From NCBI GenBank assembly GCA_035635775.1, contig DASQAL010000254.1, forward strand, positions 13,035 to 77,034: a DNA stretch of 64,000 nt, given 5' to 3'. Shown here piece after piece: positions 1 to 64,000 of the stretch. Positions within the stretch are counted from its first letter, which is position 1; each line of letters begins with the position of its first letter. A program made the translations under genes and the position numbers. Source of the DNA: Candidatus Acidiferrum sp. GTDB lineage: Bacteria > Methylomirabilota > Methylomirabilia > Rokubacteriales > CSP1-6. The notes under the pieces are model-generated. The model had not been told where the DNA came from, ran no database searches, and saw only the letters and a list, made by a program, of their open reading frames with translations.

Positions 1-301
1 ACCGGGCGGCGAGCGACTTGGTGTTGAAGGCCTTGGCCGGATCCACCGTGCCCGCCTTGCCGCCTTCCAGCGGGTTCTCATCGTCCCCCATCATCTTCAC
101 GTAGCCGCCCATCGGGATCGCGGACAGGCAGTACTCGGTCTCCTTGCCCCGGAAGCGCCAGAGCACGGGCCCGAAGCCGACCGAGAACCGCTCGACCCCC
201 ACCCCGCAGAGCCGGGCCATGAAGAAATGGCCGAGCTCGTGCACGATGATGAGGATGCCGAGCACCACCACGAACGAGACGAGCATCTGCACCGTTGCCA
301 T
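1..301 (-). CDS. rseP: RIP metalloprotease RseP (site-2 protease), N-terminal ~100 aa; gene runs off the window start
   Basis: Reverse-complement translation from ATG at 301 gives MATVQMLVSFVVVLGILIIVHELGHFFMARL with the HExxH zinc motif and following membrane segment; conserved position downstream of dxr. Confidence 0.8.
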   Translation of the reverse strand, partial: MATVQMLVSFVVVLGILIIVHELGHFFMARLCGVGVERFSVGFGPVLWRFRGKETEYCLSAIPMGGYVKMMGDDENPLEGGKAGTVDPAKAFNTKSLAAR

Positions 302-308
302 GAGGCCC

Positions 309-1484
309 CTATCTCATCGCGGCCGCGACCCCGCCGGGCAGCCAGTCCCGCACCGCCGCCCGCGTCCGGGTGTCAACGTCCACGCACGTGTCGATACTGT
401 CGAGCGCCCGCGCGGGCACCCGCGCCAGCGCTTCCGCGATCAGCTCGGGAATCTGGGTGAAGCGGATGCGGCCGGCGAGGAAGGCGGCGACCGCGATCTC
501 GTTGGCCGCGTTCAGGATCACCGGCGCGCACCCGCCCTCCCGCAAGGCCCGGCGCGCCAGGTCCAGGCACGGGAAGCGCTCCACGTCCGGCTCCTCGAAG
601 GTGAGCGGCCCGATCCGGGTGAGGTCCAGGCGCTCCGCCGGACAGGGTAGGCGCCGCGGGTACGTCAGCGCGTAGAGGATCGGGATGCCCATGTCGGCCA
701 CCCCGAGCTGGGCGATGACCGACCCGTCCACGTACTCGACCATCGAGTGCACGATCGACTGCGGATGCACCACCACCTGCACCTGCTCGGGCTCGAGGTC
801 GAAGAGCCAGCGCGCCTCGATGACCTCGAGGCCCTTGTTCATGAGGGTGGCGGAGTCCACCGTGATCTTGGCGCCCATCCGCCACGTCGGATGGTTCAGC
901 GCCTCCTCCACCGTGACCTTCGCGAGGTCCGCCGCCTTCATCGTCCGGAACGGCCCGCCGGAGGCGGTGAGCAGCACCCTTCCCACCTCGGCGCGGTTGT
1001 GGCCCTCGAGACACTGGAAGACCGCGCTGTGCTCGGAATCCACCGGCAGCAGCGGGACGCCGCGCTCCCGGGCCGCCGCGGTCATCAGGCTGCCCGCCAT
1101 GACCAGCGTCTCCTTGTTGGCCAGCGCGATGCTCTTGCCGCTCTTGATCGCGGCCATGGTGGGCAAGAGGCCCGCCCCGCCCACGATGGCGGAGAGCAGC
1201 ACGTCGGCCTCCACCTCCCCGGCGAGCGTCACGATGCCGGCGGGACCGGCGAGCAGCTCGGGCCGCGGGGACCCCAGCGCGCGCGCCACCGCGTCGAGCG
1301 CCCCCGCATCGGCCACCGCCAGGGCCCGCGGCCGGTGACGGCGGCACAGCTCCGCGAGCAGCTCCGGGTTGGAGCCGCGGGCCGCCATGCCCTCCACCCG
1401 GAACTCGTCGGGGAAATGCTCGGCCAGCTCGAGCGCGCGCCGCCCCACGGAGCCGGTCACCCCCAGCACGGTCAGCCGTTTCAT
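309..1484 (-). CDS. dxr: 1-deoxy-D-xylulose 5-phosphate reductoisomerase
   Basis: C-terminal 391 aa of the supplied 641-aa ORF (MKRLTVLGVTGSVG... NADPH-binding N-terminus, LANKE, DSEHSA motifs); start ATG overlaps cdsA stop (ATGA). Confidence 0.9.
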   Translation of the reverse strand: MKRLTVLGVTGSVGRRALELAEHFPDEFRVEGMAARGSNPELLAELCRRHRPRALAVADAGALDAVARALGSPRPELLAGPAGIVTLAGEVEADVLLSAIVGGAGLLPTMAAIKSGKSIALANKETLVMAGSLMTAAARERGVPLLPVDSEHSAVFQCLEGHNRAEVGRVLLTASGGPFRTMKAADLAKVTVEEALNHPTWRMGAKITVDSATLMNKGLEVIEARWLFDLEPEQVQVVVHPQSIVHSMVEYVDGSVIAQLGVADMGIPILYALTYPRRLPCPAERLDLTRIGPLTFEEPDVERFPCLDLARRALREGGCAPVILNAANEIAVAAFLAGRIRFTQIPELIAEALARVPARALDSIDTCVDVDTRTRAAVRDWLPGGVAAAMR

Positions 1485-2350
1485 GCGCCCAGGGACCTCG
1501 CGTACGTCGCGTAGTAGAAGAGGACCGGCGTGTTGACGAGCAGGCTGTCCACGCGGTCCAGCATCCCGCCGTGCCCGGGGATGAGCCGCCCGGTGTCCTT
1601 GGTGCCGACGCTCCGCTTGATGGCGGACTCGAGGAGATCGCCGGCCTGGCCCACCACGCCGAGCAGGAGCCCGACCACGACCGCGCTCTCGAGAGAGAGC
1701 GCCGGGAAGAACGTCGCGCGCGCGCCCAGCGCGGCCAGCACCGACATCACGAGCTGCGCGAGCGCGCCCTCCACCGTCTTGCCGGGGCTGATCGCGGGGG
1801 CGAGCTTGTGGCGACCCACGGTGGAGCCGACCAGGTAGGCGGCGGTCTCGCCGAGCCACGTGACCCCAACCAGAAGCAGGATCCATTCCCGACCGGCGTC
1901 CAGATCGCGCAGCCAGAACGTGTAGCCGAGCAGCCAGTTCACGTAGCAGACGCCGAACAGGGTGACCGCCACCGGCTCCCAGGCCGGGCGGGCCGCCGGG
2001 GGCCGCAGCAGCCCGACCGCGAGCAGCGCGAGAAGCACCGCGGTGAGCACCACCCGCTCGGACACCGGCAGCGCAAAGCTCGCGGTCACGAGCGAGCCGC
2101 CCACCAGCCCGAGCAGGCGGAAGGTCCGCACGCCCGCCCGCTCGAACATGCCGGTGAACTCCCATTGCCCGAGCGCGCCCGCGAGCACCATGACCGCCCC
2201 GAACACCCACACCGATCCGTCCGCGACCATCCACACGAACAGGGGCAGGAGGATCAGCGTGCTCAGGAGCCGGCGCACGAGCCCTCCGCGGTGGGAGGGG
2301 ACCGCCTGCTCGACCGACCCAGAGAGCGGCACGCCCTGTGCTCGGGACAT
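1481..2350 (-). CDS. cdsA: phosphatidate cytidylyltransferase
   Basis: Multi-TM protein ending in the CTP_transf_1 signature (...KRSVGTKDTGRLIPGHGGMLDRVDS); chosen start MSRAQ overlaps uppS stop as TGATG. Confidence 0.85.
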   Translation of the reverse strand: MSRAQGVPLSGSVEQAVPSHRGGLVRRLLSTLILLPLFVWMVADGSVWVFGAVMVLAGALGQWEFTGMFERAGVRTFRLLGLVGGSLVTASFALPVSERVVLTAVLLALLAVGLLRPPAARPAWEPVAVTLFGVCYVNWLLGYTFWLRDLDAGREWILLLVGVTWLGETAAYLVGSTVGRHKLAPAISPGKTVEGALAQLVMSVLAALGARATFFPALSLESAVVVGLLLGVVGQAGDLLESAIKRSVGTKDTGRLIPGHGGMLDRVDSLLVNTPVLFYYATYARSLGA

Positions 2351-3132
2351 CAAACTTTTCCGAAGCGGCGGTCCCGCTGCTGGAAGTCGGCGATCGCGAG
2401 ACAGAACTCGCGCGCCCCGAAATCCGGCCAGAGGGTCGGCGTCATCCACAACTCGGTGTAGGCGACCTGCCATAGGAGGAAGTTGGACAGACGCAGCTCC
2501 CCGCTCGTGCGGATCAGCAGGTCCGGGTCGGGGATGCCGTCGGTGTAGAGCGCGCGGGAGACGCGAACCTCGTCGATATCTTCCGGCCGCAACTGTCCGC
2601 TCAGCACCTCGCGGGCGAGCGCGCGCACCGCGTCCACCAGCTCGTCGCGACCGCCGTAGTTGAAGGCCATGAGCAGGGTGAGGCCGGTATTGCGCGACGT
2701 CGTCTCGATGAGCCGCTGGATGCGCTCGCCCACCCGCGCGGGCACCCCGTCCGCACGGCCGATCACCCGGAAACGCACGTTGCGCTCCATGAGCTCGGGC
2801 AGCTCGCGCTCGATGGACCGCTCCAGCAGGGCCATCAGGGTGGACACCTCCTGATGGGGCCGGTTCCAGTTCTCCGAGGAGAACGCGTAGAGGGTGAGGA
2901 ACTGGATGCCGAGCTCACCCGCGGTGCGCACGACCGCCCGCACCGACTTGACGCCCTCACCGTGCCCGGCCACGCGCGGCAGCCCGCGGTTGGTGGCCCA
3001 GCGCCCGTTGCCGTCCATGATGACCGCCACGTGCCGCGGGCGCGGCCGGGCCAGGATGCGCTGCTTGAGATCGTCCTCGTGGAGCGTCGACAGCTCCGAC
3101 ACCGCCGCGGAGATCCCGGCCTTCGCCGCCAT
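2350..3132 (-). CDS. uppS: undecaprenyl-diphosphate synthase (cis-prenyltransferase)
   Basis: HVAVIMDGNGRWA, FSSENWNRP, RTSGELRLSNFLLWQ motifs. Confidence 0.92.
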   Translation of the reverse strand: MAAKAGISAAVSELSTLHEDDLKQRILARPRPRHVAVIMDGNGRWATNRGLPRVAGHGEGVKSVRAVVRTAGELGIQFLTLYAFSSENWNRPHQEVSTLMALLERSIERELPELMERNVRFRVIGRADGVPARVGERIQRLIETTSRNTGLTLLMAFNYGGRDELVDAVRALAREVLSGQLRPEDIDEVRVSRALYTDGIPDPDLLIRTSGELRLSNFLLWQVAYTELWMTPTLWPDFGAREFCLAIADFQQRDRRFGKV

Positions 3133-3239
3133 ATCGGGCCATGTTACGTGAGCCCCCTAAGAATTGCCAGGAAAAACCCCCGATAGAACCAAAAACCAGG
3201 AAATATTTCGGGCGCTTACAGGCAACCGGCGACGCAGCA

Positions 3240-3330
3240 GCAACGAGTGTCCGCGGACTGGGGGAGTGCGGGGGCCATTTCTGGGCCCCCGCATTTCAAA
3301 AGAGCTTAAAGAACTAAACGGTAATGAGCC
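3240..3330. repeat. ~65-bp AT-richer intergenic repeat with perfect hairpin GCGGGGGCC-N7-GGCCCCCGC followed by A/T-rich tail; second near-identical copy at 28486-28556
   Basis: gggggagtgcgggggccatttctgggcccccgcatttcaaaagagcttaaagaactaaacgg here versus its reverse complement (about 90% identical) upstream of dinB; lies in the frr-uppS intergenic gap. Confidence 0.7.
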
Positions 3331-3360
3331 AGACGGTTGTCCGCAGAACCCCGCCGCCAA

Positions 3361-3921
3361 CTACACCGTCATCACTTCCTGCTCCTTCTTCCTCGCCAGC
3401 TCGTCGATCTTCACGGTGAACCGATCGGTGGTCTTCTGGATCTGGTCGTGGCCGCGCCGCTCCTCGTCCTCGGACACCTTCTTGTCCTTGGCGAGGGCCT
3501 TGAGCTTGTCGTTGGCTTCGCGGCGCGCGTTGCGAATCGCGACCCGCGCGTCCTCCGCGAACTTCCCGACCGTCTTGGCCAGCTGCTTGCGCCGCTCCTC
3601 GGTCAGCGAGGGCACCGTGAGCCGGATCACCTTGCCGTCGTTGCTCGGGGTGAGCCCCAGGTCGGACTTGGCGATGCCCTTCTCGATCTCCTTCATCTGC
3701 GAGGCGTCCCACGGCTGGATCACGATCGTGCGCGGGTCGGGCACCGACACCGACGCGAGCTGGTTGATCGGGGTCAGGTTGCCGTACGCTTCGACGCGCA
3801 CCCCGTCCAGGAGCGAGGCGTTGGCGCGGCCGGTGCGGACGCTCGCGAACTCCCGCGTCAGCGCGTCCACCGCGGTCTGCATACGGCTCTCGAGATCCTT
3901 CAACACCGCCGGTTGGCTCAT
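3361..3921 (-). CDS. frr: ribosome recycling factor
   Basis: 186-aa product with typical RRF sequence (LLDGVRVEAYG..., C-terminal coiled region). Confidence 0.92.
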   Translation of the reverse strand: MSQPAVLKDLESRMQTAVDALTREFASVRTGRANASLLDGVRVEAYGNLTPINQLASVSVPDPRTIVIQPWDASQMKEIEKGIAKSDLGLTPSNDGKVIRLTVPSLTEERRKQLAKTVGKFAEDARVAIRNARREANDKLKALAKDKKVSEDEERRGHDQIQKTTDRFTVKIDELARKKEQEVMTV

Positions 3922-3924
3922 GGC

Positions 3925-5284
<1,360 letters not shown>

Positions 5285-5298
5285 GGAGGCGTCCTGCC

Positions 5299-6078
5299 TC
5301 AGACGCCGGCTTCCGCCGACTTCGTCATCTCCGCCTCGGTCACCACCGGCATGTCGGGCGAGGCCGGGATCTCCTCCTCCACCTCCTGCTTGGCGAGGCT
5401 GCCGATGCCCTCGATGATCGCGTCCGCGATCCGGGAGGTGATGAGGCGCACCGACCGGATGGCGTCGTCGTTGCCCGGCACCGGGTAGTCGATCCCGGAG
5501 GGATCGCAGTTGGTGTCCACGATCGCCACGATCGGGATGGACAGCCGGCGGGCCTCCTCCACCGCGATCGTCTCCTTCTTGGGATCGATGATGAACACCG
5601 CGGAGGGCAGCCGGTCCATGTTCTTGATGCCGACCAGCGTGCTCTGCAGCTTCGCCCGCTCCCGCTCGAGCCCGATCACTTCCTTCTTGGGCAGCCGCTC
5701 GTACTCGCCGGTCTCGCTCATCTCGTCGAGCTTCTTGAGCCGCGCGATGGACTTCCGGATCGTCGCGAAGTTGGTGAGGGTCCCGCCCAGCCAGCGGTGG
5801 TTGACGTAGAACATCCCGCAGCGGGTGGTCTCCTCCAGCACCGTCTCCTGGGCCTGCTTCTTGGTGCCCACGAAGAGCACGATGCCCCCGTCGGCGGCGA
5901 GATCGCGCACGAAGGCGTAGGCCTCGCGGAACTTCTTGAGGGTCTTCTGCAGGTCGATGATGTAGATGCCGTTGCGCTCGCCGAAGATGTACTTCTGCAT
6001 CTTCGGGTTCCAGCGCTTGGTCTGGTGGCCGAAGTGCACCCCGGCCTCCAGCAATTCCTTCATGGTCAGCGTTGCCAT
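5299..6078 (-). CDS. rpsB: 30S ribosomal protein S2
   Basis: [22 protein letters not shown]... canonical S2 N-terminus. Confidence 0.95.
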
Positions 6079-6207
6079 GGCCCTGCCGTCCTTTCCGTCG
6101 CCGTTCGGTTGGCCTCCGGTTGCGAGCGGCCGGCCCCCGGAGAGGGGCGCGACACTTCCCCGCCAGCCGACGAGGGCGGCGGAGACCGAAGCTCGGAACC
6201 GTGCGTG

Positions 6208-7422
6208 TTAGGTCGTGTACTTCGCGTTGATTCGAACGTACTCCTCACTGAGGTCACATGTCCACACCCGGTCCTCGCCCCGCCCCAGCCCGAGGTCGAT
6301 GGCGATGGTGTAGCCGGGCCCGCCCATCACCTCGTGGATGCGGTCGAGCCGGGCCCCCGGCCGCAGCATCCCCTTCTCCACCAGCAGCTCCCCCCCGATG
6401 GCGATGGCCACGCGGTCGGCGGCCACCCGCGCCGCGCTCTTGCCGAGCGCCATCATGATGCGCCCCCAGTTGGGATCCGCCCCGTTGATCGCGGTCTTCA
6501 CCAGCGGAGAATTGGCCACCGACCGGGCCGCGATCACCGCCTCGCGACGGGTGCGGGCCCCCCGCACCGCCACCTCCACCAGCTTGGTCGCGCCCTCGCC
6601 GTCCTCGACCAGCATGCGGGCGAGCCGCTCGGTGATCGCCTCCAGCGCCCGCGCGAACTGGCGCAGGCCCTTGCCTCCGCGCTCGAGCGACGCGTTCTCG
6701 GCCAGCCCGTTGGCGAGGATCGCCACCGTGTCGCTGGTGGACTGATCGCCGTCGACCGTGATCCGGTTGAAGGAGCGGTCGGTGGCCCGGCGCAGCACCC
6801 GCGGCAGCGAGTCGCGCGCCACCATCGCGTCGGTGGCGAGGAAGCAAAACATGGTCGCCATGTGCGGCTCGAGCATGCCCACCCCTTTGGCGATGCCCCC
6901 GATGGTCACCGGCCGGCCGGCCAGGTCGAACCGGAGGGCCGCTTCCTTCGGCCGGGTGTCCGTGGTCATGATGGCCTCGGCGGCGAGACGCCCGCCCTGC
7001 GGCGAGAGCCCCTTGACCAGCCTGGGCAGCCCCGCCCGGATCTTGTCCATCGGCAGCGGCTGGCCGATCACGCCGGTCGAGGCGATCAGCACCTGCCGTG
7101 GCGGAATCCGCAGCAGCTCGCCGGTGATGCGCGTCATTTCCCTTGCGTCCTTGACACCCTGCTCGCCCGTGCACACGTTGGAGCAGCCGGCCGAGGCCAG
7201 GATAGCCTGGGCGCGGCCGTCACGCACGTGCTCCTGCGAGACGAGCACCGGCGCGCCCTTGATCTGGTTCATGGTGAACACCGCGGCCGCGCGGGCGGGC
7301 GAGGAGGAATAGACGAGGGCCAGGTCCTTCTTACCGCTGGGCTTGATGCCGGCCGCGACGCCTGCGGCGAGGATGCCGGGCACGGCGGTGATGCCTCCCT
7401 CCAGCCACTGGAAGTCCGGCAT
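6208..7422 (-). CDS. argJ: bifunctional glutamate N-acetyltransferase / amino-acid acetyltransferase (ornithine acetyltransferase)
   Basis: Lower 404 aa of the supplied 644-aa ORF starting MPDFQWLEGGITAVPG; ATMFCFLATDA self-cleavage region, TVDGDQSTSDT. Confidence 0.88.
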   Translation of the reverse strand: MPDFQWLEGGITAVPGILAAGVAAGIKPSGKKDLALVYSSSPARAAAVFTMNQIKGAPVLVSQEHVRDGRAQAILASAGCSNVCTGEQGVKDAREMTRITGELLRIPPRQVLIASTGVIGQPLPMDKIRAGLPRLVKGLSPQGGRLAAEAIMTTDTRPKEAALRFDLAGRPVTIGGIAKGVGMLEPHMATMFCFLATDAMVARDSLPRVLRRATDRSFNRITVDGDQSTSDTVAILANGLAENASLERGGKGLRQFARALEAITERLARMLVEDGEGATKLVEVAVRGARTRREAVIAARSVANSPLVKTAINGADPNWGRIMMALGKSAARVAADRVAIAIGGELLVEKGMLRPGARLDRIHEVMGGPGYTIAIDLGLGRGEDRVWTCDLSEEYVRINAKYTT

Positions 7423-7427
7423 CCGGG

Positions 7428-8477
7428 CTACGGATACACCGGAGGCGCGTCGAGACCGGTCCGCTCGTCCCACCCCATCATGATGTTGAGGTTCTGGATC
7501 CCGTTGGCGGAGCCGCCCTTGCCCAGGTTGTCGAGCGCGGACACGCAGACCGCGCGCTTCGTGCGCGGGTCGGCCACCACCGTGACGTCGCAGAAGTTCG
7601 AGCCCACCACCGACCGCGTGGTCGGGCGCTGCCCCTCGTCGAGCACGCGCACGAACGGCTCGCCCGCGTAGAACTCCTGGTAGAGGGCCACCAGCTCCGC
7701 GGTCGTGGCCGGCTTGGCGAGCGGCACCGACGCGGTGGTGAAGAGCCCGCGGTTGAGCGGCACCAGGTGCGGCGTGAACGCGACCACCACCGGCCGGCCC
7801 GCCAGCGCGGAGAGCTCCTGCTCGATCTCGGGGGTGTGCCGGTGGGTGCCCATGGCGTAGGCCTGCACGTTCTCGTTCGCCTCGGTGAAGAGGTACATCG
7901 GGTCGGCCTTGCGGCCCTGGGCGCCCGCGCCGGTGACCCCGGACTTGCCGTCGATCACGATGCCCTCGACGCTCCCGCGCCCGCTCTTGAGCAGCGGCGC
8001 GGTGGCGAGGATCGCGCCCATCGGGTAGCAGCCGGGCGAGGCCACCAGGGACGCGCCCGCGACCTGCTTGCGGTGCAGCTCGGGCAGGCCGTAGACCGCC
8101 TCGGCCAGCCCGCTCGCGTCCTCGTGGGGCGCCTTGTACCACGTGGTGTACAGCGTCGCGTCCTTCAAGCGGTAGTCGGCGGAGAGATCGATGGCCTTCT
8201 TGCCGTGACGCCGGAGCGTCGGCATCAGCCGCTGGGATTCCATGTGCGGCAGCGCGAGAAAGACGACATCGGCCTCGTCGGCCAGGCGCTCCCGGTGGAT
8301 CTCCTGGAACACGAGATCGCTGAGCCCCCGGAGGTGCGGGTAGACGCGGTCGAGGCGCTCGCCCGCGAGCCGCTCGGAGGTGACCGCGCTGATGCGCACC
8401 TTGGGATGGACGGTCAGGAGGCGCAGCAGCTCCGCCCCCATGTACCCGCTGGCCCCGGTGACCGCGATTCTCAACAT
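7428..8477 (-). CDS. argC: N-acetyl-gamma-glutamyl-phosphate reductase
   Basis: MLRIAVTGASGYMGAELLRLL Rossmann N-terminus and SPGCYP active-site Cys motif. Confidence 0.92.
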   Translation of the reverse strand: MLRIAVTGASGYMGAELLRLLTVHPKVRISAVTSERLAGERLDRVYPHLRGLSDLVFQEIHRERLADEADVVFLALPHMESQRLMPTLRRHGKKAIDLSADYRLKDATLYTTWYKAPHEDASGLAEAVYGLPELHRKQVAGASLVASPGCYPMGAILATAPLLKSGRGSVEGIVIDGKSGVTGAGAQGRKADPMYLFTEANENVQAYAMGTHRHTPEIEQELSALAGRPVVVAFTPHLVPLNRGLFTTASVPLAKPATTAELVALYQEFYAGEPFVRVLDEGQRPTTRSVVGSNFCDVTVVADPRTKRAVCVSALDNLGKGGSANGIQNLNIMMGWDERTGLDAPPVYP

Positions 8478-8494
8478 GGCGGCCTCGCGGGCGG

Positions 8495-8890
8495 TTACCG
8501 CTTCGAGTACTGGAACTTGGAGCGCGCGCCGGGCTGGCCGTACTTCTTGCGCTCCTTCATCCGCGGATCGCGGGTGAGGAGGCCGGCCCGCTTGAGCGTC
8601 TGGCGCAGCTTGTCGTCGAACTGCAGCAGCGCCCGCGCGATCCCGTGGCGCACCGCCCCCGCCTGGCCGGTGGGGCCGCCACCGCCCACGTTCACGATCG
8701 CGTCGAACTGCCCGAACGTGTTGGTGAGCTGGAGCGGCTGGGAGATGACCATGCGCAGCGTCTCGCGCGGAAAGTAGTCCTCGAAGGGACGGCGATTGAT
8801 CAGGATGCGGCCGCTGCCCGCCCGCAGCCAGACGCGAGCGACCGAGGTCTTGCGGCGACCGGTTCCGTAGAAACGACTGACGACGGCCAT
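8495..8890 (-). CDS. rpsI: 30S ribosomal protein S9
   Basis: [20 protein letters not shown] ... C-terminal KFQYSKR; upstream 49 codons of the listed ORF are a spurious extension. Confidence 0.93.
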
Positions 8891-8898
8891 GGGGCTCC

Positions 8899-9342
8899 TC
8901 AGCGGGCGCGCTCGCGCAGGGCGAGCGGCTCGGGCTTCTGGGCGGCGTGCGGGTGCTCCGCGCCCTTGTAGACCTTCAGCTTCTTGGCCATCGCGCGGCC
9001 GAGACGGCCCTTCGGGAGCATGCCCTGCACCGCCCACTCGATCACGCGCTCCGGATGCGTCTTGAGCATCCGCTCCGCGCTGACCTCGCGCAGTCCCCCG
9101 ATGTAGCCGCTGTGCCAGCGATAGATCTTGTCGGTCAGCTTGCGCCCGGTGAGGTGCACCTTCTCGGCATTGATGACCACCACGTGATCACCCACGTCGA
9201 GGTGCGGCGAGAACTGGGGCTTGTGCTTGCCCCGCAGCACCGTCGCCACCTGGGTGGCGAGGCGGCCCAGCACCCGATCCTGGGCATCGACCAGGAACCA
9301 CTTGTGCTCTACATCCTCTTCCTTCGGCATTACCGTCGTCAT
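8899..9342 (-). CDS. rplM: 50S ribosomal protein L13
   Basis: [30 protein letters not shown]...; GGAGAT Shine-Dalgarno 5 nt upstream of the chosen ATG. Confidence 0.9.
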
Positions 9343-9404
9343 GATCTCCGTCCGGATGGGACCGCCTACCGCCACGTCGAACACCCCGGCAAATGGCAAC
9401 GGGT

Positions 9405-9434
9405 AATCATAAAAGAAAGACTCCACGCGGTCAA
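9405..9434 (-). promoter_or_regulatory. sigma-70-type promoter for rplM-rpsI(-argCJ): TTGACC-17 nt-TATGAT
   Basis: Minus-strand reading TTGACCgcgtggagtctttctttTATGAT about 60 nt upstream of rplM start; near-consensus hexamers with 17-nt spacer. Confidence 0.7.
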
Positions 9435-9438
9435 CTAC

Positions 9439-10128
9439 CTACCCTGCCCGGCGACGGGACCCGGGCGCGGCGGGGCCCGCCTTCGTCTTGCCCGACCACG
9501 GGCACCGCGCCAGGATCGGGCAGGTCGGGCAGGCCGGCTTGCGGGCGGCGCAGACGCGCCGGCCGTGGAGGATGAGCAGGTGGCTGGCCTGGACCCAGCG
9601 CGGGCGCGGCAGGACCTGGCAGAGCTGGTCGTGGATCTTCTCGGGATCGTCGCCCCGGGCCAGCCCCAGGCGCTGCGAGACCCGGAAGACGTGGGTGTCC
9701 ACCGCCAGCGCCGGGATGCCGAAGGCATTGCCCAGCACCACGTTGGCGGTCTTCCGGCCGACCCCGGGGAGCGCCACCAGGTCTTCCAGAGTGCGTGGGA
9801 CCTCACCCGCGTGGCGCTCCACCAGCGCCCGGGCCATGCCGTTGAGCGACCGGGCCTTGGCCCGGAAGAAGCCGGTGGAATGGATCTCGCGCTCGAGGAC
9901 GGACAACGGCACCGCGGCCCAGTCCGCGGCACGTCGGTAGCGCGGGAAGAGCCCGGCGGTGACCATGTTGACGCGCTCGTCGGTGCACTGCGCGGACAGG
10001 ATCGTCGCGACCAGCAGCTCGAGCGGCGTGGTGAAGTCGAGCGCGGTGCGCGCGTCCGGATAGGCCTTCGCCAGCCGGGTCAGGATCTTGCCCGCCCGCG
10101 CCTTCTTCTCCGCAAGACTCTCGGCCAT
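9439..10128 (-). CDS. nth: endonuclease III (DNA glycosylase / AP lyase)
   Basis: HhH-GPD motif LPGVGRKTANVV and C-terminal 4Fe-4S ligands CAARKPACPTCPILARCP; start ATG overlaps upstream stop (TGATG). Confidence 0.9.
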   Translation of the reverse strand: MAESLAEKKARAGKILTRLAKAYPDARTALDFTTPLELLVATILSAQCTDERVNMVTAGLFPRYRRAADWAAVPLSVLEREIHSTGFFRAKARSLNGMARALVERHAGEVPRTLEDLVALPGVGRKTANVVLGNAFGIPALAVDTHVFRVSQRLGLARGDDPEKIHDQLCQVLPRPRWVQASHLLILHGRRVCAARKPACPTCPILARCPWSGKTKAGPAAPGSRRRAG

Positions 10129-12368
10129 CAGCGTGACTCCTTCGTCTTCGTCGCGGCGGCAGGCGTCTTCGTCGCGGCGGCGGGCGTCGCGGCGGTGGGG
10201 GCCGGATCCTCGCCCACCTCGAGCCGCGCCCGCTGGATGCGAATCGGCGCCATCGACACCGGCATGGGCAGCCGGCGCAGGCGCGGGGTCGGGCCGAAGT
10301 TTCTCACGATCCAGTCCACCAGGAACCCCGGCAGCCGCACCCCGGCGTAGCGGAGGTCGGCGGCACGCAGGGTGAACGGCGCGGGCGGCGACCCCGCCGC
10401 CAGCGCCAGCCGCGCCGAGAGCCCAGGCCCCGGCAGCGCCCAGCGGGCCTGGATCCACCCCTCGTCCATCGTGGCGCGCAGCCCGGCCAGGCCGCGCTGC
10501 TGGGCGATGAACTCGCCCAGGTCCCGCTCGGCGATCCCCAGCCGCTCCACGTGGAGGGAGCCGACGTCGAGGAGCTCGACCGCGCCGGTGACCGCGAGCC
10601 GGCCCGGGTTCACCACCATGTCGCGGACGCGCAGGCGCACCGGGCCGATGCGCAGCGGCGGCTTCCGCCGGACGAACGCGCCGACCAGCGCCGACTCCGC
10701 CTCCACCGTGATCGTGTCCACCGATCCGGCCGCCAGCCCGTCGTCTCGGTAATCGACGGTCACGCGGAGGCCCTGCGCGTCGCGGACTACGTCGGCCAGC
10801 AGCCCGGCCACACCGCGCCGCAGCCTCATGGCGAGCTCGGCCGGCGCCACCCCACGGACCGGCTCGAGGTGGCGCATCCGCACCATGCCCTCGCTGCCGT
10901 CCGGCAGCGGCACGCGCGCGATCACCGGGTAGGCCGCGGCCAGCCACGGGTCCCCACCCTCCAGCGCGGCCATGATCCGGTCGGGCTTGGCGGAGGCCGC
11001 GTCGGGCCCCTGGTCACCCGTTTTCACGATGGCGAAGTCGACGCCGAGCGGGGCCTGCTCCCACGCGCGGCTCAGGCGGAGCGGCAGCCGATCGCGCGTC
11101 ACCTCGTAGCGGAAGTTGGATACCGAGAGGAAGTTGTCGTTGGGCACCACCGCCACCCGCGCCCCGCCGGGGCCCGCCGCCCGCAGGATGGCGTCGAGGA
11201 TCTCCCGATGATGCCAGTCCCGCCCGTCAGGCGGCCAGGAGAACGCCACCGAGGAGACGGTCGGCGCCAGCAGCGTGGGCGGCGGGAGCGCGAAGGCCGC
11301 CGAGCCCACCTGCGCGACGCCCACGATCGCGCAGGCCCAGCCGAGCCCCCGCCGCGCGCGCGGCGGGAGCGCGCTCACGCCGGCCCCCGTCACCAGCGCC
11401 GCGGCAGGCAGGAGCGGCAGGGTGTAGCGCAGGTTCTTGTTCTGGATGAGGACGAAGATCAGGCACGGCGCCAGGGCGGCCCACAGGAGGCCGCGGGCCC
11501 GCGGCCGGCGCGCGAGCGCCACGATCCCCCACAGCAAGAGCGCGGTCGCCAGGAGACCCCACTGGGGAATGATCCCCTGGGGATAGAACAGCAGCGAGGA
11601 GCCGCTGAACGCCGGCGCGTGCCCCGATTCGGCCGCCTGCTTGAACGAGCGGTTGATGATCTGCGCCGGCAACCCGACCAGGCGCGGCCCGTACCACGGC
11701 AGCGTGATCGCCGCGGCCACCCCCAGCGCGGCGAGCAGGTGCATCATGCGGGCCCGGCGCTCCGGCGCTCGGAGCCCCCGCCACGCGACCCAGAGGAGCG
11801 GCCCCGAGAGATACGCGGCGAAGGGCGGCTTGGTGAGCATGCCCAGGCCGAGCACCAGGCCCAGCCCGAGCGTCCACCGGCGGACCGACAGATCCTCCGT
11901 CCGCACGAGCGTGTAGAGGGAAAGGGCCACCATGGCGGCCAGCGGCAGGTCGAGCTGGAAGTTCAGCAGCATGAACACGACGAAGGGCGCGGTCGCGAAC
12001 AGGAAGGCCGCGAGCAGGCCCGCGTCGGCGTCGAGCAGCCGTCGCCCGAGGCCGAAGACGGCGAGCGTGCCCACGACCAGGAAAGCCCAGATCACCGCCT
12101 GGGCGGTCAGCGGAACGATGGGCAACGCGAAGTAGAGGAGCCCGGCCGCGCACGTCGCGATCGGCGGGTAGAAGCTCGACTCGGCGATGATCTCCTGCAG
12201 CCAGTCGCGCCCCGGCGCGGCGAGGCTCCGGTGACAGGCGACGGCGCGCTCGAGATGGTTGGCGTGATCCCATTCGGGCGGGCGGCGATCGATCCCGAGC
12301 CAGACGACCATGACCGTGGCCAGCCCGACCAGCAGACCGGTCAGCGCGAGCCGGTGCCGGCCGCTCAT
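10128..12368 (-). CDS. GT-C superfamily membrane glycosyltransferase (PMT/ArnT-like, GT39/GT83 type) with ~330-aa C-terminal soluble domain of unknown function
   Basis: About 12 predicted TM helices in the N-terminal 400 aa resembling polyprenyl-phosphate-sugar dependent transferases; C-terminal tail has tandem TPAAATK repeat; start overlaps methyltransferase stop (ATGA). Confidence 0.6.
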   Translation of the reverse strand: MSGRHRLALTGLLVGLATVMVVWLGIDRRPPEWDHANHLERAVACHRSLAAPGRDWLQEIIAESSFYPPIATCAAGLLYFALPIVPLTAQAVIWAFLVVGTLAVFGLGRRLLDADAGLLAAFLFATAPFVVFMLLNFQLDLPLAAMVALSLYTLVRTEDLSVRRWTLGLGLVLGLGMLTKPPFAAYLSGPLLWVAWRGLRAPERRARMMHLLAALGVAAAITLPWYGPRLVGLPAQIINRSFKQAAESGHAPAFSGSSLLFYPQGIIPQWGLLATALLLWGIVALARRPRARGLLWAALAPCLIFVLIQNKNLRYTLPLLPAAALVTGAGVSALPPRARRGLGWACAIVGVAQVGSAAFALPPPTLLAPTVSSVAFSWPPDGRDWHHREILDAILRAAGPGGARVAVVPNDNFLSVSNFRYEVTRDRLPLRLSRAWEQAPLGVDFAIVKTGDQGPDAASAKPDRIMAALEGGDPWLAAAYPVIARVPLPDGSEGMVRMRHLEPVRGVAPAELAMRLRRGVAGLLADVVRDAQGLRVTVDYRDDGLAAGSVDTITVEAESALVGAFVRRKPPLRIGPVRLRVRDMVVNPGRLAVTGAVELLDVGSLHVERLGIAERDLGEFIAQQRGLAGLRATMDEGWIQARWALPGPGLSARLALAAGSPPAPFTLRAADLRYAGVRLPGFLVDWIVRNFGPTPRLRRLPMPVSMAPIRIQRARLEVGEDPAPTAATPAAATKTPAAATKTKESR

Positions 12369-13093
12369 GAATCGGCGCGCCGGGCCGCCAGCAGGATCGA
12401 GATGCCGAACGGGGGCGACATCCACCCGAGGAGCCGGGCCTCGGCCGAGAAGCAGGCGGCGAGCGCGCGGTTCCACCGCGGCGCCGGACGGTCGAGATCG
12501 TGCCCGGGTCGCCGCAGCGCCGCCCGCACGAGGCGCACCGCCATGATCGGCGGAGCCAGAAGCGTGTTGAAGTAGGTCAGCCGCTCCACCGCGAAGCCGG
12601 CCCGCTCCGCGACCTGTCGCAGACCCCTCGCCGTGTAGCGGCGGCGGTGGCCCAGCAGCTCGTCGTGGCGGCTCCAGAGCCAGGCGTAGGCCGGCACCGT
12701 CACGAAGAGGCGGCCGCCCGGCACGAGGAGCCGCCGGCAGGCGGAGAGGGCCCCGGCCTCGTCGTCCACGTGCTCGAGCACGTCGAAGAGGCAGACCGCG
12801 TCCCAGCGGCCGAGCTCGAGCGGGATCGCGTCCGGCAGGGCGCCCGCCCGCACGTCGAGGCCGCGCTCGCGGGCGCGGGCGCGGAGCGCGGGATCCGTCT
12901 CGACGCCGACCGCGGTGCCGAAGCGCCCGAGCGCCTCCAGCATGCCGCCGCTGCCGCAGCCGAGCTCGGCCAGGCGCGCGCCTCCCGCGGGCAGCCGGCG
13001 GGCCATCTCGGCGAGGATGACCGCGCGCCGGCCGACGAACCACCAGTGGGCGCGGTCCTCTTCCGCGTGCACCGCCGCGTACGCTGGGTCCAT
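12365..13093 (-). CDS. class I SAM-dependent methyltransferase
   Basis: LAELGCGSGGMLE (motif I), DAVCLFDVLEHV, LLVPGGRLFV motif order typical of Methyltransf_11/23. Confidence 0.75.
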   Translation of the reverse strand: MDPAYAAVHAEEDRAHWWFVGRRAVILAEMARRLPAGGARLAELGCGSGGMLEALGRFGTAVGVETDPALRARARERGLDVRAGALPDAIPLELGRWDAVCLFDVLEHVDDEAGALSACRRLLVPGGRLFVTVPAYAWLWSRHDELLGHRRRYTARGLRQVAERAGFAVERLTYFNTLLAPPIMAVRLVRAALRRPGHDLDRPAPRWNRALAACFSAEARLLGWMSPPFGISILLAARRADS

Positions 13094-13097
13094 GCGG

Positions 13098-13520
13098 TCA
13101 GGCGAGGGCCCGGCGTATCGTCTCGATCCGCTCGCGCGCGGTGGCGGGCGCCAGGGGCGCCGCCTGGTGCTCGACCGTCCAGATCGGCGCGCGGAGCCCG
13201 GGATCGGTCGCCAGGCGTGGCACCAGGTGCCAGTGAATGTGCGGCACCAGGTTGCCGAGCAGCTCGTAGTTCATCTTGACGGGGCGGAAGACGCGGGCGA
13301 GCGCCTGTGCCACGCGACTCACCTCCTCCATGAGCGTCGCGCGCTCCGGCGCGGGCAGATCATAGAGCTCGGTGACGTGCCGGCGCAGCACCAGGAGCAC
13401 GTAGCCGGGGAAGAACTGGTCCTCGTGCAGGAACACGCGGGAGAGGTCCAGATCGACGACGTGCAGGTCGCCGCCGCTCCGGCCGTACTTGTCGCACATC
13501 ACACAGGCCACGTCGGTCAC
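13098..13520 (-). CDS. HIT (histidine triad) family hydrolase
   Basis: C-terminal HIHWHLVPR histidine triad; N-terminal CVMCDK resembles the CxFC of HIT proteins; GTG start overlapping aminotransferase stop (ATG 21 nt downstream is an alternative). Confidence 0.65.
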   Translation of the reverse strand: MTDVACVMCDKYGRSGGDLHVVDLDLSRVFLHEDQFFPGYVLLVLRRHVTELYDLPAPERATLMEEVSRVAQALARVFRPVKMNYELLGNLVPHIHWHLVPRLATDPGLRAPIWTVEHQAAPLAPATARERIETIRRALA

Positions 13521-14659
13521 GGGCGCTCGGACAGGAAGCGGCCGATCCGGACCATCGCCTCCTGGATCCGCTCGAGCGACTGGGCGTACGAGAAGCGCAG
13601 GTAGCCCTCCGCATTGCGGCCGAAATCCACGCCGGGCGTCACGCCCACGTGGGCCTGCTCGAGGATCTCGAACGCGAACGCGAGCGAGTCGCTCGTAAAG
13701 CGGCGGGCGTTGGCCAGCACGTAGAAGGCGCCGGTGGGCGGCGCGCCGACGCCGAGCCCGATGCTCCGGAGGCCGGCCACCATCGCCCGCCGCCGCTCGT
13801 CGAAGATGCGGCGGAAGCGGGCGCTCTCGTCGGCCGCCTCCCGGAGGGCGGCGAGCGCCGCCCACTGCACGAACTCGTTGGTCGAGATGAAGAAGTTGCC
13901 GTGCATGGCGGCCAGCGCGGGCATGAACTCCCGAGGGGCGATCACGTAGCCGACGCGCCAGCCGGTCATGGCGAAGGCCTTGGAGAAGCCGTTCAGCACG
14001 AACGCGTGGTCGGTGAACTCGAGCACGGTGTGCTCCGGCCCCTCGTAGGTGAGGCCGTGGTAGATCTCGTCGGAGATCACCCAGGGGCCGAGGCGGCAGA
14101 GGGCGGCCAGCCGCTCCGCGCTCAGCACGGTGCCGGTCGGGTTGGCCGGCGAGTTGACGAGGATGCCCTTGGTCCGCGGGGTGAGGCGGGCCGCCACCGC
14201 GTCCGGCCGGAACTGGAAGGCGTCCGACTCCTCCACCGGCACGTAGACCGGCACGCCGCCCGAGAACTTCACGAACTTCGGATAGCAGGCGTAGTAGGGG
14301 TCGGAGAGGATCACCTCGTCGCCCGGGTCGACCAGCGCGCTGAAGAGCAGCAGCATCGCGGGCGAGGTGCCCGCGGTCACCAGGATCTGGTCCGGCGATA
14401 CCGTCACGCCGTAGCGGGCGTGGTAGTGCTCGGCGATCGCCTCGCGCAGCGGCAGGATCCCGAGGGTGTGGGCGTAGCGGGTGCGACCGTCCTTGAGCGC
14501 CTTCTCGGCCGCCTCGCGGATGACGGCCGGCGTGTCGAAGTCCGGCTCCCCGAACTCCAGGTGGATGACGTCGATCCCCTGCCGCTCGAGGGCCTGGGCG
14601 CGCTGGAAGACCTCGACGGCCAGGAACGGCTCGATCTCCTGGGTGCGGCGCGCGATCAT
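13517..14659 (-). CDS. pyridoxal-phosphate-dependent aminotransferase, class I/II (aspartate/aromatic aminotransferase fold)
   Basis: 380-aa product; SKAFAMTGWRVGY lysine region, NSPANPTG, typical AAT_I fold order. Confidence 0.85.
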   Translation of the reverse strand: MIARRTQEIEPFLAVEVFQRAQALERQGIDVIHLEFGEPDFDTPAVIREAAEKALKDGRTRYAHTLGILPLREAIAEHYHARYGVTVSPDQILVTAGTSPAMLLLFSALVDPGDEVILSDPYYACYPKFVKFSGGVPVYVPVEESDAFQFRPDAVAARLTPRTKGILVNSPANPTGTVLSAERLAALCRLGPWVISDEIYHGLTYEGPEHTVLEFTDHAFVLNGFSKAFAMTGWRVGYVIAPREFMPALAAMHGNFFISTNEFVQWAALAALREAADESARFRRIFDERRRAMVAGLRSIGLGVGAPPTGAFYVLANARRFTSDSLAFAFEILEQAHVGVTPGVDFGRNAEGYLRFSYAQSLERIQEAMVRIGRFLSERP

Positions 14660-15405
14660 GCGCCCCGACCTCCGGTCGGGCGCCCGCCGAGACGACGCCG
14701 CGCCGCCAGCACCTCGTAGACCATGCGCGGCCCCTCGCGCAGCACGCCGACCTTGGACCCCGGCTGGTCGGCCCAGTTGATCGGAACCTCCACGATGCGG
14801 AAGCCGCGGCGCTCGGCGAGCATCAGCAGCTCGACGTCGAAGCCGAAGCCGTCGGTGGTGACGTGCGGGAAGAGCGCCTCCGCCGCCGCCGCGCGGAAGA
14901 GCTTGAAGCCGCATTGGGTGTCCACCACCGAGGCGATCCCGAGGCGCCGCACCAAGAAGTTGAACACGTGGCCGGAGAGCTTGCGATGCAGGCGGACCTG
15001 GCGGATCACCGAGGGGTCGTGGAGCACGCGCGAGCCGACCGCGAGGTCGGCGCCCGCCACCACCGCCGCTTCGAGCCGCGCCACCTCCCCGATGGGCGTG
15101 GCCCCGTCCGCGTCGGCCATGAGCCGGAGCCGGCCGGCCGCCCGCGCCATGCCCGCGCGCACCGCGTGGCCCTTGCCCCGGTTCCGGCCGAGCGCGTGCA
15201 CGGTCACGCTTGTCCGCCCGGCGGCCACCTCGCGCACCCGGTCGGCGGTCCCGTCCTGGCTGCCGTCGTCCACGACGATCACCTCGTACGACTCGTCGCG
15301 CCCCTCGAAATAGGCCTGGATCTCCTTCAGATAGCTGGGCAGCCGGGACGCCTCGTTGTACGCGGGGATGACCACCGACCAGCGCGGGCCCCGCACGCCG
15401 CCCAC
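14656..15405 (-). CDS. GT2 family polyprenyl-phosphate glycosyltransferase (DPM1/ArnC/GtrB-like)
   Basis: SVVIPAYNE, VVDDGSQDGT, DAD motifs; start uncertain (GTG candidates at 15405 or 15396); the listed ATG would overlap the malic-enzyme gene by 70 nt. Confidence 0.75.
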   Translation of the reverse strand: MGGVRGPRWSVVIPAYNEASRLPSYLKEIQAYFEGRDESYEVIVVDDGSQDGTADRVREVAAGRTSVTVHALGRNRGKGHAVRAGMARAAGRLRLMADADGATPIGEVARLEAAVVAGADLAVGSRVLHDPSVIRQVRLHRKLSGHVFNFLVRRLGIASVVDTQCGFKLFRAAAAEALFPHVTTDGFGFDVELLMLAERRGFRIVEVPINWADQPGSKVGVLREGPRMVYEVLAARRRLGGRPTGGRGA

Positions 15406-15412
15406 GGGCGCC

Positions 15413-16849
15413 CTAGAACCAGTCGGGCGCGTCGGCGCGGCGGCGGCGCCGGGCCACGCCCGTCTTCTGGGCGGCCTTCGCAACCTCGCGGGCCACCGCG
15501 GGCGCCACCTGCTTGTTGAAGACGCTCGGGATGATGTACTCGGGGCCCAGCTCGGCGCGGCCCACGCAGGAGGCGATGGCGTGGGCGGCCGCGATCTTCA
15601 TCTCGTCGTTCACCAGCCGCGCCCGGGAATCGAGCAGCCCGCGGAAGAAGCCGGGGAAGCAGAGCACGTTGTTGATCTGGTTCGGGTAGTCGGAGCGGCC
15701 GGTAGCCATCACCCGCACGTGGCGCTCGGCCTCCTCCGGCTGGATCTCGGGCACCGGGTTCGCCATCGCGAAGACGATCCGGTCGCGGGCCATGCTCTTG
15801 ACGTCCCGCACCGTGAGCACCCGCGGCACCGACAGGCCGATGAACACGTCCGCGCCCCGGATGGCGTCGGACATCCGGCCCTTGACGTTGCCGGGATTGG
15901 TCGCCGAGGCCACCCACGTCTTCATGAAGTCCATCCCGACGGGACGGCCCCGGTGGATCGTCCCGTGCTCGTCCACCCCGATGATGTTCCGGGTCCCTAA
16001 GGCGAGCAGGATCTTGATCGTCGCGGTCCCGGCGGCGCCCACGCCGGAGACTACCACCTTGATCCGGCGGATGTCCTTCTTGACGATCTTGAGCGCGTTG
16101 AGGAGCGCGGCCAGCACCACCACCGCGGTGCCGTGCTGATCGTCGTGGAAGACCGGGATGTCCAGCTCCTTCCGCAGCCGCTCCTCGATCTCGAAGCAGC
16201 GCGGGGCCGAGATGTCCTCCAGGTTGATCCCCCCGAAGGCGGGGGCGATCATCTTCACCGTCTCCACGATCTTGCCCGGATCCTTGGTGTCCAGCGGGAT
16301 GGGAAAAGCGTCCACCCCGGCCAGCTGCTTGAAGAGCATGGCCTTGCCTTCCATGACCGGCATGGCCGCTTCGGGTCCGATGTCGCCCAGCCCCAGGACC
16401 GCGGTGCCGTCGGTGACCACCGCCACCGCGTTCTGCTTGATGGTCAGGGTGAAGGCCCGGCTCGGGTCGTCCTTGATCGCGAGGCAGACCCGCGCCACCC
16501 CCGGGGTATACGCCATGCTGAGGTCGTCGCGGGTCCGGATCGGCACCTTGCTGTGGATCTCGATCTTGCCGCCCAGATGCATCAGGAACGTGCGGTCCGA
16601 GATATTGGCGATCCGCACCCCGGTGATGCCCTTGAGGCGATCGACGATGTCGTGGGCATGCCGGCTGTCGCGGGCCTTGATCGTGATGTCGCGGAGGACG
16701 TGCTCCCTGCTCATCTCGACCAGGTCCACGGCCCCGATGTCCCCGCCGGCCTTGCCGATGACCGAGGTGACGCGGCCCAGCATTCCGGGCTTGTTCCGGA
16801 TCCCGAGCCGAACCGTGAAGCTGTAGGAGGCGCTGGGGGCTACGGCCAT
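15413..16849 (-). CDS. NAD(P)-dependent malic enzyme with N-terminal ACT regulatory domain
   Basis: ACT-like N-terminus (SFTVRLGIRNKPGMLGRVTSVIG) followed by malic-enzyme motifs (YTPGVA, FHDDQHGTAVV, VVSGVGAAG); 478-aa version of the 607-aa listed ORF. Confidence 0.8.
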   Translation of the reverse strand: MAVAPSASYSFTVRLGIRNKPGMLGRVTSVIGKAGGDIGAVDLVEMSREHVLRDITIKARDSRHAHDIVDRLKGITGVRIANISDRTFLMHLGGKIEIHSKVPIRTRDDLSMAYTPGVARVCLAIKDDPSRAFTLTIKQNAVAVVTDGTAVLGLGDIGPEAAMPVMEGKAMLFKQLAGVDAFPIPLDTKDPGKIVETVKMIAPAFGGINLEDISAPRCFEIEERLRKELDIPVFHDDQHGTAVVVLAALLNALKIVKKDIRRIKVVVSGVGAAGTATIKILLALGTRNIIGVDEHGTIHRGRPVGMDFMKTWVASATNPGNVKGRMSDAIRGADVFIGLSVPRVLTVRDVKSMARDRIVFAMANPVPEIQPEEAERHVRVMATGRSDYPNQINNVLCFPGFFRGLLDSRARLVNDEMKIAAAHAIASCVGRAELGPEYIIPSVFNKQVAPAVAREVAKAAQKTGVARRRRRADAPDWF

Positions 16850-16961
16850 CAATCGCTCGTCATGGCGGGCATTTAGACGGTAAGACCGGGCCTCCGGCGG
16901 TGTCAACAATTTTCCCGCCGCCGGTTGACCCGCTCGTGGCGCCCATGGTACTCCACCCCCT

Positions 16962-17555
16962 GTGCCTGGACGACTCGCCTCAGCACTGCTCACCGTCGCG
17001 CTCTGCGGAGTCCCCCTCGCAGGATCGGCAATCGCCGAGACCGAGCGCTGGGTTGTGGAGAGCGGCAAGAGCCGCGTGGGCTTCGACGCCTTCCACCCGC
17101 TGGACAACTTCAGCGGAGCGAGCGAGACGCCCAGCGGCGAGGTGGAGCTGGACATCGAGGACCTCAAGAAGCCCATCAAGGGCGCCCTCACCGTGCCGGT
17201 CGCGAGCCTGCGCACCGGGAAGGCCGGGCGGGACAAGGATCTCCGCCGGGCGCTCGACGGAGAGCGCCATCCGGAGATCCGCTATCGGATCGCCAAGGTC
17301 GAGAGCTCGTTCGCGTCGCTGACCGACAACACCGACGTGCTGCTGACCCTCCACGGGATCCTGTCCATGCGGGGCACCGAGCGGCCCGTGAGCTTCATGG
17401 GGCGGGTTCGCCTACGGCAGGGCACCCTCTGGGTTCGCGGCGAGAACCGGATCCGGCCCGCCGACTTCGGAATCCCGCCGCTCCGCTCCTGGCTGATCAG
17501 CATGAAGGAGCACGTCCTGGCCACGTTCGACCTCGTGCTGAGCAAAGCAAAGTAA
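16962..17555 (+). CDS. YceI-like periplasmic polyisoprenoid-binding protein
   Basis: Signal peptide then YceI-family pattern; codon at 16962 reads GTG in the sequence. Confidence 0.65.
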   Translation: MPGRLASALLTVALCGVPLAGSAIAETERWVVESGKSRVGFDAFHPLDNFSGASETPSGEVELDIEDLKKPIKGALTVPVASLRTGKAGRDKDLRRALDGERHPEIRYRIAKVESSFASLTDNTDVLLTLHGILSMRGTERPVSFMGRVRLRQGTLWVRGENRIRPADFGIPPLRSWLISMKEHVLATFDLVLSKAK

Positions 17556-17826
17556 CCTCCTGCCGTACCGTCCTTTTTCAGCCAATCCAGTGCCGTGGTC
17601 CCCTCTGAGCCCGACCCCGGGCTGAATACTCGGCCGGTGCCGCGCGTCTCTGGGAGCGACGCCGAGTCACGAGGAACAAGGTGCGCGGCTTGGGAGTTCC
17701 TCGAATGAACCAACGCTCTCTGAAACGCTAGACCACGAATCGCCATCTAAACGGCGAGGGCGTAGCCCACAAGGAATCGAGGCGGAAAGAAATACCGACA
17801 CATCTCGACGAGTACGAGAGGCCGTA

Positions 17827-19353
17827 ATGACTTTTAGAGAGAGTGACAGCGTGGTGGCAGCGGAGACGGGCCAATTCCGGGTGACCGCAACCGAGCCAAA
17901 GCGGCGCGGGCGTCCCGCCCAGGTGGCGGGCAAGGTGGGGGCGCCTCCGGTGGATGACGAGCTGGACCGAGTGGTGGATAGCGCGATCGAGGCGGAGGGC
18001 ACGCCGGCCCTGTCCGATGAGGCGCTGCGGCCCTCGGCCTCGCCCGCGGAAGACCCGGTCCGCCTGTACCTCAGGGAGATCGGCAAGGTCTCCCTGCTCA
18101 AGGCCTCGGAAGAGGTCGCCCTCGGCCAGCGCATCGAGGTCGGCCAGATCGCGCTCCGGCGTGCCCTGGGCCGCGTGCCCTTCGCCACGGGCCAGCTCCT
18201 GGCCCTGGTGGATCGGGTGCGCCGCGAGGAAGTGCCGCTCGAGGACGTGATCCTGCTGCCCGAGGGTGGTGAGCCCTCGCCGAGCGAGATCCGCTCGAGC
18301 CTGGCCGCCTTCGCGCGCATCCGCCGGCTGGAGCGGGAGATCGAGCGGCTGCTGGCCGCGCTCGGCGACAAGCGGCGGAACAAGACCACGCGCGCCAACT
18401 ACAACAAGTGGATCGCCCAGAACCGCGCGTCCATCCAGGGCGTGCTCGAGAAGCTGCCGCTCAAGCCGGCGCTGGCCGATCAGCTCGTCACCCAGATCCG
18501 CCTGCTGGCCAAGGGCATGCCCGCGGCGGGCACGAGCCGGTCCGAGCTGCGCCAGCTCGAGCAGAAGGCGGGGGTATCCCGCAAGGCCCTGCTCGCGTCG
18601 CTGAGCGAGATCGAGGAGCACGACCGCGTGGTACGGCAGGCCAAGAAGGAGCTGATGGAGGCCAACCTGCGGCTGGTGGTCTCGGTGGCCAAGCGCTATC
18701 TGGGGAGCGAGCTGTCGCTGCTGGACCTGGTCCAGGAGGGCAATATCGGCCTCATGAAGGCGGTGGACCGCTTCCAGTACCGGCGCGGGTTCAAGTTCTC
18801 GACCTACGCGACGTGGTGGATCCGCCAGGCGATCACGCGGGCCATCGCGGACCACTCGCGCACGATCCGCATCCCGGTGCACATGGTGGAGACGCTCAAC
18901 CGCATCTCGCGGGTGAACCGCTCCCTGGTCAACGAGATGGGGCGCGAGCCCACCCCGGAGGAGCTGGCCCAGCGCACCGGCGTGCCCGCGCGAAAGGTGC
19001 GGCTGATCCTGGAGTCCTCGCGCAAGCCGCTGTCGCTCGAGACCCCTATCGGGGACGACTCGGAGCTGGGCGACTTCCTCGAGGACAAGGGGGCGGAGTC
19101 GCCCAACGACAACCTCATCACCCAGGACCTGACCCTGCAGGTGGAGCGGGCGCTCAGCACGCTGTCGCCCAAGGAGAAGGAGATCCTGAGACTGCGCTTC
19201 GGCATCGGCGAGGCCGGCGAGCACACGCTCGAGGAGGTGGGGCGCCGCTTCTCGGTGACCCGCGAGCGCATCCGGCAGATCGAGACCAAGGCGCTGCGCA
19301 AGCTGCGCCACCCGCTACGCGGCCGCGCCCTCCGCGCCTTCGTCGAGAACTAG
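17827..19353 (+). CDS. rpoD: RNA polymerase sigma-70 factor
   Basis: Regions 1.2-4 present: [51 protein letters not shown]-like, C-terminal [16 protein letters not shown]. Confidence 0.93.
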
Positions 19354-19360
19354 GCCACAT

Positions 19361-19430
19361 TCGAGCGCGGGCTTCCGCCCGCGCATCCGATCTGGGGGGA
19401 TTGGGGGGAGGTTCGGAAGGGGGGCGCGAG
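19361..19430. terminator. two GC-rich hairpins between convergent rpoD and LLM genes (putative bidirectional terminator); the second hairpin belongs to a repeat family
   Basis: GCGCGGGCttccGCCCGCGC directly after rpoD stop; then ttggggggaggttcggaaggggggcgcgagcccccctcc, whose reverse complement recurs at 50548-50590. Confidence 0.55.
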
Positions 19431-19448
19431 CCCCCCTCCGAGTCTCAC

Positions 19449-20285
19449 TCAGCGGATCAGCTTCGCGTACTGGTCGAGCAGGGGCAGGATGACGTCGCGG
19501 CCCTCGGACGGCAGGCGCAGGATCGACCGGGTGATGCCGGCGCCCGCATAGGTCTCGAGCGTCGCCTCGTCGGGCTTGGCGCCGAAGACCGAGACCGAGA
19601 TCGTCTTCATGTCGCGCCCGGCGCGCGCGGCCCGGGCCTGGAGATCCTTGAGCCCGGCCAGGATCACGTCGCCCGCCCGGCCCCGCGGAAACCAGCCCTC
19701 GCAGAAGTCCACCACCCGCTGCAGGGTGTGGCCGCTTTCGCCGCCCAGCAGCACGGGCGGATGTGGCTTCTGGGCGGGCTTGGGCCAGGACCAGATGGGG
19801 TCGAAGTTCACGTGCTGGCCGTGGAACTGGGCCTCGTCCTTGGTCCAGATCTCCTTCATGGCCAGCACCTGCTCGCGCATCCGCTTGTAGCGACTCTTGT
19901 ACTCGGTCCCGTGGTTCTCCATCTCGTCCGCGTTCCACCCGGCCCCGATCCCGAAGAGGAAGCGCCCGCCCGAGAGCAGATCGAGGCTCGCCACCTCCTT
20001 GGCGGTGGTGATGGTGTCGCGCTCGATGATCAGGCAGATGCCGGTGCCTACCTTCAGGCGCTTGGTCGCGGCGGCGGCCGCCATCAGCGACACGAAGGGG
20101 TCGAAGGTGTGGGAGTACTCCTTGGGGAGCGGTTCGCCGCCCGGGAACGGGGTGCGACGGCTCGTCGGGATGTGGGTGTGCTCGGGCACGAACAGCGACT
20201 CGAAGCCGCGCTCCTCGGCGGCGCGGGCGAGCTCGTCGGTGCGGATCGCGTAGTCGGTGGCGAACATGCAAATACCCAAATGCAT
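19449..20285 (-). CDS. LLM-class (luciferase-like) F420/flavin-dependent oxidoreductase
   Basis: MHLGICMFATDY... TIM-barrel LLM pattern, GIGAGWNADE; GGAGG SD 6 nt upstream of chosen ATG. Confidence 0.75.
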   Translation of the reverse strand: MHLGICMFATDYAIRTDELARAAEERGFESLFVPEHTHIPTSRRTPFPGGEPLPKEYSHTFDPFVSLMAAAAATKRLKVGTGICLIIERDTITTAKEVASLDLLSGGRFLFGIGAGWNADEMENHGTEYKSRYKRMREQVLAMKEIWTKDEAQFHGQHVNFDPIWSWPKPAQKPHPPVLLGGESGHTLQRVVDFCEGWFPRGRAGDVILAGLKDLQARAARAGRDMKTISVSVFGAKPDEATLETYAGAGITRSILRLPSEGRDVILPLLDQYAKLIR

Positions 20286-20361
20286 CGCAGACCTCCTTGT
20301 GGCCCGCCTCTGGCGGGCCACGGTTTGTTTAGACCGGCATCACTCCGTGCTTCTTCCGGGC

Positions 20362-20865
20362 TCAGCCCTTCACGACGGCGGTGCGGTAGGTGTTGACCCC
20401 GGTGTCGGGCGGCGAGCCGCTGATCAGGGTGATCATGGTCGCGGCCTCGCTGCGATGGTGGGTCGCGTGGTTGACCACGTGCTGGAGCAGCGCCCCGAGG
20501 GCGACCTGGAACGCCTTGCCCTCCGTGTTCCGGTAGTGCACGGGCCGGGTGAGATCGGCTTCCGCGAGCCCCTCCACGAAGGCGCGCTGCTCCGCCTCGA
20601 ACGCGTCCCAGCTGGCGCGCAGCCCGGTCATGCTCGCGAAGTCCGCGTCGCCCCAGAGCCGGCTCGGAGACGATCCCTTCCAGCGGGTGAGCCAGACATT
20701 GTCGGCTCCATAGATGTGGGCGAACATGCCCTTGAGCGTGGGGAAGCTCCAGTGCGCGCCCATGTCGCGCGTGACCCCGTCCCCCAGGCCGGATGCCAGG
20801 TCGAAGAGCCGGCGGTTCGCCCAGCGGTGATAGTCGTAGTGCTCCCGGATCAGCGCGATGGACAT
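20362..20865 (-). CDS. DinB/YfiT-like metal-dependent hydrolase family protein (DinB_2)
   Basis: His-containing four-helix pattern HYDYHRWANRRL ... HVVNHATHHRSE typical of DinB_2. Confidence 0.6.
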   Translation of the reverse strand: MSIALIREHYDYHRWANRRLFDLASGLGDGVTRDMGAHWSFPTLKGMFAHIYGADNVWLTRWKGSSPSRLWGDADFASMTGLRASWDAFEAEQRAFVEGLAEADLTRPVHYRNTEGKAFQVALGALLQHVVNHATHHRSEAATMITLISGSPPDTGVNTYRTAVVKG

Positions 20866-20888
20866 GGCGTCTCCTTCGCGATGGGGGG

Positions 20889-21104
20889 TCAGTCGATGAC
20901 CGCGACGGTGTCTCCCTCCTGCACCGTCTGTCCCTCGGCGACCTTGATCTCGCGCACCTTGCCGGCGCGCGGGGCCTCCACCGGAATCTCCATCTTCATG
21001 GACTCGAGCACGATGACCGCGTCACCTTCGGCCACCGCGTCGCCCGGCTTGGTGGTGATCTGAAACACCACGCCGGTGATATGGGCTTTGACGTCCTCAG
21101 GCAT
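20889..21104 (-). CDS. small biotinyl-domain carrier protein (biotin/lipoyl attachment)
   Basis: 71 aa with VLESMKMEIPVEAP biotinylation lysine motif (AMKM-like). Confidence 0.75.
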   Translation of the reverse strand: MPEDVKAHITGVVFQITTKPGDAVAEGDAVIVLESMKMEIPVEAPRAGKVREIKVAEGQTVQEGDTVAVID

Positions 21105-21185
21105 TGAGCGCTCCTTGTCGGATTCTCGCGGCGTCTTTCGAGGCCGCCGCATTCTCTCATATCCGGCGGCCGCCCGGCGGCGCGG

Positions 21186-22337
21186 CTAGTAGGGCAGGCT
21201 CTCCCGCCCCATCAGTTCGCGGGCCACCACCATCTTCATGACCTCGGCGGCCCCGTCGCCGATCTCGAGCCCGATCACGTCGCGCATGCGTTGCTCGAAC
21301 GGCAGCTCGTCGGTGTAGCCGTAGTGGCCGTGGAGCAGGAGGCACTGGTGGATGGTGTCCACCGCGAGCCGCGGGCCCCACCATTTGGTCATCGCCGATT
21401 CCTTCGTGTAGGGCCGCCCCTGGTCCGCCAGCCAGAGCGCCCGGTAGCAGAGCCAGCGGCAGGCTTCCAGGTGGGTGGCCGCCTCCGCGATCGCGAAGGA
21501 CACGCCCTCAAAGCGCGCGAGGGCCCGGCCGAAGGCTCGGCGCTCCTTCACGTAGACCATGGTCTCCTCGACCGACTGCTGGGCCACCCCGAGGCAGGCG
21601 AGCGCGATGCCGATGCGGTTGTAGTCGAAGCCCTGCATGACCTGGTAGAAGCCGGTGCCCTCCTCCCCCAGCCGGTGGGACGCGGGCAGGCGCACCTGGT
21701 CGAAGGCCAGGACGGCCCGGCCGATGGCGCGGGTGCCCATGTCGCGCAGCGGGCTGCGCGAGACGCCCGGCCGGTCGAGGGGCACCAGGAAGGCGGTCAC
21801 CCCACGCGCCCGCCCCGCCGGATCGGTGCGCGCGAAGACGACCGCGGCCTGCGCCGCCATGCCCAGGCTGATACCGGACTTCTCCCCGGTGATGACGTAG
21901 CCGTCGCCGTCGCGCTCGGCCCGGCACGCGAGATTGGCCGCGTCCGAGCCGGCGCCGGGCTCGGTGAGGGCGAGCGCGACCACCGCCTCGCCGCTCGCGG
22001 TCGGGGGCAGCCACCGCGTCTTGATCGCGTCGCTCCCGCTGCGCCCCAGGATCTCGCCGGCCAGACCCGCGAGCTGGATCCCGTAGGTGCAGCTGAAGTC
22101 GCCGCGCCCGATCTCCTCCATCGCGATGCCGAAGGTCAGGAAGTCCGCTTCCTGGCCGCCGTAGGCCGCGGGGATGCGCAGGCCCAGCAGTCCCAGCTCG
22201 CCCATGCGCCGCCAGGCCTCCCAGGGGAACTCACCGGTCTTGTCCCACTGGGCCGAGTGCGGCGCCAGCTCCCGCCGGGCGAATTGCCGAAGCGTGCGCA
22301 CCAGCTCGTCCTGCTCGGGCGAGAACGCGAGGTCCAT
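21186..22337 (-). CDS. acyl-CoA dehydrogenase
   Basis: 383-aa segment of the listed 566-aa ORF; ACAD N/M/C domains (ALTEPGAGSD, catalytic region YGYTDELPFEQRMRD); GGAGG SD upstream. Confidence 0.85.
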   Translation of the reverse strand: MDLAFSPEQDELVRTLRQFARRELAPHSAQWDKTGEFPWEAWRRMGELGLLGLRIPAAYGGQEADFLTFGIAMEEIGRGDFSCTYGIQLAGLAGEILGRSGSDAIKTRWLPPTASGEAVVALALTEPGAGSDAANLACRAERDGDGYVITGEKSGISLGMAAQAAVVFARTDPAGRARGVTAFLVPLDRPGVSRSPLRDMGTRAIGRAVLAFDQVRLPASHRLGEEGTGFYQVMQGFDYNRIGIALACLGVAQQSVEETMVYVKERRAFGRALARFEGVSFAIAEAATHLEACRWLCYRALWLADQGRPYTKESAMTKWWGPRLAVDTIHQCLLLHGHYGYTDELPFEQRMRDVIGLEIGDGAAEVMKMVVARELMGRESLPY

Positions 22338-22345
22338 GGGGCCTC

Positions 22346-23122
22346 CTAGAACACCGGCTTGCGCTTCTCGGCGAACGCGCGCAGCCCCTCGGCGGCGTCG
22401 GCCGAGCGCATGTGCTCCGCCACCAGGCGGCGCTCGAGCTCGAGGCCTTCGGCCAGCTCGGTGTCGAACGCGCGGGCCACCAGGGCCTTCACGGTGCGGT
22501 TGGCCGATCCGCTGCCGGCAGCCAGCGCGGCCGCCAGCTCCTCCACCGCGGGAGCCACCGTCCCGGCCGGGACCACGCGATTGACGAGGCCCCAGGCGAG
22601 CGCCTCCGGCGCGGTGAGCCAGCCGCCGAGCAGCATCAGCTCCTTGGCCCGGCGCGCCCCGATGAGCCGCGGCAGCCGCTGGCTTCCGCCCCCGCCCGCC
22701 ACCAGCCCGAAGTTCGCGTGCTGATCCCCGAGCCGCGCGGCCTCGTCGGCCACCACGAGGTCGGCCACCAGCACCAGCTCGAGCCCGCCCGCGAGAGCGA
22801 GCCCGTGCACCCCGGCAATAACCGGCACCGGCAGCGCTTCGATCCGGTCGAAGACGCGATGCCAGAGACGCATGAAGGCGCCCCACCGCTCGGGATCGGG
22901 CGAGAGCTCGCGCACCGCCCGCAGGTCCGCGCCCGCGCAGAAGGCCCGGCCCGTCGCGGTCAGGGTCACCACGCGCGCGCCGGCGTCGCCCTCCACCGCC
23001 GCGCAGGCGCGATCGAGATCGCGGAGCAGCTCGGGGCTGATCGCGTTCAGCCGGTCCGGACGGTGGAGCGTGATGCGCGCGACACCGCCGGATGTCGTGT
23101 AGGTGATCGTCTCGAAGTCCAT
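22346..23122 (-). CDS. enoyl-CoA hydratase/isomerase (crotonase fold)
   Basis: 258 aa; GRAFCAGADL oxyanion-hole motif, GLALAGGLEL; GGAGG SD upstream. Confidence 0.85.
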   Translation of the reverse strand: MDFETITYTTSGGVARITLHRPDRLNAISPELLRDLDRACAAVEGDAGARVVTLTATGRAFCAGADLRAVRELSPDPERWGAFMRLWHRVFDRIEALPVPVIAGVHGLALAGGLELVLVADLVVADEAARLGDQHANFGLVAGGGGSQRLPRLIGARRAKELMLLGGWLTAPEALAWGLVNRVVPAGTVAPAVEELAAALAAGSGSANRTVKALVARAFDTELAEGLELERRLVAEHMRSADAAEGLRAFAEKRKPVF

Positions 23123-23160
23123 GGCCGCCTCCTGGTGAGCGGGCCCGCTCACATCCCCGC

Positions 23161-23958
23161 TCACATCATCGTATAGCCGCCGCTCACCGAGAGGGTCTGC
23201 CCGGTGATGAAGGCCGCGGCGTCGGAGGCGAGGAACAGCACCGCGGGCGCCACGTCCTCCGGCTTGCCGATGCGCCGCAGCGGGTAGGCCTTGGCGATCC
23301 GCGCCTGCATGTCCGGGGCGCTCCAGGCGCGGTTGGCTTCCGCGGCCCACATGCTGAGGCCGCCGAAATCTTCGTCCGAGGCGGGGATGGTCATGCCGGG
23401 GCAGACCACGTTGAGCCGGATGCCGTGGCGGCCGACCTCGCGCGCGAGACTCTTGGACAGCGCGATGACGCCCGCCTTGCACGCGCCGTAGACGCCCTCG
23501 CGGAACTCGCCCATGCGCCCGGCGTCCGAGCCCATGCTGACGATGGCGCCCACCTTGCGCGCGATCATGCCGTCGAGCACCGCGCGGGTGCAGTTGATCA
23601 TGCCCCAGAGATTGAGCTGGATCTCCCGCTCCCACTCGGTCCGCTCCTTCTCCACGAAGAGCCGGTCGTAGGTCCAGCCCACGTTGTTCACCAGGACGTC
23701 CACCCGGCCCGCGCGGCCCTCGACCTCGCGGACCATGGCCTGGACGGACTCCCAGCGGGTCACGTCGGTCGGCACCAGCGTGGCGGACGCGGCCCCCAGC
23801 CCCTCGGCCTCCGCGACGACCTTCCGCCCCTGCCCCTCGTCGATCTCGGCGACCGTGAGGTGCGCGCCCTCCTTCGCGAAGGCCAGGCTGATGGCCCGCC
23901 CGATGTTCGAGCCGCCTCCGGTGACGATCACGCTCTTGCCGCCCAGGTTCACGTTCAT
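23161..23958 (-). CDS. SDR family short-chain dehydrogenase/reductase
   Basis: TGGGSNIG cofactor motif, NNVG, catalytic YGACKAG. Confidence 0.85.
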   Translation of the reverse strand: MNVNLGGKSVIVTGGGSNIGRAISLAFAKEGAHLTVAEIDEGQGRKVVAEAEGLGAASATLVPTDVTRWESVQAMVREVEGRAGRVDVLVNNVGWTYDRLFVEKERTEWEREIQLNLWGMINCTRAVLDGMIARKVGAIVSMGSDAGRMGEFREGVYGACKAGVIALSKSLAREVGRHGIRLNVVCPGMTIPASDEDFGGLSMWAAEANRAWSAPDMQARIAKAYPLRRIGKPEDVAPAVLFLASDAAAFITGQTLSVSGGYTMM

Positions 23959-24000
23959 GGTGTGTTGGCCTTTCACGCTTTCGCGCCCGATCAACCGGCG

Positions 24001-24050
24001 CTTCTTGTTCTGATTGGGGGGGAGCGGCGGCGCTCCTCCCCCAAACCCCC
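24001..24050. terminator. near-perfect G-rich palindrome downstream of the biotin carboxylase gene (putative terminator; related in style to the 19388/50550 repeat)
   Basis: ttgggggggagcggcggcgctcctcccccaa forms a ~13-bp stem hairpin between the accC-like stop (24109) and the SDR start. Confidence 0.45.
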
Positions 24051-24108
24051 CCACCGCATTCTTACATCGCCTCGCGTCCCGATTCGCTCCGCCGCCCGTT
24101 CAACCGTT

Positions 24109-25449
24109 TTACGCGAAGGCGCCCTGCTCGACCATTTGCGTGTGGACGGTGCCCGCGCGGAAGGCGCCGCTCTGCATCACGCGCTGCTGGAATAGGATCG
24201 TCGTCTTGACACCCTCGACCACGAAGCCCTCGAGCGCCCCGCTCATCCGCGCGATGGCCTCGTCCCGCGTGACGCCGGTGGTGATCAGCTTGGCCAGGAG
24301 CGGGTCGTAGTGCACGGTGACCTCCACGCCTTCCGCCACCCCGCACTCGAGACGCACCCCGGGACCTTCCGGCAGCACGAGCCGGGTGATCCGGCCCGGC
24401 GAGGGCATGAAGCCCTTGGCCGGGTCCTCCGCGTAGATCCGGCATTCGATGCTCGCGCCCCGTTGCGTCACCTGCTCCTGGGTCCAGGGCAACGAGTCGC
24501 CTCCGGCGACGCGGAGCTGCGCCTGCACGAGGTCGAGCCCGGTCACTTCCTCGGTCACCGGGTGCTCCACCTGCAGCCGCGTGTTCATCTCGAGGAAGTA
24601 GAACTCGTCGCCCTGGACGATGAACTCCATGGTGCCCGCGTTGACGTAGCCCACCGCGCGGGCCCCCGCCACCGCGGCCGCGGTGAGCCGGGCCTTCAAG
24701 GCGGCGGACAGGTTGGGCGCGGGACTCTCCTCGACCAGCTTCTGGTGCCGGCGCTGGATGGAGCACTCGCGCTCGTGCAGATGCACCACGCGGCCCCCGC
24801 CGTCACCGAAGACCTGCACCTCGACGTGCCGCGGCGACTCGAGGAAGCGCTCGACGAACAGGGCGCCCGAGCCGAAGGCGGACTGGGCGCGCCGCTGGGC
24901 AGAGGCGAAGGCGGCGCCCAGGCCCGCCTCGTCCTTGACCCGCATCATGCCGATGCCGCCGCCGCCCGCGGCCGCTTTGATCATCACCGGATAGCCGATC
25001 CCGCCCGCGACCTCCCGGGCGGCCTCGACCGAGTCCACGGGCCCGTCACTGCCCGGCACCACCGGGACGCCCGCCCCCGCCATGAGCCGGCGCGCGCCGA
25101 CCTTGTCGCCCATCTGCTGGATGACCCGCCCCGAGGGCCCGACGAAGATCAGCCCAGCCGCCTCGCAGGCCTGGGCGAAGCGCCAGTTCTCGGAGAGGAA
25201 GCCGTAGCCGGGATGGACGGCCTGGGCGTTCGTGCGGCGGGCCGCGTCGATGATGCGCTCGACGTCGAGATAGCTCTCGCGCGCGGGCGCGGGCCCGATG
25301 AGGACCGCTTCGTCGGCGTCGGCGACGTGCGGCCAGCCTGCATCGGCCTCGGAGTAAACCGCCACCGTCCGGATGCCGAGAGCCCGGCAGCCGCGGATGA
25401 CCCGGCGGGCGATCTCCCCCCGGTTGGCGATCAAGACGCTCTGCAGCAC
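24109..25449 (-). CDS. biotin carboxylase (AccC/PycA family, ATP-grasp)
   Basis: VLIANRGEIARR, GYGFLSEN, ATP-grasp GYPVMIKAAAGGGGIGM, EMNTRLQVEHPVTE; GTG start 5 nt after upstream stop; no biotinyl or carboxyltransferase domain in this ORF. Confidence 0.85.
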   Translation of the reverse strand: MLQSVLIANRGEIARRVIRGCRALGIRTVAVYSEADAGWPHVADADEAVLIGPAPARESYLDVERIIDAARRTNAQAVHPGYGFLSENWRFAQACEAAGLIFVGPSGRVIQQMGDKVGARRLMAGAGVPVVPGSDGPVDSVEAAREVAGGIGYPVMIKAAAGGGGIGMMRVKDEAGLGAAFASAQRRAQSAFGSGALFVERFLESPRHVEVQVFGDGGGRVVHLHERECSIQRRHQKLVEESPAPNLSAALKARLTAAAVAGARAVGYVNAGTMEFIVQGDEFYFLEMNTRLQVEHPVTEEVTGLDLVQAQLRVAGGDSLPWTQEQVTQRGASIECRIYAEDPAKGFMPSPGRITRLVLPEGPGVRLECGVAEGVEVTVHYDPLLAKLITTGVTRDEAIARMSGALEGFVVEGVKTTILFQQRVMQSGAFRAGTVHTQMVEQGAFA

Positions 25450-25454
25450 GGAGC

Positions 25455-26435
25455 TCAGGCGGGCGGGGCGGCGGACGCGGAGACGGCCTCGAGCACGGCG
25501 ACGCGCCAGTCGGAGCCGGTGGGCACCCAGCGGAGCAGGAGCGTGATGCCGTCGTGGACGCCGTCGAGGCGGAGCTTCACGAGGCGCTGCTCGCCCACGC
25601 GCGCGCACGCGGCGATCCGATGGCGGCCGCCTCCGACGGCGCGGAGCCGCGTCTCGAGATCCGGGCCCAGCTCCACCTCGGGCGCAAGCCAGCGCCGGGC
25701 CCCGGCCGCGTCACCCGCGATCAGCGCATCGCCGAAGGCGTCGAGGGCCTGGGCCAGCGCGGGGGCGATCGCCCACGTGCCCGTGGATTGCTCGAGGCGG
25801 ATGAATTCGGCGGCATCGTCGCTCAGCGGCGCGGGCGGGTCCGCGGCGGCGCTCGCGCGCGTGACCGGACCCGTCCCGGTCACGCCGCCCGCCGCCTCGA
25901 GCAGCGCCCAGAGCCGGATCTCGCAGGCGCGGGCGCGCGTCTCTAGCTCGGGCGTGCGGAGGAGATGCCGCAGGACCGTCTCCCCGGCCGCCACGTGCCG
26001 CCGCTCGTCCTCGATGCAGCGGGTGAGGATCCGGCAGGTGGGCGGCTCATAGACCGCGTTGGCGCTCACCAGGTGGGCCTCGTAGGTGGCGAGCAGATGC
26101 GGCTTGAGCACGCGGTAGATCGCGACCACGCGCTCGATGGTCTGCTCGGGCCGCTCGGCGGCCTCGACCGCGTCCAGGAAGGCCACCAGCCGCGCGTTGG
26201 CGGGCTCGGAGACCTGCGCGGCGGCGCGCAGCTCGGGGAGGCGCTTGCCCCAGGCGTCCGCGTGCTGCGCACTGTCCCAGACGTGGCGGCCCATGAGCAG
26301 CTTGGCCGAGAGCTCCGGGGTCAGCGCCATCCAGCCGCCCAGGATGCGCGTCATCCGCTCGACCGCGTAGCGGTAGTGGCGGACAGTCTTCGCCGACTCG
26401 TCGACCTCGAGGTGTCCCGCAAGCGGGTGCGTCAT
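25455..26435 (-). CDS. hypothetical protein, ferritin-like (putative diiron ExxH) N-domain fused to NTF2/SnoaL-like C-domain
   Basis: YEAHL... and CIEDERRHVAAGE carboxylate/His pairs; C-terminal 120 aa pattern resembling SnoaL-like fold; assignment is inferential. Confidence 0.4.
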   Translation of the reverse strand: MTHPLAGHLEVDESAKTVRHYRYAVERMTRILGGWMALTPELSAKLLMGRHVWDSAQHADAWGKRLPELRAAAQVSEPANARLVAFLDAVEAAERPEQTIERVVAIYRVLKPHLLATYEAHLVSANAVYEPPTCRILTRCIEDERRHVAAGETVLRHLLRTPELETRARACEIRLWALLEAAGGVTGTGPVTRASAAADPPAPLSDDAAEFIRLEQSTGTWAIAPALAQALDAFGDALIAGDAAGARRWLAPEVELGPDLETRLRAVGGGRHRIAACARVGEQRLVKLRLDGVHDGITLLLRWVPTGSDWRVAVLEAVSASAAPPA

Positions 26436-26452
26436 GCGGCAGGAGCGGGCGG

Positions 26453-27208
26453 TTAGTAGACGGCCGACCGCTGGGTGGTCTTGATGAGCCGGGCGATCTC
26501 CTCGTCGGTGAAGCCGCCCTCGCGGCGCGCCTCGGTGGCGATGGAGATCGGCACGAGCTCGTGCGGGCCCTCGCGGCGGATGCCGCCCAGGTTGAAGCGC
26601 TCGTCGATGGTCTCCTGGAACTCGATCGCGAGGCGCCGCCGCTCAGGATCGCCCTCGGTGAGCCGGGTCAGCCACTTGGAGCCCATGCGGACGTGGGTGA
26701 TCTCGTCGGCCAGCACGTAGTCCACCGCCCGCTCCAGGATCGGATCGCCCATCCGGCGGGCGATGTGCACGAGCTGGTTGAACACGTCACAGGCCAGGCC
26801 CTCGAGCCCGCGGTTCACGCCGGCCACGCGGGCCGCCGCGTCCTCCGCGCAGGCGCAGCGCCAGAGGATCGTGGTCTCGGGGAACTCGCCGATATAGCCG
26901 TCCAGGTGCTCGAGGAGGCGCACGTAGATCTCCACGTGGCGGGACTCGTCCCAGACCTGCCGCGCCATGTCCATGGTGAACTCCCACGGCGCGTCCGGAA
27001 AATCGTAGACCGTGCGGCCGGCCCCTTCCATCGCCTGCAGCTCGCCCACCATGATCCCGTGCACGCGCTCCTTGATGGAGTCACGGGACAGCAGATCCGG
27101 GAAGGGGGGCAGCCCCTGGTCGATCTTGAGCTGCGCGACATCGCGCGCCCGCATCCGGATCAGGCGATCCTCGCGGGCCAGCTTGTCGTAGGCGATGGGT
27201 CGTTGCAT
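26453..27208 (-). CDS. DUF455-family ferritin-like diiron protein
   Basis: GELQAMEGAG, DESRHVEIYVRLLEHLDG, LADEITHVRMG motif spacing characteristic of DUF455/ferritin-like superfamily. Confidence 0.6.
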   Translation of the reverse strand: MQRPIAYDKLAREDRLIRMRARDVAQLKIDQGLPPFPDLLSRDSIKERVHGIMVGELQAMEGAGRTVYDFPDAPWEFTMDMARQVWDESRHVEIYVRLLEHLDGYIGEFPETTILWRCACAEDAAARVAGVNRGLEGLACDVFNQLVHIARRMGDPILERAVDYVLADEITHVRMGSKWLTRLTEGDPERRRLAIEFQETIDERFNLGGIRREGPHELVPISIATEARREGGFTDEEIARLIKTTQRSAVY

Positions 27209-27259
27209 GAGCCTCTCCGACGGAGAAATGAACCGCTGTTCAGTGAGTCTAGCCCAAGC

Positions 27260-28471
27260 CTATGCCGAAGGCAACGGGCCGCCCCGGGCCGGCTGATCGG
27301 AGGATCGGGTGCGCTGGGGCCGCCGCACGACGCTGGCCGGGCGGAGCGACTCCTCGCCGAAGCGCGCGGTGACGCGGTCCATGGCCCGCGCGAGCCGCTC
27401 CCGGCGCTGAGCGTCCGGCTCGAGCAGCGAGAGCTGGCCGGACGCGGCGGGCCCCAGAGAGGACACGGACAGCCCGATGAGCCGAACCGGCTGGCGGAGC
27501 GGAATGCGGTCGAGCAAGGCGCGGGCGCGATGGTAGATGGCGAGCCCGTCCTGGGTGGGGTCGTCGGTGTGACGGCGCGTCAGCGTGGAGAAGTCCGCGA
27601 AGCGGAGCTTGAGGGTCACACAGCGCCCCGCGTAGCCCTCCGCGCGCAGCTCGCGCGCCACGCGCTCGGCCTGCTCACGCAGGGTGGCGGCCAGCCGCTC
27701 GGCGTCACGGTGATCGCGGCCGAAGGTCTCCTCGGCGCCCATGGACTTGGGTGGCGCGAACGGCTCGACTCCACGGTCGTCGCGGCCGTGCGCCAAATCT
27801 TGAAGTCCGCGCCCACTCGGGCCGAACCGGGCCTCGAGGTACTCGGCGGGGACCGCGGCGAGCTGGCCGATCGTCTGCAGGCCCATGGCCTCGAGCCCTT
27901 CCGCGGTCACGCGGCCCACCCCCCAGAGCCGCGAGACCGGCAGCGGCGCCAGGAAGGCCGCCTCGGTGCCCGGGGCCACCACCACGAGCCCGTCGGGCTT
28001 GCGGAGATCGGAGGCCACCTTCGCCACGAACTTGTTGGCGGCCACCCCGACGGACGCGGTGAGGCGCAGCGAGGCCGCGATGCGCGCCTTGATGGCGCGC
28101 GCCACCGCCGGGCCGTCGCCGTGGAGCCCCTCGGTGCCGGTCACGTCCAGGAACGCCTCGTCGATGGAGACCGGCTCGAGCAGCGGCGTGAAGTCGGCGA
28201 GGATCGCCATCACCTCGCGGGACACGGCCGCGTACTTGTCCATGTCGACATGCAGGAAGGCGCCGTCGGGACAGAGGCGCGCCGCGCGCCCGATGGGCAT
28301 GGCCGAGTGCACGCCGAAGCGCCGGGCCTCGTAGGAGGCGGCCGACACCACGCCCCGTCCCGACGGATCCGCGCCCACGATCACCGGCCGCCCCCGCAGC
28401 TCCGGCCGGTCCCGCTGCTCCACGGACGCATAGAACGCGTCCATGTCGACATGGAGGATCGTCCGGGTCAC
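27260..28471 (-). CDS. dinB: DNA polymerase IV (Y-family translesion polymerase)
   Basis: ILHVDMDAFYASVEQRD, SIDEAFLDVTG, little-finger domain; GTG start proposed (listed ATG start lies inside the repeat element). Confidence 0.85.
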   Translation of the reverse strand: MTRTILHVDMDAFYASVEQRDRPELRGRPVIVGADPSGRGVVSAASYEARRFGVHSAMPIGRAARLCPDGAFLHVDMDKYAAVSREVMAILADFTPLLEPVSIDEAFLDVTGTEGLHGDGPAVARAIKARIAASLRLTASVGVAANKFVAKVASDLRKPDGLVVVAPGTEAAFLAPLPVSRLWGVGRVTAEGLEAMGLQTIGQLAAVPAEYLEARFGPSGRGLQDLAHGRDDRGVEPFAPPKSMGAEETFGRDHRDAERLAATLREQAERVARELRAEGYAGRCVTLKLRFADFSTLTRRHTDDPTQDGLAIYHRARALLDRIPLRQPVRLIGLSVSSLGPAASGQLSLLEPDAQRRERLARAMDRVTARFGEESLRPASVVRRPQRTRSSDQPARGGPLPSA

Positions 28472-28485
28472 GGGTGGGAGGGCGG

Positions 28486-28556
28486 TCAATCGGTTTACTT
28501 CTTTAAGCTCTTTTTGTATGCGGGGGCCTCGAAATGGCCCCCGCACTCCCCCAGTT
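28486..28556. repeat. second copy (inverted relative to 3240-3330) of the ~65-bp hairpin repeat, immediately upstream of dinB
   Basis: cggtttacttctttaagctctttttgtatgcgggggcctcgaaatggcccccgcactccccc. Confidence 0.7.
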
Positions 28557-28634
28557 CCGTCTCACGTCTTGACCAGGCGCTTGGTACTGCACCGCCCGGG
28601 CCGGCGGTCAACGCGCGGCGTCGGCGCGCGGCGA

Positions 28635-28793
28635 TCAGCGCGTGGCGCTGCGGCCGCGCCACTTGTCGATGGACTTCTTGGAGAAGAGCCACTTCCCTTC
28701 GTGCTCGACGGCCGGGATGAGCCGGTCGGCCGCCATCTGAGCCACCGCCTTCTCGTCCATGGCGAGGTACCGCGCAGCTTCCTTCACATCCAT
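28635..28793 (-). CDS. small helix-turn-helix DNA-binding protein (excisionase/MerR-like HTH_17 type), 52 aa; not in the supplied ORF track
   Basis: Reverse-strand reading ATG...TGA gives MDVKEAARYLAMDEKAVAQMAADRLIPAVEHEGKWLFSKKSIDKWRGRSATR; pattern matches excisionase-family HTH. Confidence 0.5.
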   Translation of the reverse strand: MDVKEAARYLAMDEKAVAQMAADRLIPAVEHEGKWLFSKKSIDKWRGRSATR

Positions 28794-28838
28794 CGTGTCC
28801 TTGGGCAGCACGTCGCTCTCGCCTCCTGTGGAGTGGGG

Positions 28839-29513
28839 TCAGTCCGCGGGCGCGTCCGCGGGGACGTCGGCCGCCTTCTTCAGTCGCTCGATCTCGGCTT
28901 CGAGCGCGTGGATCCGGTCCGCCATCTGCTCGAGCGTGCGGGCGAGCGGATCGGGCAGATCGGTCTGGTTGAGGTCGATCGCCCCGGTCACCCGCTCGCC
29001 GTTGCGGAATGTTATGCGACCGGGTACCCCGACGACAACACAGTTCTCCGGCACCTCGCGGACCACCACCGAGCCGGCGCCGATGCGGCTGCCCGCGCCG
29101 ATGGTGAACCCGCCGATCACCTTGGCGCCCGCGCCGATCATGACGTTGTCGCCGATGGTGGGGTGGCGTTTCTCCCGCTTGAGGCTGGTGCCGCCCAGGG
29201 TCACGCCCTGGAGGATGCTGACGTTCTCACCGACCTCGGCGGTCTCGCCGATCACGATGCCCATCCCGTGATCGATGAAGAGGCCCGGACCCAGGACGGC
29301 GGCCGGGTGGATCTCGATGCCGGTCAGGAAGCGCCCCACGTGCGACACCCAGCGGGCAGTGAGGTGCCAGCCGCCGCGCCAGAACCCGTGGGCGACGCGG
29401 TGGACCCAGATCGCGTGCACGCCCGGACTGCAGAGGACCACCTCGAGCGCCGACCGCGCCGCCGGGTCGCGCTCCAGCACCGTCCTCACATCCCGCCGCA
29501 TTCGCTCAAGCAT
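28839..29513 (-). CDS. cysE: serine O-acetyltransferase
   Basis: Hexapeptide-repeat LbH domain [27 protein letters not shown]..., N-terminal SATase helical domain. Confidence 0.88.
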
Positions 29514-29898
29514 GCCGATCGCTCCTCGTGTCCGCGCGGCTCAGCGCATCGCGCGCCGCCGCCCGCAGTCCCAGGGCCGCGACGTCCGCGGCGTGTCGCC
29601 GCGGCTCCGGCAGCCCGCCCACCGCCGCCTCGACCCGCGCCGCTGAGAGCTCCACCAGCGCTTCCAGCGCGCAGCCCGTCGCCACCTCGGTCGCGGCGCT
29701 CGCCGCCGCGATGGTCGGCCCGCACCCGTAGGCCTGGAACCGCGCCTCCACCACCTGCCCATCCCGCACGCGCAGGTGGAAGCGGACCAGGTCCATGCAG
29801 TCCTTGTACTCCCCTTCCCCCACTCCGTCCGGATTCCGCATGATGCCAGCGTTCCGCGGATTCCGGAAGTGATCGATGAGGACCGGGCTGTACTGCAT
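29506..29898 (-). CDS. NifU-like Fe-S cluster scaffold (IscU/NifU N-terminal-domain type, divergent)
   Basis: [10 protein letters not shown]-terminal motif, Cys at DCMD and YGCGPT; 130 aa. Confidence 0.7.
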
Positions 29899-29913
29899 CG
29901 GCTCGCCGGCCGG

Positions 29914-31068
29914 CTAGGCCCGGACCGGCATGACACTCCGCAGCTTCGCCACCAGCGGCACGGTCGACTCGACCACGTAGTCGATGTCCTCGGCGGTAGT
30001 GCTCCGCCCGAGCGAATGCCGCACCGCGCCCATCGACCACTCCACCGGCACGCCCATCGCCACCAGTACGTAGGAGGGCTCCACGTTGCCGGAGGTGCAC
30101 GCCGAGCCCGCCGACACGCCGACGCCCTTCAGATCCAGACCGAGCACGATGGATTCCGACTCCACGTGCCGGAAACAGACATTGCAGGTGCCAGGCAGCC
30201 GCCGGGTCGGGTGCCCGTTCAGCTGTACGTCGGGCACCCGGCCGCGGATCCCTTCCCAGAGGCGATCGCGTAGCGCGGTCAGCCGGACGGCCTCGTCCGC
30301 CATGTCCCGGCCGCGGATCTCGACCGCCCGGCCGAGCCCGACGATGCCCGGCACGTTCTCGGTGCCCGCGCGACGGCGCCGCTCGTGCTCGCCGCCGTGC
30401 TGGACGGAGACCATCTTGGTGCCTTTCCGGATGTACAGCCCGGCCACGCCCTTGGGCCCGTAGATCTTGTGGGCGGAGAACGACAGCATGTCGATGTTGA
30501 AGGCGTCGAGATCGATGGGCGCCTTCCCGAAGGTCTGCACCGCGTCCACGTGGAACGGGATCCCGTGCTCGCGGGCGATCGCCCCGATCTCCCGCGCGGG
30601 CTGGATGGTCCCGATCTCGGAGTTGGCGTGCATGATCGAGATCAGGATGGTGTCGGGGCGGATGGCCTGGCGCACCGCCTCGGGATCCACGAGGCCGTCG
30701 CCGTCGACGTCCAGGTAGGTGGCCTCGAAACCCAGGGTCTCGAGGTTCTGCACCGCCCGCAGCACCGCGTGGTGCTCGATCTTCGACGTGATGAGGTGGC
30801 CGCGACGGCGCCCCATCGCCACGCCCTTGATCGCCATGTTGTCGGACTCGGTGCCGCCCGAGGTGAAGACGATCTCCTCCTTGCCCACCCGGAGGAAGTG
30901 CGCCACCTGCTCGCGCGCGGTCTCGAGCCCCTCGCGCGCCTCCCGGCCGAAGCCGTGCACGCTCGACGGATTGCCGAATCGCTCGCTCCAGTACGGCAGC
31001 ATCGCCTGGACCACCTCGGGATGTACCGGGGTGGAGGCGTTGTGATCGAGATAGACCTTCCGGTTCAT
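29914..31068 (-). CDS. cysteine desulfurase (NifS/IscS class I)
   Basis: LDHNASTP, FTSGGTESDN, PLP-lysine region SFSAHKIYGPKG, active-site SAGSACTSG. Confidence 0.9.
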   Translation of the reverse strand: MNRKVYLDHNASTPVHPEVVQAMLPYWSERFGNPSSVHGFGREAREGLETAREQVAHFLRVGKEEIVFTSGGTESDNMAIKGVAMGRRRGHLITSKIEHHAVLRAVQNLETLGFEATYLDVDGDGLVDPEAVRQAIRPDTILISIMHANSEIGTIQPAREIGAIAREHGIPFHVDAVQTFGKAPIDLDAFNIDMLSFSAHKIYGPKGVAGLYIRKGTKMVSVQHGGEHERRRRAGTENVPGIVGLGRAVEIRGRDMADEAVRLTALRDRLWEGIRGRVPDVQLNGHPTRRLPGTCNVCFRHVESESIVLGLDLKGVGVSAGSACTSGNVEPSYVLVAMGVPVEWSMGAVRHSLGRSTTAEDIDYVVESTVPLVAKLRSVMPVRA

Positions 31069-31086
31069 TGACGCTCCCCTTTCACG

Positions 31087-31422
31087 ATGTTACGCTGCGC
31101 CCGCATGGCCTCGGCCAAACGGAAGCTGGGTCTGATGCTCTCCACCACCCCCGACCACCCGAACCTCGAGACCGCCATCGGGCTGTCCCGGGCCGCGCTG
31201 GACGGTGGCGGCGACGTCTACCTGTACCTGATCGACGACGCGGTGGACGCGGTGGACGATGATCGTCTTCTCGCGCTCGCCGATCGCGGACTCAAGCTCT
31301 TCGTATGCGCCTACGGCTGCCAGAAGCGGCGACGGCCCCTGTCCGAGCGCGCCACCAACTGCGGCCTCGTGGTGCTCACCGACGTGATCAACGGGACCGA
31401 TCGCTTCATCGCGCTCAACTAG
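31087..31422 (+). CDS. DsrE/TusD-like sulfur-relay protein
   Basis: DsrE-fold pattern with conserved Cys (LFVCAYGC) and C-terminal GLVVLTDVI; true start may be the internal ATG at 31105. Confidence 0.65.
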   Translation: MLRCARMASAKRKLGLMLSTTPDHPNLETAIGLSRAALDGGGDVYLYLIDDAVDAVDDDRLLALADRGLKLFVCAYGCQKRRRPLSERATNCGLVVLTDVINGTDRFIALN

Positions 31423-31423
31423 C

Positions 31424-31780
31424 GTGGCGAGCCCCAGCCAGCCCACCCTCGTCCTGATCTCGGAGGACCCGCGCGTCTCCCACCGCGCCAACGAGGCGAT
31501 GCGGATCGCGCTCGGCATCGTGGCCGGCGAGAACCAGGTGCGCATCGTGCTGACCGGCCCCGCGGTGCACCTGCTCGATGACGAGACCGACGATCTGGTG
31601 GACGGCGACGACATCGCCAAGTTTCGCGCCGCGCTCCGGAAGCTGGGCGTGCCCTTCCACATCCAGGGCGCCCCGCCCACCCCGGCCGACTGGAACGGCG
31701 ACGGGCATCCGGTGGTTCCGGTCACCGCGGCCGAGGTCGCCGCGATGCTCCCCGGGGCCACGCGCTTTCTCGTGTTCTGA
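31424..31780 (+). CDS. DsrF/TusC-like sulfur-relay protein
   Basis: DsrE/F-fold pattern (TLVLISEDP..., VRIVLTGPAV); GTG start abutting previous stop; no Cys. Confidence 0.55.
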   Translation: MASPSQPTLVLISEDPRVSHRANEAMRIALGIVAGENQVRIVLTGPAVHLLDDETDDLVDGDDIAKFRAALRKLGVPFHIQGAPPTPADWNGDGHPVVPVTAAEVAAMLPGATRFLVF

Positions 31781-32010
31781 TGGCCAGCTTCCTGCACCTC
31801 GTGAAGCGCGACTCGGCCGCGCTCGCGGGCGCGGTGATCGAGTCCAATCTCCGGGAGGCCGACGCGCGGGTCACGGTGGTCCTGCTGGACGGCGCAGTCG
31901 CGCCGTCGCTGCCCGCGGGCGTCGCGGTGCGACGCCTCGGCCCGGGGGACCTGGACTACGCGGGCCTGCTCGATCTGGTCTTCGCTCACGATCACGTGAT
32001 CACCTGGTAG
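31780..32010 (+). CDS. DsrH/TusB-like protein
   Basis: 76 aa ending ...VFAHDHVITW like the TusB C-terminus; TGATG overlap with preceding gene; lacks Cys. Confidence 0.5.
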   Translation: MASFLHLVKRDSAALAGAVIESNLREADARVTVVLLDGAVAPSLPAGVAVRRLGPGDLDYAGLLDLVFAHDHVITW

Positions 32011-32011
32011 C

Positions 32012-32212
32012 CTAGCGATCCTGATATTCCTCGTGCCACTTCATCTGGATCCCTTCCAGGATGCCCTCGTTGGAGCCCTTCGCGTCGTCCGCGAACCCGG
32101 GCAGCGCCACCACCCACTTGTGCAGGTCGGTGAAGCGCACGGTGAGCGGGTCCACGTCCGGGTGCGCGTCCATCAGGGCCAGCGCGATGTCCTCGGCGTC
32201 TTTCCACTTCAC
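32012..32212 (-). CDS. iscX: Fe-S cluster assembly protein IscX
   Basis: MKWKDAEDIALALMDAHPDVDPL... matches IscX/YfhJ. Confidence 0.85.
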   Translation of the reverse strand: MKWKDAEDIALALMDAHPDVDPLTVRFTDLHKWVVALPGFADDAKGSNEGILEGIQMKWHEEYQDR

Positions 32213-32259
32213 GGTCGATCCTCCATATTCGCTCGCCTCGCCTTCGGCGGCGGCTCGCC

Positions 32260-32583
32260 CTACTTCGGAATCTCCACGACGACATCTCCCTTCACGATCG
32301 CCTGACAGCCCAGCCGCGAGTGCAGGGTCAGGCCCTCCGCGGTGTCCAGGCGGTCTTCCTCGTCCTGCTCCATGGTGGACAGGTTCTGCTCGCCCTCCCG
32401 CACGATGACGTGGCAGGTGGTGCAGGCACAGCTCCCCCCGCAGTTGTGCTCGAGGTGGATGTCGTTGGCCAGCGCGATGTCGAGGAGCGACCCCGGCCGG
32501 CCGTGATCGGCCAGCGGGTACTTGCTGTCGTCCACCTCGACGGTCCGATTGAGCGGCAGGAACGTGACCTTGTGAACCGCCAT
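32260..32583 (-). CDS. fdx: ISC-type [2Fe-2S] ferredoxin
   Basis: CGGSCACTTCHV ... LGCQ adrenodoxin-type Cys pattern. Confidence 0.9.
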   Translation of the reverse strand: MAVHKVTFLPLNRTVEVDDSKYPLADHGRPGSLLDIALANDIHLEHNCGGSCACTTCHVIVREGEQNLSTMEQDEEDRLDTAEGLTLHSRLGCQAIVKGDVVVEIPK

Positions 32584-32611
32584 CAGGAGCTCTCCAGGTT
32601 GTGCACCGCCA

Positions 32612-34415
<1,804 letters not shown>

Positions 34416-34438
<23 letters not shown>

Positions 34439-35012
34439 GTTGGTCCTCACGCTCCCCCAGCGCGTCACTCAGGTCGTCGATGACGGTGCGCAGGTAGGCC
34501 CGGGTCGCGAGCCGCTGCTTGAACCACTCGAGCAGCGGCCGACGATCGCCCCGCTCGTCCACCAGCCGATCCCACTCCGCCGTGCGGGCGATCAGCGCCG
34601 CCGCCTCGGCCGCGGAGCGCTCCTCGAGGCGGCGACGCTCCTCGCGGAGCCGCGTGCCGGCGTCTCCGCCGAGCCCTTCCGCCTTGGCCTCCTCGAGCGC
34701 CTCCTGCACTTCCATCATCTCTTCCAGGAGCTCCCGGGGCGCCTTCGGCTTGTCGGTGGCGCCCTCCCGGACCTCGCGACCCTCTTCCAGCGCGATCAGG
34801 TACTCCACGCGCGCGAGGGGCTCGCGCAGGGCACGATAGGCGCGGTTCACCAGAGCCGACTGGCCCAGGGCTTCCGCCTGGCGCTCGGCGTCCGCGCCCT
34901 GGTGGAAATCCGGATGGTGCTGCCGCGACAGCTCGTAGAACCGCCGCTGCAGGGCCTCCCCGTCCACCCCCAGCTTGCGGGGCAGCCCGAACACCGTGAA
35001 GTAATCGCTCAC
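34416..35012 (-). CDS. hscB: co-chaperone HscB (J-domain)
   Basis: J-domain with HPD tripeptide (QHHPDF) and HscB C-terminal helical domain. Confidence 0.85.
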
Positions 35013-35076
35013 GAGCGTTTCCTTAAAACAACAACGGGCCCGTCAGGGCCCGCGTTCGTGTCTTCCGGGCCGGGCC

Positions 35077-35403
35077 TCAGGCCGAGAACGATGTCCCGCA
35101 CCCGCAACTAGATTTCGCGGTGGGGTTGACGAAGGTGAACCCGCCCTGGAGCCCCTGCGTGACGTAGTCGAGCGTGATGCCGTTCAGGTACAGGTAGCTC
35201 TTCTTGTCGCACACGACCTGCACCCCGTCGATGTCGAACTTCTTGTCGTGGGGGCCGATCTCGTTGTCGAACTCGAGCTGGTAGGAAAGGCCCGAGCAGC
35301 CGCCCCCCTTGACCCCCACCCGCAGGTAGACGTTCCCCAGATTCTGGGTCTCCATGAGCTGCTTGACCTGCTTCACCGCGGTCTCGGTCAGCGCCAGTGC
35401 CAT
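35077..35403 (-). CDS. iscA: A-type Fe-S carrier IscA
   Basis: GGGCSG and C-terminal SCGCG Cys ligands. Confidence 0.9.
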   Translation of the reverse strand: MALALTETAVKQVKQLMETQNLGNVYLRVGVKGGGCSGLSYQLEFDNEIGPHDKKFDIDGVQVVCDKKSYLYLNGITLDYVTQGLQGGFTFVNPTAKSSCGCGTSFSA

Positions 35404-35424
35404 GATGCGTCGGTCTCCTTTACC

Positions 35425-35841
35425 TTAGGACGCGTCCCGGCCCGCCGGGGCTTCGCTCGCGCTCCACTTCTCCTTGTAGTCCTGGAGCGCGGCCTTGATC
35501 GCGTCCTCGGCGAGCACCGAGCAGTGGATCTTCACCGGCGGCAGCTTCAGCTCGTTCACGATGTCGGTGTTCTTGATCTTGGCCGCCTCGCCCACCGTGC
35601 GGCCCTTGAGCCACTCGGTGGCCAGGCTCGACGAGGCGATGGCGCTGCCGCAGCCGAACGTCTTGAACTTGGCGTCCTCGATGACGCCGGTCTCGACGTT
35701 GACCTTGATCTGCAGCTTCATCACGTCGCCGCACTCGGGTGCGCCCACCAAGCCCGTTCCCACTCCCGGGGTGTCCTTGGTGAAGGACCCCACGTTGCGC
35801 GGGTTGTTGTAGTGGTCGACTACCTTATCGCTGTAGGCCAT
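35425..35841 (-). CDS. iscU: Fe-S cluster scaffold IscU
   Basis: YNNPRNVG, GAPECGD, LPPVKIHCS motifs. Confidence 0.93.
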   Translation of the reverse strand: MAYSDKVVDHYNNPRNVGSFTKDTPGVGTGLVGAPECGDVMKLQIKVNVETGVIEDAKFKTFGCGSAIASSSLATEWLKGRTVGEAAKIKNTDIVNELKLPPVKIHCSVLAEDAIKAALQDYKEKWSASEAPAGRDAS

Positions 35842-35875
35842 GTCCGCACATCCTCCTGATCGCCCGAGGGCGTCG

Positions 35876-37102
35876 TTATTCCGCCTTCCAGTGGATCGAC
35901 TTCAGGTCAACGCCTTCCTTCGCGAGCTCGTAGAGCGGCGACATCTCCCGCAGCCGCTGGATGACCTCGACCGTCTTGCGCGCCACGAAGTCCACCTCTT
36001 CCTCGGTGGAGAATCGGTGCAGTCCGAACCGGATCGACGAGTGGGCCAGCTCGGAGTCCACTCCGAGCGCCGAGATCACGTAGGACGGCTCGAGCGTCGC
36101 CGAGGTGCACGCCGAGCCCGAGGCCAGCGCCGCCTCCTTGTTGAGCCCCATCAGCACCGACTCCCCCTCCACGTAGGCGAAGGAGATGTTCAGGTTGTGG
36201 GGCAGACGCCTCTCCGGGTGCCCGTTCACGTAGGCCTCATCCACCTTGGCGAGGATCTGCTCCTGGAGCCGATCACGGAGCGCGGCGAGCCGCTTACCCT
36301 CCTCGGCCATGACCTCGCGAGAGATCTCCGCCGCCTTCCCGAAACCGACCACCAGCGGCACCGGCACCGTGCCCGAGCGCATGCCCCGCTCGTGGCCGCC
36401 GCCGTCCACCATGGGCGCGATACGCACGCGCGGATTCTTCCGCCGCACGTAGAGCGCGCCGACGCCCTTGGGCCCGTACAGCATGTGGGCGGTGGCCGAC
36501 AGCAGGTCGACGCCCATGGCCTCGACGTCCACCGGGATCTTGCCCACCGCCTGGGTGGCGTCGGTGTGGAAGAGGATCCCCTTCTCCTTGGCCAGCTTGC
36601 CGAGCGCGGCCACCGGCTGGATCGTCCCGATCTCGTTGTTGGCGAACATGATCGAGATCAGGATGGTCTTGTCGGTCAGCGCGGCCCGGACCGCCTCGAC
36701 GTCCACCAGCCCGTCGCGGCCCACCGACACGTAGGTCACCTCGACACCCTGCCGCTCCAGCCGCTTGCAGACGTCGAGCGTGGCCCGCTGCTCGATCGTG
36801 GTGGTGACGATGTGGTTGCCCTTCTCCCGGTACATCTCGACGACGCCCTTGAGCGCCAGGTTGATCGCCTCGGTGCCGCCGGAGGTGAAGACGACCTCCT
36901 TCGGGTCCCGGGCCCCGATCAGCTTGGCGATCTGCTCACGGGCCACGTCCACTCCACCCTCGGCTTCCCAGCCGAAGGAATGGTTGCGGCTCGCCGGGTG
37001 ACCGAACTTCTCCGTGAAATAGGGGATCATCGCCTCGAGCACTCGGGGATCCACCGGGGTCGTGGACTGGCTGTCCATGAAGATCGGAAGCTTCAACGCC
37101 AT
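35876..37102 (-). CDS. iscS: cysteine desulfurase IscS
   Basis: FTSGGTEAINLA, SATAHMLYGPKGVGALY PLP-Lys, SSGSACTS active-site Cys loop. Confidence 0.93.
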   Translation of the reverse strand: MALKLPIFMDSQSTTPVDPRVLEAMIPYFTEKFGHPASRNHSFGWEAEGGVDVAREQIAKLIGARDPKEVVFTSGGTEAINLALKGVVEMYREKGNHIVTTTIEQRATLDVCKRLERQGVEVTYVSVGRDGLVDVEAVRAALTDKTILISIMFANNEIGTIQPVAALGKLAKEKGILFHTDATQAVGKIPVDVEAMGVDLLSATAHMLYGPKGVGALYVRRKNPRVRIAPMVDGGGHERGMRSGTVPVPLVVGFGKAAEISREVMAEEGKRLAALRDRLQEQILAKVDEAYVNGHPERRLPHNLNISFAYVEGESVLMGLNKEAALASGSACTSATLEPSYVISALGVDSELAHSSIRFGLHRFSTEEEVDFVARKTVEVIQRLREMSPLYELAKEGVDLKSIHWKAE

Positions 37103-37121
37103 GCCGTCTTTCTCCTCGGGT

Positions 37122-37562
37122 CTAATGAATGACCGCCAGCGGTGTGGCCGGGACGGTCGGCTCCGCCCCCAGCTCCGCGAGCGTCATGCTATCCAGTACG
37201 TGGCTGATGCTGGCCTGGATCTTCTGCACGGGTCCTCGCAGGTTGCAGCGCGCGAACTGCGGGCAATCGTCCCGCTCGCTCATGCAGCTCACCACGCTGA
37301 TCGGGCCCTCGAGCGCCCGGACGACCTGCCCGACCGTGATCTCCGCCGGGTCCCGGGTCAGCAGGTAGCCCCCCTTGGGGCCGTTGTGACTGGCGACCAG
37401 CTTCTTCTTCGCGAGGCGCTGGAGGATCTTGGCCAGCCGCTCGGGCGGGATGTGAAACTCCTCCGCGATCCGCTTCGCGCTCACCGCGCCGTCGTCGCCG
37501 TGCGAGGCGATGAAGTGCACGGCCATGAGCCCGTAGTCCGCTCGCTTCGTGAATCTCAGCAA
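37122..37562 (-). CDS. iscR: Rrf2-family Fe-S regulator IscR
   Basis: N-terminal wHTH (RADYGLMAVHFIA) and three-Cys cluster ligands C-x6-C-x5-C. Confidence 0.88.
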   Translation of the reverse strand: MLRFTKRADYGLMAVHFIASHGDDGAVSAKRIAEEFHIPPERLAKILQRLAKKKLVASHNGPKGGYLLTRDPAEITVGQVVRALEGPISVVSCMSERDDCPQFARCNLRGPVQKIQASISHVLDSMTLAELGAEPTVPATPLAVIH

Positions 37563-37722
37563 CCCCGTCTCCTCCTGGTTTCCGGCTGTCGGCCCCGCGC
37601 CCTATATCCGACCCGCAGGGTCGCCGACCCCAACAGTCGGAGTCTGCCACCCGTATGGGGACCTGTCAAGGCGTATCTCCGTTTCTGGTGGCTGGGGTGC
37701 GACTTAGGGCGGTCTGACCGGG

Positions 37723-38706
37723 CTAGAGCCAGGCCTCCCGGAACTGCTTGGCGGCCTCTTCGGGGGGGGTCTCGTTGACGTGAATGCCCCCGATCCCGTT
37801 GAGCCGGTCGGGCATGGTGCGGATCTCGATGTGCCAGTGGTAGTCGTCGGCGATGGTCGACCACTCCCCGGGCAGGATCTTGGCGGCCAGGTTGGGCGCC
37901 GTGTAGAGCGTCATCTCGAACGGGGGGTCCCCCAGCTTGCTGCTGAGGGTCCGGAAGAGGCCGCTCAGGAGGCCCGCCAGGTCCGCCACCATCTCCCCCG
38001 AGAGCGAGCCCTCGTAGAGGCAGTTGTGCTGGCGCGGCAGGATCCAGGTCTCGAACGGCGAGCAGGCCGCGTACGGCGAGAGGGCCAGGAAGTGGTCGGT
38101 GAGCCGCACCACCCGATCGCCCGCGGCGATCTCCTGGCGGATCATGTCGCAGTACACGCAGCGCCGCTTGTACTCGTAGTGCTCGCGGCACTCGCGCAGC
38201 TTCCGCCGCACCTCGTCGAAGATGATCGGGATCGCGGTGAGCCGCGAGTAGGGGTGCGTGATCCGCGAGCCCGGCGCCCGGTGACGCCGCGTGACGAGGA
38301 TGTCGCGGATGCTCTGGTCCTGCTTCAGGTCCCGGATGCGCTCGCCGTACATCCACAGCACCTGCTCCCACTGCCCGTCGCCCAGCGTGGCCGCGGTGTC
38401 GTCGTGGCTCGGGCTCTCGACGATCAGCTCGGTGGCGCCGCGCGGGGAGATCCGGTCGTAGAGGCCCACGCCCTCGCGCACCAGCTCCTGCTCGATGCTG
38501 AAGTAGGGATCGGCCTCCGGGATCACCCGCACCGACCAGCCGGGCCCGTTGGGCGCCGAGCCCTCCTTGCGGTAGGCGAAGATCTCGTGGGGCGTATGCG
38601 ACTCGTTGCCCGGACAGAACGGGCACACGGAGGCGGCGGGGCGCTTCGGGCCGGGTCGCACGAGGACCCACCGGCCCCTCGTCGGATCCTTGCGGAGATC
38701 GCTCAT
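37723..38706 (-). CDS. galactose-1-phosphate uridylyltransferase-like (GalT family, HIT superfamily) nucleotidyltransferase
   Basis: Zn-site CPFCPGNE...H and HIT-like HWHIEI active-site motif; 327 aa. Confidence 0.7.
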   Translation of the reverse strand: MSDLRKDPTRGRWVLVRPGPKRPAASVCPFCPGNESHTPHEIFAYRKEGSAPNGPGWSVRVIPEADPYFSIEQELVREGVGLYDRISPRGATELIVESPSHDDTAATLGDGQWEQVLWMYGERIRDLKQDQSIRDILVTRRHRAPGSRITHPYSRLTAIPIIFDEVRRKLRECREHYEYKRRCVYCDMIRQEIAAGDRVVRLTDHFLALSPYAACSPFETWILPRQHNCLYEGSLSGEMVADLAGLLSGLFRTLSSKLGDPPFEMTLYTAPNLAAKILPGEWSTIADDYHWHIEIRTMPDRLNGIGGIHVNETPPEEAAKQFREAWL

Positions 38707-38810
38707 GACTTGGCCACGATAGGGAATGCCCCTCGTTAAGTCAAGGTCGGCCGGGGGTTGCGACGCGACTGGCGGCCCGGGGCCGCCGCTACCGCGCCTG
38801 CGGGCAGCGC

Positions 38811-39200
38811 CTACGGAGAGATAACGCTGGTGCCGTCGCCGCTCGAGGTGATCGTGTAGGTCCCGGCGGGGACGTTCGGGGTATAGGAATAAGCGGCCCA
38901 GCCGCCCGGCGGGGTGGGCACCGAGCTCATGAACGGGCCCGCGCTATTCCCCTGCGCGTTGGTCGCGACTGTGGTGAGCTGTGTGAGGGCCGTCGGGATG
39001 CTGCCCATGTGCGCGCCGTAGACACTGACCGCCGAGGCCAGGCTGCGGGAATCGGCCTGCGCCTTGGCAATACGGCCACGAGCCTGCACGTTGACGAAGA
39101 GCGGAATCGCGATCGTGGCGAGGACGCCGATCACGGCCACGACAACCATCAGCTCGACGAGCGTGAAACCGCGCTCGCTACTCCGGGACCTCCGGGTCAT
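38811..39200 (-). CDS. type IV pilin / pseudopilin (prepilin-type N-terminal methylation domain)
   Basis: RGFTLVELMVVVAVIGVLATIAIP class-III signal peptide with invariant Glu5; start set at MTRRSR inside the listed ORF. Confidence 0.8.
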   Translation of the reverse strand: MTRRSRSSERGFTLVELMVVVAVIGVLATIAIPLFVNVQARGRIAKAQADSRSLASAVSVYGAHMGSIPTALTQLTTVATNAQGNSAGPFMSSVPTPPGGWAAYSYTPNVPAGTYTITSSGDGTSVISP

Positions 39201-39460
39201 GGTCGTCCCCTCCAGTCGGGCGCTACGGGCTACGTACCGGAGCAAGAGAGGGGCCAGCAGGTCCCCCACGGCCTATCTGGCTGAAAACGCGTGGGCGGGC
39301 TGAAACCGTTTGAGGCGGGCGGGCAGAGCCTGACGCGGACAGTCAATCGGGCGGACGAAACGGGCGCTGAACCGGCTCCTCCGGCGAGATCATCCAAAGT
39401 TCTGCTACGCTAGGTCCGTCGTCCACTTTCGCCGCAGGCACGGAGAGAGGGTGCAGATCG

Positions 39461-39706
39461 ATGAGCGAGCCGCGACCGGCCGTCCGAGTATTCAGCAGTC
39501 CCACCTGAGGGCCCTGCAAGGCGGCGAAAGAGTTCCTTTCGTCTCAGGGGGTGGCGTTCGAGGACATCAATGTCCTGGCCGACGCGGAGGCCCGGGAAGA
39601 GCTGATCAAGCTGACGGGAGGCATGAGCATCCCGGTCATCGTGGTCGGAGACCAGGTGGTTCGCGGCTTCAACAAGCCGCAGCTCAAGACCCTGCTGGGA
39701 ATCTAG
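39461..39706 (+). CDS. glutaredoxin-like selenoprotein, active site U-G-P-C with selenocysteine encoded by in-frame TGA at 39506-39508
   Basis: ATG(39461) MSEPRPAVRVFSSPT-TGA-GPCKAAKEFLSSQGVAFEDINVLADAEAREELIKLTGGMSIPVIVVGDQVVRGFNKPQLKTLLGI-TAG; the TGA sits exactly where the first Cys of the Grx CxxC motif belongs; hairpin (putative bSECIS) starts a few nt 3' of the TGA. Confidence 0.7.
39512..39549 (+). promoter_or_regulatory. putative bacterial SECIS stem-loop downstream of the UGA in the Grx-like gene
   Basis: CCCUG-CAA-GGCGAAAG[AGUUC]CUUUCGUC-U-CAGGG: 8-bp inner stem (one G-U), 5-nt apical loop, extended by CCCUG/CAGGG outer stem. Confidence 0.5.
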
Positions 39707-39719
39707 CCCGCGCCGTCCG

Positions 39720-41075
39720 CTAGTTGCCCTGCTGCTGCTTCAGCTTGCGCAGGTGCAGCCGGGCGACGTCCACCCAGTCCTTCTCGGCGGGCAGGTTGGC
39801 GGCCAGCCCGATGTAGCGCTCCCAGAGCGCGATCGATTCCTTGGGGTCCACCTTCTCGTAGACGATGGCCAGGTTGTAGAGCGCGCCGGTGTTCTTGGCG
39901 TCGGCGTCCACCACCTTGCGGTACTCGTCGATCGCTTCCTTGTAGAGGCCCTTGTCCTCGTACACCTCCGCGAGCCCCATCCGCGCATCGAGGTACGTGG
40001 GATCCAGGTCGATCGCCTTCTTGTAGGCGTTGACGGACTCGTAGTAGAGCCCCTTCTCGGCGTAGTAGAGCTTCCCCAGGCTCACGTGCACCTTGGCGTT
40101 CATCGGGTTGTGCTCGACGCCGCGCTGGTACGCGGCGACCGCCGGATCCACCTCGCCCTTCGCGGCGAGCGCGTCGCCCAGCCCGACGTGGGCGTCCGCG
40201 TAGAACGGGCGCAGATCGATGGCCTTGGCGTACGCCTTGATGGCCTCCTCGAAGAGCCGGCGCGGGGCCGTGAGGTACAGATCGCCCAGGGCCTTGTAGG
40301 GCTCCGCGTAGGTGGGATCGAGCTGGGCGGAGGCCCGGAACTGCGCGGCCGCCTTCCAGCGGTTGCCCAGGTTCTGGTGGACCACGCCGAGCGCGTACTG
40401 GGCGGCGACGAACTGCGGATCTGCCTCGATGGCGCGGCTCAGGAACTCGACCGCCGCTTCGCTGCCATCCTGCGTGACCCGGTAGGCGGCCTGGCGCCCG
40501 CGCACGTAGAACTCGTAGGCACGCGATAACCCGGTGGGCGCCGCCCACTTCTGGACGCGCGCCAGCTCCACGTCGCTCGCGGGGACCTTCAGAGCCTTCA
40601 GGTAGCCGGCCGGTAGCGGGCGCAGGCGGTCCAGCAGCTGGCCCTCCGCGATGGCGACGGTGTCCAGCGTGCCGCGCTCGACCTTGTCGCCGCGCAGCTC
40701 CACGAAGCGGGGCTGCAGGATCAGGTCGCTGCCGGTCCGCTTCACCTCCCCGAACAGGGCGACGTCGGCCCCGAGCCGCTTGGCCGCGGCCACGGCGGCC
40801 GCCTCGTCCCACGCCTCCGGCTGCGGGAGCTGCCTGAGGCGGTCGCGATCGATCTGCACCAGCCCCGGCACGTGCACGAGGGCGAGCATGAGCGACTGGG
40901 CCACGCCCTCGCCGATCCACTGCTCCTCCCGCGTGAGATCCGGGGTGGCGAACGGCAGGATGAGCACGTTGCGCGGCTTGGGGGCTGCCTCGGCGACACC
41001 CCCGGCGGCAACCAGCACCAGGAGCAGTCCGGTGACGACGATCCGGTTAGCTCGGATCAGCGCTCTCATCTCCAC
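39720..41075 (-). CDS. secreted TPR-repeat protein
   Basis: Signal peptide then multiple TPR-like repeats (AxxYxxLGxxY... AIxxYxKAIxLxP); start may be M3 (41069). Confidence 0.75.
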   Translation of the reverse strand: MEMRALIRANRIVVTGLLLVLVAAGGVAEAAPKPRNVLILPFATPDLTREEQWIGEGVAQSLMLALVHVPGLVQIDRDRLRQLPQPEAWDEAAAVAAAKRLGADVALFGEVKRTGSDLILQPRFVELRGDKVERGTLDTVAIAEGQLLDRLRPLPAGYLKALKVPASDVELARVQKWAAPTGLSRAYEFYVRGRQAAYRVTQDGSEAAVEFLSRAIEADPQFVAAQYALGVVHQNLGNRWKAAAQFRASAQLDPTYAEPYKALGDLYLTAPRRLFEEAIKAYAKAIDLRPFYADAHVGLGDALAAKGEVDPAVAAYQRGVEHNPMNAKVHVSLGKLYYAEKGLYYESVNAYKKAIDLDPTYLDARMGLAEVYEDKGLYKEAIDEYRKVVDADAKNTGALYNLAIVYEKVDPKESIALWERYIGLAANLPAEKDWVDVARLHLRKLKQQQGN

Positions 41076-44000
41076 GCCCTCCTTTGGCTCGACCCGCGCG
41101 CAGGCGCGCCATCAGCCGACCGAGGCCGACCGGCCCCATCCGGCGCAGCGCGACCTCCGGAATCAGCAGCACCGCCACCAGCCCCACCAGCCACGGCCAG
41201 ATGTCCACGCTCAGGCGCGACTTGTGCCGGTTCTGGAGGAACGCGTCCTTCGGATCGCTCAGCATGCCGCCCCCGGTGAGCTCTGTGATCTCCCGGAGGA
41301 ACGTCTCGTCGACCCCCAGGTCGCGGAACTCCTGCCCGTAGGGCACCACCAGGCCCGCGAGCTGGGAGCCTACCATCTGGTCCGCCCGGCGCTGGGCCAT
41401 GCCCACCAGATACACCCCCTCCTGGGCCGCCGGGAAGCGCCCGCGGTAGCGGCCCGGGCCGATCTGCTCGAGATCGACCACGGTGCGCGTCTTGTCCGGT
41501 GACACCACGCCGACCTGTGAGTCCAGGAAGTTGATGAACTCGCCCTTGGGGTCGATGGCGTCGACCAGGATCTCGCCCACGTTGTCGGTGCGCGAGACCG
41601 TGGCCACCGTATCGCTCCGGGTGCCCGTACGCAACGTCCAGCGCGTCACCTGGGACCAGAACTTGTTGAAGCCGCCCCAGCGCACCCAGAGCACGCCCCA
41701 CTTGGCCTTGGCGTCGGAGGTGAAGGCCACCGACCGGCCCAGGCCGTAGCGCCACGTGGCGAGCAGCGGATCCTCCTGGTGCGTCATCAGCACCAGGTCC
41801 GCGCTGCTCTTCATGCTGGTGGCCACGTAGCCGCCGAGCGGCGGCGCCTCCTTCCAGTTGATCTCCTGGATGGCCTCGTGGGCCGGGCTGGCCACGGTGG
41901 CCTTGAAGGGCTGCTCCACCAGCGAGGCCTTGGAGGCGAGCTGGGTCTCCAGGGTGAAGATGCGGGGGATCGTGGCGTCGTCCTCGGTGTAGTAGAACCG
42001 CCCGCGGCCCCACTTGGCCACGTCCACCATGAGGGGCACGTCGGCGTCCTTGCCGATGGCCACGGTGGAGACCGTGATCTTGTCCTTGGCCATCCGCCGC
42101 AGCAGGCCCGAGAAGTCGCCGCGGGTCATCTGCCCGTCCGACAAGAAGATGACGTGCTTCAGCAGCGCCGGCCGGTCGAAGAGGATCTGGTAGGCCTCCT
42201 TCAGCGCCGGGTAGCCGTCGGTGCCGCCGCCCGCCTTGATCGTGGAGATCGCGTTATGGATGCCCTGCTTGTCCCGGGCCGGCTTGAGGGGAGCGTCCCA
42301 GATGAACTCGGTGTCCCAGCTCATGACCCCGACCTCGTTGCGCTCGTCGAGGAGATCCACCACCAGGTGGGCGGCCTCCTTGGCGATGTCGAGCTTGGTC
42401 ACCTTCTCGTCGGTGGTCATGGCCATGGAGCCCGAGCGATCGATCGAGAGCACCACCGCCAGGCTCGGGATCTCGATCTTCTGCTTCACCTCCATCGTCA
42501 CCGGGAGGGCTTCCTCGATCGGGGTGCGGTAATAGCCGCCGAGGCCGAAGCTCTCCTCGCCGCCCAGCATCAGGAGCCCGCCGCCTTGCTCGCGGACGTA
42601 GTCGCGGATATTCTCCATCTGCTTCTTCGTCATCTTGAGCGACGACACGTTGGACAGGATGAGCCCGTCGTACTTCTGGAGCCCCGCCATGTCCTTGGGG
42701 ATCTTGTCCGCCTCCACCACCGTCACGTCCACGTGCTGGGAGCGCAGGGCCGCCGCGAGGGCCTGGGCCTGGTTGCGGTCCTTCTCGGCGAGCAGCACCT
42801 GCGGCCGCCCGCGCACCACCAGCGTGCCCACCGCGCGGTTGTTCTCCTCGATGGTGTCGCCGTCCACGTCGAGCGCGGCCTGGTAGACGTGGATCCCGCT
42901 CTGCTCGAGCGACTGCCGGTAGGTGAAGACGTTCTTGCCCGGGGAGAGCCGCACCACCTGCGAGCCGAGGAACTCGGCGTTGCGGTAGAGCGACAGCCGC
43001 CCCTGGGTCTCCGCCTGGCTCCACGCCACCACCTTGGCCTGGAACGGCTCGCCGAACTTCACCTCCTGCGGCAGCACCATGGACTCCACGACCACTTCCT
43101 GTGGGAAGGTCAGCGGGGCCGGCACGTAATAGATGTCGGCGCCCGCGTCCTTGGCCGCCTGCGCGACCGCGAGCGCGTTGCCCGCGTTCTGCCGGCCGTC
43201 CGTGAGCAGCACGAACCGGTTGGCCTGGCCGGGCGGCGCGGTGGCCAGCCCGAGCTGGAGCGCCTGGGCCAGGTTCGTCCCGCGCCCGCCCACCTGGGCC
43301 TGGGGGCGCTCGAGCTTGGCGGTCGCGCGAAGCGGCTGGTCCACCATCGCCTCCTCGCCGAACACCACCACGCCCGCCTGGTCGCCCGGCTGCATGCTCG
43401 CCACCGACTGGGCGGCGAAGCGGTACCCGCTCTCGCGCGCGGCCAGGCTCACGCTGTCCGACACGTCCAGCAGGAAGGTCACGTTGAGCCGGTCGGCCCA
43501 GCGCGGGATCGTCGGCTTGGTCAGCGAGTAGAGCAGCATCACCAGGAGCGCGCAGCGTAGGCCGAGGGCCCAGCGGTCGCCCAGCCCGCGGGGCAGCCCG
43601 AGGCGCCCCCCGGTCTGACGGCGCCAGTAGAGGAAGCCCTCCAGCGCGAAGAGCAACAGGGCCAGGGCCACGAAGAAGGGCCAGAGCTCGCGCACGATGA
43701 GCACCGGCGCCGACTCCGGCTGCGCGCCTTCCACGAAGGCGGGCAGCGGCTGCGGGGTCAGGTCCGACTCGTCGCCGTTCATCAGATTCACGGCCACGCG
43801 CGTCTCGCCGCGGGCGGTCACCACCGCGTAGATACCGACCTCGTCGGTCTCGGTGAAGCTCGCCATGCCGCGGTTGACCTGCGCCCGCACGCTACGCCCG
43901 GACGGGGTGCGCACGGTGGCGGTGGTCACTCCGTGCTCCACCGGCAGCAGGATGGGCTGGCCCGTCTGGAGCTGCAGGCTCGACTGGTCGAGCCCGGCCG

Positions 44001-45444
44001 GGTGCAGCCAGCGGAGCCCCTTGGAGAGCATGAGCGGGAAGGCCACCCGCAGGGGGAAGTCGCTGCGGAAGAGATCGAAGCCGAAGAAGAGGGCCTTGCG
44101 GTCGCGCTCTTCCAGGGCGTAGATCAGCGGCCCGCCCACCGCTTCCACGAGGGTCTTGCCGGCGGCGAGCGGCCGGACGCGCATCGCGTCCTCCATCGTC
44201 ACCTTGGCGAAGTCGATCTGCCGCATGATCGGGTGCGTGCGGTCCCAGTCCATGATGGTGGGATTCTCGAGGCGCCCCAGCACCTCGAGCGGCACGTCCA
44301 CGGGCACGGTGTTGACGAGGACGTAGCGACCGTTGCCCAGCTTCTGCGGGCTCACGCTGTCCACCACCACGACGTCGAAGCCCTCCATGCCGCCCTGGTA
44401 GGCGTCGGGCTTGCGCACCTCGAGCTGCACCTGCGGGTCCGTCTTCAGCACCTTTTCCAGGAACAGGTTGCCGGGACTGACGAGCAGGACCGAGATCGTC
44501 CGGGGCGGCGGGATGACCGCGTAGGCGATGTTGTCGGCGTCGAGATCGTCCGAGACGTCGAGCTTGAGCTTGAGCACCCCGCCGCGCTGCTCGCTGAACG
44601 GCACCGTGATGGCCCGGCGCACCTGCGGATCGAGGGTGAGCGTGCGCTCGGTGAGGACCTCGTCGTCCAGGGTCAGCTTCAACGAGAAGCTCTGCCGCTC
44701 GCCCGAGAAGTTGCCCACCGAGAAGAAGGCCTGCGAGTTGTAGGACCCGAAGTAGCTGCGCCGGACCGCGAGGCTCGTGATGCCCACGTTGTGGGAGCGG
44801 CGGCCGGTGCCGGTCCAGCGCACGCGGACGTCGTCGCCCTGGCCCTTGACCGCGTCGGGGTGCGCTCCGTCGGTGAAGACGTGGATCTCCGCGCGCGGGT
44901 CGGGGCCCACCAGCGCGCGCGCGGTCCGGAGGCCCTCCTGCAGGCGGTTCGGGAGGTCGTGCGCCTCCATCGAGCGGATCGCCGAGGAGACCCGGTCGTG
45001 CTCGCGGGTGAAGGGCACCAGCACCTTGGGCTGCACGCCCGCCTCGATCACCATCACCTCGGCGCCCTCGCCCAGGCGGCCGAGCAGCCCGAGCGCGCCG
45101 CGCTGGGCCTGCACGAAGCGCGAGGGCGAGACGTCGATGGCCTTCATGGAGGCGGAGCTGTCCATGACGATGGCCACCCGCTTGGCCCCCTGCCCCATCA
45201 CGTTCACCGCCGGCCGGGCCAGCGCCGCGGTGAGGGCGAGCAAGGCCAGGATCTGGAGGATGAGGAGCGGGTCGCGCTGCAGCCGCTGGAAGAAGGTGGA
45301 GGCCTCGCGGTCGCGGAGCGCGGGCGCCCACAGGAGCAGGCTCGACACCCGCATCTGCCGCCGCCGGACTTTCAGAAAGTACAGGAGGAGCAGCGGCACC
45401 GACAGGGTGCCCAGCAGCAGGGCGAAGGGGCTGAGGAAGTTCAT
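41047..45444 (-). CDS. giant BatA/BatB-like membrane protein with aerotolerance-regulator N-terminal domain and multiple von Willebrand factor A domains (1465 aa)
   Basis: N-terminus MNFLSPFALLLGTLSVPLLLLYFLKVRRR (BatA_N-like); several vWA regions each with a MIDAS DxSxS motif (VAIVMDSSASM, LLDVSDSV, LSIDRSGSM); internal and C-terminal TM segments; overlaps DUF58 gene by ATGA. Confidence 0.75.
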   Translation of the reverse strand: MNFLSPFALLLGTLSVPLLLLYFLKVRRRQMRVSSLLLWAPALRDREASTFFQRLQRDPLLILQILALLALTAALARPAVNVMGQGAKRVAIVMDSSASMKAIDVSPSRFVQAQRGALGLLGRLGEGAEVMVIEAGVQPKVLVPFTREHDRVSSAIRSMEAHDLPNRLQEGLRTARALVGPDPRAEIHVFTDGAHPDAVKGQGDDVRVRWTGTGRRSHNVGITSLAVRRSYFGSYNSQAFFSVGNFSGERQSFSLKLTLDDEVLTERTLTLDPQVRRAITVPFSEQRGGVLKLKLDVSDDLDADNIAYAVIPPPRTISVLLVSPGNLFLEKVLKTDPQVQLEVRKPDAYQGGMEGFDVVVVDSVSPQKLGNGRYVLVNTVPVDVPLEVLGRLENPTIMDWDRTHPIMRQIDFAKVTMEDAMRVRPLAAGKTLVEAVGGPLIYALEERDRKALFFGFDLFRSDFPLRVAFPLMLSKGLRWLHPAGLDQSSLQLQTGQPILLPVEHGVTTATVRTPSGRSVRAQVNRGMASFTETDEVGIYAVVTARGETRVAVNLMNGDESDLTPQPLPAFVEGAQPESAPVLIVRELWPFFVALALLLFALEGFLYWRRQTGGRLGLPRGLGDRWALGLRCALLVMLLYSLTKPTIPRWADRLNVTFLLDVSDSVSLAARESGYRFAAQSVASMQPGDQAGVVVFGEEAMVDQPLRATAKLERPQAQVGGRGTNLAQALQLGLATAPPGQANRFVLLTDGRQNAGNALAVAQAAKDAGADIYYVPAPLTFPQEVVVESMVLPQEVKFGEPFQAKVVAWSQAETQGRLSLYRNAEFLGSQVVRLSPGKNVFTYRQSLEQSGIHVYQAALDVDGDTIEENNRAVGTLVVRGRPQVLLAEKDRNQAQALAAALRSQHVDVTVVEADKIPKDMAGLQKYDGLILSNVSSLKMTKKQMENIRDYVREQGGGLLMLGGEESFGLGGYYRTPIEEALPVTMEVKQKIEIPSLAVVLSIDRSGSMAMTTDEKVTKLDIAKEAAHLVVDLLDERNEVGVMSWDTEFIWDAPLKPARDKQGIHNAISTIKAGGGTDGYPALKEAYQILFDRPALLKHVIFLSDGQMTRGDFSGLLRRMAKDKITVSTVAIGKDADVPLMVDVAKWGRGRFYYTEDDATIPRIFTLETQLASKASLVEQPFKATVASPAHEAIQEINWKEAPPLGGYVATSMKSSADLVLMTHQEDPLLATWRYGLGRSVAFTSDAKAKWGVLWVRWGGFNKFWSQVTRWTLRTGTRSDTVATVSRTDNVGEILVDAIDPKGEFINFLDSQVGVVSPDKTRTVVDLEQIGPGRYRGRFPAAQEGVYLVGMAQRRADQMVGSQLAGLVVPYGQEFRDLGVDETFLREITELTGGGMLSDPKDAFLQNRHKSRLSVDIWPWLVGLVAVLLIPEVALRRMGPVGLGRLMARLRAGRAKGGRGDESADPS

Positions 45445-46349
45445 GCGAGCAGGAGCCCCTTGAGCTGGCGGAGCATGAACTCCTCCACCGGCGTCTCCGT
45501 CACCACCCGGTGGTAGGTGATCTCGTTGCCCCGGCAGAACTGCTCGGCGTGATCGAGGAAGGCGCGGAGCCGCTCGTGGTAGCCGCGCAGGGCCTCGCCG
45601 TCGAGGGTGAGGTCGCGCTGCTCGTCGGTCTCCGCGTCGAGCAGGCGCAGGTCACCGCCGAAGGCGGGATTCATCTCGTCCGCGGCCAGCACGTGGACGA
45701 CGTGCACGTCGAAGCGCCGCTCCAGGAGCGCCTTCAGCCCGCGCTCGTAGCCGCCCGGGTCCATCAGGTCCGAGACGAGCACGGCCAGGCCCGCCTCGCG
45801 CGAGCGCAGCGCGTAGGCCGCGAGCCCCTCGTTCAGCGAGGTGGCCCCGCCCGCGCGCAGGCGGCCGAGGAAGTCCATCAGCGGTATCGCCTGGCTCCGG
45901 CCGCGCGCCGGGTTGAAGCCCTCGGCCATCCGGTCCCGCACCACGCCCACGCCCACCCGCTCGAGCCCCACCAGGCCCACGAAGCCGAGGGCGCCGGCCA
46001 GGCGCGCGGAGTAGTCGAGCTTGGACGGCTCGCCGAAGCCCATGGAGGCGGAGGCATCCACCAGCAGGTGCAGGCAGAGATCCTCCTCGTCCACGAACAG
46101 CTTGAGGTAGAGGCGGTCCAGGCGGGCGTAGACGTTCCAGTCCACGTAGCGGAGATCGTCGCCGACCCCATACTGCCGGTAGTCGGAGAACTCCACGCTG
46201 ATGCCCTTGCGGGGGCTGCGCCGCTCTCCCTTCACGCGTCCACGGAAGGACCGGCGGGAGAGCAGGGTCAGGCGCTCGAGCTGGGTGAGGAAGTCCGTCG
46301 ACAGCAACTCGTGGCCGGCACGCGCGGTGGCCACGACGCTATTTCTCAT
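45441..46349 (-). CDS. DUF58-family protein (MoxR-associated vWA-like)
   Basis: DUF58 pattern EFSDYRQYGVGDDLRYVDWNVYARLDRLYLKLF, LLVDASASM. Confidence 0.75.
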   Translation of the reverse strand: MRNSVVATARAGHELLSTDFLTQLERLTLLSRRSFRGRVKGERRSPRKGISVEFSDYRQYGVGDDLRYVDWNVYARLDRLYLKLFVDEEDLCLHLLVDASASMGFGEPSKLDYSARLAGALGFVGLVGLERVGVGVVRDRMAEGFNPARGRSQAIPLMDFLGRLRAGGATSLNEGLAAYALRSREAGLAVLVSDLMDPGGYERGLKALLERRFDVHVVHVLAADEMNPAFGGDLRLLDAETDEQRDLTLDGEALRGYHERLRAFLDHAEQFCRGNEITYHRVVTETPVEEFMLRQLKGLLLA

Positions 46350-47823
46350 CCAGCGCTTGGAAGTACTCCTTCACCTGGCTCTGGAAGTCGCGCGGCACCT
46401 GCTCGCGCGCGATGGACTCCTCCATCATCTTCCGGTACTGCCCCAGCACGCCCATGTACTGCAGGCGGGAGGGCATCTGCGAGCCGCGCCCGACCATGTT
46501 GGTGTCGATCCCCTGCTTGCGACCCGCACGGGCCTCACCCTCCACGCCCACGTCGAACGGACTACCACGCAGGCGCGCGGTGGGGTCGCCCTTCGGAGAC
46601 CCGCTCTTGCCGCGGCCCGGCAGCAGCCCCTCGCCCTCCGGGAAATCGCCCTCGTCGCCCGGCCCGCCCTGGCCCTGGCCGCGCTCGTTCCCGCGCTTGT
46701 TGCCGCGCCGGTCGCTCTCGCGCCCACCCTTGAGCGACTTGCCGTCGCGGCCCCGCTCCTCCTTGGAGCGCATCTTGTTCAGCGCCCGCTCCATGGCCTC
46801 CATCGCCCGGTCGCTCTGGCCGCCCTCGAGGGCTTCCATGCCTTCGTAGACGTCCCCCGACCAGTCGCTCTGCCCACCCCCTGGCTGGTTCTTCCGCCCA
46901 AGCCGCTCCATCTCCTGCAACAGCTCGCGCAGTTTCTCCGGCGACACCTTCTTATTGGGGTCGAGACCGCCGCGCAGTGCCTTGGCCTTCTGCAAGACCA
47001 TCCGGGCCTGGTTCTGCGTGAAGTCGCTCTGGAGATCCGGCAGCCGGTCCATCTGCTCCAGCATCCGCAGCCGGTCGTCGCCCTTCTTGAGGAAGGAGTT
47101 GAAATCGGGCGCCCGGCCGGCCAGCGACGTGTCCTTGAAGACGGCGGCGAGATCGCCGGGCTGGCTCTGGCCGCCCCCGCCCATGCGCGGCGTCAGCGTG
47201 CGCTCCTGCACCTCCGCCCGCTGCACCGGATCGCGCCGGGTGGCCTGCCGGCGCTCCGCCTGCTGCAGGTCTCCGCCGCGCTCCTTGAGCTTCTCCTCTT
47301 CCTCGTCCCGGGAGACCGAGAAGTTGGGCAGGCCGCCCTGGGGCAACGGAATGGGCGGGGCCGCCGCGAGCACGAGGCCCAGGACGAGCGGGACGGGAAC
47401 GAACTTGGCCCCCCGGGGCAACCGACGCGGGATGATGCGCCGCGCGCCGAGCCGGTCGGCGCGGGCCGCCGCGTCGGCGACGAGGGCCTCCACGATCGGG
47501 GTCCGGTCCGCGCGCTCGGCCCACTCCAGCGCGGTGCTCACCCGATCTTGAAGTCCGTAGCCGCGGTCGGCGAGCCGCGCCGCGTCCGCCTGGGGCAGCT
47601 TCAGCAGGAAGCCCCACAGGGCTCCGGCCCCCGCGCCCGCCAGCAGGAGGATCGCGGCGCCCACGTAGCTCCAGATCCCCAGCGACTCCTTGAGCACGAG
47701 CGGCACCACCGCGGCCACCGCGCCCCACAGGAGGCCGCGCAGGCCATAGAATTCAGCGCGCCGCAGGCGGATCTGCCGGGCGACCTCCGCGACGAGCCGC
47801 TCGATCACCGTGGGACCGGGCAT
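46339..47823 (-). CDS. hypothetical membrane protein with charged/low-complexity C-terminal region (MoxR-operon associated)
   Basis: Two N-terminal TM helices then Arg/Glu/Gly-rich region; position between moxR and DUF58 as in Bat-type operons. Confidence 0.5.
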   Translation of the reverse strand: MPGPTVIERLVAEVARQIRLRRAEFYGLRGLLWGAVAAVVPLVLKESLGIWSYVGAAILLLAGAGAGALWGFLLKLPQADAARLADRGYGLQDRVSTALEWAERADRTPIVEALVADAAARADRLGARRIIPRRLPRGAKFVPVPLVLGLVLAAAPPIPLPQGGLPNFSVSRDEEEEKLKERGGDLQQAERRQATRRDPVQRAEVQERTLTPRMGGGGQSQPGDLAAVFKDTSLAGRAPDFNSFLKKGDDRLRMLEQMDRLPDLQSDFTQNQARMVLQKAKALRGGLDPNKKVSPEKLRELLQEMERLGRKNQPGGGQSDWSGDVYEGMEALEGGQSDRAMEAMERALNKMRSKEERGRDGKSLKGGRESDRRGNKRGNERGQGQGGPGDEGDFPEGEGLLPGRGKSGSPKGDPTARLRGSPFDVGVEGEARAGRKQGIDTNMVGRGSQMPSRLQYMGVLGQYRKMMEESIAREQVPRDFQSQVKEYFQALDEK

Positions 47824-47839
47824 CAGACTCTCCTCTCGC

Positions 47840-48877
47840 CTATCTCAGGAAGACCTCTTTCTCTGAACCGGTCATGCTCTCGGCGGCCGCGACGGTCTGG
47901 CCGATCAGGTCGTCCACGTCCACGCCCTCCGCCTCGCCCTCGAAGTTCAGGATGAGCCGGTGACGGAGCGCGGGCAGCGCGGTGGCCCGGAGATCCTCCA
48001 CACTGACGTTGAAGCGGCCTTCCGAGAGCGCGCGGACCTTCGCGCCCAGCACCAGGGCCTGCGCTCCGCGCGGGCTCGCCCCGTAGCGGATGAAGCGACG
48101 CGTCGACTCGGGGGCCCGCTCCCACTGCGGATGGGTGGCGAGCACGATGAAGGAGGCGAGGTCTCGCACGTGGGTGGCGATCGGGATCTCGCGCACCAGC
48201 TCGCGCATGGTGAGCACCTGGGCACCGGTCAGCACGCGCCGGACCTCGACGTGCCGCACGTGGGTGGTGCGGTCGATGATCTCGGTGAGTTCCTCGAGAG
48301 CCGGATAGCGGACCCGCAGCTTGAAGAGGAAGCGGTCGAGCTGCGCCTCCGGCAGCGGGTAGGTGCCTTCCATCTCGATGGGGTTCTGGGTGGCGAGCAC
48401 GAAGAAGGGCGCGGGCAGCGGGTGGGAGTGGCCGGAGACGGTGACCGACCCCTCCTGCATGCCCTCCAGGAGCGCCGACTGCGTCTTCGGGGTGGCCCGG
48501 TTCACCTCGTCGGCGAGCAGGATGTGGCCAAAGATGGGCCCGCGCTGGAACTGGAAGTGCTTTCGCGCCTGGGCGTCTTCCACGATGATATTGGTGCCGA
48601 TGATGTCGCCCGGCATCAGGTCCGGCGTGAACTGGATGCGGGAGAAGGAGAGCTCGAGGCTCTCCGCGAGGGTCTTGATGAGAAGCGTCTTGCCGAGGCC
48701 GGGGACGCCTTCCAGCAGCACGTGACCGCCCGCGAAGAGACCGACCAGCACCTCGCCGACGACGTCGTGATGGCCGACGATGACCTTGCCGACCTCGGCG
48801 CGCAGCGCCTGGTGGGCGCTCACGAACTCCTGGACTCGCTGCTCCTGGGACTGGCTAGACACGGGAGGCTGCGCCAT
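47840..48877 (-). CDS. MoxR-family AAA+ ATPase
   Basis: Walker A GVPGLGKT, Walker B ILLADEVNRATP, MoxR C-terminal region; AGGAG SD upstream of chosen ATG. Confidence 0.9.
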   Translation of the reverse strand: MAQPPVSSQSQEQRVQEFVSAHQALRAEVGKVIVGHHDVVGEVLVGLFAGGHVLLEGVPGLGKTLLIKTLAESLELSFSRIQFTPDLMPGDIIGTNIIVEDAQARKHFQFQRGPIFGHILLADEVNRATPKTQSALLEGMQEGSVTVSGHSHPLPAPFFVLATQNPIEMEGTYPLPEAQLDRFLFKLRVRYPALEELTEIIDRTTHVRHVEVRRVLTGAQVLTMRELVREIPIATHVRDLASFIVLATHPQWERAPESTRRFIRYGASPRGAQALVLGAKVRALSEGRFNVSVEDLRATALPALRHRLILNFEGEAEGVDVDDLIGQTVAAAESMTGSEKEVFLR

Positions 48878-49094
48878 GAACGGCTCCTTTCCCGCCTGGA
48901 ATTGAATTGATCCATCATAGGGGGGCGTTCCAGCCCCGTCAACTACTTGCCCCTTCTTCTGGCACTCCGATGTGCGTGGTGCCGGAATTTCACTCAGCGT
49001 CACGCGTGCGACACCCCGAAACGCGTGCGAAACGCGCTCGAACGCGCGCGCGGCCCGATTGACTCGATGCGGCAGCAAGGACCGTGCCGCGCGC

Positions 49095-50141
49095 TCAGCC
49101 GGAATCAGGCACCAGTCGCATGTACACGGCGAGGTAGCCGTCGATTTCGCGGTCGGCGCCGAAGCGCGCGCTGACACGCTCGCGGCCCGCCACCCCGAGC
49201 CGCGCGCGGAGATCGGGATCCTGCAGCAGGCGATCGGCCTTCGCGGCCAGCTCCTCCGCCGAGCCGAACAGGAAGCCGGTGATCGCGTCCTCGACGAGGG
49301 ATCGGTTACCCGCGATGTCCGCGGCGAGCACCGCGCGGCCGAGGGAGAGGGCTTCGAGCACCGAGTTGGCCATCCCGCCCTCGGCGAGCGAGCAGTTGAG
49401 CACCACGTCCGCCAGATCGAGGAGGGCGGGCATGCGGTTGTGCGGCACCGCCCCCAGGTACCGGGCCCACCGATAGTCGGCCAGCAGCCGGCGCAGGGCC
49501 TCGCCTTCCGCCGCGTCGATGATCGGCCCCACGTAGACCAGCTCGAGCGTCGGATGCCGGTCGCGCAGGCCCTCGAGCGGCTCCAGCGGAAACGCGGGCC
49601 GCTTCACCTTCCGGATGCCGGCCGGGAACAGAACGATGGGGCCGGGCAGCCGCTGGAGCGCGGCGACCGGCGGCCAGTGGCCGGCGGCCGGCACCCCGAA
49701 CACCGCGCTCTGCGGGATCACCACGAGGCGGGCCGCGGTCGCGGGCAGCGCCTCCACGATGCGATCCGCCATCGACTTGTCGAAGACACTCACCGCCCCC
49801 GCGCCCTCCAGCACCCGCCGGACGATGGGCGCCGCGTCCTCGTCGAAGAGATCCTGGTTCACGTCGGTGCCCGTCACCGTCACCAGCAGCGGGACGCCCA
49901 CGCGCCGCGCCAGCCGCAGCGCGGTGGGGCCGGTGCGGAAGGCGTGGAACGCGTGGATCACCGACGGCCCGTACTGGGTGATCTGGTGGTCGACCGCGCC
50001 CTCGGGCACCACCGAGAGATCCCAGACGCGCAGCTCGACACCGCGCTGCCGGAGACCGCGCGCGATACGGTCGACCGTGATGGCATTGCCGCGAACCGAG
50101 GGCGAGGCGAAGGGCGTGAGGACGGCCACCCGAGCGGCCAT
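49095..50141 (-). CDS. GT4 family glycosyltransferase (glycosyl transferases group 1)
   Basis: GT-B fold pattern with C-terminal E-x7-E region (EGGMANSVLEALSLGRAVLAADIAG). Confidence 0.75.
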   Translation of the reverse strand: MAARVAVLTPFASPSVRGNAITVDRIARGLRQRGVELRVWDLSVVPEGAVDHQITQYGPSVIHAFHAFRTGPTALRLARRVGVPLLVTVTGTDVNQDLFDEDAAPIVRRVLEGAGAVSVFDKSMADRIVEALPATAARLVVIPQSAVFGVPAAGHWPPVAALQRLPGPIVLFPAGIRKVKRPAFPLEPLEGLRDRHPTLELVYVGPIIDAAEGEALRRLLADYRWARYLGAVPHNRMPALLDLADVVLNCSLAEGGMANSVLEALSLGRAVLAADIAGNRSLVEDAITGFLFGSAEELAAKADRLLQDPDLRARLGVAGRERVSARFGADREIDGYLAVYMRLVPDSG

Positions 50142-50280
50142 GGTTGCGCGGAGCCTACACCGGCCCCGCGCGGCAAGGCAATCGCCGCGCGACCCCGGCC
50201 GCCAAAGACGGACTTGCTCCGGGCCGGCCCTGTGTTAAGGTTTCGCTACAGGTCGTCGCCTCACCGGCGAGGGGGAACAG

Positions 50281-50544
50281 ATGGACGGAGCGTCGCGCGA
50301 GATCGGGTGCCCGGAATGCGTCGAGCTGCTCGCGGATTACATCGACGGGTCGCTCCCCCCGGATCAGACGGCGCAGCTCGAATGGCACCTGGACGGCTGC
50401 CCGCCCTGCGTGGCCTTCGTCAATACCTACAAGGGCACCGTCAACGCCGCCCGCCGTCTCCGTGAGCAGCCCGAGACCAGCCTCCCCGCCGAGCTCCGCC
50501 AGAAGCTGATCGCGTTCCTGAAGCGCTCCGACGCATCTCGTTAG
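50281..50544 (+). CDS. zf-HC2 (ZAS-type) putative anti-sigma factor
   Basis: CPECVELLADYIDGSLPPDQTAQLEWHLDGCPPC = C-x2-C ... H-x3-C-x2-C zinc-finger anti-sigma (RsrA/ChrR-like) signature. Confidence 0.7.
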   Translation: MDGASREIGCPECVELLADYIDGSLPPDQTAQLEWHLDGCPPCVAFVNTYKGTVNAARRLREQPETSLPAELRQKLIAFLKRSDASR

Positions 50545-50547
50545 CTC

Positions 50548-50590
50548 GGAGGGGGCTGCGCCCCCCTTCCGAACCTCCCCCCAAAGGACA
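50548..50590. repeat. G-rich hairpin repeat (inverted copy of the 19388-19428 element) after the anti-sigma gene; putative bidirectional terminator
   Basis: ggagggggctgcgccccccttccgaacctccccccaa is the reverse complement of ttggggggaggttcggaaggggggcg(cga)gcccccctcc at 19388-19428. Confidence 0.6.
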
Positions 50591-50641
50591 GGCTGCGCGG
50601 GCGGAGCCCGCGCTCGAAGCGGCTGACCTTACCGAGAACGC

Positions 50642-51709
50642 TTAGGCTAGCGCGAGTCGCGGCTCGGCGGTCACCTCGCCGATCTCCCACACCGGCTCGC
50701 GCGCGCTCGCGAAGGCCTCGCGCACCGCGTCGGCCCTCGCCGGGTCCACCGCGAAGAGCAGGCCGCCCGAGGTCTCCGACTCACAGAGCAGGTTGACCAT
50801 CGCGTCCGGCACCGCCGGGTCGATGCGGAGCCGCCCGAAGACCTCTTCGAGGTAGCGGCGGTTTCGCCCCATGCCGCCGCTCCAGCCCCCCAGATCGGCC
50901 AGCGCCCGCGCGCCTGGTAAGAGCGGCAGGTCCTGGCTTCGAATGGTCAGGCCCGCCCCCGAGGCCGCCACCATCTCGCTGGCGTGGCCGAGGAGCCCGA
51001 ACCCGGTGATGTCGGTGGCGCCGGTCGCCCCCGCCTCCTGCGCCACCCGGGCCGCCACGCGGTTGAGCCGGAGCATGCTCTGCACCGCGCCGTCGAGGAC
51101 CGCGGGCTCGCACTTGTCGTTCTTGGCCGCGGTGGCGATCACCCCGGTGCCGAGGGGCTTGGACAGGAACACGCGCTGACCCGCGCGGAGTCCGCCCTTG
51201 ATCAGGATGCGCCGCGGGTCGACCCGGCCGGTCACGCAGAGGCCGTACTTCGGCTCCGCGTCCACGACGGTGTGGCCGCCCGCGATGACGCCGCCCGCCT
51301 CGTGCACCTTGTCAGCGCCGCCCCGGAAGACGGCCGCGATGATGTCCTTGGGCAGCTCGCGCGGGAAGCCCGCCACGTTGAGCGCGAACAGCACCTGCCC
51401 GCCCATCGCGTACACGTCGGACATCGAGTTCGCGGCCGCGATCGCCCCGAAGAGATAGGGGTCGTCGACGATGGGCGGGAAGAAGTCGACCGTCTCCACG
51501 ATGGCCACGTCATCGGTCACGCGGTAGACGGCGGCGTCGTCGCTCCGGCCGAGCCCCACCAGCAGATCGGGGTGCTCCTCGCGGCGCAGATCCCCGAGCA
51601 CGGCCTGGAGATCTCCAGGACCCATCTTGGACGCTCACCCCGCGCAGGCGGCGTAGGCGGTGAGCCGGATCTCCTTGCCGGTCTTGGGATCGATCAGCTT
51701 CGGGTCCAT
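50642..51709 (-). CDS. selD: selenide, water dikinase (selenophosphate synthetase), selenocysteine-containing form (in-frame TGA at 51635-51637)
   Basis: Listed ORF starts MGPGDLQAVL... (SelD core: DAAV, AIR-synthase-like fold) but the reverse strand continues upstream in frame: ATG(51709) MDPKLIDPKTGKEIRLTAYAACAG-TGA-ASKMGPGDL..., aligning Sec with the catalytic Cys17 of E. coli SelD (TQYSHGAGCGCK); perfect palindrome CCTGGAGATCTCCAGG 15 nt 3' of the TGA. Confidence 0.8.
51600..51622 (-). promoter_or_regulatory. putative bSECIS hairpin for selD UGA
   Basis: CCUGGAGAUCUCCAGG (6-bp stem, 4-nt loop, extendable) beginning 15 nt downstream of the in-frame UGA. Confidence 0.5.
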
Positions 51710-51740
51710 GACCGTGGAGCGGGGACCGCGCGAGAGGCGG

Positions 51741-52634
51741 TCAGACGGCCTCGGCCTCGACGAAGGCGCGGAAAGCCTCCGCGAGGGGCGAGCGGCTGCG
51801 CTCCCGGTGGGTGGCGAGGTAGAAGGCCCGGGCGATCTTGAGATCCTTCACCCGGAGACACCAGACGCTGCCCGCCCGGCACTCGTCCTCGACGGCCCGC
51901 CGCGACACGAGCGACACGCCGACGCCCGCCTTCACCGCCTGCTTGATCGCCTGGGTCGAGCCCATCTCGCCGACCACGCGGAAGGCGGCGATGTCGCTGC
52001 CCGCCTGGGTGAGCGCGGCCTCGAGGGCCGCCCGCGTGCCCGACCCGCGCTCGCGGAGCAGGAGCGGCTCGGCGCGCAGCTCCTCCATCGTCACGTGCTT
52101 GCGCCCGTGCCAGGGATGCGCCGCGCTCACGATGAGGACGATGTCGTCGGGGAACAGCTCGCGGAACTCGATGCCCCGGTGACCCGATCGCGCCCCGACC
52201 ACGCCCACCTCGGCGCGGCCCTCGGCCACCCACTCCGTCACCGCCTGGCTGCCCCCGATGAGCAAGGTGATCGCGATATCGGGGAACTTCTCCTTGAAGC
52301 GGCCGATCAGGGCGGGGAGGATGTACTCACCGGGAATCGTGCTGGCACCCACGAGCAGCTCGCCGCTCATCCGCCCCTGGAAGCTCTCCATCGCCTGCCG
52401 CGCCTCGCGGGACAGGGCAAGGAGGCGCTGCGCGTAGCCCTGCAGCAGGGCGCCGCCCTTGGTGACGGCGGCCCCGCGGCCGAGGCGATCGAGCAGGCGC
52501 ACGCCCAGCTCGTCCTCGAGGCTGCGGATGTGCTCCGAGACGGTCGGCTGCGTCAGGAACAGCGCGTCGGCGGCCTTGGAAAACGAGCCGAGCTCGGCGA
52601 CCTTGACGAAAATCTCGAGCTGGCGTAGATCCAC
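51741..52634 (-). CDS. LysR-family transcriptional regulator
   Basis: N-terminal HTH (LRQLEIFVKVAELGSFSKAADALFLTQPTVSEHIRSLEDELG) and LysR substrate-binding domain. Confidence 0.9.
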   Translation of the reverse strand: MDLRQLEIFVKVAELGSFSKAADALFLTQPTVSEHIRSLEDELGVRLLDRLGRGAAVTKGGALLQGYAQRLLALSREARQAMESFQGRMSGELLVGASTIPGEYILPALIGRFKEKFPDIAITLLIGGSQAVTEWVAEGRAEVGVVGARSGHRGIEFRELFPDDIVLIVSAAHPWHGRKHVTMEELRAEPLLLRERGSGTRAALEAALTQAGSDIAAFRVVGEMGSTQAIKQAVKAGVGVSLVSRRAVEDECRAGSVWCLRVKDLKIARAFYLATHRERSRSPLAEAFRAFVEAEAV

Positions 52635-52742
52635 GGGCCCGAGTATAGAAGCGCCCCGGGGCCGTGTAAAGCCGAGGCCCGCGGCAGAGACACGAAAGGG
52701 GCCCGGAGGCCCCTCGTCGGACGCGGCGGCGCTACCGCTGGC

Positions 52743-52958
52743 TCAGCGGCAGCCGCACCCGCCCCCGCAACAGCCGCCTCCGCCCGTGGGCGCCGACGAG
52801 GCATCGCTCATGCGCCCGCCGGTCTTCACCCCCACGACGGAGAGCCGCCGGCTCACGCGCTCGCTCTCGCACGAGACGCACACCACCGCCGACGGGCGCT
52901 GCACGAACTTCTCGAACTCGGCCCCGCAGGCCAAGCACGCGTATTCATAGATGGGCAT
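52743..52958 (-). CDS. FmdB-family zinc-ribbon protein with Gly/Cys-rich C-terminal tail
   Basis: MPIYEYACLACGAEFE ... CVSCES (CxxC...CxxC) then GGGGCCGGGCGCR tail. Confidence 0.7.
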   Translation of the reverse strand: MPIYEYACLACGAEFEKFVQRPSAVVCVSCESERVSRRLSVVGVKTGGRMSDASSAPTGGGGCCGGGCGCR

Positions 52959-52994
52959 GACGCCGCTCCGATCCTTGTCCCGACCAGTCCGCGG

Positions 52995-53198
52995 TTACTG
53001 TCCGCCGCGCTGGACGTAGCTCTTCACGAACTCCTCGGCGTTCTCCTCAAGGATGTCGTCGATCTCGTCGAGGAGGCTGTCCAGCTCCTCCTTGATCTTC
53101 TTGCCCTTCTTGGAGAGCTCGGCACTACCCGCGCCGCCGTCGTCACCACCCTCGGCAGGCTTGGTCGGCCTCGTTTCCTTCTTCTTCTGCTCAGCCAT
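52995..53198 (-). CDS. pup: prokaryotic ubiquitin-like protein Pup (GGQ C-terminus)
   Basis: 67 aa, disordered acidic N-half and C-terminal LDEIDDILEENAEEFVKSYVQRGGQ, matching the Pup signature (Mtb: LDEIDDVLEENAEDFVRAYVQKGGQ). Confidence 0.8.
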   Translation of the reverse strand: MAEQKKKETRPTKPAEGGDDGGAGSAELSKKGKKIKEELDSLLDEIDDILEENAEEFVKSYVQRGGQ

Positions 53199-53243
53199 GG
53201 GACGTCACCTCCTGGCCCCGGTCCGCGGAGCCGGCGTCAGGGC

Positions 53244-53795
53244 CTAGACCGTCGGCAGCACGATCCCCTGCTGGCCCTGATACTTCCCCTGCCGGTCAGC
53301 ATATGACGTCTCGCAGGCCTCGTCCGATTCAAAGAAAAGGACCTGCGCGATGCCCTCATTGGCGTAGATCTTCGCCGGGAGCGGCGTGGTGTTGCTGATC
53401 TCGAGCGTCACGTACCCCTCCCACTCCGGCTCGAACGGCGTCACGTTCGTGATGACGCCGCACCGCGCGTAGGTCGACTTCCCTACGCAGATCGTCAGCA
53501 CGTTGCGCGGGATCTTGAAGTACTCCACCGAGCGTCCCAGCGCGAACGAGTTGGGCGGGATCACCGCGACCTCGCCCTGATAGTCGACGAAAGACCGCGG
53601 GTCGAAGCTCTTCGGATCCACGATCGTGGTGTTGATATTGGTGAAGATCTTGAACTCATCCGCGATGCGGATGTCGTACCCGTAGGAGGAGAGGCCGTAG
53701 GAGATCCCGCCCTTGCGCACCTGACGGTCTTCGAAGGGCTTGATCATGCCCTTCTCCACGGCCATGCGCCGGATCCAGCGGTCGCTCTTGATCAC
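53244..53795 (-). CDS. dcd: dCTP deaminase
   Basis: dUTPase-like fold motifs ([25 protein letters not shown]). Confidence 0.88.
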
Positions 53796-53838
53796 ACGTG
53801 CACCTTGTACCGATCGTACTGCCTGCTCCGAGTGGGAG

Positions 53839-54747
53839 TCAAGTCTCGGGCAGTCGTTCCCACGTCGCGCCCTCCGCGTCCACCGGGAGACTGAGCGCCC
53901 GGCCCCCGATCCCGGCCTCCCGCAGCGCGCGCTCCATCGCGCGCGCCACGTCGTCGCCGCGGCCGCGCACCGCCGCGAGCATGGACGGACCCGCCCCGCT
54001 CAGGACGCAACCGAGTGCGCCCGCCCGCCGCCCCGCGGCGGCCACCGCCTCCATCCACGGGAAGAGCCGCTGGCGATAGGGCTGGTGGAGCCGGTCCTGC
54101 ATGGCGAGGTCGAGCAGGTCCGGGCGTCCGGCCCCGAGCGCGGCCAGCAGCAGGCTCACCCGCTGCACGTTGAAGACCGCGTCGGCCCGCGGGACCGAGT
54201 CCGGAAGCACCGCCCGGGCCTCCCGCGTGGAGCTCTCGGTCTCGGGCAGCAGCACCACCCAGGCGATCTCGCGCGGCACCGGCAGGCTCACCGCGGTGAC
54301 GCGCGCCCCGTCGGCGCAGGATACGGTGAGCCCGCCCAGCACCGCAGCGGCCACGTTGTCCGGATGGCCCTCGGCCCGGGCCGCCGCGGTGACGAGCGCG
54401 TCGCGATCGAGCGGCTCGCCCAGCAGCGCGTTGGCCGCGAGCAGGCCGCCGACCCAGGCCGCCGCGCTCGAGCCCAGGCCGCGGTTCAGCGGGATGCGGT
54501 TGACGCAGCGAAGGCGCCCGCCGCGGAAGGGCCGGCCCGCCACCTCGAAGCCCAGGGTGACGCCGCGGGCGACCACGTTCGTCGCGTCCCCGTCGAGCCG
54601 GCCCGCGCCCTCGCCCTCCACGCTGACGGAGACTTCGTCCGCCTCCTCGAGGATCACCTCGTTGTGGAGCCCCAGCGCCAGGCCCAGCGCGTCGAAGCCC
54701 GGCCCGAGGTTGGCGGAGGTGGCGGGCACGCGAACCCGGACGCGCAT
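53839..54747 (-). CDS. thrB: homoserine kinase
   Basis: GHMP kinase motifs [12 protein letters not shown] and [15 protein letters not shown]; start at MRVRVRV inside listed ORF. Confidence 0.88.
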
Positions 54748-54802
54748 GGCGCAGAGAATACCCCGGGTCCGGGGTAGAATGCGTGAGAACGGGCCGGCCG
54801 CT

Positions 54803-55936
54803 ATGCCCAGGACCATCATCGAGCCGCAGTTCACGATCGAACACCTGTCCATCCTGGACAGCGACGGCAACCTGGACTCCGCCCTCGATCCCCGGATCCC
54901 CCCCGAGGAGCTCCAGCGCCTCTACCGCGCCATGCTCCTGGCCCGGCATTTCGACGAGCGCATGCTGCGGCTGCAGCGCCAGGGGCGCATCGGCACCTTC
55001 GCGCCGATCAAGGGCCAGGAGGCGGCCCAGCTCGGCAGCGTGGCCACGCTGCGGCGGACGGACTGGATGGTGCCGTCCTTCCGCGAGACCGCGTCCATGC
55101 TCTGGCGGGGCTGGTCCATGGAGAAGCTCCTGCTCTTCTTCTCGGGGTACCTCGAAGGCGGGCGGCCCGAGCCCGAGCAGCACGATCTCCCGATCTGCAT
55201 CCCGGTCGCCACCCAGCTCCCGCACGCGGTGGGCTTGGCCTACGCCGCGCAGTACCGCGGCGACGACGCGGTGGTGATGGCCTACTGCGGCGACGGGGCC
55301 ACCTCCGAGGGCGATTTCCACGAGGCCATGAACTTCGCGGGTGTCTGGCACGTGCCGGTGGTCTTCATCGTGCAGAACAACCAGTGGGCGATCTCCATTC
55401 CGCTCAAGAAGCAGACCCACTCGCGCACCATCGCCCAGAAGGCGCTGGCCTACGGCTTCCCGGGCCTGCAGGTGGACGGCAACGACGTGCTCGCGGTGTA
55501 CGCGGCCAGCCGCGAGGCGGTGGAGCGGGCGCGCCGCGGCGACGGCCCGACCCTCATCGAGTGCGTCACCTATCGCCTGGGCGTGCACACCACCTCTGAC
55601 GACCCCACCAAGTACCGCTCGACCGAGGAGGTGGAGGCGTGGGAACGGAAGGACCCCCTCACCCGCTTCCGCGCCTACCTGCAGACGCGGAACCTGCTCG
55701 AGCCTGGCCTGGAGGAGGCGGTCGACGCGGAGATCGCGCGCGGCGTGCAGGCCTTCGAGGCGGCCGGTCCGCCGGATCCGCTCACCGTCTTCGATCACGC
55801 CTACGGCAACCCGCCCGCCGAGATCGCCGCCCAGCGGGCCGCGATGGCGGCGCGGCTCGGTCATGCCCCCCAGCCGGACGCGGGCCCACCGCCGAGCCCG
55901 CCCATGAGAGGACAGAGGCGCTCGTGGCCAAGCTGA
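54803..55936 (+). CDS. pdhA: 2-oxoacid (pyruvate/acetoin-type) dehydrogenase E1 component alpha subunit
   Basis: ThDP-binding YCGDGATSEGDFHEAMNFAGVW ... VVFIVQNNQWAIS; portion of the listed 611-aa ORF from MPRTIIEPQ. Confidence 0.88.
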   Translation: MPRTIIEPQFTIEHLSILDSDGNLDSALDPRIPPEELQRLYRAMLLARHFDERMLRLQRQGRIGTFAPIKGQEAAQLGSVATLRRTDWMVPSFRETASMLWRGWSMEKLLLFFSGYLEGGRPEPEQHDLPICIPVATQLPHAVGLAYAAQYRGDDAVVMAYCGDGATSEGDFHEAMNFAGVWHVPVVFIVQNNQWAISIPLKKQTHSRTIAQKALAYGFPGLQVDGNDVLAVYAASREAVERARRGDGPTLIECVTYRLGVHTTSDDPTKYRSTEEVEAWERKDPLTRFRAYLQTRNLLEPGLEEAVDAEIARGVQAFEAAGPPDPLTVFDHAYGNPPAEIAAQRAAMAARLGHAPQPDAGPPPSPPMRGQRRSWPS

Positions 55937-56904
55937 ACATGGTGAAGGCGCTGAACCTGGCGCTCCTGCAGGAGATGGAGCGCGATCCCGACGTGCTCGT
56001 GATCGGCGAGGACGTGGGGGTGGACGGCGGCGTCTTCCGGGTCACCGAGGACCTCCACCGCAAGTTCGGCGGCACCCGGGTGATGGACAGCCCGCTCGCG
56101 GAGGCCGGCATCATCGGCGCCTCGGTGGGCATGGCGCTCTACGGGCTCAAGCCGGTCTGCGAGATCCAGTTCTCCGGCTTCGCCTTCCAGTGCTTCCATC
56201 AGATGGAGAATCACGTCGCACGGTACCGCATGCGCACCCAGGGCCGCTTCGGCTGCCAGATGGTGGTGCGCATGCCCTACGGGGGCGGGGTGCGGGCGCT
56301 CGAGCACCACTCGGAGAGCGAGGAGCAGTTCTACGCCCACATTCCCGGCCTCAAGATGGTGATCCCCTCGGGCCCGCGCAATGCCTGGGCCCTGCTGGCC
56401 GCCGCCATCCGCGACCCCGACCCGGTGATCTTCTTCGAGGCCAAGGCGCTCTACCACGCCGCCAAGGAGGACGTGCCGGACGAGATCGAGACGATCGAGA
56501 TCGGCCGGGCCCACGTCGACCGGGCCGGCAAGGACCTCACCCTCGTCGCCTACGGGGCCATGGTCCGGATGGCCCGCGAGGCGGCCGACCGGCTCCACGA
56601 GGAGGACGGGGCCCTGATCGAGATCGTGGACCTGCTGACGATCTCACCGCTCGACCGCGAGACGCTGACCGCGTCGGTGCGCAAGACGGGCCGCGCCGTC
56701 GTGGTCCACGAGGCGCCGAAGAGCTTCGGCCCCGGCGCCGAGATCGCCACCAGCATCATGGAGGGCGCCTTCCTGTCGCTCGAGGCCCCGATCCGGCGCG
56801 TGACCGCTCACGATGTACCCTTCGTGGGCTTCGCCCGCGAGCGGGCGAACCTGCCCGACGTGGCCCGGATCGTCGACGCCTGCCGCGAGACTCTGTCGTT
56901 CTAA
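55924..56904 (+). CDS. pdhB: 2-oxoacid dehydrogenase E1 component beta subunit
   Basis: VAKLNMVKALNLALLQEMERDPDVLVIGEDVG resembles E1-beta N-termini (MAQMTMVQAI...); GTG start overlapping pdhA by 13 nt (ATG at 55939 is the alternative). Confidence 0.85.
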   Translation: MAKLNMVKALNLALLQEMERDPDVLVIGEDVGVDGGVFRVTEDLHRKFGGTRVMDSPLAEAGIIGASVGMALYGLKPVCEIQFSGFAFQCFHQMENHVARYRMRTQGRFGCQMVVRMPYGGGVRALEHHSESEEQFYAHIPGLKMVIPSGPRNAWALLAAAIRDPDPVIFFEAKALYHAAKEDVPDEIETIEIGRAHVDRAGKDLTLVAYGAMVRMAREAADRLHEEDGALIEIVDLLTISPLDRETLTASVRKTGRAVVVHEAPKSFGPGAEIATSIMEGAFLSLEAPIRRVTAHDVPFVGFARERANLPDVARIVDACRETLSF

Positions 56905-56949
56905 TGCCTGGCGAGGCGCAGCCGAAGGCGAGACGAGCGGACAATACAA

Positions 56950-58230
56950 ATGTCTAAGACATTTAGCCTCCCGGACCTTGGAGAAGGCTTGACGGAGGCC
57001 GAGATCGTCGCGGTCCTCGTGCGTGAGGGCGACGTCATCCGGGAAGACGCGCCGCTCCTCGAGGTGGAGACGGACAAGGCGCAAGTCGAGATCCCCTCGC
57101 CCATGGGCGGGCGCGTGGAGAAGGTCCACGTACAGCCAGGCCAGACCGTCAAGGTCGGCGCGCCGCTCGTCACGTTCGCCGATGGGGCGGCGGAGCCGGC
57201 CGCCGCGCCGACGCCGAGTCGGAGCGCGCCCGCGGCCACCGCTCCTGCGCGGGCGGCCGCCGCGGCCCCGCCCGCGCCTGCCGCGCGTGCCGAAGGCCCG
57301 GTGCCGGCGACCCCCGCCACGCGGCGCCTCGCCCGCGAGCTGGGCGTGGATCTCAAGGCCGTGCGCGGCAGCGGCCCGGGCGGCCGCGTGCTCGACGAGG
57401 ACGTGCGCGCCGCCGCGTCCGGATCGCGGGGCGCCCCCGCGCCGGCGTCCGTCGCGCCGGCGGGCCCGGCCAAGCCGCTGGCCACGGTGGGCCTCGAGGC
57501 CCCGCCGCTCCCGCGCTTCGAGCAGTGGGGCCCGGTGGAGCGCGCGCCGCTCTCCCACCTGCGCCGCACCATCGCCGACCGCATGACCCTCGCGGCCACC
57601 CTGATTCCCCACGTCACCCACTTCGACCGCGCCGACATCACGGACCTGGACGCGATCATCACCCGGAACCTCGAGGCGGCCCGCGCCAAGGGCGTGACGC
57701 TCACCCTGACCTCGTTCCTGCTGAAGGCGGCAGCGCTCGCCTTGCTACGCCATCCCACGTTCAACGCGAGCCTCGACCCGGCCGCGGGCGAGATGGTCCT
57801 GAAGCGCTACTACAACCTGGGAGTGGCGGTGGCGACCGAGCGCGGCCTGATCGTGCCGGTGCTACGTGAGGTCGATCGAAAGCCGGTGCTGGAGATCGCG
57901 CGGGAGCTGGGCGCCCTGGCCCAGCGCGTCCGCGACGGCAAGGCCACGCTCGACGACCTGCGCGGCGGCACCTTCACGATCACCAATATCGGCGCATTGG
58001 GCGGCACCGCCGCGATCCCCATCATCAACTACCCCGAGGTCGCCATCCTCGCCGTGGCGCGCGCCCGCCCGGAGCCGGTGGTGCGGCAGGGCCAGATCGT
58101 GCCGCGGCTCATGCTGCCGCTCACCCTCACCTTCGACCACCGCATCGCCGACGGCGCCGACGGCGCCCGCTTCGCCGCCGAGATCGTGCAGCTGCTCGAG
58201 GCGCCCGAGCGACTCCTCTGGGAGTGGTGA
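56950..58230 (+). CDS. dihydrolipoamide acyltransferase E2 (lipoyl domain, E3-binding domain, catalytic domain)
   Basis: Lipoyl Lys in EVETDKAQVEIPSP, Ala/Pro linkers, PSBD (ATPATRRLARELGVDL), catalytic DHRIADGA. Confidence 0.9.
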   Translation: MSKTFSLPDLGEGLTEAEIVAVLVREGDVIREDAPLLEVETDKAQVEIPSPMGGRVEKVHVQPGQTVKVGAPLVTFADGAAEPAAAPTPSRSAPAATAPARAAAAAPPAPAARAEGPVPATPATRRLARELGVDLKAVRGSGPGGRVLDEDVRAAASGSRGAPAPASVAPAGPAKPLATVGLEAPPLPRFEQWGPVERAPLSHLRRTIADRMTLAATLIPHVTHFDRADITDLDAIITRNLEAARAKGVTLTLTSFLLKAAALALLRHPTFNASLDPAAGEMVLKRYYNLGVAVATERGLIVPVLREVDRKPVLEIARELGALAQRVRDGKATLDDLRGGTFTITNIGALGGTAAIPIINYPEVAILAVARARPEPVVRQGQIVPRLMLPLTLTFDHRIADGADGARFAAEIVQLLEAPERLLWEW

Positions 58231-58233
58231 GCC

Positions 58234-59634
58234 ATGGTCATGGGCGATCTCGTCGACGAGGTGGAGGTCGCCGTGCTGGGCGGCGGGCCGGGCGGCTACT
58301 CGGCCGCCTTCCGCTGCGCCGAGCTCGGCCTCGAGACCGTGGTGATCGACGCGGCCCAGCGCCTGGGCGGGGCCTGCCTGTTCGAGGGCTGCATCCCCAG
58401 CAAGGCTCTCCTGCACGTGGCCGCGGTGCTGAGCGAGGTGGAGCGCGCCAAGGAGTTCGGCGTGGACTTCGGCGAGCCGCGCATCTCGCTCGATCCCCTG
58501 CGGAAATGGAAGCAGGAGCGGGTCGTGGGCAAGCTCGCGCGGGGGCTCACCGCGGTGGCGAAGGCCAAGGGCGTCGAGGTGATCGGCGGGCACGGCGTCT
58601 TCGAGGACTCGAGCACGCTCCGGATCGAGGCCGGTGAGACGCTCCGGAAGGTCCGCTTCAAGCACGCCATCGTGGCCACCGGCTCGCGCCCGAGCGGCCT
58701 GCCCGGCCTCACCCTGCAGAGCGAGCGTGTCATGGACTCGACCGCCGCGCTCGAGCTGCCCGACATCCCCGCGCGCTTGCTCGTGATCGGCGGCGGGTAC
58801 ATCGGCCTCGAGCTGGGCACGGTCTACGCGACGCTGGGCAGCCGTGTGACCCTGGTCGAGATGACGGACGGCCTGCTGCCCGGCGTCGACCGCGACCTGG
58901 TCCAGCCGCTCCAGCGCCGTGTGGACAAGATTTTTGCGGCGATCCACCTCGGGACTAAGGTTGCGGCGCTCCGCGAGACTGGTGCCCAGATCGAGGCCGA
59001 TCTCGAAGGCCGGGAGACCGAGCGCTTCGACCGCGTGCTGGTGGCGGTGGGCCGTCGCGCCCAGAGCGACGGCCTCGGCCTCGAGGTCACCCGGGTTCGC
59101 CTGACCGAGCGCGGCCGCTTCGTCCAGGTGGACGAGCGCTGCCGCACCGAGGATCCGCGGATCTACGCGGTTGGCGACGTCACCGGCGAGCCGATGCTCG
59201 CGCATCGGGCGATGCGACAGGGCAAGGTCGCCGCGGAAGCGGTGGCCGGGCGGCTGGCCGCGTTCGACAATGTGGCGATCCCGGCGGTCGTCTTCACCGA
59301 TCCGGAGATCGCCTGGTGCGGGCTCAGCGAGGCTCAGGCCAAGGGTCAGGGACTGACGGTCAAGGTGGCGAAATTCCAGTGGGCCGCCTCGGGACGTGCG
59401 GCGACGCTCGGCCGGTCGGACGGCCTCACCAAGCTGGTCGCCGACGCCGCGTCCGGGCGCGTGCTCGGCGTCGGCATCGTGGGACCGGGCGCTGGCGAGC
59501 TGATCGCCGAGGCGAGCCTGGCCGTGGAGACCGCCGCGCTGGTCGAGGACGTCGCTGTGACCATCCATGCCCACCCGACCCTCTCGGAGAGCTTGATGGA
59601 GGCGGCCGAGCACCTCCTCGCCCCTGAGGCTTAG
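58234..59634 (+). CDS. lpdA: dihydrolipoyl dehydrogenase E3
   Basis: FAD motif VLGGGPGGYSAA, redox disulfide GGACLFEGCIPSK, NAD motif, C-terminal HAHPTLSE. Confidence 0.92.
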   Translation: MVMGDLVDEVEVAVLGGGPGGYSAAFRCAELGLETVVIDAAQRLGGACLFEGCIPSKALLHVAAVLSEVERAKEFGVDFGEPRISLDPLRKWKQERVVGKLARGLTAVAKAKGVEVIGGHGVFEDSSTLRIEAGETLRKVRFKHAIVATGSRPSGLPGLTLQSERVMDSTAALELPDIPARLLVIGGGYIGLELGTVYATLGSRVTLVEMTDGLLPGVDRDLVQPLQRRVDKIFAAIHLGTKVAALRETGAQIEADLEGRETERFDRVLVAVGRRAQSDGLGLEVTRVRLTERGRFVQVDERCRTEDPRIYAVGDVTGEPMLAHRAMRQGKVAAEAVAGRLAAFDNVAIPAVVFTDPEIAWCGLSEAQAKGQGLTVKVAKFQWAASGRAATLGRSDGLTKLVADAASGRVLGVGIVGPGAGELIAEASLAVETAALVEDVAVTIHAHPTLSESLMEAAEHLLAPEA

Positions 59635-59683
59635 GGGCGCGGCCCTGCCCGAGTCGGTCCGCGTCGCCGTCGCTTCGGGCACC

Positions 59684-60322
59684 GTGACCGCGCTCGTGTA
59701 TTCGCCCCCCGAGCCGTCGCGGCGCGCGGCCACCCTGATCCTGGCCCACGGCGCGGGGGCCCCGCAGTCGAGCGCCTTCATGGTGGACTTCGCCCGGGGG
59801 CTCGCCCGGCGCGGCTGCCAGGCCGTCACCTTCAACTTCCCCTACACCGAGCAGGGCCGGCGCCTGCCCGATCGGGCCCCCACGCTCGAGGCCTGCTTCC
59901 GCGACGTCATCGCGGCCATCCGCGCCCGGGCCGATCTCGGGACCGGCCCGCTCGTGATCGGCGGCAAGTCGATGGGCGGTCGCATCGCCTCTCACCTGGC
60001 CGCCCAGGGCCTCGCGGACCTCGCCGGCCTCGTCGCCCTGGGCTATCCGCTTCACCCGCCGGGCCGGCCGGAGCAGCTTCGCGCCCTACACCTGGCGCGG
60101 ATCCGGCAGCCGATGCTGATCGTGCAGGGCTCGCGCGACGCCTTCGGCACGCCCGAGGAGCTGCGGCCCGTGCTGGGACCCCTCGGCGCGACGGCGACGC
60201 TCCACGTCGTCGAGGGCGGCGATCACTCGTTCAAGGTCCCGAAGCGCGGCCCGATCACGCAGGAGGAGGTCTTCGAGCGGGTGCAGGACGAGATCGCCCG
60301 CTGGATCGGGCGGCTGTCCTGA
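59684..60322 (+). CDS. alpha/beta-hydrolase fold protein (COG3571-like predicted hydrolase)
   Basis: Nucleophile elbow GGKSMGG, acid/His region GGDHSF; codon at 59684 reads GTG. Confidence 0.65.
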   Translation: MTALVYSPPEPSRRAATLILAHGAGAPQSSAFMVDFARGLARRGCQAVTFNFPYTEQGRRLPDRAPTLEACFRDVIAAIRARADLGTGPLVIGGKSMGGRIASHLAAQGLADLAGLVALGYPLHPPGRPEQLRALHLARIRQPMLIVQGSRDAFGTPEELRPVLGPLGATATLHVVEGGDHSFKVPKRGPITQEEVFERVQDEIARWIGRLS

Positions 60323-60355
60323 CGCCGCGGGCGAGGCGGCGCGGCGGGATCGCGG

Positions 60356-60625
60356 TCAGCGCAGGTCGAGCTCGATCCCGCCCACCGCTCCCGCGACCAC
60401 GTTGTAGAGCCAGGTGGTGAGGAGCGTCACGAGGAAGCCGAGCACCCCGTAGAGCACCGGGAAGATCACCACCGCCGCGACACCCCACATCGCACCCAAG
60501 CCGCCGCCGTCAGGGCGGAAGAGCGCGGCGATCGAGAAGAACGCGCCCATGATGAGTCCGAAGATCGCGTAGAGCACCGCGACCACCTTGGCTGCCGACA
60601 GGGGCCCGATCCGATTGAGCACCAT
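60356..60625 (-). CDS. small hypothetical membrane protein (3 TM), 89 aa
   Basis: Three hydrophobic helices, Gly-rich; no recognisable family. Confidence 0.45.
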   Translation of the reverse strand: MVLNRIGPLSAAKVVAVLYAIFGLIMGAFFSIAALFRPDGGGLGAMWGVAAVVIFPVLYGVLGFLVTLLTTWLYNVVAGAVGGIELDLR

Positions 60626-60663
60626 GCGTGGCCTCCTTCCGGGTTAGAGACGCTTGAGCCGGG

Positions 60664-61401
60664 TTAGAGACGCTTGAGCAGCCATTCGGGCGTCAGGCTG
60701 ATGGCCCAGGAGTTCAGCAGCGTGTAGTAGTTCGTCACGACCAGGATGCCCACGATCACCAGCAGGACCCCCGCCGCGCGCTCCGCCGTCGGGATGAACG
60801 GGCGGTAGCGCTTGAAGAAGCGGAGGAAGCTGCCGAGGGCCACCGAGGAGAGCAGGAACGGCAGCCCGAGGCCGGCCGAGTAGAAGAGCAGGAGCGTCAC
60901 GCCCTGGCCCACCGTCTTGTCATTGCTGGCCAGCGTGAGGATGGAGCCCAGGATCGGCCCCACGCAGGGTGTCCAGCCGATCGCGAAGGTGAGGCCGACC
61001 AGGAAGGAGCCGAACAGCCCGGCGGGCTTGCTCTGGATCTGGAGCTGCTGGGTGCGGCCGAAGATCCCGACGCGCAGGACGCCCGCGATGTAGAGGCCGA
61101 AGACGATGATGAGCGCGCCGCCGCCGATCCGGATCCACTCGCGGTAGTCGAGCAGGAACTGGCCGGCCACGCTGAACGACGCGCCCAGGCTCACGAAGAC
61201 CACGCTGAAGCCCAGGATGAAGGCGAGCGAGTGCACGAGCACGCGGGTGCGGGCCCCCGCGGTCACCTCGTTGGTGAGCCGGTCCACCGACATCCCGGTG
61301 ATGAATGACAGATACGACGGGAAGAGCGGCAGCACGCACGGCGAGAGGAAGGAAAAGAGCCCGGCCGAGAACGCGACGAGGACCCCGAGCGACTCGCTCA
61401 C
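60664..61401 (-). CDS. ccdA: cytochrome c biogenesis / thiol-disulfide transporter CcdA (DsbD beta-domain family)
   Basis: Two conserved Cys in TM1/TM4 (FLSPCVLPLFP, GWTPCVGPILGSIL); GTG start overlapping tlpA stop (GTGA); lower 246 codons of listed 771-aa ORF. Confidence 0.85.
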   Translation of the reverse strand: MSESLGVLVAFSAGLFSFLSPCVLPLFPSYLSFITGMSVDRLTNEVTAGARTRVLVHSLAFILGFSVVFVSLGASFSVAGQFLLDYREWIRIGGGALIIVFGLYIAGVLRVGIFGRTQQLQIQSKPAGLFGSFLVGLTFAIGWTPCVGPILGSILTLASNDKTVGQGVTLLLFYSAGLGLPFLLSSVALGSFLRFFKRYRPFIPTAERAAGVLLVIVGILVVTNYYTLLNSWAISLTPEWLLKRL

Positions 61402-61943
61402 TTCAGCAGCGACTCGACGACCGCGTGGGCCGCCTTGCCGTCCCACTCGCGCGCCCCGTTCGCGAACAGCACCCGCTTGCCCTTCCGGTCGATGAGGAAG
61501 GTGGACGGCACCGCCCAGACTCCGTAACGCTCGCGCACCGTCATCTTGGGATCGAGCCCGATCGGGAACGTGAGCCGGAACTTCTTCACGAACGGGCTCA
61601 CCACGCTCGCGCCTTGCGAGTCGACGGAGACCGCCAGCACCACCAGGCCGCGGCCCTTGTAGGCCTGGTGCAGGCGCTCCATGCTCGGCATCTCCTCCCG
61701 GCACGGCTCGCACCAGGTGGCCCAGAAGTTCAGGAACACCACCTTGCCCTTGAGGTCGACGAGCCGGATGGTGCGATCGTCGGGCGTGCGGAGCTCGAAG
61801 TCGGGCGCGTCCTTGGCCGGCTTTGGGCGGATCAGCGAGAGGGCCGCCACCGGGTCCTCTCCCGCGGCCCCGCCCGGCGCCAGCACCGCGGCAAGGGCGA
61901 GGAGCGCCACGACGACGCGGCTTTTCACGCGGAGAGTATACAC
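61398..61943 (-). CDS. thioredoxin-fold thiol:disulfide oxidoreductase (TlpA/ResA family)
   Basis: Signal peptide and FWATWCEPC redox motif. Confidence 0.88.
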   Translation of the reverse strand: MYTLRVKSRVVVALLALAAVLAPGGAAGEDPVAALSLIRPKPAKDAPDFELRTPDDRTIRLVDLKGKVVFLNFWATWCEPCREEMPSMERLHQAYKGRGLVVLAVSVDSQGASVVSPFVKKFRLTFPIGLDPKMTVRERYGVWAVPSTFLIDRKGKRVLFANGAREWDGKAAHAVVESLLK

Positions 61944-62013
61944 CCCGGGCCGGCGGGCTCCCCGCGGCGGCCCCGTCGGTGGAATCGTCGTTCTGTGGTA
62001 GGGTTATCCACTC

Positions 62014-63198
62014 ATGGCGGCAACGGCATCCCAGGTGGTCACGATCATCGCCGATGACCTGACCGGCGCCTGCGATACGGGCTGCCTCTTCGCGGGGCCG
62101 GGCCCGGTCGGCGTCCTCGCGGCGCCCGCGCTGACCGCCGCCGACTCCTCCGTGATCACGGTCGACACCGAGAGCCGCTCCCTGCCGCCCCGGGAGGCCG
62201 CCGCCGCGATCCACGCCGCCGCGCGGCGCCTGGGCGAGCGGCTCGCCTCGGGCCGCGTGTTCAAGAAGATCGACTCCACCCTGCGCGGCGCCGCCGGCGT
62301 CGAGCTGACCGCGCTGCTCGAGCACGGGCCGCCCTTCACCGGCGCGCTCGTGTGCCCCGCCTTCCCGGCTCAGCGCCGCGTCGTCCGTCATGGCCGTCTC
62401 CTGGTCGACTCCGTTCCGGTCCACGAATCCGCGATCGCCCGTGATCCCGCCTTCCGCGCCGCCACCTCCGACGTGGCGGACCTGCTCGCGGGCGGCGCGC
62501 CGGTGGTCCCGCTCGGGCTCGACGACGTGCGCGCCGGCGCGGAGAAGGTCGCCCATCTGCTCGAACACCACCGCGGCGCCCTCGTGGCCGCCGACGCGGA
62601 GACCGACGCGGACCTCGCGACGCTCGCGGAGGCCGCCCTCCTGGCGCCCGGCACGCTGATCGCCGGCTCGGCCGGTCTCGGGCGCGCGCTGAGCCGCGCG
62701 CTCGGCTGCGCGGCGCCCGCCGTCGCCCTGCCGCCGGGTCGCGCGCGCCTCGTGGTGGTGGGGAGCCGCCATCCGGCGAGCCGCGCCCAGCTCGACGCCC
62801 TGCTCGCCGCGGGGGTGCCGCTCGTCACCGCGGACGCGCGGGGCCACGGCGATCCCGCGCCCGCGGTGGCCGCGCTCGCGGCCGGGCGCGGCGCGCTCGT
62901 GGCCAGCGCGAGCATTCTGGCGGATCGCGAGGCGGTCGCCCGCCACCTGGCTGCCGCGGCCGCGCGGATCCTCGAGCACGCCGCGCCCGACCTCGTCGCG
63001 GTCACCGGCGGCGACACCGCGTACGCGCTGATCCGCGCGCTCCGCCCGCGACGCTTCGATCTCGCCGGCGCCCCCGCCGACGGGCTGGCCCTGGGCCGGC
63101 TCGTCCTGGAGGACGGCCGCTCCCTCTACCTGCTCACCAAGGCGGGCGGGTTCGGCGCCGCCGACCTCCTCGCCACGATCCTGGGAGGAGCCTCGTGA
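62014..63198 (+). CDS. four-carbon acid sugar kinase family protein (OtnK/YgbK-like, DUF1537+DUF1357)
   Basis: N-terminal ITDDLTGA-like motif (VVTIIADDLTGACDTG) and C-terminal nucleotide-binding domain. Confidence 0.7.
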   Translation: MAATASQVVTIIADDLTGACDTGCLFAGPGPVGVLAAPALTAADSSVITVDTESRSLPPREAAAAIHAAARRLGERLASGRVFKKIDSTLRGAAGVELTALLEHGPPFTGALVCPAFPAQRRVVRHGRLLVDSVPVHESAIARDPAFRAATSDVADLLAGGAPVVPLGLDDVRAGAEKVAHLLEHHRGALVAADAETDADLATLAEAALLAPGTLIAGSAGLGRALSRALGCAAPAVALPPGRARLVVVGSRHPASRAQLDALLAAGVPLVTADARGHGDPAPAVAALAAGRGALVASASILADREAVARHLAAAAARILEHAAPDLVAVTGGDTAYALIRALRPRRFDLAGAPADGLALGRLVLEDGRSLYLLTKAGGFGAADLLATILGGAS

Positions 63199-64000
63199 CC
63201 GCCCCTCGCGTGCCCGTGCTCGGCATCACCATGGGCGACCCCGCCGGCGTGGGCCCCGAGATCACCGCCAAGGCGCTGGCGCATCCCGAGGTCACCGCCG
63301 CCTGCCGCCCGGTGGTCATCGGCGACCGGTCGGTGATGGCCGCCACCCTGGCGCTCCTGCGCTCGCCGCTCACCCTGCACGCGGTGAAGTCGGTGGCGGA
63401 GTGTACGTTCGAGCCGGGGCGGCTCGAGTGTCTCGATCTCGCCAACGTGGACTGCGCCGCCCTGCCCAAGTCCACGGTGAGCGCGGAGGCCGGGCGCGCC
63501 GCCTACGCCTACATCGAGACCGGCGTGCGGCTCTGCCAGGCCGGAGCGATCGACGGCATCGTCACCGCGCCCGTCAACAAGGAAGCGCTGGCCGCCGCGG
63601 GCGTCCAGCACTCCGGGCACACCGAGATCCTGGCGCGGCTCACGAATACGAAGGACTTCGCGATGCTCCTGATGGGCAAGGAGCTCAAGGTCATCCACGT
63701 GACCACGCACGTGGCGCTCCGCCGCGTGCCGGACCTGGTGACGCGCGAGCGGGTGGGCCGCGTGATCCGCCTGGCCCAGCAGACCATGACCGGCCTCGGC
63801 CGGCCCCGCGCGCGCATCGCGGTGTGCGGGCTCAACCCGCACGCGGGCGAGGATGGCCTCTTCGGCGACGAGGAGAAGATCCAGATCATCCCGGCCGTCG
63901 AGGACGCGCGGCGCGAGGGGCTCGACGTCCACGGCCCCCTGCCCGCCGACACCCTCTTCTCGCGCGCGCGGGGCGGCGAGTTCGACATCGTGGTCGCGAT
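63195..64000 (+). CDS. PdxA-family NAD-dependent 4-hydroxythreonine-4-phosphate dehydrogenase-like (PdxA/PdxA2/OtnI type); 3' end beyond window
   Basis: GTG start with GGAGGAG SD; LGITMGDPAGVGPEI, HSGHTE, GLNPHAGE metal-binding motifs. Confidence 0.75.
   Translation, partial: MTAPRVPVLGITMGDPAGVGPEITAKALAHPEVTAACRPVVIGDRSVMAATLALLRSPLTLHAVKSVAECTFEPGRLECLDLANVDCAALPKSTVSAEAGRAAYAYIETGVRLCQAGAIDGIVTAPVNKEALAAAGVQHSGHTEILARLTNTKDFAMLLMGKELKVIHVTTHVALRRVPDLVTRERVGRVIRLAQQTMTGLGRPRARIAVCGLNPHAGEDGLFGDEEKIQIIPAVEDARREGLDVHGPLPADTLFSRARGGEFDIVVA

Follow-up and report, generated by a model that had tools for sequence, protein, structure and literature searches.

Closest described systems

In the Arn system, a GT2 synthase, ArnC (undecaprenyl-phosphate Ara4FN synthase), is paired with a GT-C enzyme, ArnT (lipid A Ara4N transferase, GT83), which acts at the periplasmic face on a lipid-anchored acceptor, as we propose for the locus described here. 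In the archaeal protein N-glycosylation of Haloferax volcanii, AglJ and AglD are Dol-P-hexose synthases, AglP is a methyltransferase, and AglS and AglB are GT-C enzymes, such that a GT2 synthase and a GT-C enzyme are joined by a SAM methyltransferase acting on the lipid-linked sugar. In the mycobacterial lipomannan pathway, Ppm1, a GT2 enzyme without membrane helices, makes the polyprenyl-phosphate sugar donor, and the GT-C enzymes PimE and MptA/B/C lengthen a periplasmic glycan that is anchored to lipid; LmeA, a phospholipid-binding protein of the periplasm, maintains MptA (PMC7643837). The LmeA-type (DUF2993) proteins described so far are stand-alone, about 270 aa long and signal-anchored, and come from actinobacteria, cyanobacteria and firmicutes (PMC6791001). 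GtrA/GtrB/GtrC-type three-component systems combine cytoplasmic loading of polyprenyl phosphate, a flippase, and decoration of an existing glycan from outside by a GT-C-type enzyme (PMC11127046).

Here we describe a locus of an uncultured soil Rokubacterium, within a window (the whole stretch of DNA analysed) of 64,000 nucleotides, that likewise encodes a GT2 enzyme, a SAM methyltransferase and a GT-C enzyme, the last fused to an LmeA-like domain. The reading we prefer, and regard as moderately probable, is that GT2 and GT-C form a two-step Ppm1/ArnC-type glycosylation system with the methyltransferase as an optional member, whereas an aminotransferase and a HIT-family protein encoded between them are passengers. 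The first-pass annotation had proposed the same periplasmic glycosylation logic, which the type of the GT2 enzyme and the fold of the GT-C enzyme uphold, but had counted the latter two proteins as members.

A packed run within a housekeeping array

The five genes at issue are genuine open reading frames, all on the minus strand and with the domains predicted, and nth does follow them directly; the packed run, though, is not the five-gene operon first described but comprises seven genes, starting at an ACT-malic enzyme (ME):

15413..16849, minus strand: ACT-domain malic enzyme (ME), 478 aa; Pfam ACT_4, malic and Malic_M
14656..15405, minus strand: GT2 glycosyltransferase, 249 aa; PF00535, 87.6 bits
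13517..14659, minus strand: class I aminotransferase (AT), 380 aa; PF00155, 219 bits, full length
13098..13520, minus strand: small HIT-family protein, 140 aa, motif HIHWHLV; PF01230, 62.3 bits
12365..13093, minus strand: class I SAM methyltransferase (MT), 242 aa; Pfam Methyltransf_23/11
10128..12368, minus strand: GT-C membrane transferase, 746 aa; PMT_2 with an LmeA-like C-terminus
9439..10128, minus strand: nth, endonuclease III, 229 aa; TIGR01083, 260 bits (cutoff 211.7)
9406..9434, minus strand: sigma-70-like promoter match; TTGACC, 17-nt spacer, TATGAT, 10/12 matches

The malic enzyme, first gene of the co-directional run and preceded by a divergent YceI gene, lies immediately upstream of GT2, as had been noted, with a spacer of 7 nt; it adjoins GT2/AT in syntenic genomes too, and probably belongs to central metabolism, outside the glycosylation system. 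At the other end, nth is functionally unrelated to the glycosylation genes and closes the packed run. The sigma-70-like site stands after nth and ahead of rplM-rpsI, is the sole one in 8400-17600 (0.2 expected), and likely marks the boundary of the transcription unit; a scan from ME to nth found no promoter-like or terminator-like site between genes.

Overlaps of 4 nt occur at three of the four junctions within the five-gene set, namely GT2/AT (ATGA), AT/HIT (GTGA, the HIT start lying over the AT stop) and MT/GT-C (ATGA), and the GT-C stop and nth start share 1 nt (TGATG). The description of every junction as a 1-4 nt overlap therefore holds for four of five, nth included, and fails at HIT/MT, which has a 4-nt spacer (TGAccgcATG). 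Overlaps of 1 or 4 nt are found at 4/6 ME-nth junctions versus 6/53 other same-strand junctions (Fisher p = 0.006), a comparison for which genes were called across the whole window by codon usage, with a caller trained on the same genes, so that outside starts are approximate. Among relatives, the GT2/AT and AT/HIT 4-nt overlaps are the best conserved (24/26 and 18/18), followed by MT/GT-C (15/17); GT-C/nth overlap is retained in 12 of 27, and HIT/MT overlap in none of 11.

The seven genes are embedded in a 19-gene co-directional housekeeping array (including ME through nth, then rplM, rpsI, argC, argJ, rpsB, tsf, pyrH, frr, uppS, cdsA and dxr). Across 34 related genomes, the order ME-GT2-AT-[HIT]-[MT]-GT-C-nth-rplM-rpsI-argC is conserved, with HIT lost from 10 loci, MT from 12 and GT2 from one, and with AT invariably between GT2 and GT-C. 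The linkage proposed from this one genome thus extends to its relatives, but the unrelated flanks rplM, rpsI and argC are equally syntenic, and therefore gene order alone is little proof; in a conserved housekeeping array, synteny and tight packing together carry little functional weight. From this perspective, the genes could share no function at all, being unrelated members of a compact housekeeping transcription unit whose tight junctions reflect genome compaction, with GT2 feeding a general lipid-linked sugar pool or serving another role and GT-C drawing its donor from elsewhere. We consider this unlikely: the unrelated nth also overlaps GT-C, the flanks are kept as well as the cluster, and spacers are short throughout the array, but the MT/GT-C overlap is conserved and the evidence from other loci, given below, counters it as well.

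The GT2 enzyme

By type, the GT2 protein is an Alg5/DPM1/ArnC-like synthase of polyprenyl-phosphate sugars, since its nearest solved relatives (three ArnC structures, the Pyrococcus furiosus Dol-P-Man synthase DPMS 5mlz, and GtrB) are all polyprenyl-phosphate glycosyltransferases; together with the NCBIfam matches, they bear out its original description as a polyprenyl-P glycosyltransferase. It has a DxD motif (D98-A99-D100) and carries the database name dolichyl-phosphate beta-glucosyltransferase. The four best NCBIfam models (ArnC, Dol-P-hexose transferase, PpgS and AglJ) likewise all describe polyprenyl-phosphate glycosyltransferases, and all score far under their cutoffs (76 bits versus 529 for the ArnC equivalog). 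ArnC is thereby its best match both among solved structures and in NCBIfam, and AglJ and the haloarchaeal Dol-P-hexose transferase recall the Haloferax pathway, all at scores far under the family cutoffs. The enzyme has no transmembrane segment, as in Ppm1, and differs in this from ArnC, with its C-terminal membrane helices, and from GtrB, with its membrane hairpins.

An ArnT-like transferase with a fused LmeA-like domain

The GT-C protein divides into three parts:

11289..12368, minus strand: membrane domain, aa 1-360; PMT_2, 55.5 bits
10854..11231, minus strand: periplasmic alpha/beta domain, aa ~380-505; from model secondary structure
10209..10844, minus strand: LmeA-like (DUF2993, Chorein-N/TULIP-type) lipid-binding domain, aa ~509-720; PF11209

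By the positive-inside rule, the membrane domain reads as about 11 transmembrane helices with the N-terminus inside. Acidic and basic residues of the periplasmic loops are invariant in 61 homologues, including D27/D34/H38 in the first loop, as are D140, K180 and P224-W225-Y226. The AlphaFold model is confident (pLDDT 84.9), and its top Foldseek matches are ArnT (5f15/5ezm), STT3, ALG12 and AftA (E about 1e-7); on this model, the fold is ArnT-like, in agreement with the earlier call of a GT-C/PMT-like membrane transferase. The alignments to ArnT cover 583-592 columns, exceeding the length of ArnT itself (537-541 aa), and the alpha/beta domain sits where ArnT has its periplasmic domain. That domain has its own invariant residues (N410, S415, S417, R420-Y421, and K449 through Q453-G454-P455), no Pfam match and, searched alone, no significant PDB match. 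Unlike ArnT, the protein matches no NCBIfam model and bears the additional LmeA-like domain.

The PF11209 match of the C-terminus (E 1.6e-5) reaches 25.5 bits, 1.8 short of the gathering score of 27.3, and spans profile positions 10-213 of 217; the profile is matched by 51 of the 61 family members, with a best E of 1.3e-16. The domain is modelled at pLDDT 91.6 and predicted to be periplasmic, and a Foldseek search with the C-terminal module returned no similar solved structure. The first-pass annotation had overlooked both this domain and the housekeeping-array setting. As in mycobacteria, where LmeA partners the GT-C enzyme MptA, a lipid-binding protein of the LmeA/DUF2993 type is thus associated with a GT-C transferase, but here the two are covalently joined, whereas described DUF2993 proteins stand alone.

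The same enzymology could also serve a protein acceptor, with GT-C as a bacterial protein O-mannosyltransferase (Pmt/GT39-like). This we judge distinctly improbable. Pfam assigns PMT_2, homologues are named 'glycosyltransferase family 39' or dolichyl-phosphate-mannose-protein mannosyltransferase, and Pmt4 and Pmt1/2 are among the Foldseek matches; against these, the weak PMT match (PF02366) scores 17.8, below its cutoff of 22.7, the protein has no MIR domain, and ArnT (E 8e-8) outranks the Pmt structures (3e-4 to 4e-2). A fused domain from a phospholipid-binding family and the presence of O-antigen ligase and heptosyltransferase-family genes beside homologues also argue for a lipid-anchored acceptor instead.

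Methyltransferase, fusions and other loci

The MT has generic matches only among solved structures; missing from roughly a third of syntenic loci, it is an optional decorator, translationally coupled to GT-C via the ATGA overlap. Methyltransferases recur elsewhere: MT genes directly adjoin paralogous GT-C::LmeA genes of other Rokubacteria at seven loci (L017, L019, L021, L035, L020, L054 and L056), two of which (L020 and L056) also have adjoining pairs of GT2 and LPG_synthase_TM. Moreover, MT-GT2 fusion proteins of ~480 aa form a large, conserved, widespread and uncharacterised family in Chloroflexi, Planctomycetes and Rokubacteria, uniting homologues of the two enzymes in a single polypeptide, whereas here each has its own gene, AT and HIT lie in between, and identity to the fusions is only 28-32%. 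The GT2 enzyme and the GT2 half of the fusions have in common a DTxCGxK motif and align at an hhalign probability of 98.8%; for MT the value is 97%, over a span that is the generic class-I core only (aa 13-171). A fusion gene lies upstream of the paralogous GT-C at L021, and another, in a genome from a separate lineage, is flanked by two PMT_2 genes. The suggestion of a methylated sugar thus gains from the MT genes beside paralogous GT-C and from the fusions, and is weakened by the 12 of 34 loci without MT.

Other neighbours of paralogous GT-C::LmeA genes are O-antigen ligase (L024), GDP-mannose dehydratase with GT4 (L022), UDP-Glc/GDP-Man dehydrogenase (L016) and a NeuB/DegT cluster (L054). 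A distant full-length homologue (31% identity) lies among four GT9 heptosyltransferase-family genes, with a Wzy_C-GT9 fusion, GT4, GT2 and polysaccharide deacetylase at the same locus. The pairing of GT2 with GT-C is not obligatory by context, however, since one genome (L043) keeps GT-C without an adjacent GT2 and other distant homologues, next to hut or gcv genes, have no GT2 in their vicinity. These solitary copies suit genes without a shared function; the recurrence of MT and GT2 beside paralogous GT-C::LmeA at unrelated loci and the GT-C genes around MT-GT2 fusions do not. In a rate-covariation test, which is noisy and whose genomes are phylogenetically non-independent, residuals correlated at rho 0.77 for MT-GT-C, 0.54 for GT2-GT-C and 0.09 for AT-GT-C, with 0.71 for HIT-GT2 and 0.52 for argC-GT-C. 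The neighbourhoods and fusions at other loci supply independent evidence for a link among GT2, MT and GT-C.

Aminotransferase and HIT protein

The sugar aminotransferases known to date are members of the DegT/DnrJ/EryC1 family. The AT here is instead of the AspAT type and not of the ArnB/DegT type, as the first-pass annotation had recognised, and is subgroup Ib-like: it aligns end to end with the Thermus thermophilus AspAT (E 2.5e-87), and its DegT-family match is partial (36 bits, aa 73-198, versus 219 bits for class I). It retains the PLP-lysine motif SKAFAMTGWR and an Arg aligned with the alpha-carboxylate-binding Arg of that enzyme, and has Ser at the position of the distal-carboxylate Lys109. 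It is present at 34/34 syntenic loci with a median identity of 79%, near the values of argC and rplM, versus 58-68% for GT-C and GT2. The HIT protein, an optional gene, has as nearest solved chains two function-unassigned HIT proteins (2oik and 3i4s).

Should all five genes instead form one pathway, in which a sugar built on a carrier lipid is both aminated and methylated, AT would aminate a keto-sugar or add an amino-acid substituent and HIT would handle a nucleotide intermediate. The conserved GT2/AT and AT/HIT overlaps, the fixed position of AT, its lack of the Lys109 found in canonical AspAT enzymes of subgroup Ib and the HIT-GT2 rate covariation speak for such a pathway. We nonetheless hold it to be very unlikely, given the amino-acid hallmarks and housekeeping rate of AT, the absence of HIT or MT from many syntenic loci, and the finding of no class-I AT or HIT gene near any of the paralogous or distant GT-C copies or MT-GT2 fusion loci examined; the aminated sugar accordingly finds no support. 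By its sequence, AT is probably an ordinary amino-acid aminotransferase and housekeeping passenger, perhaps acting together with the malic enzyme encoded upstream, and AT and HIT look like co-transcribed passengers.

Proposed glycosylation route

In the two-step system that we prefer, GT2 would make a polyprenyl-phosphate hexose at the cytoplasmic face, glucose being a guess from the database name, and MT, if present, may O-methylate the lipid-linked sugar or its product. A flippase encoded elsewhere would move the lipid-linked sugar across the membrane; a Pfam search of the cluster found no GtrA-like gene, a difference from Gtr systems, to which the locus adds an MT and the lipid-binding domain fused to the transferase. 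It also differs from the Arn system in having no ArnA, ArnB, ArnD, ArnE or ArnF. At the periplasmic face, the 11-helix ArnT-like GT-C would transfer the sugar to a lipid-anchored acceptor. Phosphatidylinositol mannosides, as in mycobacteria, are without support in this Rokubacterium, and the neighbours of the homologues suggest LPS/O-antigen; the likeliest acceptor would be the LPS core/O-antigen or else some other glycolipid of the envelope. We posit that the LmeA-like domain may hold the lipid part of this acceptor, or pass the product towards the outer membrane; what is new in such a system is the joining of GT-C and LmeA-like domain in one protein.

A tightly packed gene run around a membrane glycosyltransferase

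All genes between positions 9439 and 16849 of the ~70% G+C window lie on the minus strand (ORF listing, start-codon inspection, and Pfam and NCBIfam scans), and the coordinates and domain calls of the first-pass annotation, which had proposed a five-gene operon for an aminated or methylated sugar, proved correct.

Genes of the ME-to-nth run, from ORF listing with Pfam and NCBIfam matches
16849..15413, minus strand, ACT-malic enzyme (ME)
15405..14656, minus strand, GT2 glycosyltransferase (GT2), 249 aa
14659..13517, minus strand, class I aminotransferase (AT), 380 aa
13520..13098, minus strand, HIT protein (HIT), 140 aa
13093..12365, minus strand, SAM methyltransferase (MT), 242 aa
12368..10128, minus strand, membrane transferase (GT-C), 746 aa, with PMT_2 domain and LmeA-like C-terminus
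10128..9439, minus strand, endonuclease III (nth)

That annotation also had every junction overlapping, which holds for GT2/AT (ATGA), AT/HIT (GTGA), MT/GT-C (ATGA), and GT-C/nth (TGATG), and fails at HIT/MT, where there is a 4-nt spacer; a 7-nt spacer separates ME from GT2. With genes called over the whole window by a codon-usage model, 1- or 4-nt overlaps were found at 4 of the 6 ME-to-nth junctions versus 6 of 53 elsewhere (p = 0.006), and the tight packing of this run is real. Since the packing takes in ME and nth, the unit comprises seven genes and not five. The sole sigma-70-like promoter match in the 8.4-17.6 kb interval lies directly past nth, which is itself a clear member of its family (TIGR01083, 260.3 bits versus a cutoff of 211.7; NCBIfam), and a divergent YceI gene is found upstream of ME, as is rpoD. 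Downstream, the minus strand continues into a classic housekeeping array (rplM, rpsI, argC, argJ, rpsB, tsf, pyrH, frr, uppS, cdsA, dxr), with the rpsB-tsf-pyrH-frr-uppS-cdsA-dxr string (309-6078, minus strand) prolonging its co-directional run. The undecaprenyl-diphosphate synthase gene of that string (2350-3132) sits 7 kb downstream of the glycosylation genes, a nearness that is probably coincidental, the same arrangement being common among bacteria.

The remaining genes of the window belong to ordinary metabolism, and neither tRNA genes nor Rfam families (gathering threshold) were detected across its 64 kb. The window also contains a Bat/MoxR-type cluster (41047-48862, minus strand; MoxR AAA+ ATPase, DUF58, a 1465-aa BatA/VWA/GATase1-like protein, and a TPR protein), whose 489-aa ORF at 46339-47808 has no Pfam match, and a 326-aa ORF (25455-26435, minus strand) with good coding statistics and no Pfam match, whose neighbors on either side are a biotin carboxylase and a DUF455 protein.

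Conservation of the run among relatives

Homologues of GT-C (52-99% identity) and GT2 were found in Candidatus Rokubacteria/Methylomirabilota metagenome bins, and in searches of a 5.8-billion-protein collection the matches listed for both proteins were almost all from Rokubacteria. A synteny scan using one genome per species returned 53 loci, 34 of which cover the interval, and in these 34 the order ME-GT2-AT-[HIT]-[MT]-GT-C-nth-rplM-rpsI-argC is kept while GT-C identity drops from 89% to 39%. AT is present in 34/34 loci and GT2 in 33/34, compared with 24/34 for HIT and 22/34 for MT (both genes in 16 loci, HIT only in 8, MT only in 6, neither in 4); these losses are spread over the identity range and have thus occurred several times. 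Such synteny is not decisive proof of function, because nth, rplM, rpsI, and argC are kept in order equally well. The type of each junction is nonetheless strikingly stable, with an overlap in 24/26 relatives for GT2/AT, 18/18 for AT/HIT, 15/17 for MT/GT-C, and 0/11 for HIT/MT, a pattern that would fit a division into two sub-blocks, each translationally coupled: [ME-GT2-AT-HIT] and [MT-GT-C(-nth)].

Evolutionarily, median identity to the window among the syntenic genomes ranged from 84% for ME, 82% for argC, 82% for rplM, 79% for AT, and 71% for nth to 70% for MT, 68% for GT2, 62% for HIT, and 58% for GT-C. When these identities were regressed on housekeeping divergence, the residuals covaried for GT2/GT-C (rho 0.54), MT/GT-C (rho 0.77), and GT2/MT (rho 0.68), and were uncorrelated for AT/GT-C (rho 0.09). 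This pattern is suggestive of a GT2/MT/GT-C link and is null for AT, although it is weak support, because argC/GT-C residuals also reach rho 0.52 and the genomes are non-independent, which makes the test noisy. That the genes have no functional link at all would fit the equal synteny of their housekeeping neighbors; we regard it as unlikely.

Several of the metagenome-assembled genome (MAG) records with a Rokubacteria-type locus (L001, L003, L007, L013, L020, L026, L036, L039) bear other taxon titles (Limnocylindria, Deferrimicrobiaceae, Nitrosotalea, Verrucomicrobiia, Thermoanaerobaculaceae, Acidoferrum, Nitrosocosmicus); their housekeeping genes are up to 97% identical, and these records probably reflect binning contamination or mislabelling. 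In two long-contig MAGs (L012 and L044), ME, GT2, AT, HIT, and GT-C are split into frame-shifted tblastn pieces, a pattern more suggestive of long-read indel errors left uncorrected than of pseudogenes; MT is absent from both.

A probable polyprenyl-phosphate sugar synthase and a GT-C transferase

GT2 matches PF00535 (87.6 bits; Pfam) and carries a DxD motif at D98-A99-D100 (DAD). Among solved structures it is closest to ArnC (three species), the P. furiosus dolichol-phosphate mannose synthase (DPMS), and GtrB, and its best NCBIfam matches all score far below their equivalog cutoffs: ArnC (76 versus 529 bits), the haloarchaeal Dol-P-hexose transferase (67 versus 375), PpgS (62 versus 370), and AglJ (59 versus 325). 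From this similarity we conclude that GT2 is probably a polyprenyl-phosphate sugar synthase, with no specific equivalog reached that would fix the sugar; the name dolichyl-phosphate beta-glucosyltransferase in source databases is no more than a label. We ruled out a GpgS-like synthase of cytoplasmic polysaccharide or compatible solutes, because such matches cover just the N-terminus and fall 10-11 orders of magnitude short of those to polyprenyl-phosphate sugar synthases. The 249-aa protein stops soon after its catalytic domain, with no hydrophobic stretch in its sequence and none of the C-terminal membrane helices of the GtrB/ArnC/archaeal DPMS type, and we take it to resemble the helix-less type represented by the Ppm1 catalytic domain, PpgS, and human DPM1. 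Gtr three-component systems combine a GtrA-family flippase with synthase and transferase, whereas Pfam detects neither a GtrA-family nor any other flippase among the seven ME-to-nth proteins; LPG_synthase_TM proteins accompany GT2 genes solely at paralogous loci.

Structurally, the AlphaFold model of GT-C (pLDDT 84.9, pTM 0.82) has the fold of solved GT-C enzymes, with ArnT as the best Foldseek match, followed by STT3, ALG12, AftA, PglB, and Pmt4 (E 8e-8 to 3e-4). This likeness to ArnT (GT83) is at the level of fold only, and assignment to that family by sequence was rejected: no NCBIfam family was reached at E <= 0.01, the single protein had no sequence match in the PDB, and a 61-sequence GT-C profile had no significant one (best E 0.21, STT3B). 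Nor does it classify as a protein O-mannosyltransferase (GT39, PMT), with PF02366 at 17.8 versus 22.7 bits and the MIR domain absent; the broad PMT_2 model alone passes (55.5 versus 26.1 bits; Pfam). Across the 61 homologues D27, D34, and H38 are invariant and E32 nearly so, and in a set of 47 sequences extending down to 20% identity, conservation is at least 90% in the columns of the Asp, His, YPP, D140, and K180. Eleven helices with the N-terminus inside are predicted by the positive-inside rule, a topology that sets D27/D34/H38, D140, K180, and PWY224-226 in periplasmic loops, all of them being invariant or nearly so in the family. Of these, D27 and D34 would thereby come just after TM1, in the first extracytoplasmic loop, and are putatively catalytic.

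An LmeA-like domain fused to the transferase

By the same predicted topology the C-terminal 380 residues of GT-C would be periplasmic. They comprise an alpha/beta domain, at the site of ArnT's periplasmic domain, followed by a domain that matches LmeA/DUF2993 (PF11209), marginally in the window protein (25.5 bits versus a gathering score of 27.3), and in 51/61 family members, with a best E of 1.3e-16. In mycobacteria, LmeA resides in the periplasm, binds phospholipid, and maintains the GT-C mannosyltransferase MptA; the discoverers of LmeA speculate about a coupling between MptA-driven mannan elongation and the passage of lipid across the periplasm (PMC7643837). DUF2993 proteins are stand-alone, ~270 aa long, and contain Chorein-N and TULIP lipid-transfer domains (PMC6791001); they have one N-terminal helix as anchor, whereas here the domain forms the C-terminus of a 746-aa, 11-helix GT-C, an architecture common to all full-length relatives of 700-790 aa. 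Fusion of a glycosyltransferase to LmeA/DUF2993 is unmentioned in both papers (PMC7643837, PMC6791001).

The C-terminal module is rare, found in 210 clusters at E <= 1e-3 among 1.84 billion representatives, and the full-length matches listed are all proteins of 660-790 aa with the module C-terminal, one of them from Goldiibacteriota. The other phyla were reached by this search of the representative library and by contig look-ups, in which four contigs were too short to inform.

Recurrence with methyltransferases at other loci

In Rokubacteria, GT-C::LmeA paralogues with 45-52% identity also occur at other, unrelated loci (L016-L025, L034, L035, L040, L049, L054-L056), and at least two assemblies hold both copies (e.g., L013 with L023, L006 with L049). 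These loci are rich in methyltransferases, GT2 and LPG_synthase_TM pairs, O-antigen ligase, and nucleotide-sugar enzymes.

Neighbors of paralogous GT-C::LmeA genes
L017, L019, L035: methyltransferase directly upstream of GT-C
L020: methyltransferases either side of GT-C, and GT2 with LPG_synthase_TM protein
L056: GT2 with LPG_synthase_TM, a second PMT_2 gene, and a Methyltransf_23 gene
L054: Methyltransf_23 and acetyltransferase, with a NeuB/DegT/epimerase cluster
L022: GT4 and GDP-mannose 4,6-dehydratase
L016: UDP-glucose/GDP-mannose dehydrogenase
L024: O-antigen ligase directly upstream of GT-C
L021: MT-GT2 fusion ORF, then two further MTs and an unassigned membrane protein, then GT-C

More distantly, a full-length GT-C homologue (31% identity over 745 aa; L061:8001-10286, GCA_964630235.1, on a contig of 66% G+C) lies in an LPS-core-type cluster. 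Around it are four genes of the GT9 heptosyltransferase family, a fusion of Wzy_C with GT9, a GT4, and a GT2, and its 3' end is overlapped by a polysaccharide deacetylase gene. Other distant homologues stand alone beside hut or glycine-cleavage genes.

The fusion ORF of L021 belongs to a large family in which a class-I SAM methyltransferase is joined to a DPM1/Alg5-like GT2 (~480 aa), with the best 120 matches 64-72% identical and drawn from Chloroflexi, Planctomycetes, and Rokubacteria.

MT-GT2 fusions
L021:4906-6375, at the paralogous GT-C locus
P0398-P0517, fusion protein matches
L067:7001-8455, in one genome of a different lineage
L070:7001-8479, at a further locus

In profile comparison the window MT matches the N-terminal half of the fusion (97% probability) and the window GT2 its C-terminal half (98.8%, 214 columns), and at L067 the fusion is located between two PMT_2 GT-C genes, together with an epimerase and a GT4. 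We know of no described function for this family. The MT itself is a generic class-I enzyme by sequence, and its matches among solved structures are likewise generic class-I enzymes only.

The aminotransferase and HIT protein as probable passengers

AT aligns over its whole length with the aspartate aminotransferase (AspAT) of T. thermophilus (E 2.5e-87, residues 2-377) and has homology to AspAT subgroup Ib, keeping the SKAFAMTGWR motif with its PLP lysine and 'YLRFSYA', whose Arg is aligned to the alpha-carboxylate-binding Arg. Lys109 of the Thermus enzyme binds the distal carboxylate of Asp or Glu. The equivalent residue in AT (~98) is Ser ('AGTSPA'), and therefore its amino-acid specificity may depart from that of canonical AspAT; its best PDB chain is an entry that also has Ser ('GGSQA') at this position, and AT falls below NCBIfam equivalog cutoffs (410 versus 554). 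A sugar aminotransferase of the DegT/DnrJ/EryC1 (ArnB) type was rejected, with PF00155 matching over the full length (219 bits) versus a partial PF01041 match (36 bits, aa 73-198 only). Judged by its homology, AT is an amino-acid aminotransferase of uncertain side-chain preference.

HIT matches PF01230 (62.3 bits versus a cutoff of 21.5) and has the histidine triad H-I-H-W-H-L-V (HxHxHxx). No HIT branch of known substrate (GalT, Ap4A phosphorylase, Fhit, Hint) was reached in NCBIfam or among solved structures: the sole NCBIfam match is ATP adenylyltransferase at 29.8 versus 290 bits, and the nearest solved structures are those of HIT proteins with unknown function. A second HIT-superfamily protein of the window, a 327-aa ORF (37723-38706, minus strand) weakly matching the C-terminal domain of galactose-1-phosphate uridylyltransferase, is unrelated to the cluster in position.

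Neither a class-I aminotransferase nor a HIT gene was seen at the paralogous, distant GT-C, or fusion loci examined. The likeliest role of AT and HIT is that of passengers within this transcription unit, like nth, with AT possibly a metabolic partner of the malic enzyme. The main counter to this is the very stable GT2/AT and AT/HIT overlaps, and on their account we leave a slim chance to the initial proposal that all five genes serve a single pathway, which we otherwise consider distinctly improbable. More generally, functionally unrelated genes (nth, probably AT) are likewise joined by conserved 4-nt overlaps and by synteny across a phylum where genomes are compact and high in GC, and therefore these features alone cannot define a pathway.

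A proposed two-step system for a lipid-anchored envelope acceptor

The best-supported reading is that GT2 and GT-C::LmeA would form a Ppm1/ArnC-type two-step system glycosylating a lipid-anchored envelope molecule at the periplasmic face, in which MT would be an optional decorator of the transferred sugar and the fused LmeA-like domain would handle the lipid part of the acceptor or product. From the ArnT-like fold, the putative lipid-binding domain, and the presence of O-antigen-ligase and heptosyltransferase genes next to homologues, we infer that the acceptor is most plausibly LPS or a related lipoglycan. None of the components falls outside known superfamilies, and pairing a lipid-phosphate-sugar synthase with a GT-C is itself an established scheme. 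In the literature searched we found no description of a GT-C/DUF2993 fusion or of the Rokubacteria cluster, nor of the covalent GT-C::LmeA architecture as a rare family over several phyla, its recurring tie to methyltransferases, or the MT-GT2 fusions.

More speculatively, the fusion could serve as a 'Rosetta stone', in which LmeA-type Chorein-N/TULIP lipid-transfer domains would be direct physical partners of GT-C glycosyltransferases, the glycosylation of a lipid-anchored glycan in the periplasm would be coupled to its delivery towards the outer membrane, and an undescribed family of ~730-aa transferases (Rokubacteria and a few other phyla), fed by GT2 and an often fused MT, would put O-methyl-hexose on LPS or another envelope lipoglycan; we offer this full proposal tentatively, as possible and still rather doubtful. 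Occurring phylum-wide and in other phyla, the GT-C::LmeA fusion lends independent support, from genomics, to a direct GT-C/LmeA partnership, and offers a single-polypeptide model for study of the LmeA mechanism. Functionally, the module of GT2, methyltransferase, and GT-C recurs, including as a very conserved MT-GT2 fusion family, and probably yields methylated sugars on the envelope glycolipids of abundant uncultured soil bacteria.

Follow-up and report, generated by a model that had tools for sequence, protein, structure and literature searches.

A probable composite operon of Rokubacteria joins the genes of a putative di-iron protein pair with those of biotin carboxylase and its small carrier protein

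We found that an uncharacterized two-subunit putative di-iron protein, DUF455 and its 326-aa partner gB, shares one operon with a biotin carboxylase (BC) and a small biotin carboxyl carrier protein (BCCP), phylum-wide in Rokubacteria. The region analyzed here is probably a composite chromosomal operon, in which an ancestral operon, a lineage-specific insertion and the di-iron pair come together, with the roles proposed below. This account builds on observed gene content, operon conservation, a deletion scar, an insertion, paralogy and gene fusions.

Anatomy and conservation of the operon

The window (the whole 64-kb stretch of DNA that was analyzed) is from an uncultured Rokubacteria (Methylomirabilota) genome, and its 10-kb cluster region is 99.6–99.8% identical to Rokubacteria MAG contigs. 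For comparison we used 80 species-level loci, the best 80 genome loci, all of them Rokubacteria or probable mis-binned Rokubacteria contigs, and scored anatomy and spacing in each. The comparison shows an ancestral operon order of DUF455, 326-aa partner, BC, 71-aa BCCP, DinB-family protein and 514-aa PccB-type carboxyltransferase (CT). Presence was counted in 56 scorable species: BC was intact in 50, and BCCP was retained in 53, DinB in 49 and CT in 24, while the insertion was present in 11. DUF455 lies upstream of the partner gene in 74/74 loci, a count fixed by construction of the locus set. Because the same arrangement recurs in dozens of species, it is not a chance arrangement.

The minus-strand gene order of the original prediction was confirmed gene for gene, with all nine genes present; all coordinates below refer to this strand. 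Among relatives, the 326-aa gene and BC lie a median of 5 nt apart and never more than 30 nt. The ferritin-like ORFs and the carboxylase genes are thus conserved together, and the objection foreseen at the outset, that they might not be, fails. Co-transcription of the 326-aa gene and BC, also proposed originally, is very likely, with the GTG start codon of BC exactly 5 nt past the gB stop. Seven of the nine cluster genes have a Shine-Dalgarno sequence at their start, whereas gB and BC do not. Among the first three genes of the conserved operon, DUF455, which comes first, is alone in having one. All cluster genes are under purifying selection by dN/dS, pairs of CT-less genomes included.

The predicted hairpin between BC and the SDR gene is present: a GC-rich structure (24016..24042) with a 12-bp stem and no U-tract, in a 150-nt spacer. 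The folding energy of this spacer was not better than that of shuffled sequence (z=0.62), and no remnant of the relatives' ligase gene was detected in it. At the downstream end, an F420-type LLM oxidoreductase of 278 aa (19449..20285; TIGR03619, 262 bits, cutoff 167) neighbors the operon; it lies directly downstream on the same strand in the window's subclade only, outside the phylum-wide core. Upstream, the context gene for DNA polymerase IV (27260..28546; IMS domains) is 51 nt from DUF455. It adjoins DUF455 in 32/66 loci and is shifted by 1–8 kb in 22, and the flank is rearranged in about half of the species, where polymerase IV has moved or is missing. Farther upstream, at 2–10 kb, is an isc Fe-S assembly operon; polymerase IV, HTH and acetyltransferase genes stand between isc and DUF455.

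The carboxylase, its lost subunit and the inserted cassette

BC (24109..25449) is a stand-alone protein of 446 aa with Biotin_carb_N, CPSase_L_D2 and Biotin_carb_C domains and no BCCP or CT domain within its ORF; it scored 617 bits against NF006367 (cutoff 597) and 472–475 bits against solved BC structures. The minimal 71-aa BCCP (20889..21104; Biotin_lipoyl E=6e-19) scored 89 bits against NF004547/PRK05889 (cutoff 75) and has its biotinyl-lysine at K37 in the motif ESMKME. BC overlaps BCCP by 8 nt in 39 of the 55 species scored for overlap. The DinB-family protein (20362..20865, 167 aa; PF05163 E=2e-14) belongs to the conserved operon (49/56 species), where its gene sits between those of BCCP and CT, typically ~10 nt past BCCP.

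BC and BCCP without a CT had originally been seen as a puzzle; its cause is the deletion of the CT gene, of which a scar remains. Relatives carry a CT of 514 aa directly after DinB, and the window retains the last eight codons and the stop (KKHGVMPV*) of this lost PccB-type gene at 20329..20355. The scar, AAGAAGCACGGAGTGATGCCGGTCTAA, matches the CT 3' end of L010, L014 and L021. We detected no CT in the 64-kb window by tblastn with a relative's CT or by Pfam scans of most larger ORFs outside the cluster. CT is absent in 30/56 scorable species; further scars were found in L013, L017, L024 and L057, five different scar structures are seen, in two CT-less clades that nest among CT-positive relatives. 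The missing CT in the window lineage is a secondary deletion of ~1.5 kb. As for the type of enzyme, the idea of an isoprenoid- or ketone-type carboxylase was not borne out: the relatives' CT is an acetyl/propionyl-CoA-type (PccB) subunit, with 475–512 bits to ACC/PCC beta chains versus 262–303 bits to beta chains of methylcrotonyl/geranyl-CoA (MCC/GCC) carboxylases.

The beta-oxidation-type genes stand beside the carboxylase because they were recently inserted there. The SDR, hydratase and acyl-CoA dehydrogenase genes are a lineage-specific insertion of 3.7–5.4 kb between BC and BCCP, confined to the window's subclade and outside the conserved unit. In close relatives the cassette also has an acyl-CoA ligase and a second SDR. 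Three members resemble AliA, AliB and BadH, all below the curated equivalog cutoffs: the relatives' ligase, whose best NCBIfam match is AliA-like (598 bits versus 432 for the next family); the 383-aa acyl-CoA dehydrogenase (21186..22337), with 439 bits against NCBIfam TIGR03207, cyclohexanecarboxyl-CoA dehydrogenase (cutoff 575; next best 311); and the 265-aa SDR dehydrogenase (23161..23958; adh_short), whose best NCBIfam match is TIGR03206 BadH (230 bits versus a cutoff of 431; next family 202). This SDR was found only in the window's subclade. Between the last two lies a 258-aa enoyl-CoA hydratase (22346..23122; ECH_1 E=7e-60), which is absent from L018 and L022.

The di-iron pair

Both ORFs upstream of BC proved to be ferritin-like, the second with an NTF2-like domain, as originally proposed. 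DUF455 (26453..27208, 251 aa; PF04305 E=2e-27) is the putative catalytic di-iron subunit. Its predicted ExxH pairs are real: E56, E88xxH91, E136 and E169xxH172, which make up a putative di-iron site, are invariant in an alignment of 30 sequences at 26–33% identity. The AlphaFold2 model has a core at residues 40–205 with pLDDT >90. Among solved structures it comes closest to aldehyde-deformylating oxygenase, bacterioferritin and R2lox, each a weak match (E~1e-3). No described function for any DUF455 protein was found in the literature searched.

The partner gB (25455..26435, 326 aa) matched nothing in Pfam or NCBIfam. Its AlphaFold2 model (pLDDT 86.5) consists of a helical bundle (11–182) and an NTF2-like alpha+beta domain (206–318). 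An hhalign comparison of the N-domain with DUF455 gave a probability of 87% (E=4e-6, 171 columns), and by this sequence comparison the two are paralogues, gB being a degenerate DUF455 paralogue (~10–190) with a C-terminal NTF2-like domain (~206–318). Two of the six metal ligands are replaced in gB (S55, K111), and its dN/dS is 0.20–0.35. Among the Foldseek matches of gB are CADD, TenA, a T4moH chain of 305 residues, chains of PaaA/C and 3fka, an NTF2 protein. For both ferritin-like proteins the fold matches are weak (E~1e-3, TM~0.5) and include iron-storage proteins as well as oxygenases.

Relatives of DUF455 and of the gB N-domain are fused in 406–467-aa proteins of other phyla, the few with a source name being Chloroflexi/Thermomicrobiales and one Syntrophorhabdaceae MAG; in Acidimicrobiia the two are adjacent genes. 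The shorter gB homologues that we aligned or looked up, Acidimicrobiia included, have no NTF2-like domain. No support emerged for an association of the two with the carboxylase beyond Rokubacteria: neither BC nor BCCP was found beside the closest non-Rokubacteria systems (DUF455 44–46% identical) or the fused forms, so co-transcription may lack metabolic meaning.

Alternative explanations and a working model

The original prediction suggested a single carboxylation-dependent catabolic pathway of the acetone/ketone/isoprenoid type, uniting the di-iron pair, BC, BCCP, beta-oxidation genes, DinB and LLM. The genes do share one strand with short gaps, the cassette entered inside the carboxylase operon and not beside it, and with the relatives' ligase and second SDR the gene content recalls Atu/Liu clusters or the Bacillus subtilis yng cluster. 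However, the cassette occurs in only 11/56 species, and BC otherwise commonly overlaps BCCP; the relatives' CT is PccB-type and not MCC/GCC-type, no HMG-CoA-lyase-like gene or thiolase is present, LLM lies outside the core, and CT has been deleted repeatedly, even in genomes that keep the cassette. We regard a single pathway as distinctly unlikely. Nor do we expect the carboxylase part to be decaying, with BC and BCCP as non-functional remnants after CT loss. Besides the repeated CT deletion, a few species (L030, L035, L052, L054 and L080) have a truncated BC or none, but this reading is contradicted by the selection analysis and is highly improbable: both are intact ORFs with dN/dS of 0.14–0.21 (BC) and 0–0.16 (BCCP), CT-less genome pairs included (window versus L013 and L017), the biotinylation motif is intact, and both genes are intact on the 99.6–99.8% identical contigs from at least four assemblies.

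That same selection after CT loss would suit a new biotin-dependent enzyme, in which the carboxybiotin or biotinyl arm is delivered to DUF455/partner and CT is dispensable. DUF455, its partner (by construction) and BCCP are the most persistent genes, CT is lost far more often than BC, the gaps are ~5 nt with gB and BC lacking Shine-Dalgarno sequences, and the NTF2-like domain is seen only in Rokubacteria-type full-length gB homologues, where BC and BCCP are linked. Yet neither the closest non-Rokubacteria systems nor the fused forms lie near a BC or BCCP gene, L054 and L080 keep BCCP and CT after losing BC, which interchangeable paralogues fit better, and no precedent is known; such an enzyme seems a slim prospect. 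Alternatively, the pair might handle iron, as a ferroxidase or in storage or detoxification, much as bacterioferritin, Dps or rubrerythrin do; it would then have no part in acyl-CoA metabolism and only happen to share a transcript with BC. The ferroxidase site of bacterioferritin has the same E, ExxH, E, ExxH pattern; the DUF455 Foldseek list includes bacterioferritins, ferritins and Dps-like proteins (E~5e-3 to 2e-2), isc lies upstream, and the very strong constraint on DUF455 (dN/dS 0.06–0.09) suits a housekeeping role. Against this, the top fold matches are oxygenases (aldehyde-deformylating oxygenase), pairing with a degenerate paralogue in a heterodimer, together with an NTF2-like fold for ligand binding, is characteristic of oxygenases and not of cage-forming ferritins, and isc is set apart by the intervening genes and the often rearranged flank. 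We therefore consider iron handling unlikely.

In the composite operon that we favor, what we infer are the enzymatic activities, the assembly of DUF455 and gB into a heterodimer, and any way in which this pair is tied metabolically to the carboxylase. BC, BCCP and CT would form a three-subunit acetyl/propionyl-CoA-type carboxylase: BC would carboxylate the biotin attached to K37 of BCCP with bicarbonate and ATP, and CT would transfer the carboxyl group to a short acyl-CoA at its alpha-carbon. With CT deleted and BC and BCCP retained, a trans-acting CT would be needed, and the two presumably work with one encoded elsewhere in the genome. The cassette, comprising the ligase (in relatives), acyl-CoA dehydrogenase, hydratase and 3-hydroxyacyl-CoA dehydrogenase, may take an alicyclic or branched acid through a single round of beta-oxidation-type reactions; it resembles the cyclohexanecarboxylate (Ali/Bad) pathway but lacks the ring-opening hydrolase BadI. 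The di-iron pair would be translated together with BC. DUF455 is predicted to bind two metal ions via E56, E88, H91, E136, E169 and H172; its most likely role is to activate O2 on a hydrophobic substrate, and the NTF2-like domain of the partner may help in substrate binding. The operon includes no gene for a reductase or ferredoxin that could serve an oxygenase. DUF455 and gB are most likely the catalytic and the degenerate half of a heterodimer, comparable to PaaA/PaaC or to the alpha/beta hydroxylase pairs found in multicomponent monooxygenases.

Gene series and conservation of the operon

ORF listing, junction sequences and Pfam/NCBIfam scans bore out the gene series of the original prediction, all on the minus strand of a window with ~70% G+C. 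The series consists of DUF455 (26453-27208, PF04305); gB, a 326-aa ORF without a family match (25455-26435); the biotin carboxylase, BC (24109-25449), with a GTG start 5 nt past the gB stop; an SDR (23161-23958), an enoyl-CoA hydratase (22346-23122) and an acyl-CoA dehydrogenase (21186-22337), together referred to as the cassette; a 71-aa biotinyl protein, the biotin carrier BCCP (20889-21104); a DinB-family protein (20362-20865); and an F420-type luciferase-like oxidoreductase (19449-20285). A DNA polymerase IV gene lies 51 nt upstream of DUF455. We observed a GGAG-type Shine-Dalgarno site at seven cluster genes; only the starts of gB and BC lacked one (26435-26452 and 25449-25457), suggesting that DUF455, gB and BC are translationally coupled. 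The hairpin 3' of BC (24016-24042) has a 12-bp, GC-rich stem. It has no U-tract, and the spacer did not fold better than shuffled sequence; we therefore rejected it as an intrinsic terminator.

Elsewhere, the window carries housekeeping genes: rpsB, frr, pyrH, uppS, rplM, a sigma-70 and a malic enzyme gene, those of a 2-oxoacid dehydrogenase complex, and the isc and Bat/MoxR operons. The isc-type Fe-S region (29506-37562, minus strand), 2-10 kb upstream of the DUF455 operon, comprises two cysteine desulfurase/scaffold pairs (Aminotran_5 plus NifU_N), IscA, HscB, HscA, ferredoxin and IscX, three small opposite-strand genes, one of them weakly DsrE-like, and then a serine-acetyltransferase-like hexapeptide gene. 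Those close relatives in which we inspected the upstream flank share this layout. The Bat/MoxR-type operon (41047-49177, minus strand) encodes a MoxR AAA ATPase and DUF58, followed by an unknown protein of 494 aa, a BatA-VWA-VWA-GATase1-like one of 1465 aa and lastly a TPR protein. A gene at 10128-13043 (minus strand) codes for 971 aa, combining a PMT_2 glycosyltransferase region with a lipid-binding, LmeA-like C-terminus; because long high-GC3 ORFs overlap it (12365-13093, minus strand; 12915-13604, plus strand), the gene calls around it are uncertain.

A protein search returned 1249 gB homologues. The few top matches with a source name were all "hypothetical protein" and mostly from Rokubacteria/Methylomirabilota, and the 10 kb around the cluster were 99.6-99.8% identical to Rokubacteria MAG contigs (e.g., GCA_009772435.1). 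We scanned loci with one genome per species and compared the best 80 (gB identity 48-89%), beyond which there were 168 weaker matches. All of these 80 loci came from Rokubacteria or from evidently mis-binned Rokubacteria contigs. Seven gB-bearing contigs (L010, L012, L014, L016, L029, L046 and L087; gB copy 54-88% identical) carried the MAG names Deferrimicrobiaceae, Limnocylindria, Nitrosotalea, Dormiibacterota, Verrucomicrobiia, Binatia and Nitrosocosmicus; most likely, they are Rokubacteria contigs that were binned wrongly.

Mapping the window proteins onto the best 80 loci gave the ancestral order DUF455-gB-BC-BCCP-DinB-CT, where CT is a carboxyltransferase. The median spacing was 5 nt both between DUF455 and gB and between gB and BC (maximum 30 nt, n=50, for the latter), BC and BCCP overlapped by 8 nt in 39/55 species, and BCCP and DinB were ~10 nt apart. 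We scored presence in 56 species-level loci with enough downstream sequence, and in 74 loci for DUF455. DUF455 was present in 74/74, BC was intact in 50/56, and BCCP and DinB were present in 53/56 and 49/56, so that the ferritin-like pair is kept with the carboxylase genes in relatives, as the original prediction had implied. The flanks were less stable than this block: polymerase IV was adjacent in 32 of 66 loci and 1-8 kb away in 22. Nine species (L041, L042, L044, L068, L070, L075, L077, L082 and L084) have a tandem duplication of the DinB-family gene, with copies ~0.5 kb after BCCP that are 44-70% identical to the window DinB.

We also calculated pairwise dN/dS between the window and six relatives. 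DUF455 (0.06-0.09) and BCCP (0-0.16) gave the lowest values, followed by the cassette genes (0.08-0.19), BC (0.14-0.21), DinB (0.19-0.31) and gB (0.20-0.35). Values for the pairs in which both members lack CT (the window with L013 or L017) fell inside the same ranges, which argues against decay of BC and BCCP and for their maintenance once CT is lost.

Carboxyltransferase loss and the inserted cassette

The original prediction had singled out the missing carboxyltransferase as an oddity, and we found an ordinary cause for it, deletion in place. A relative's CT used as the tblastn query had no match in the 64-kb window, and no Carboxyl_trans/ACCA gene came up when most larger window ORFs outside the cluster were scanned with Pfam. 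Eight close relatives (L001, L006, L010, L014, L015, L018, L021 and L022) carry a 514-aa Carboxyl_trans gene, flanked by DinB and the luciferase-like gene. In the window, GCCCGG comes after the DinB stop, and next comes AAGAAGCACGGAGTGATGCCGGTCTAA (20329-20355, minus strand), which encodes KKHGVMPV*, the exact C-terminus of the relatives' CT; because these 8 codons and the stop persist after DinB, we conclude that the CT gene was deleted in place. Scars of other extents were left elsewhere: 28 codons in L013, 6 in L017, 11 N-terminal plus 7 C-terminal codons joined in frame in L024, and none in L057. The L024 deletion created a 19-codon mini-ORF (MKELAHDVRARKQHGVMPV and stop; 17553-17612 of that locus) between DinB and the luciferase-like gene. 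A neighbour-joining tree of DUF455-gB-BC DNA split the genomes without CT between two clades, (L024,(L013,window)) and (L057,L017), both nested among CT-bearing relatives, indicating at least two independent deletions in the window subclade. Overall, CT was intact in 24/56 and absent in 30/56 species-level loci.

The stretch that separates the CT scar from the luciferase-like gene holds a perfect 10-bp GC-rich inverted repeat, GTGGCCCGCC AGA GGCGGGCCAC (20299-20321 of the window). The repeat's T-run falls on the plus strand, on which there is no gene end close by. A similar repeat occupies the same position in L013, and none was seen in L017 or L057. In two long-read assemblies, genes are split by frameshifts (L001 15951-17496; L006 18349-19893 and 12523-13994): CT in both, and also the ligase, HscA and the hydratase in L006. 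Since short-read assemblies of close relatives have these genes intact, the splits are probably sequencing errors, not pseudogenes.

The CT gene was thus lost repeatedly, with visible scars, while BC and BCCP were kept, which makes the locus a natural experiment in split-carboxylase modularity. Therefore, either there is subunit sharing with paralogues or BC and BCCP act in a way that needs no CT. We also found loci that kept BCCP and CT and lost BC (L054, L080), and others with BC missing (L030, L035, L052); these fit interchangeable paralogous subunits.

Presence of the cassette between BC and BCCP is confined to the subclade with ≥73% gB identity to the window (11/56 scorable species). Most relatives in this subclade have an acyl-CoA ligase in it as well, and some a second SDR. 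The window has no ligase gene, and a ligase remnant sought in its BC-SDR spacer was not detected. The original prediction of one unusual carboxylation-dependent pathway is therefore not supported: the beta-oxidation genes that gave the cluster its pathway look are a recent insertion, and the case is a warning for annotation that gene order from a single genome can mislead.

DUF455 and its degenerate partner

DUF455 scored 96.6 bits against PF04305 (gathering cutoff 34.3), and its E56, E88xxH91, E136 and E169xxH172 were invariant in an alignment at 26-33% identity; by model score and by its E, ExxH, E, ExxH set, the protein belongs to the family. Its AlphaFold2 model (core pLDDT >90) most resembled aldehyde-deformylating oxygenase, bacterioferritins, R2lox and a PaaA-like protein, each of them a weak match (E~1e-3, TM~0.5). 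The gB model (pLDDT 86.5) comprises a helical bundle and an NTF2-like domain. In Foldseek, the bundle weakly matched CADD, TenA, a T4moH chain and PaaA/C chains (E~1e-3); the T4moH (toluene-4-monooxygenase) chain of 305 residues, a beta subunit by its length, aligned with TM 0.48 and an rmsd of 2.6 Å. The C-terminal domain matched NTF2-like proteins in the fold search. Together with profile comparison, these models and weak matches agree with the claim that both upstream ORFs are ferritin-like and that the second bears an NTF2-like domain.

Profile comparison identified the gB bundle as a DUF455 paralogue (probability 87%, E=4e-6) in which two ligand positions are replaced (S55 and K111). The relation is seen at profile level only, as gB had no match to the Pfam PF04305 model. 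Neither DUF455 nor gB had a significant match among PDB sequences: R2lox/RNR-R2 were best, at E 0.04-0.3, and chain 6nyr ('Crov588') reached E=0.001, yet no matched stretch passed alone. Two kinds of homologue came out of an exhaustive search: stand-alone gB-type bundles of ~200 aa, and proteins of 406-467 aa that fuse such a bundle to a DUF455 domain. In Acidimicrobiia, gB-like and DUF455 genes are adjacent, the DUF455 there being 44-46% identical to that of the window. Fusion and adjacency in several phyla argue that DUF455 and gB form one functional unit of a catalytic and a degenerate subunit, and from the gene fusion we infer a DUF455/gB heterodimer.

Two Acidimicrobiia loci (L091 8001-11067; L092 8001-11050) share a conserved four-gene set of a gB-like bundle protein (210-219 aa), DUF455 (280-285 aa), a 183-aa protein and an alpha/beta hydrolase; the gene immediately upstream of the set in L091 encodes an ABC1/UbiB-family kinase. 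We considered the 183-aa protein as a DinB/NTF2 relative and rejected this, as it showed no similarity and no Pfam match.

Literature searches returned no functional information on DUF455, PF04305 or At1g06240, and nothing functional on Rokubacteria with biotin carboxylase or on ferritin-like proteins with BCCP. DUF455 is a widespread ferritin-like family without known function, to which the locus adds three leads: the protein appears, from gene arrangement, to work with a degenerate paralogue (separate genes in Rokubacteria and Acidimicrobiia, fused elsewhere, including Chloroflexi); it combines invariant di-iron ligands with unusually strong constraint; and it lies in a predicted shared transcript with BC and a minimal biotin carrier across one whole phylum.

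A possible biotin link and comparison with known systems

The region is most likely a composite operon. One layer would be a split PccB-type acyl-CoA carboxylase that can do without a CT at the locus, presumably because a paralogue supplies it; another would be a recently inserted cassette for beta-oxidation of an alicyclic or branched acid; and the third would be a co-translated, two-subunit di-iron protein. The di-iron pair may also be metabolically tied to the biotin system. Operon conservation is phylum-wide and tighter than the flanking synteny, the genes are spaced by 5 nt without ribosome-binding sites, and the NTF2-like domain on the partner is limited to the BC/BCCP-linked form; these observations favour a tie. 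However, we sampled contexts below ~48% gB identity through five look-ups, all outside Rokubacteria, and BC/BCCP were beside the pair in none of them, which counts against a tie. A far bolder version, to which we give little credence, makes the putative heterodimer a functional component of a biotin-dependent system in Rokubacteria: the role of BC and the 71-aa carrier would be to supply the di-iron protein with carboxybiotin/CO2 or a biotin-tethered species, instead of or besides serving a classical carboxyltransferase. If true, it would explain why CT is repeatedly deleted while DUF455, gB, BC and BCCP stay coupled under purifying selection, and why gB has an NTF2-like domain only where it is linked to BC/BCCP.

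DUF455 may alternatively have an iron-handling role. Its ligand pattern is compatible with ferritin, bacterioferritin and Dps, and bacterioferritins are among its weak fold matches; however, those proteins are cage-forming subunits of ~160-180 aa, whereas DUF455 has 251 aa with extra segments and is paired with an NTF2-bearing degenerate paralogue. The interest of the locus lies in a strongly constrained, uncharacterised DUF455 protein and its predicted heterodimer partner, their phylum-wide coupling to BC and a minimal BCCP, and recurrent, scar-leaving CT loss.

Among di-iron oxygenases, the hydroxylase alpha/beta subunits of multicomponent monooxygenases (toluene 4-monooxygenase) and PaaA/PaaC of phenylacetyl-CoA epoxidase pair a catalytic with a degenerate paralogous subunit. 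Similarly, the E, ExxH, E, ExxH set is complete in DUF455, and gB is a homologous bundle minus two ligands. Unlike these oxygenases, the pair has no significant sequence similarity to any solved structure and gB is fused to an NTF2-like domain. The dedicated reductase/ferredoxin and effector of the multicomponent monooxygenases and PaaABCDE are also missing: in none of the best 80 loci does the operon contain a gene for any of them, and the only ferredoxin close by is a member of the isc operon. Aldehyde-deformylating oxygenase, a weak Foldseek match of DUF455, is a single-subunit ferritin-like di-iron oxygenase.

The cassette, which is outside the conserved operon, is by its sequence matches akin to the Rhodopseudomonas palustris cyclohexanecarboxylate (Ali/Bad) pathway of AliA ligase, AliB dehydrogenase, BadK hydratase, BadH dehydrogenase and BadI hydrolase. 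The best NCBIfam models were TIGR03208 (AliA) for the ligase of a relative, L010 (598; next family 432, cutoff 792), TIGR03207 (AliB) for the acyl-CoA dehydrogenase (439; next 311, cutoff 575) and TIGR03206 (BadH) for the SDR (230; next 202, cutoff 431), each clearly ahead of the next family, and a crotonase-family hydratase is present. Because all three scores are under the equivalog cutoffs and a BadI-type ring-cleaving hydrolase, or any second crotonase-family gene, is absent from the cassette, it is only Ali/Bad-like; it also differs in lacking the ligase in the window and in lying inside a carboxylase operon. In gene inventory (acyl-CoA ligase, acyl-CoA dehydrogenase, enoyl-CoA hydratase, SDR(s), BC, small BCCP and CT), the window subclade resembles the Atu/Liu clusters for geranyl-CoA and methylcrotonyl-CoA carboxylase pathways and the B. 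subtilis yngJIHGFE operon. However, the relatives' CT is PccB-type (beta chains of solved acetyl/propionyl-CoA carboxylases gave 475-512 bits, those of methylcrotonyl-/geranyl-CoA carboxylases 262-303 bits), which led us to reject an Atu/Liu-type gamma-carboxylation pathway. There is no HMG-CoA lyase either, as neither the window Pfam scans nor the domain lists of the looked-up loci named an HMGL-like family, and the beta-oxidation genes are a late insertion, not an ancestral part of the cluster.

The carboxylase genes are closest to the three-subunit acetyl/propionyl-CoA carboxylases of archaea and Thermotoga, with separate BC, BCCP and PccB-type hexameric CT (solved relatives compared: 7w5u 'acetyl-CoA carboxylase complex beta-chain', 1vrg, 1x0u and PccB 1xnv). 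BC is a stand-alone protein of ~446 aa that matched all three Pfam domains (N-terminal, ATP-grasp and C-terminal) near full profile length, scored 617 bits to NF006367 (cutoff 597) and 472-475 bits to solved BC structures, and stayed under the cutoff of TIGR00514 accC (584 against 626.5 bits). The separate BCCP carries K37 in ESMKME and matched PF00364 (E=6e-19) and NF004547 (89 bits, cutoff 75), and reached 35 bits to TIGR00531 (cutoff 115). The window thus encodes the BC and biotinyl carrier of an acyl-CoA carboxylase, with an 8-codon scar in place of the single-chain CT of relatives. Unlike the three-subunit enzymes, CT is deleted here and in about half of the Rokubacteria species, BCCP is a 71-aa biotinyl domain alone, a DinB-family gene lies between BCCP and CT, and the operon begins with two ferritin-like genes ahead of BC. 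AccABCD acetyl-CoA carboxylase differs further, with a split AccA/AccD CT and an AccB of ~156 aa, neither of which was found in the window. PRK05889 carriers, which include Mycobacterium tuberculosis Rv3221c, with Bacillus subtilis YngHB in the related PRK08225 family, share the length, domain and MKM biotinylation motif of the window BCCP; their genomic context is different, and their partner enzymes are poorly defined too. Overall, the known kinds of system represented at this locus are ferritin-like di-iron proteins and split acyl-CoA carboxylases.

Follow-up and report, generated by a model that had tools for sequence, protein, structure and literature searches.

Why should three small genes resembling a sulfur-carrier complex lie between two sets of genes for Fe-S cluster biogenesis, and where might such a complex send its sulfur? 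DsrE-type sulfur carriers are known from gammaproteobacterial tRNA thiolation and from dissimilatory sulfur oxidation. The locus that raises the question belongs to a Rokubacteria genome, of which a stretch of 64 kb (the window) was analyzed. Its three genes, here called A, B, and C, are on the plus strand between nifS and iscX; cysE-nifU-nifS reads away from them on one side, and the isc operon, from iscR to iscX, reads toward them on the other.

The locus and its genes

The gene divergent from the trio, nifS (29914..31068, minus strand), encodes a NifS-type class I cysteine desulfurase (TIGR03402 FeS_nifS, 521.8 bits; Pfam Aminotran_5, E 1e-85) and keeps this position in all Rokubacteria loci long enough to include it. 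Downstream of it on the same strand (28635..29898), Pfam matches and synteny identify a nifU N-domain scaffold gene (29506-29898), the serine acetyltransferase gene cysE (28839-29513), and a gene for a small HTH_17 protein (28635-28811). Convergent on the trio is a complete isc operon, iscR-iscS-iscU-iscA-hscB-hscA-fdx-iscX (32012..37562, minus strand), recognized from its open reading frames and from Pfam matches of the orthologs to Rrf2, Aminotran_5, NifU_N, Fe-S_biosyn, DnaJ, HSP70, Fer2, and Fe-S_assembly. The stop codon of iscX is 1 nt from that of C. A nifS-nifU-cysE cluster and a complete isc operon were also the flanks named in an earlier, sequence-only reading of this DNA, with which the open reading frames and Pfam matches agree.

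Gene A (31105..31422, plus strand; 105 aa, 11.3 kDa) encodes the DsrE/TusD-type subunit. Gene B (31424..31780, plus strand; 118 aa, 12.5 kDa), which has a GTG start, occupies the DsrF/TusC position, and the start of the DsrH/TusB-type gene C (31780..32010, plus strand; 76 aa, 8.0 kDa) overlaps the stop codon of B. The junctions, TAG-c-GTG at 31420-31426 (A/B) and TGATG at 31778-31782 (B/C), and the three overlapping plus-strand frames are just as first described. The start of A is not: it had been placed at 31087, which falls inside a conserved promoter spacer, and since most homologs are 105 aa long, the ATG at 31105 is the start. Gene order and the 1- to 2-nt junctions suggest that A, B, and C are co-transcribed, and B and C are probably translationally coupled.

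A, B, and C are real genes. Homologs number about 1300 each for A and B and 237 for C, and across about 80 species-level loci variation is highest at the third codon position in each gene's own frame (entropy at codon positions 1/2/3: A, 0.46/0.34/1.01; B, 0.51/0.44/0.98; C, 0.85/0.71/1.13). The 1-nt overlap between B and C is preserved in 77 of 83 loci. An antisense open reading frame of 301 aa (31090-31995) could in principle be the true gene and the trio an annotation artifact; in 80 of 83 loci this frame stays open over 90% or more of the region, and its GC3 is 0.82. We rejected it as almost certainly spurious on the evidence of codon-position variation, which tracks the three mutually different plus-strand frames, and of the plus-strand proteins themselves, which have folds, Pfam relatives, and fusion forms. 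iscS too is spanned by a full-length antisense frame, as expected at ~90% GC3.

A conserved, putative sigma70-type promoter abuts the nifS start codon and was detected only by cross-species alignment. Its -35 element, TTGACG (31068..31073, plus strand), shares one base with that codon, and its -10 element, TACGCT (31091..31096, plus strand), ends 8 nt upstream of the ATG at 31105. The pattern TTG[AC][CT]N - N17/18 - TA[ACG][CG][CG]T - N6-10 - in-frame ATG is found in 75 of 76 species-level Rokubacteria loci, with a spacer of 17 nt in 69 of the 75 and a distance from -10 element to ATG of 8 to 10 nt in 73 of them; the opposite strand of the spacer holds the nifS Shine-Dalgarno sequence, GGGGAG. 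A generic scan of positions 30600-32700 returned no promoter and no terminator-like site, missing this one because the -10 hexamer has only three of six consensus bases. With only 8 nt between the -10 element and the ATG, the trio mRNA is predicted to be leaderless or nearly so. Synonymous variation within the trio was also searched for the suppression that would mark an embedded nifS promoter, and it showed only dips due to codon degeneracy.

Assignment of the three subunits

A is a DsrE-fold protein and a DsrE/TusD-like subunit. The best Foldseek match to its AlphaFold2 model (pLDDT 91.6) is DsrE (2hy5_A; E 4.6e-6, TM 0.82), followed by YchN, and its family profile finds DsrE (3e-5) and TusD (1.5e-4) in the PDB, with ~21% identity between A and DsrE. 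In an hhalign comparison with E. coli TusD (94% probability, E 8.5e-8), Cys68 of A falls on Cys78, and profile alignments place it on Cys78 of DsrE as well, so that the cysteine singled out in the sequence-only reading is indeed aligned with the active one. Cys68 (codon 31306-31308), the candidate persulfide carrier, opens a helix (residues 69-74) that follows a strand (64-68) in the model; retained in 81 of 84 A-family representatives, it is the sole cysteine conserved family-wide. The motif previously given for A, LFVCAYGC, is present; the earlier reading left unmentioned a third cysteine, C86 (31360-31362), beyond C68 and C72 (31318-31320). C72 and C86 are variable across the family, with alanine in place of C72 in 53 of 84 representatives; all three cysteines are invariant or nearly so in Rokubacteria and occur also in Nitrospira. 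Against the Pfam DsrE model (PF02635) the window protein scores 17.4-17.6 bits, below the cut-off of 22.7; the model is matched by 55 of 60 A-family representatives and, over the full length, by the Nitrospirota orthologs (36.6-36.8 bits).

B carries the motif DPxxSxRxxEAxRIAxG and no cysteine. It reaches 21.1 bits against the same Pfam model (cut-off, 22.7), which is flagged in many of its homologs and, in an ortholog from a Nitrospirota locus (L164), aligns with residues 2-116 of 116 at 38.6 bits. An hhalign comparison with the A family (91% probability, E 1e-6) identifies B as a cysteine-free DsrE-fold paralog of A, and in other lineages it is fused to the C terminus of A. Some annotation pipelines label B a "predicted peroxiredoxin."

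C is a truncated DsrH/TusB-family protein, visible as such only through a Nitrospirota ortholog. Its AlphaFold2 model (pLDDT 90.9) has the topology beta-alpha-beta-beta-alpha-beta. The window protein gave no significant direct match, neither it nor 31 Rokubacteria C proteins matched Pfam DsrH, and the Foldseek comparison with DsrH was weak (rank 26, E 0.09). The C family profile does find the syntenic ortholog at L164 (97.8% probability, E 9e-13), which in turn scores 32.6 bits with Pfam DsrH (PF04077; cut-off, 24.4) and 39.9 bits with TIGR03011; the ortholog at another locus, L152, scores 29.0 bits against PF04077 (cut-off, 24.4). A broader C profile retrieved nothing from the PDB or Pfam and gave no significant match to TusB, and comparison of the C profile with the B family was likewise not significant and with the A family suggestive only (E 0.0055). 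C of the window is without cysteine, as is B, which is what had been said of the F- and H-like proteins, and no cysteine is conserved across the C family. As for the cysteine said there to be usual in DsrH/TusB, A. vinosum DsrH does have one (Cys20), but E. coli TusB has none.

More specific models gave a graded picture. The NCBIfam equivalog cut-offs (TIGR03012, TIGR03010, and TIGR03011) were reached neither by the window proteins nor by their orthologs. Window A and B gave no match to the NCBIfam TusD, TusC, and TusB models, and C gave an E of 0.08 against TIGR03011; the highest ortholog scores were 19 bits for TusD (cut-off, 89), 15.8 for TusC (94), and 39.9 for TusB/DsrH (49.2). Nitrospirota orthologs of A, B, and C match the TusD, TusC, and TusB/DsrH models in gene order, in keeping with the E-F-H order proposed from the sequence. 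For B and C the corresponding Tus subunit is the best NCBIfam match, and for A the TusD models are weak (E 1e-3), the TusB model scoring slightly better. The expectation that HMM searches would place the three proteins in the DsrE, DsrF, and DsrH families was thus borne out by family profiles, whereas the window proteins, taken directly, stay below the Pfam thresholds. The remote matches came from profiles built on 50%-cluster representatives plus fusion domains; narrow profiles (homologs at least 73% identical) found nothing significant in the PDB or in E. coli TusB, TusC, and TusD. Pairwise global alignments with shuffling were discarded as too noisy for subunit assignment, A scoring best against TusB.

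Relation to known DsrE-type carriers

In the trio the known DsrEFH/TusBCD sulfur carrier has a divergent relative of reduced size. By size and cysteine position, as judged from published descriptions, the closest known system is DsrEFH type II, which comprises the DsrE-like, Chp1, and Chp2 proteins encoded in the YTD cluster (Plum-Jensen et al., ISME J 2026, PMC13293266; also PMC13047784). Type II is a biochemically characterized heterotrimer of 33 kDa with the active residue Cys67; its genes are in synteny with tusA and yeeE/yedE, and in Desulfobacterota and Nitrospirota it is mainly accompanied by reductive dsrAB, which 74% of its carriers have (PMC13293266). It resembles the trio in having three small subunits, co-transcribed or, here, predicted to be so (~33 kDa, against 31.8 kDa per predicted heterotrimer), a single active cysteine at position 67 of the E subunit (68 in A), no counterpart of DsrH Cys20, and an identity to canonical DsrEFH so low that standard annotation overlooks the F and H subunits. 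It differs in setting: tusA, yeeE/yedE, and dsrAB stand alongside type II, whereas the trio has none of them nearby and is found in an Fe-S locus (Rokubacteria) or beside hisS/dnaA (Nitrospira). Methylomirabilota are not named in PMC13293266 or its supplements. The F and H subunits of cable bacteria reportedly do not align with canonical ones (PMC13047784), whereas the B and C orthologs still match TusC and DsrH/TusB. Two candidate motifs, read in an ambiguous frame from mutagenesis primers in PMC13293266, occur in no representative of the family.

E. coli TusBCD, which relays sulfur for the 2-thiouridine of tRNA (PDB 2D1P), shares with the trio its gene order (D-C-B) and overlapping genes, the aligned cysteine of the D-type subunit (C78 against C68), a B-type subunit free of cysteine, and a housekeeping, nondissimilatory setting near translation genes. 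The trio differs from it in subunit length (105, 118, and 76 aa against 128, 119, and 95), in a C subunit without the "EDLxARGL" helix, in scores far under the equivalog cut-offs, in a neighborhood without tusA, tusE, or mnmA, and in belonging to Methylomirabilota and Nitrospirota rather than Gammaproteobacteria. DsrEFH type I of sulfur oxidizers such as A. vinosum (PDB 2HY5) is the system that A matches best in both structure and profile, and it has the same E/F/H architecture and conserved Cys78-type active site, but the trio lies outside any dsr operon with no DsrC nearby, lacks the DsrH Cys20, and has subunits ~20% shorter. The single-subunit DsrE proteins (YchN, DsrE2, DsrE3A/B/C, DsrE4, and DsrE5) have the DsrE fold and one conserved cysteine in common with A; they are homo-oligomers, whereas the trio consists of three different paralogous subunits encoded together, or of A and B fused.

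One alternative is a dissimilatory DsrEFH, of type I or II, that would feed DsrC/DsrAB in sulfur oxidation or disproportionation. The E/F/H architecture, the Cys67/68-type site, and the mass of ~32 kDa resemble those of type II (PMC13293266), and dsrAB together with dsrEFH has been reported in some Rokubacteria (PMC6018805). We consider this reading highly improbable. No dsr gene, tusA, or yeeE was found in the window or in ~170 related loci, and type II is syntenic with the latter two. The Rokubacteria dsrEFH genes of PMC6018805 belong to dsr operons and group with sulfur-oxidizer sequences, which marks them as a different set, and Methylomirabilota go unmentioned among the type II carriers of PMC13293266. 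The Cys20 of DsrH is absent from C. The trio is also present in nitrite-oxidizing Nitrospira, and its placement there between hisS and dnaA indicates a housekeeping rather than a dissimilatory-sulfur module.

It is also quite improbable, in our estimate, that the trio carries no sulfur at all and is instead a DsrE-fold assembly for thiol redox, detoxification, or a response to metal limitation. Such a function would suit the peroxiredoxin-like names given to B, the detoxification suggested for DsrE4, the many DsrE-fold proteins of no known function (YchN and DsrE5 among them), and two loci in which an A-B fusion lies downstream of DksA-like, S18, and L28 paralogs and zinc-uptake genes in an arrangement reminiscent of a Zur regulon. 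However, the residue conserved across the A family is the persulfide-carrying cysteine of every characterized DsrE-type protein, and among specific models those of TusD, TusC, and TusB fit the three subunits best.

Distribution and a possible role in sulfur partitioning

The trio had been described as inserted between the two Fe-S gene clusters. A recent insertion was rejected: the synteny is identical in 80 of 80 GTDB species-level Rokubacteria loci and the same in most of 80 metagenome loci, an arrangement fixed across the whole clade. The metagenome scan returned mostly Rokubacteria, plus Nitrospirota loci; a scan of genome contigs used very specific peptides, found only Rokubacteria-type loci, and is uninformative on wider distribution. 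In Nitrospirota the same module occurs in other surroundings. One lineage has the trio convergent on iscX at the end of the isc operon, and nitrite-oxidizing Nitrospira have it between hisS and dnaA. Outside these two settings, a further lineage has an A-B pair directly after a rhodanese gene, inside a NifU_N/Fer4/Mrp-like/HesB cluster. A-B fusions occur in further lineages, in unrelated contexts without Fe-S neighbors; rpsA/tyrS, S18/L28 paralogs, and mnmG are among the neighbors in other contexts. Among the distant matches of the A profile are some from clusters of the sHdr/LbpA type or from clusters that include TusA.

IscS and NifS pass sulfur straight to IscU and NifU, and TusA and ThiI divert it to other pathways. 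Our preferred reading, to which we give about an even chance of being right, is that the trio is a compact DsrEFH/TusBCD-type carrier acting as a housekeeping acceptor, one that diverts desulfurase sulfur to sinks other than Fe-S clusters. A (DsrE/TusD-like), B (DsrF/TusC-like), and C (DsrH/TusB-like) would form a heterotrimer of ~32 kDa that may stack into a hexamer. Cys68 of A would accept sulfane sulfur as a persulfide and hand it on, with the cysteine-free B and C serving as scaffold and docking surface. The source of the sulfur would be one or both of the flanking class I cysteine desulfurases, IscS and the NifS-like enzyme; as a branch-point acceptor the complex would most plausibly supply the thiolation of tRNA or of a cofactor, comparable to TusA-TusBCD in E. 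coli. It would then be neither an obligatory step of Fe-S assembly nor involved in the dissimilatory oxidation of sulfur. That the subunits form a complex, that Cys68 carries a persulfide, and which proteins act as donor and acceptor are all proposed here by analogy and gene order.

Several observations favor this carrier. Physical association of the subunits is suggested by the A-B fusions elsewhere and by the stop/start codons that overlap in 77 of 83 loci, and a cysteine is needed only in the D/E subunit, as in E. coli TusBCD. Others tell against it. The relay would have no visible partner: phmmer searches with E. coli and metagenomic queries over the full window found no tusA, tusE, or dsrC, as had been stated for the vicinity of the trio, and TusA, TusE/DsrC, MnmA, and rhodanese are absent both from the window and from the 6-10 kb around the trio in ~170 Rokubacteria and Nitrospirota loci. 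The equivalog cut-offs are unreached, and window A, B, and C score under the Pfam thresholds. We know of no TusBCD-dependent tRNA thiolation outside Gammaproteobacteria, and in many bacteria MnmA is supplied directly by a desulfurase. Gene order is what speaks for the donor: coupling to a neighboring desulfurase, as first proposed, is suggested by the Fe-S neighbors found in Rokubacteria, those in one Nitrospirota lineage, and those of the rhodanese cluster, but not by the hisS/dnaA setting in Nitrospira or by the fused A-B proteins.

Fe-S assembly genes in three independent contexts would fit a role within Fe-S assembly equally well. The trio might then be a sulfur shuttle or buffer that conveys persulfide from NifS/IscS to NifU/IscU, a SufE/SufU-like function for class I enzymes, and the CxxxC and C86 of Rokubacteria and Nitrospira might store additional sulfur or perhaps bind a cluster. 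We give this reading a fairly low probability. In its favor are the position between nifS-nifU-cysE and isc, fixed in all Rokubacteria loci, the Nitrospirota lineage with the trio at the end of isc, the A-B pair in the NifU_N/Fer4/Mrp-like/HesB/rhodanese cluster, and the near invariance in Rokubacteria, and presence in Nitrospira, of C68, C72, and C86. However, class I desulfurases generally pass sulfur directly to the scaffolds, C72 and C86 are unconserved family-wide (C72 being so often alanine), the nitrite-oxidizing Nitrospira and the fused versions have no Fe-S neighbors, and the trio lies on the opposite strand to both Fe-S operons, with a promoter of its own.

A bolder reading, which we regard as unlikely, is that the trio represents a third, nondissimilatory type of DsrEFH-like complex in Methylomirabilota and Nitrospirota, a TusA-free, direct persulfide acceptor of class I desulfurases. 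If true, it would be a SufE-like transpersulfidase for the ISC and NIF systems or the entry to a so far unknown thiolation pathway. Under this reading the leaderless mRNA would be antisense to read-through from isc into nifS, and expression of the trio and of nifS-nifU-cysE could be mutually exclusive.

Conserved in both Rokubacteria and Nitrospira, the trio is a variant of the DsrEFH/TusBCD-type carrier in a new genomic setting: a compact E/F/H set fixed in the Fe-S biogenesis locus of a whole phylum-level clade of soil bacteria, and a housekeeping module also in nitrite-oxidizing Nitrospira, which to our knowledge have no dsr-type sulfur metabolism. The practical value of the finding is modest, and sequence analysis alone resolves no open question here. 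Genome surveys take dsrEFH to indicate sulfur oxidation (PMC6018805; PMC13293266), and look-alike trios of this kind could be miscounted. If IscS or NifS is the donor, the trio would show how abundant bacteria that are hard to culture apportion the sulfur of cysteine to Fe-S clusters on the one hand and to other thiolated products on the other.

Locus architecture and the start of gene A

The GC-rich window comes from a member of the Rokubacteria (Methylomirabilota), judging by the names on near-identical proteins and contigs. Three plus-strand open reading frames, A (31105-31422), B (31424-31780), and C (31780-32010), occupy the stretch from nifS to iscX; their junctions read TAG-c-GTG (A/B) and TGATG (B/C). 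They stand alone between two minus-strand operons (31069-32011): below them (28635-31068), cysE and an N-domain-only nifU lie between a small HTH_17 gene and the gene for a NifS-type desulfurase (TIGR03402, 521.8 bits), and above them (32012-37562) are iscX, fdx, hscA, hscB, iscA, iscU, iscS (NF010611, 614 bits), and iscR. The trio diverges from nifS and converges on iscX, and 1 nt separates the stop codons of C and iscX. Both junctions, and the flanking minus-strand gene sets on either side, are as described in an earlier sequence-only reading of this DNA. For hscA, the longest open reading frame has 618 aa and shares 53 nt with hscB (window 34416-34468); as orthologs are called at 608 aa, translation probably begins about 10 codons inside this frame.

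The three open reading frames are genes. Among 5.8 billion proteins, homologs numbered about 1,300 for A, about 1,300 for B, and 237 for C, nucleotide variation across about 80 species-level loci was greatest at third codon positions in the respective frame of each gene, and the AlphaFold2 models of A and C were confident (pLDDT 91.6 and 90.9). A 301-aa antisense open reading frame (31090-31995, minus strand) covers the whole trio and is uninterrupted in 80 of the 83 related loci. As a gene it is excluded by the codon-position variation, A and C being framed differently from B. It is kept open as a by-product of about 90% GC3; iscS likewise carries a full-length antisense open reading frame (35840-37132, plus strand).

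Cross-species alignment of the nifS-A intergenic region revealed a conserved sigma70-type promoter on the plus strand. Its -35 element, TTGACG (31068-31073), shares one base with the nifS start codon and is followed by a 17-nt spacer, the -10 element TACGCT (31091-31096), 8 nt, and the ATG at 31105. This pattern was found in 75 of 76 species-level loci, with a 17-nt spacer in 69 and a -10-to-ATG distance of 8-10 nt in 73; it predicts a leaderless mRNA for the trio. The ATG at 31087, previously proposed as the start of A, falls within the spacer and thus is not the start, which we place at 31105, matching homologs that are mostly 105 aa long. The spacer also carries, on its opposite strand, the Shine-Dalgarno sequence of nifS (GGGGAG); hence nifS would have a 5' untranslated region that either starts within the trio, antisense to it, or derives from read-through from iscX, which would also run antisense to the trio. 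No terminator-like site was found between iscX and nifS, and synonymous-site conservation revealed no embedded minus-strand promoter in the trio.

Family assignment of the three proteins

Against Pfam DsrE, window proteins A and B scored 17.4 and 21.1 bits (cutoff, 22.7), C had no score against Pfam, and the NCBIfam TusD and TusC models gave none with the window proteins. At the family level, PF02635 was matched by 55 of 60 diverse A-family representatives. An exhaustive profile search over 1.84 billion cluster representatives recovered only 262 clusters at E values up to 1e-3, so the A family is small. Its profile aligned with Escherichia coli TusD over 97 columns (94% probability, E 8.5e-8), placing A Cys68 on TusD Cys78, and the top PDB matches, DsrE (3e-5) and TusD (1.5e-4), aligned the same cysteine. 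The best structural matches of the A model were Allochromatium vinosum DsrE (2hy5_A; E 4.6e-6, TM 0.82) and YchN. By these alignments, the sole cysteine conserved family-wide, Cys68 (81 of 84 representatives), sits at the DsrE/TusD catalytic position; C72 is usually replaced by alanine, and C86 is variable. In the window protein, C68 and C72 form a CxxxC pair one helical turn apart, accompanied by C86 (window 31306-31362). All three residues are invariant or nearly so in Rokubacteria and are found in Nitrospira too.

Protein B contains no cysteine, carries the signature DPxxSxRxxEAxRIAxG, and has a profile homologous to that of A (91% probability, E 1e-6). Protein C is small, with a modeled beta-alpha-beta-beta-alpha-beta topology, and by itself had no significant match by structure or sequence. 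Its assignment comes through a Nitrospirota locus, L164, which has the same A-B-C arrangement converging on iscX and a 93-aa C ortholog that scores 32.6 bits against Pfam DsrH (cutoff, 24.4) and 39.9 bits against the TusB/DsrH model. The Rokubacteria C profile matched this ortholog over its full length (97.8% probability, E 9e-13); the alignment shows a loss of about 17 residues from Rokubacteria C, among them the 'EDLxxRGL' helix that is characteristic of DsrH and TusB. Among orthologs, the best NCBIfam match was TusC for B and TusB/DsrH for C, while the A ortholog matched TusD models weakly (E 1e-3) and scored better on the TusB model, all scores on the TusD, TusC, and TusB models being under equivalog cutoffs. 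On this family-level and transitive evidence, the trio comprises three DsrE-fold paralogs of the E/F/H type, and the E-F-H reading of the earlier note stands in both family placement and cysteine alignment.

Several features suggest that the subunits work together. The B/C gene overlap is conserved, and about 20 of 83 full-length A-family representatives are approximately 190-270 aa long, versus about 105 aa; 12 of these were confirmed to carry a B domain as their C-terminal extension. The summed mass of A, B, and C is 31.8 kDa. We infer that the three would assemble as a heterotrimer or hexamer.

Distribution and genomic neighbors

All 80 species-level Rokubacteria loci in a GTDB scan have the order of the window, with HTH-cysE-nifU-nifS diverging from A-B-C and A-B-C converging on iscX...iscR; identities to the window proteins span 63-95% (A), 59-91% (B), and 30-93% (C). 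Most of 80 metagenome loci share this order. Nine contigs with full Rokubacteria synteny and B proteins 63-91% identical to the window's (L008, L010, L020, L021, L022, L034, L054, L055, and L072) were deposited under unrelated names (Limnocylindria, Nitrosotalea, Nitrosocosmicus, Verrucomicrobiia, Deferrimicrobiaceae, Dormiibacterota, and Binatia); the probable reason is mis-binning in the MAG sets concerned.

Two other trio arrangements were assigned to Nitrospirota by named proteins. In Nitrospira sp. MAGs, A-B-C diverges from hisS-like, serA, and class V aminotransferase genes and converges on iscX...iscS; in nitrite-oxidizing Nitrospira and other Nitrospirales, it runs in the direction of hisS before it and of the replication genes dnaA and dnaN after it, with thyX diverging upstream (L160 2975-9815, L115, L174). 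In further contexts, some trios have a methyltransferase before them and rpsA and tyrS after. In two loci (L093 1018-7724 and L094), an A-B pair directly follows a rhodanese gene inside a cluster that runs, downstream of a sigma54 activator, NifU_N, a 76-aa protein, Fer4, ParA/Mrp-like, Rieske, NuoB-like (Oxidored_q6), HesB/IscA, rhodanese, A-B; possibly, the cluster is dedicated to Fe-S maturation and the DsrE-like pair belongs to it. A-B fusions (L088 4452-8687, 228 aa; L090 6288-8774, 257 aa) follow DksA-like, S18, and L28 paralogs, with zinc-uptake or ArsP/DUF1980 permease genes also upstream, in clusters resembling a zinc-limitation (Zur) regulon. In L090, mnmG (GIDA) lies about 5 kb from the fusion. 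More distant relatives lie in two clusters, which encode an A-like protein, DsrE, a PALP (cysteine-synthase-like) enzyme, a DsrH-like protein, TusA, a NIL domain, and Rrf2 (L182 50-3298) or DsrE, DsrE, DsrH, TusA, a GcvH-like (lipoate-binding) protein, and an A-like protein (L184 589-2888), the latter resembling sHdr/LbpA sulfur oxidation clusters.

A search that recovered its positive controls found no gene for TusA, TusE/DsrC, MnmA, or rhodanese in the window, nor in the 6-10 kb on either side of the trio at about 170 loci from Rokubacteria and Nitrospirota, extending the earlier remark that no tusA, tusE, or dsrC is nearby.

Known systems and a proposed role

TusBCD and canonical DsrEFH are the closest families detectable by sequence, at scores that do not reach equivalog thresholds. 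DsrEFH type II, which cable bacteria and further Desulfobacterota encode in their YTD cluster, is the subject of two 2026 papers (PMC13293266; PMC13047784). It is a 33-kDa heterotrimer in which DsrE Cys67 is the proven sulfur-binding residue, lacks DsrH Cys20, is syntenic with tusA and yeeE, and was detected across 20 phyla in 985 genomes, of which 74% also have reductive dsrAB (PMC13293266). All 46 cultured carriers listed are sulfate reducers or sulfur disproportionators, and neither that paper nor its supplements mention Methylomirabilota (PMC13293266). Compared with the published description of type II, the trio is alike in size, architecture, and cysteine position but differs in neighbors and host physiology. 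A dissimilatory role, as that likeness might suggest, is unlikely. Some Rokubacteria do encode dsrEFH inside dsr operons, clustering with those of sulfur oxidizers (PMC6018805); these are a different set from the trio.

Functional coupling of the trio to the neighboring desulfurase, as the sequence-only reading proposed, is plausible from gene arrangement. In the model we propose, IscS and/or the NifS-like enzyme would donate sulfur, A Cys68 would carry it as a persulfide, and the trio would act as a housekeeping acceptor at a branch point, supplying sulfur for the thiolation of tRNA or a cofactor. The main rival is a role inside Fe-S assembly, the setting of the trio in Rokubacteria. IscS and NifS load their own scaffolds with no intermediary, and extra carriers, TusA among them, send sulfur elsewhere; this, together with the presence of the trio beside translation and replication genes in nitrite oxidizers, favors the branch-point role. 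The trio represents a compact, TusA-unlinked, probably non-dissimilatory E/F/H set, a constant feature of the Rokubacteria Fe-S locus that Nitrospirota have as well.
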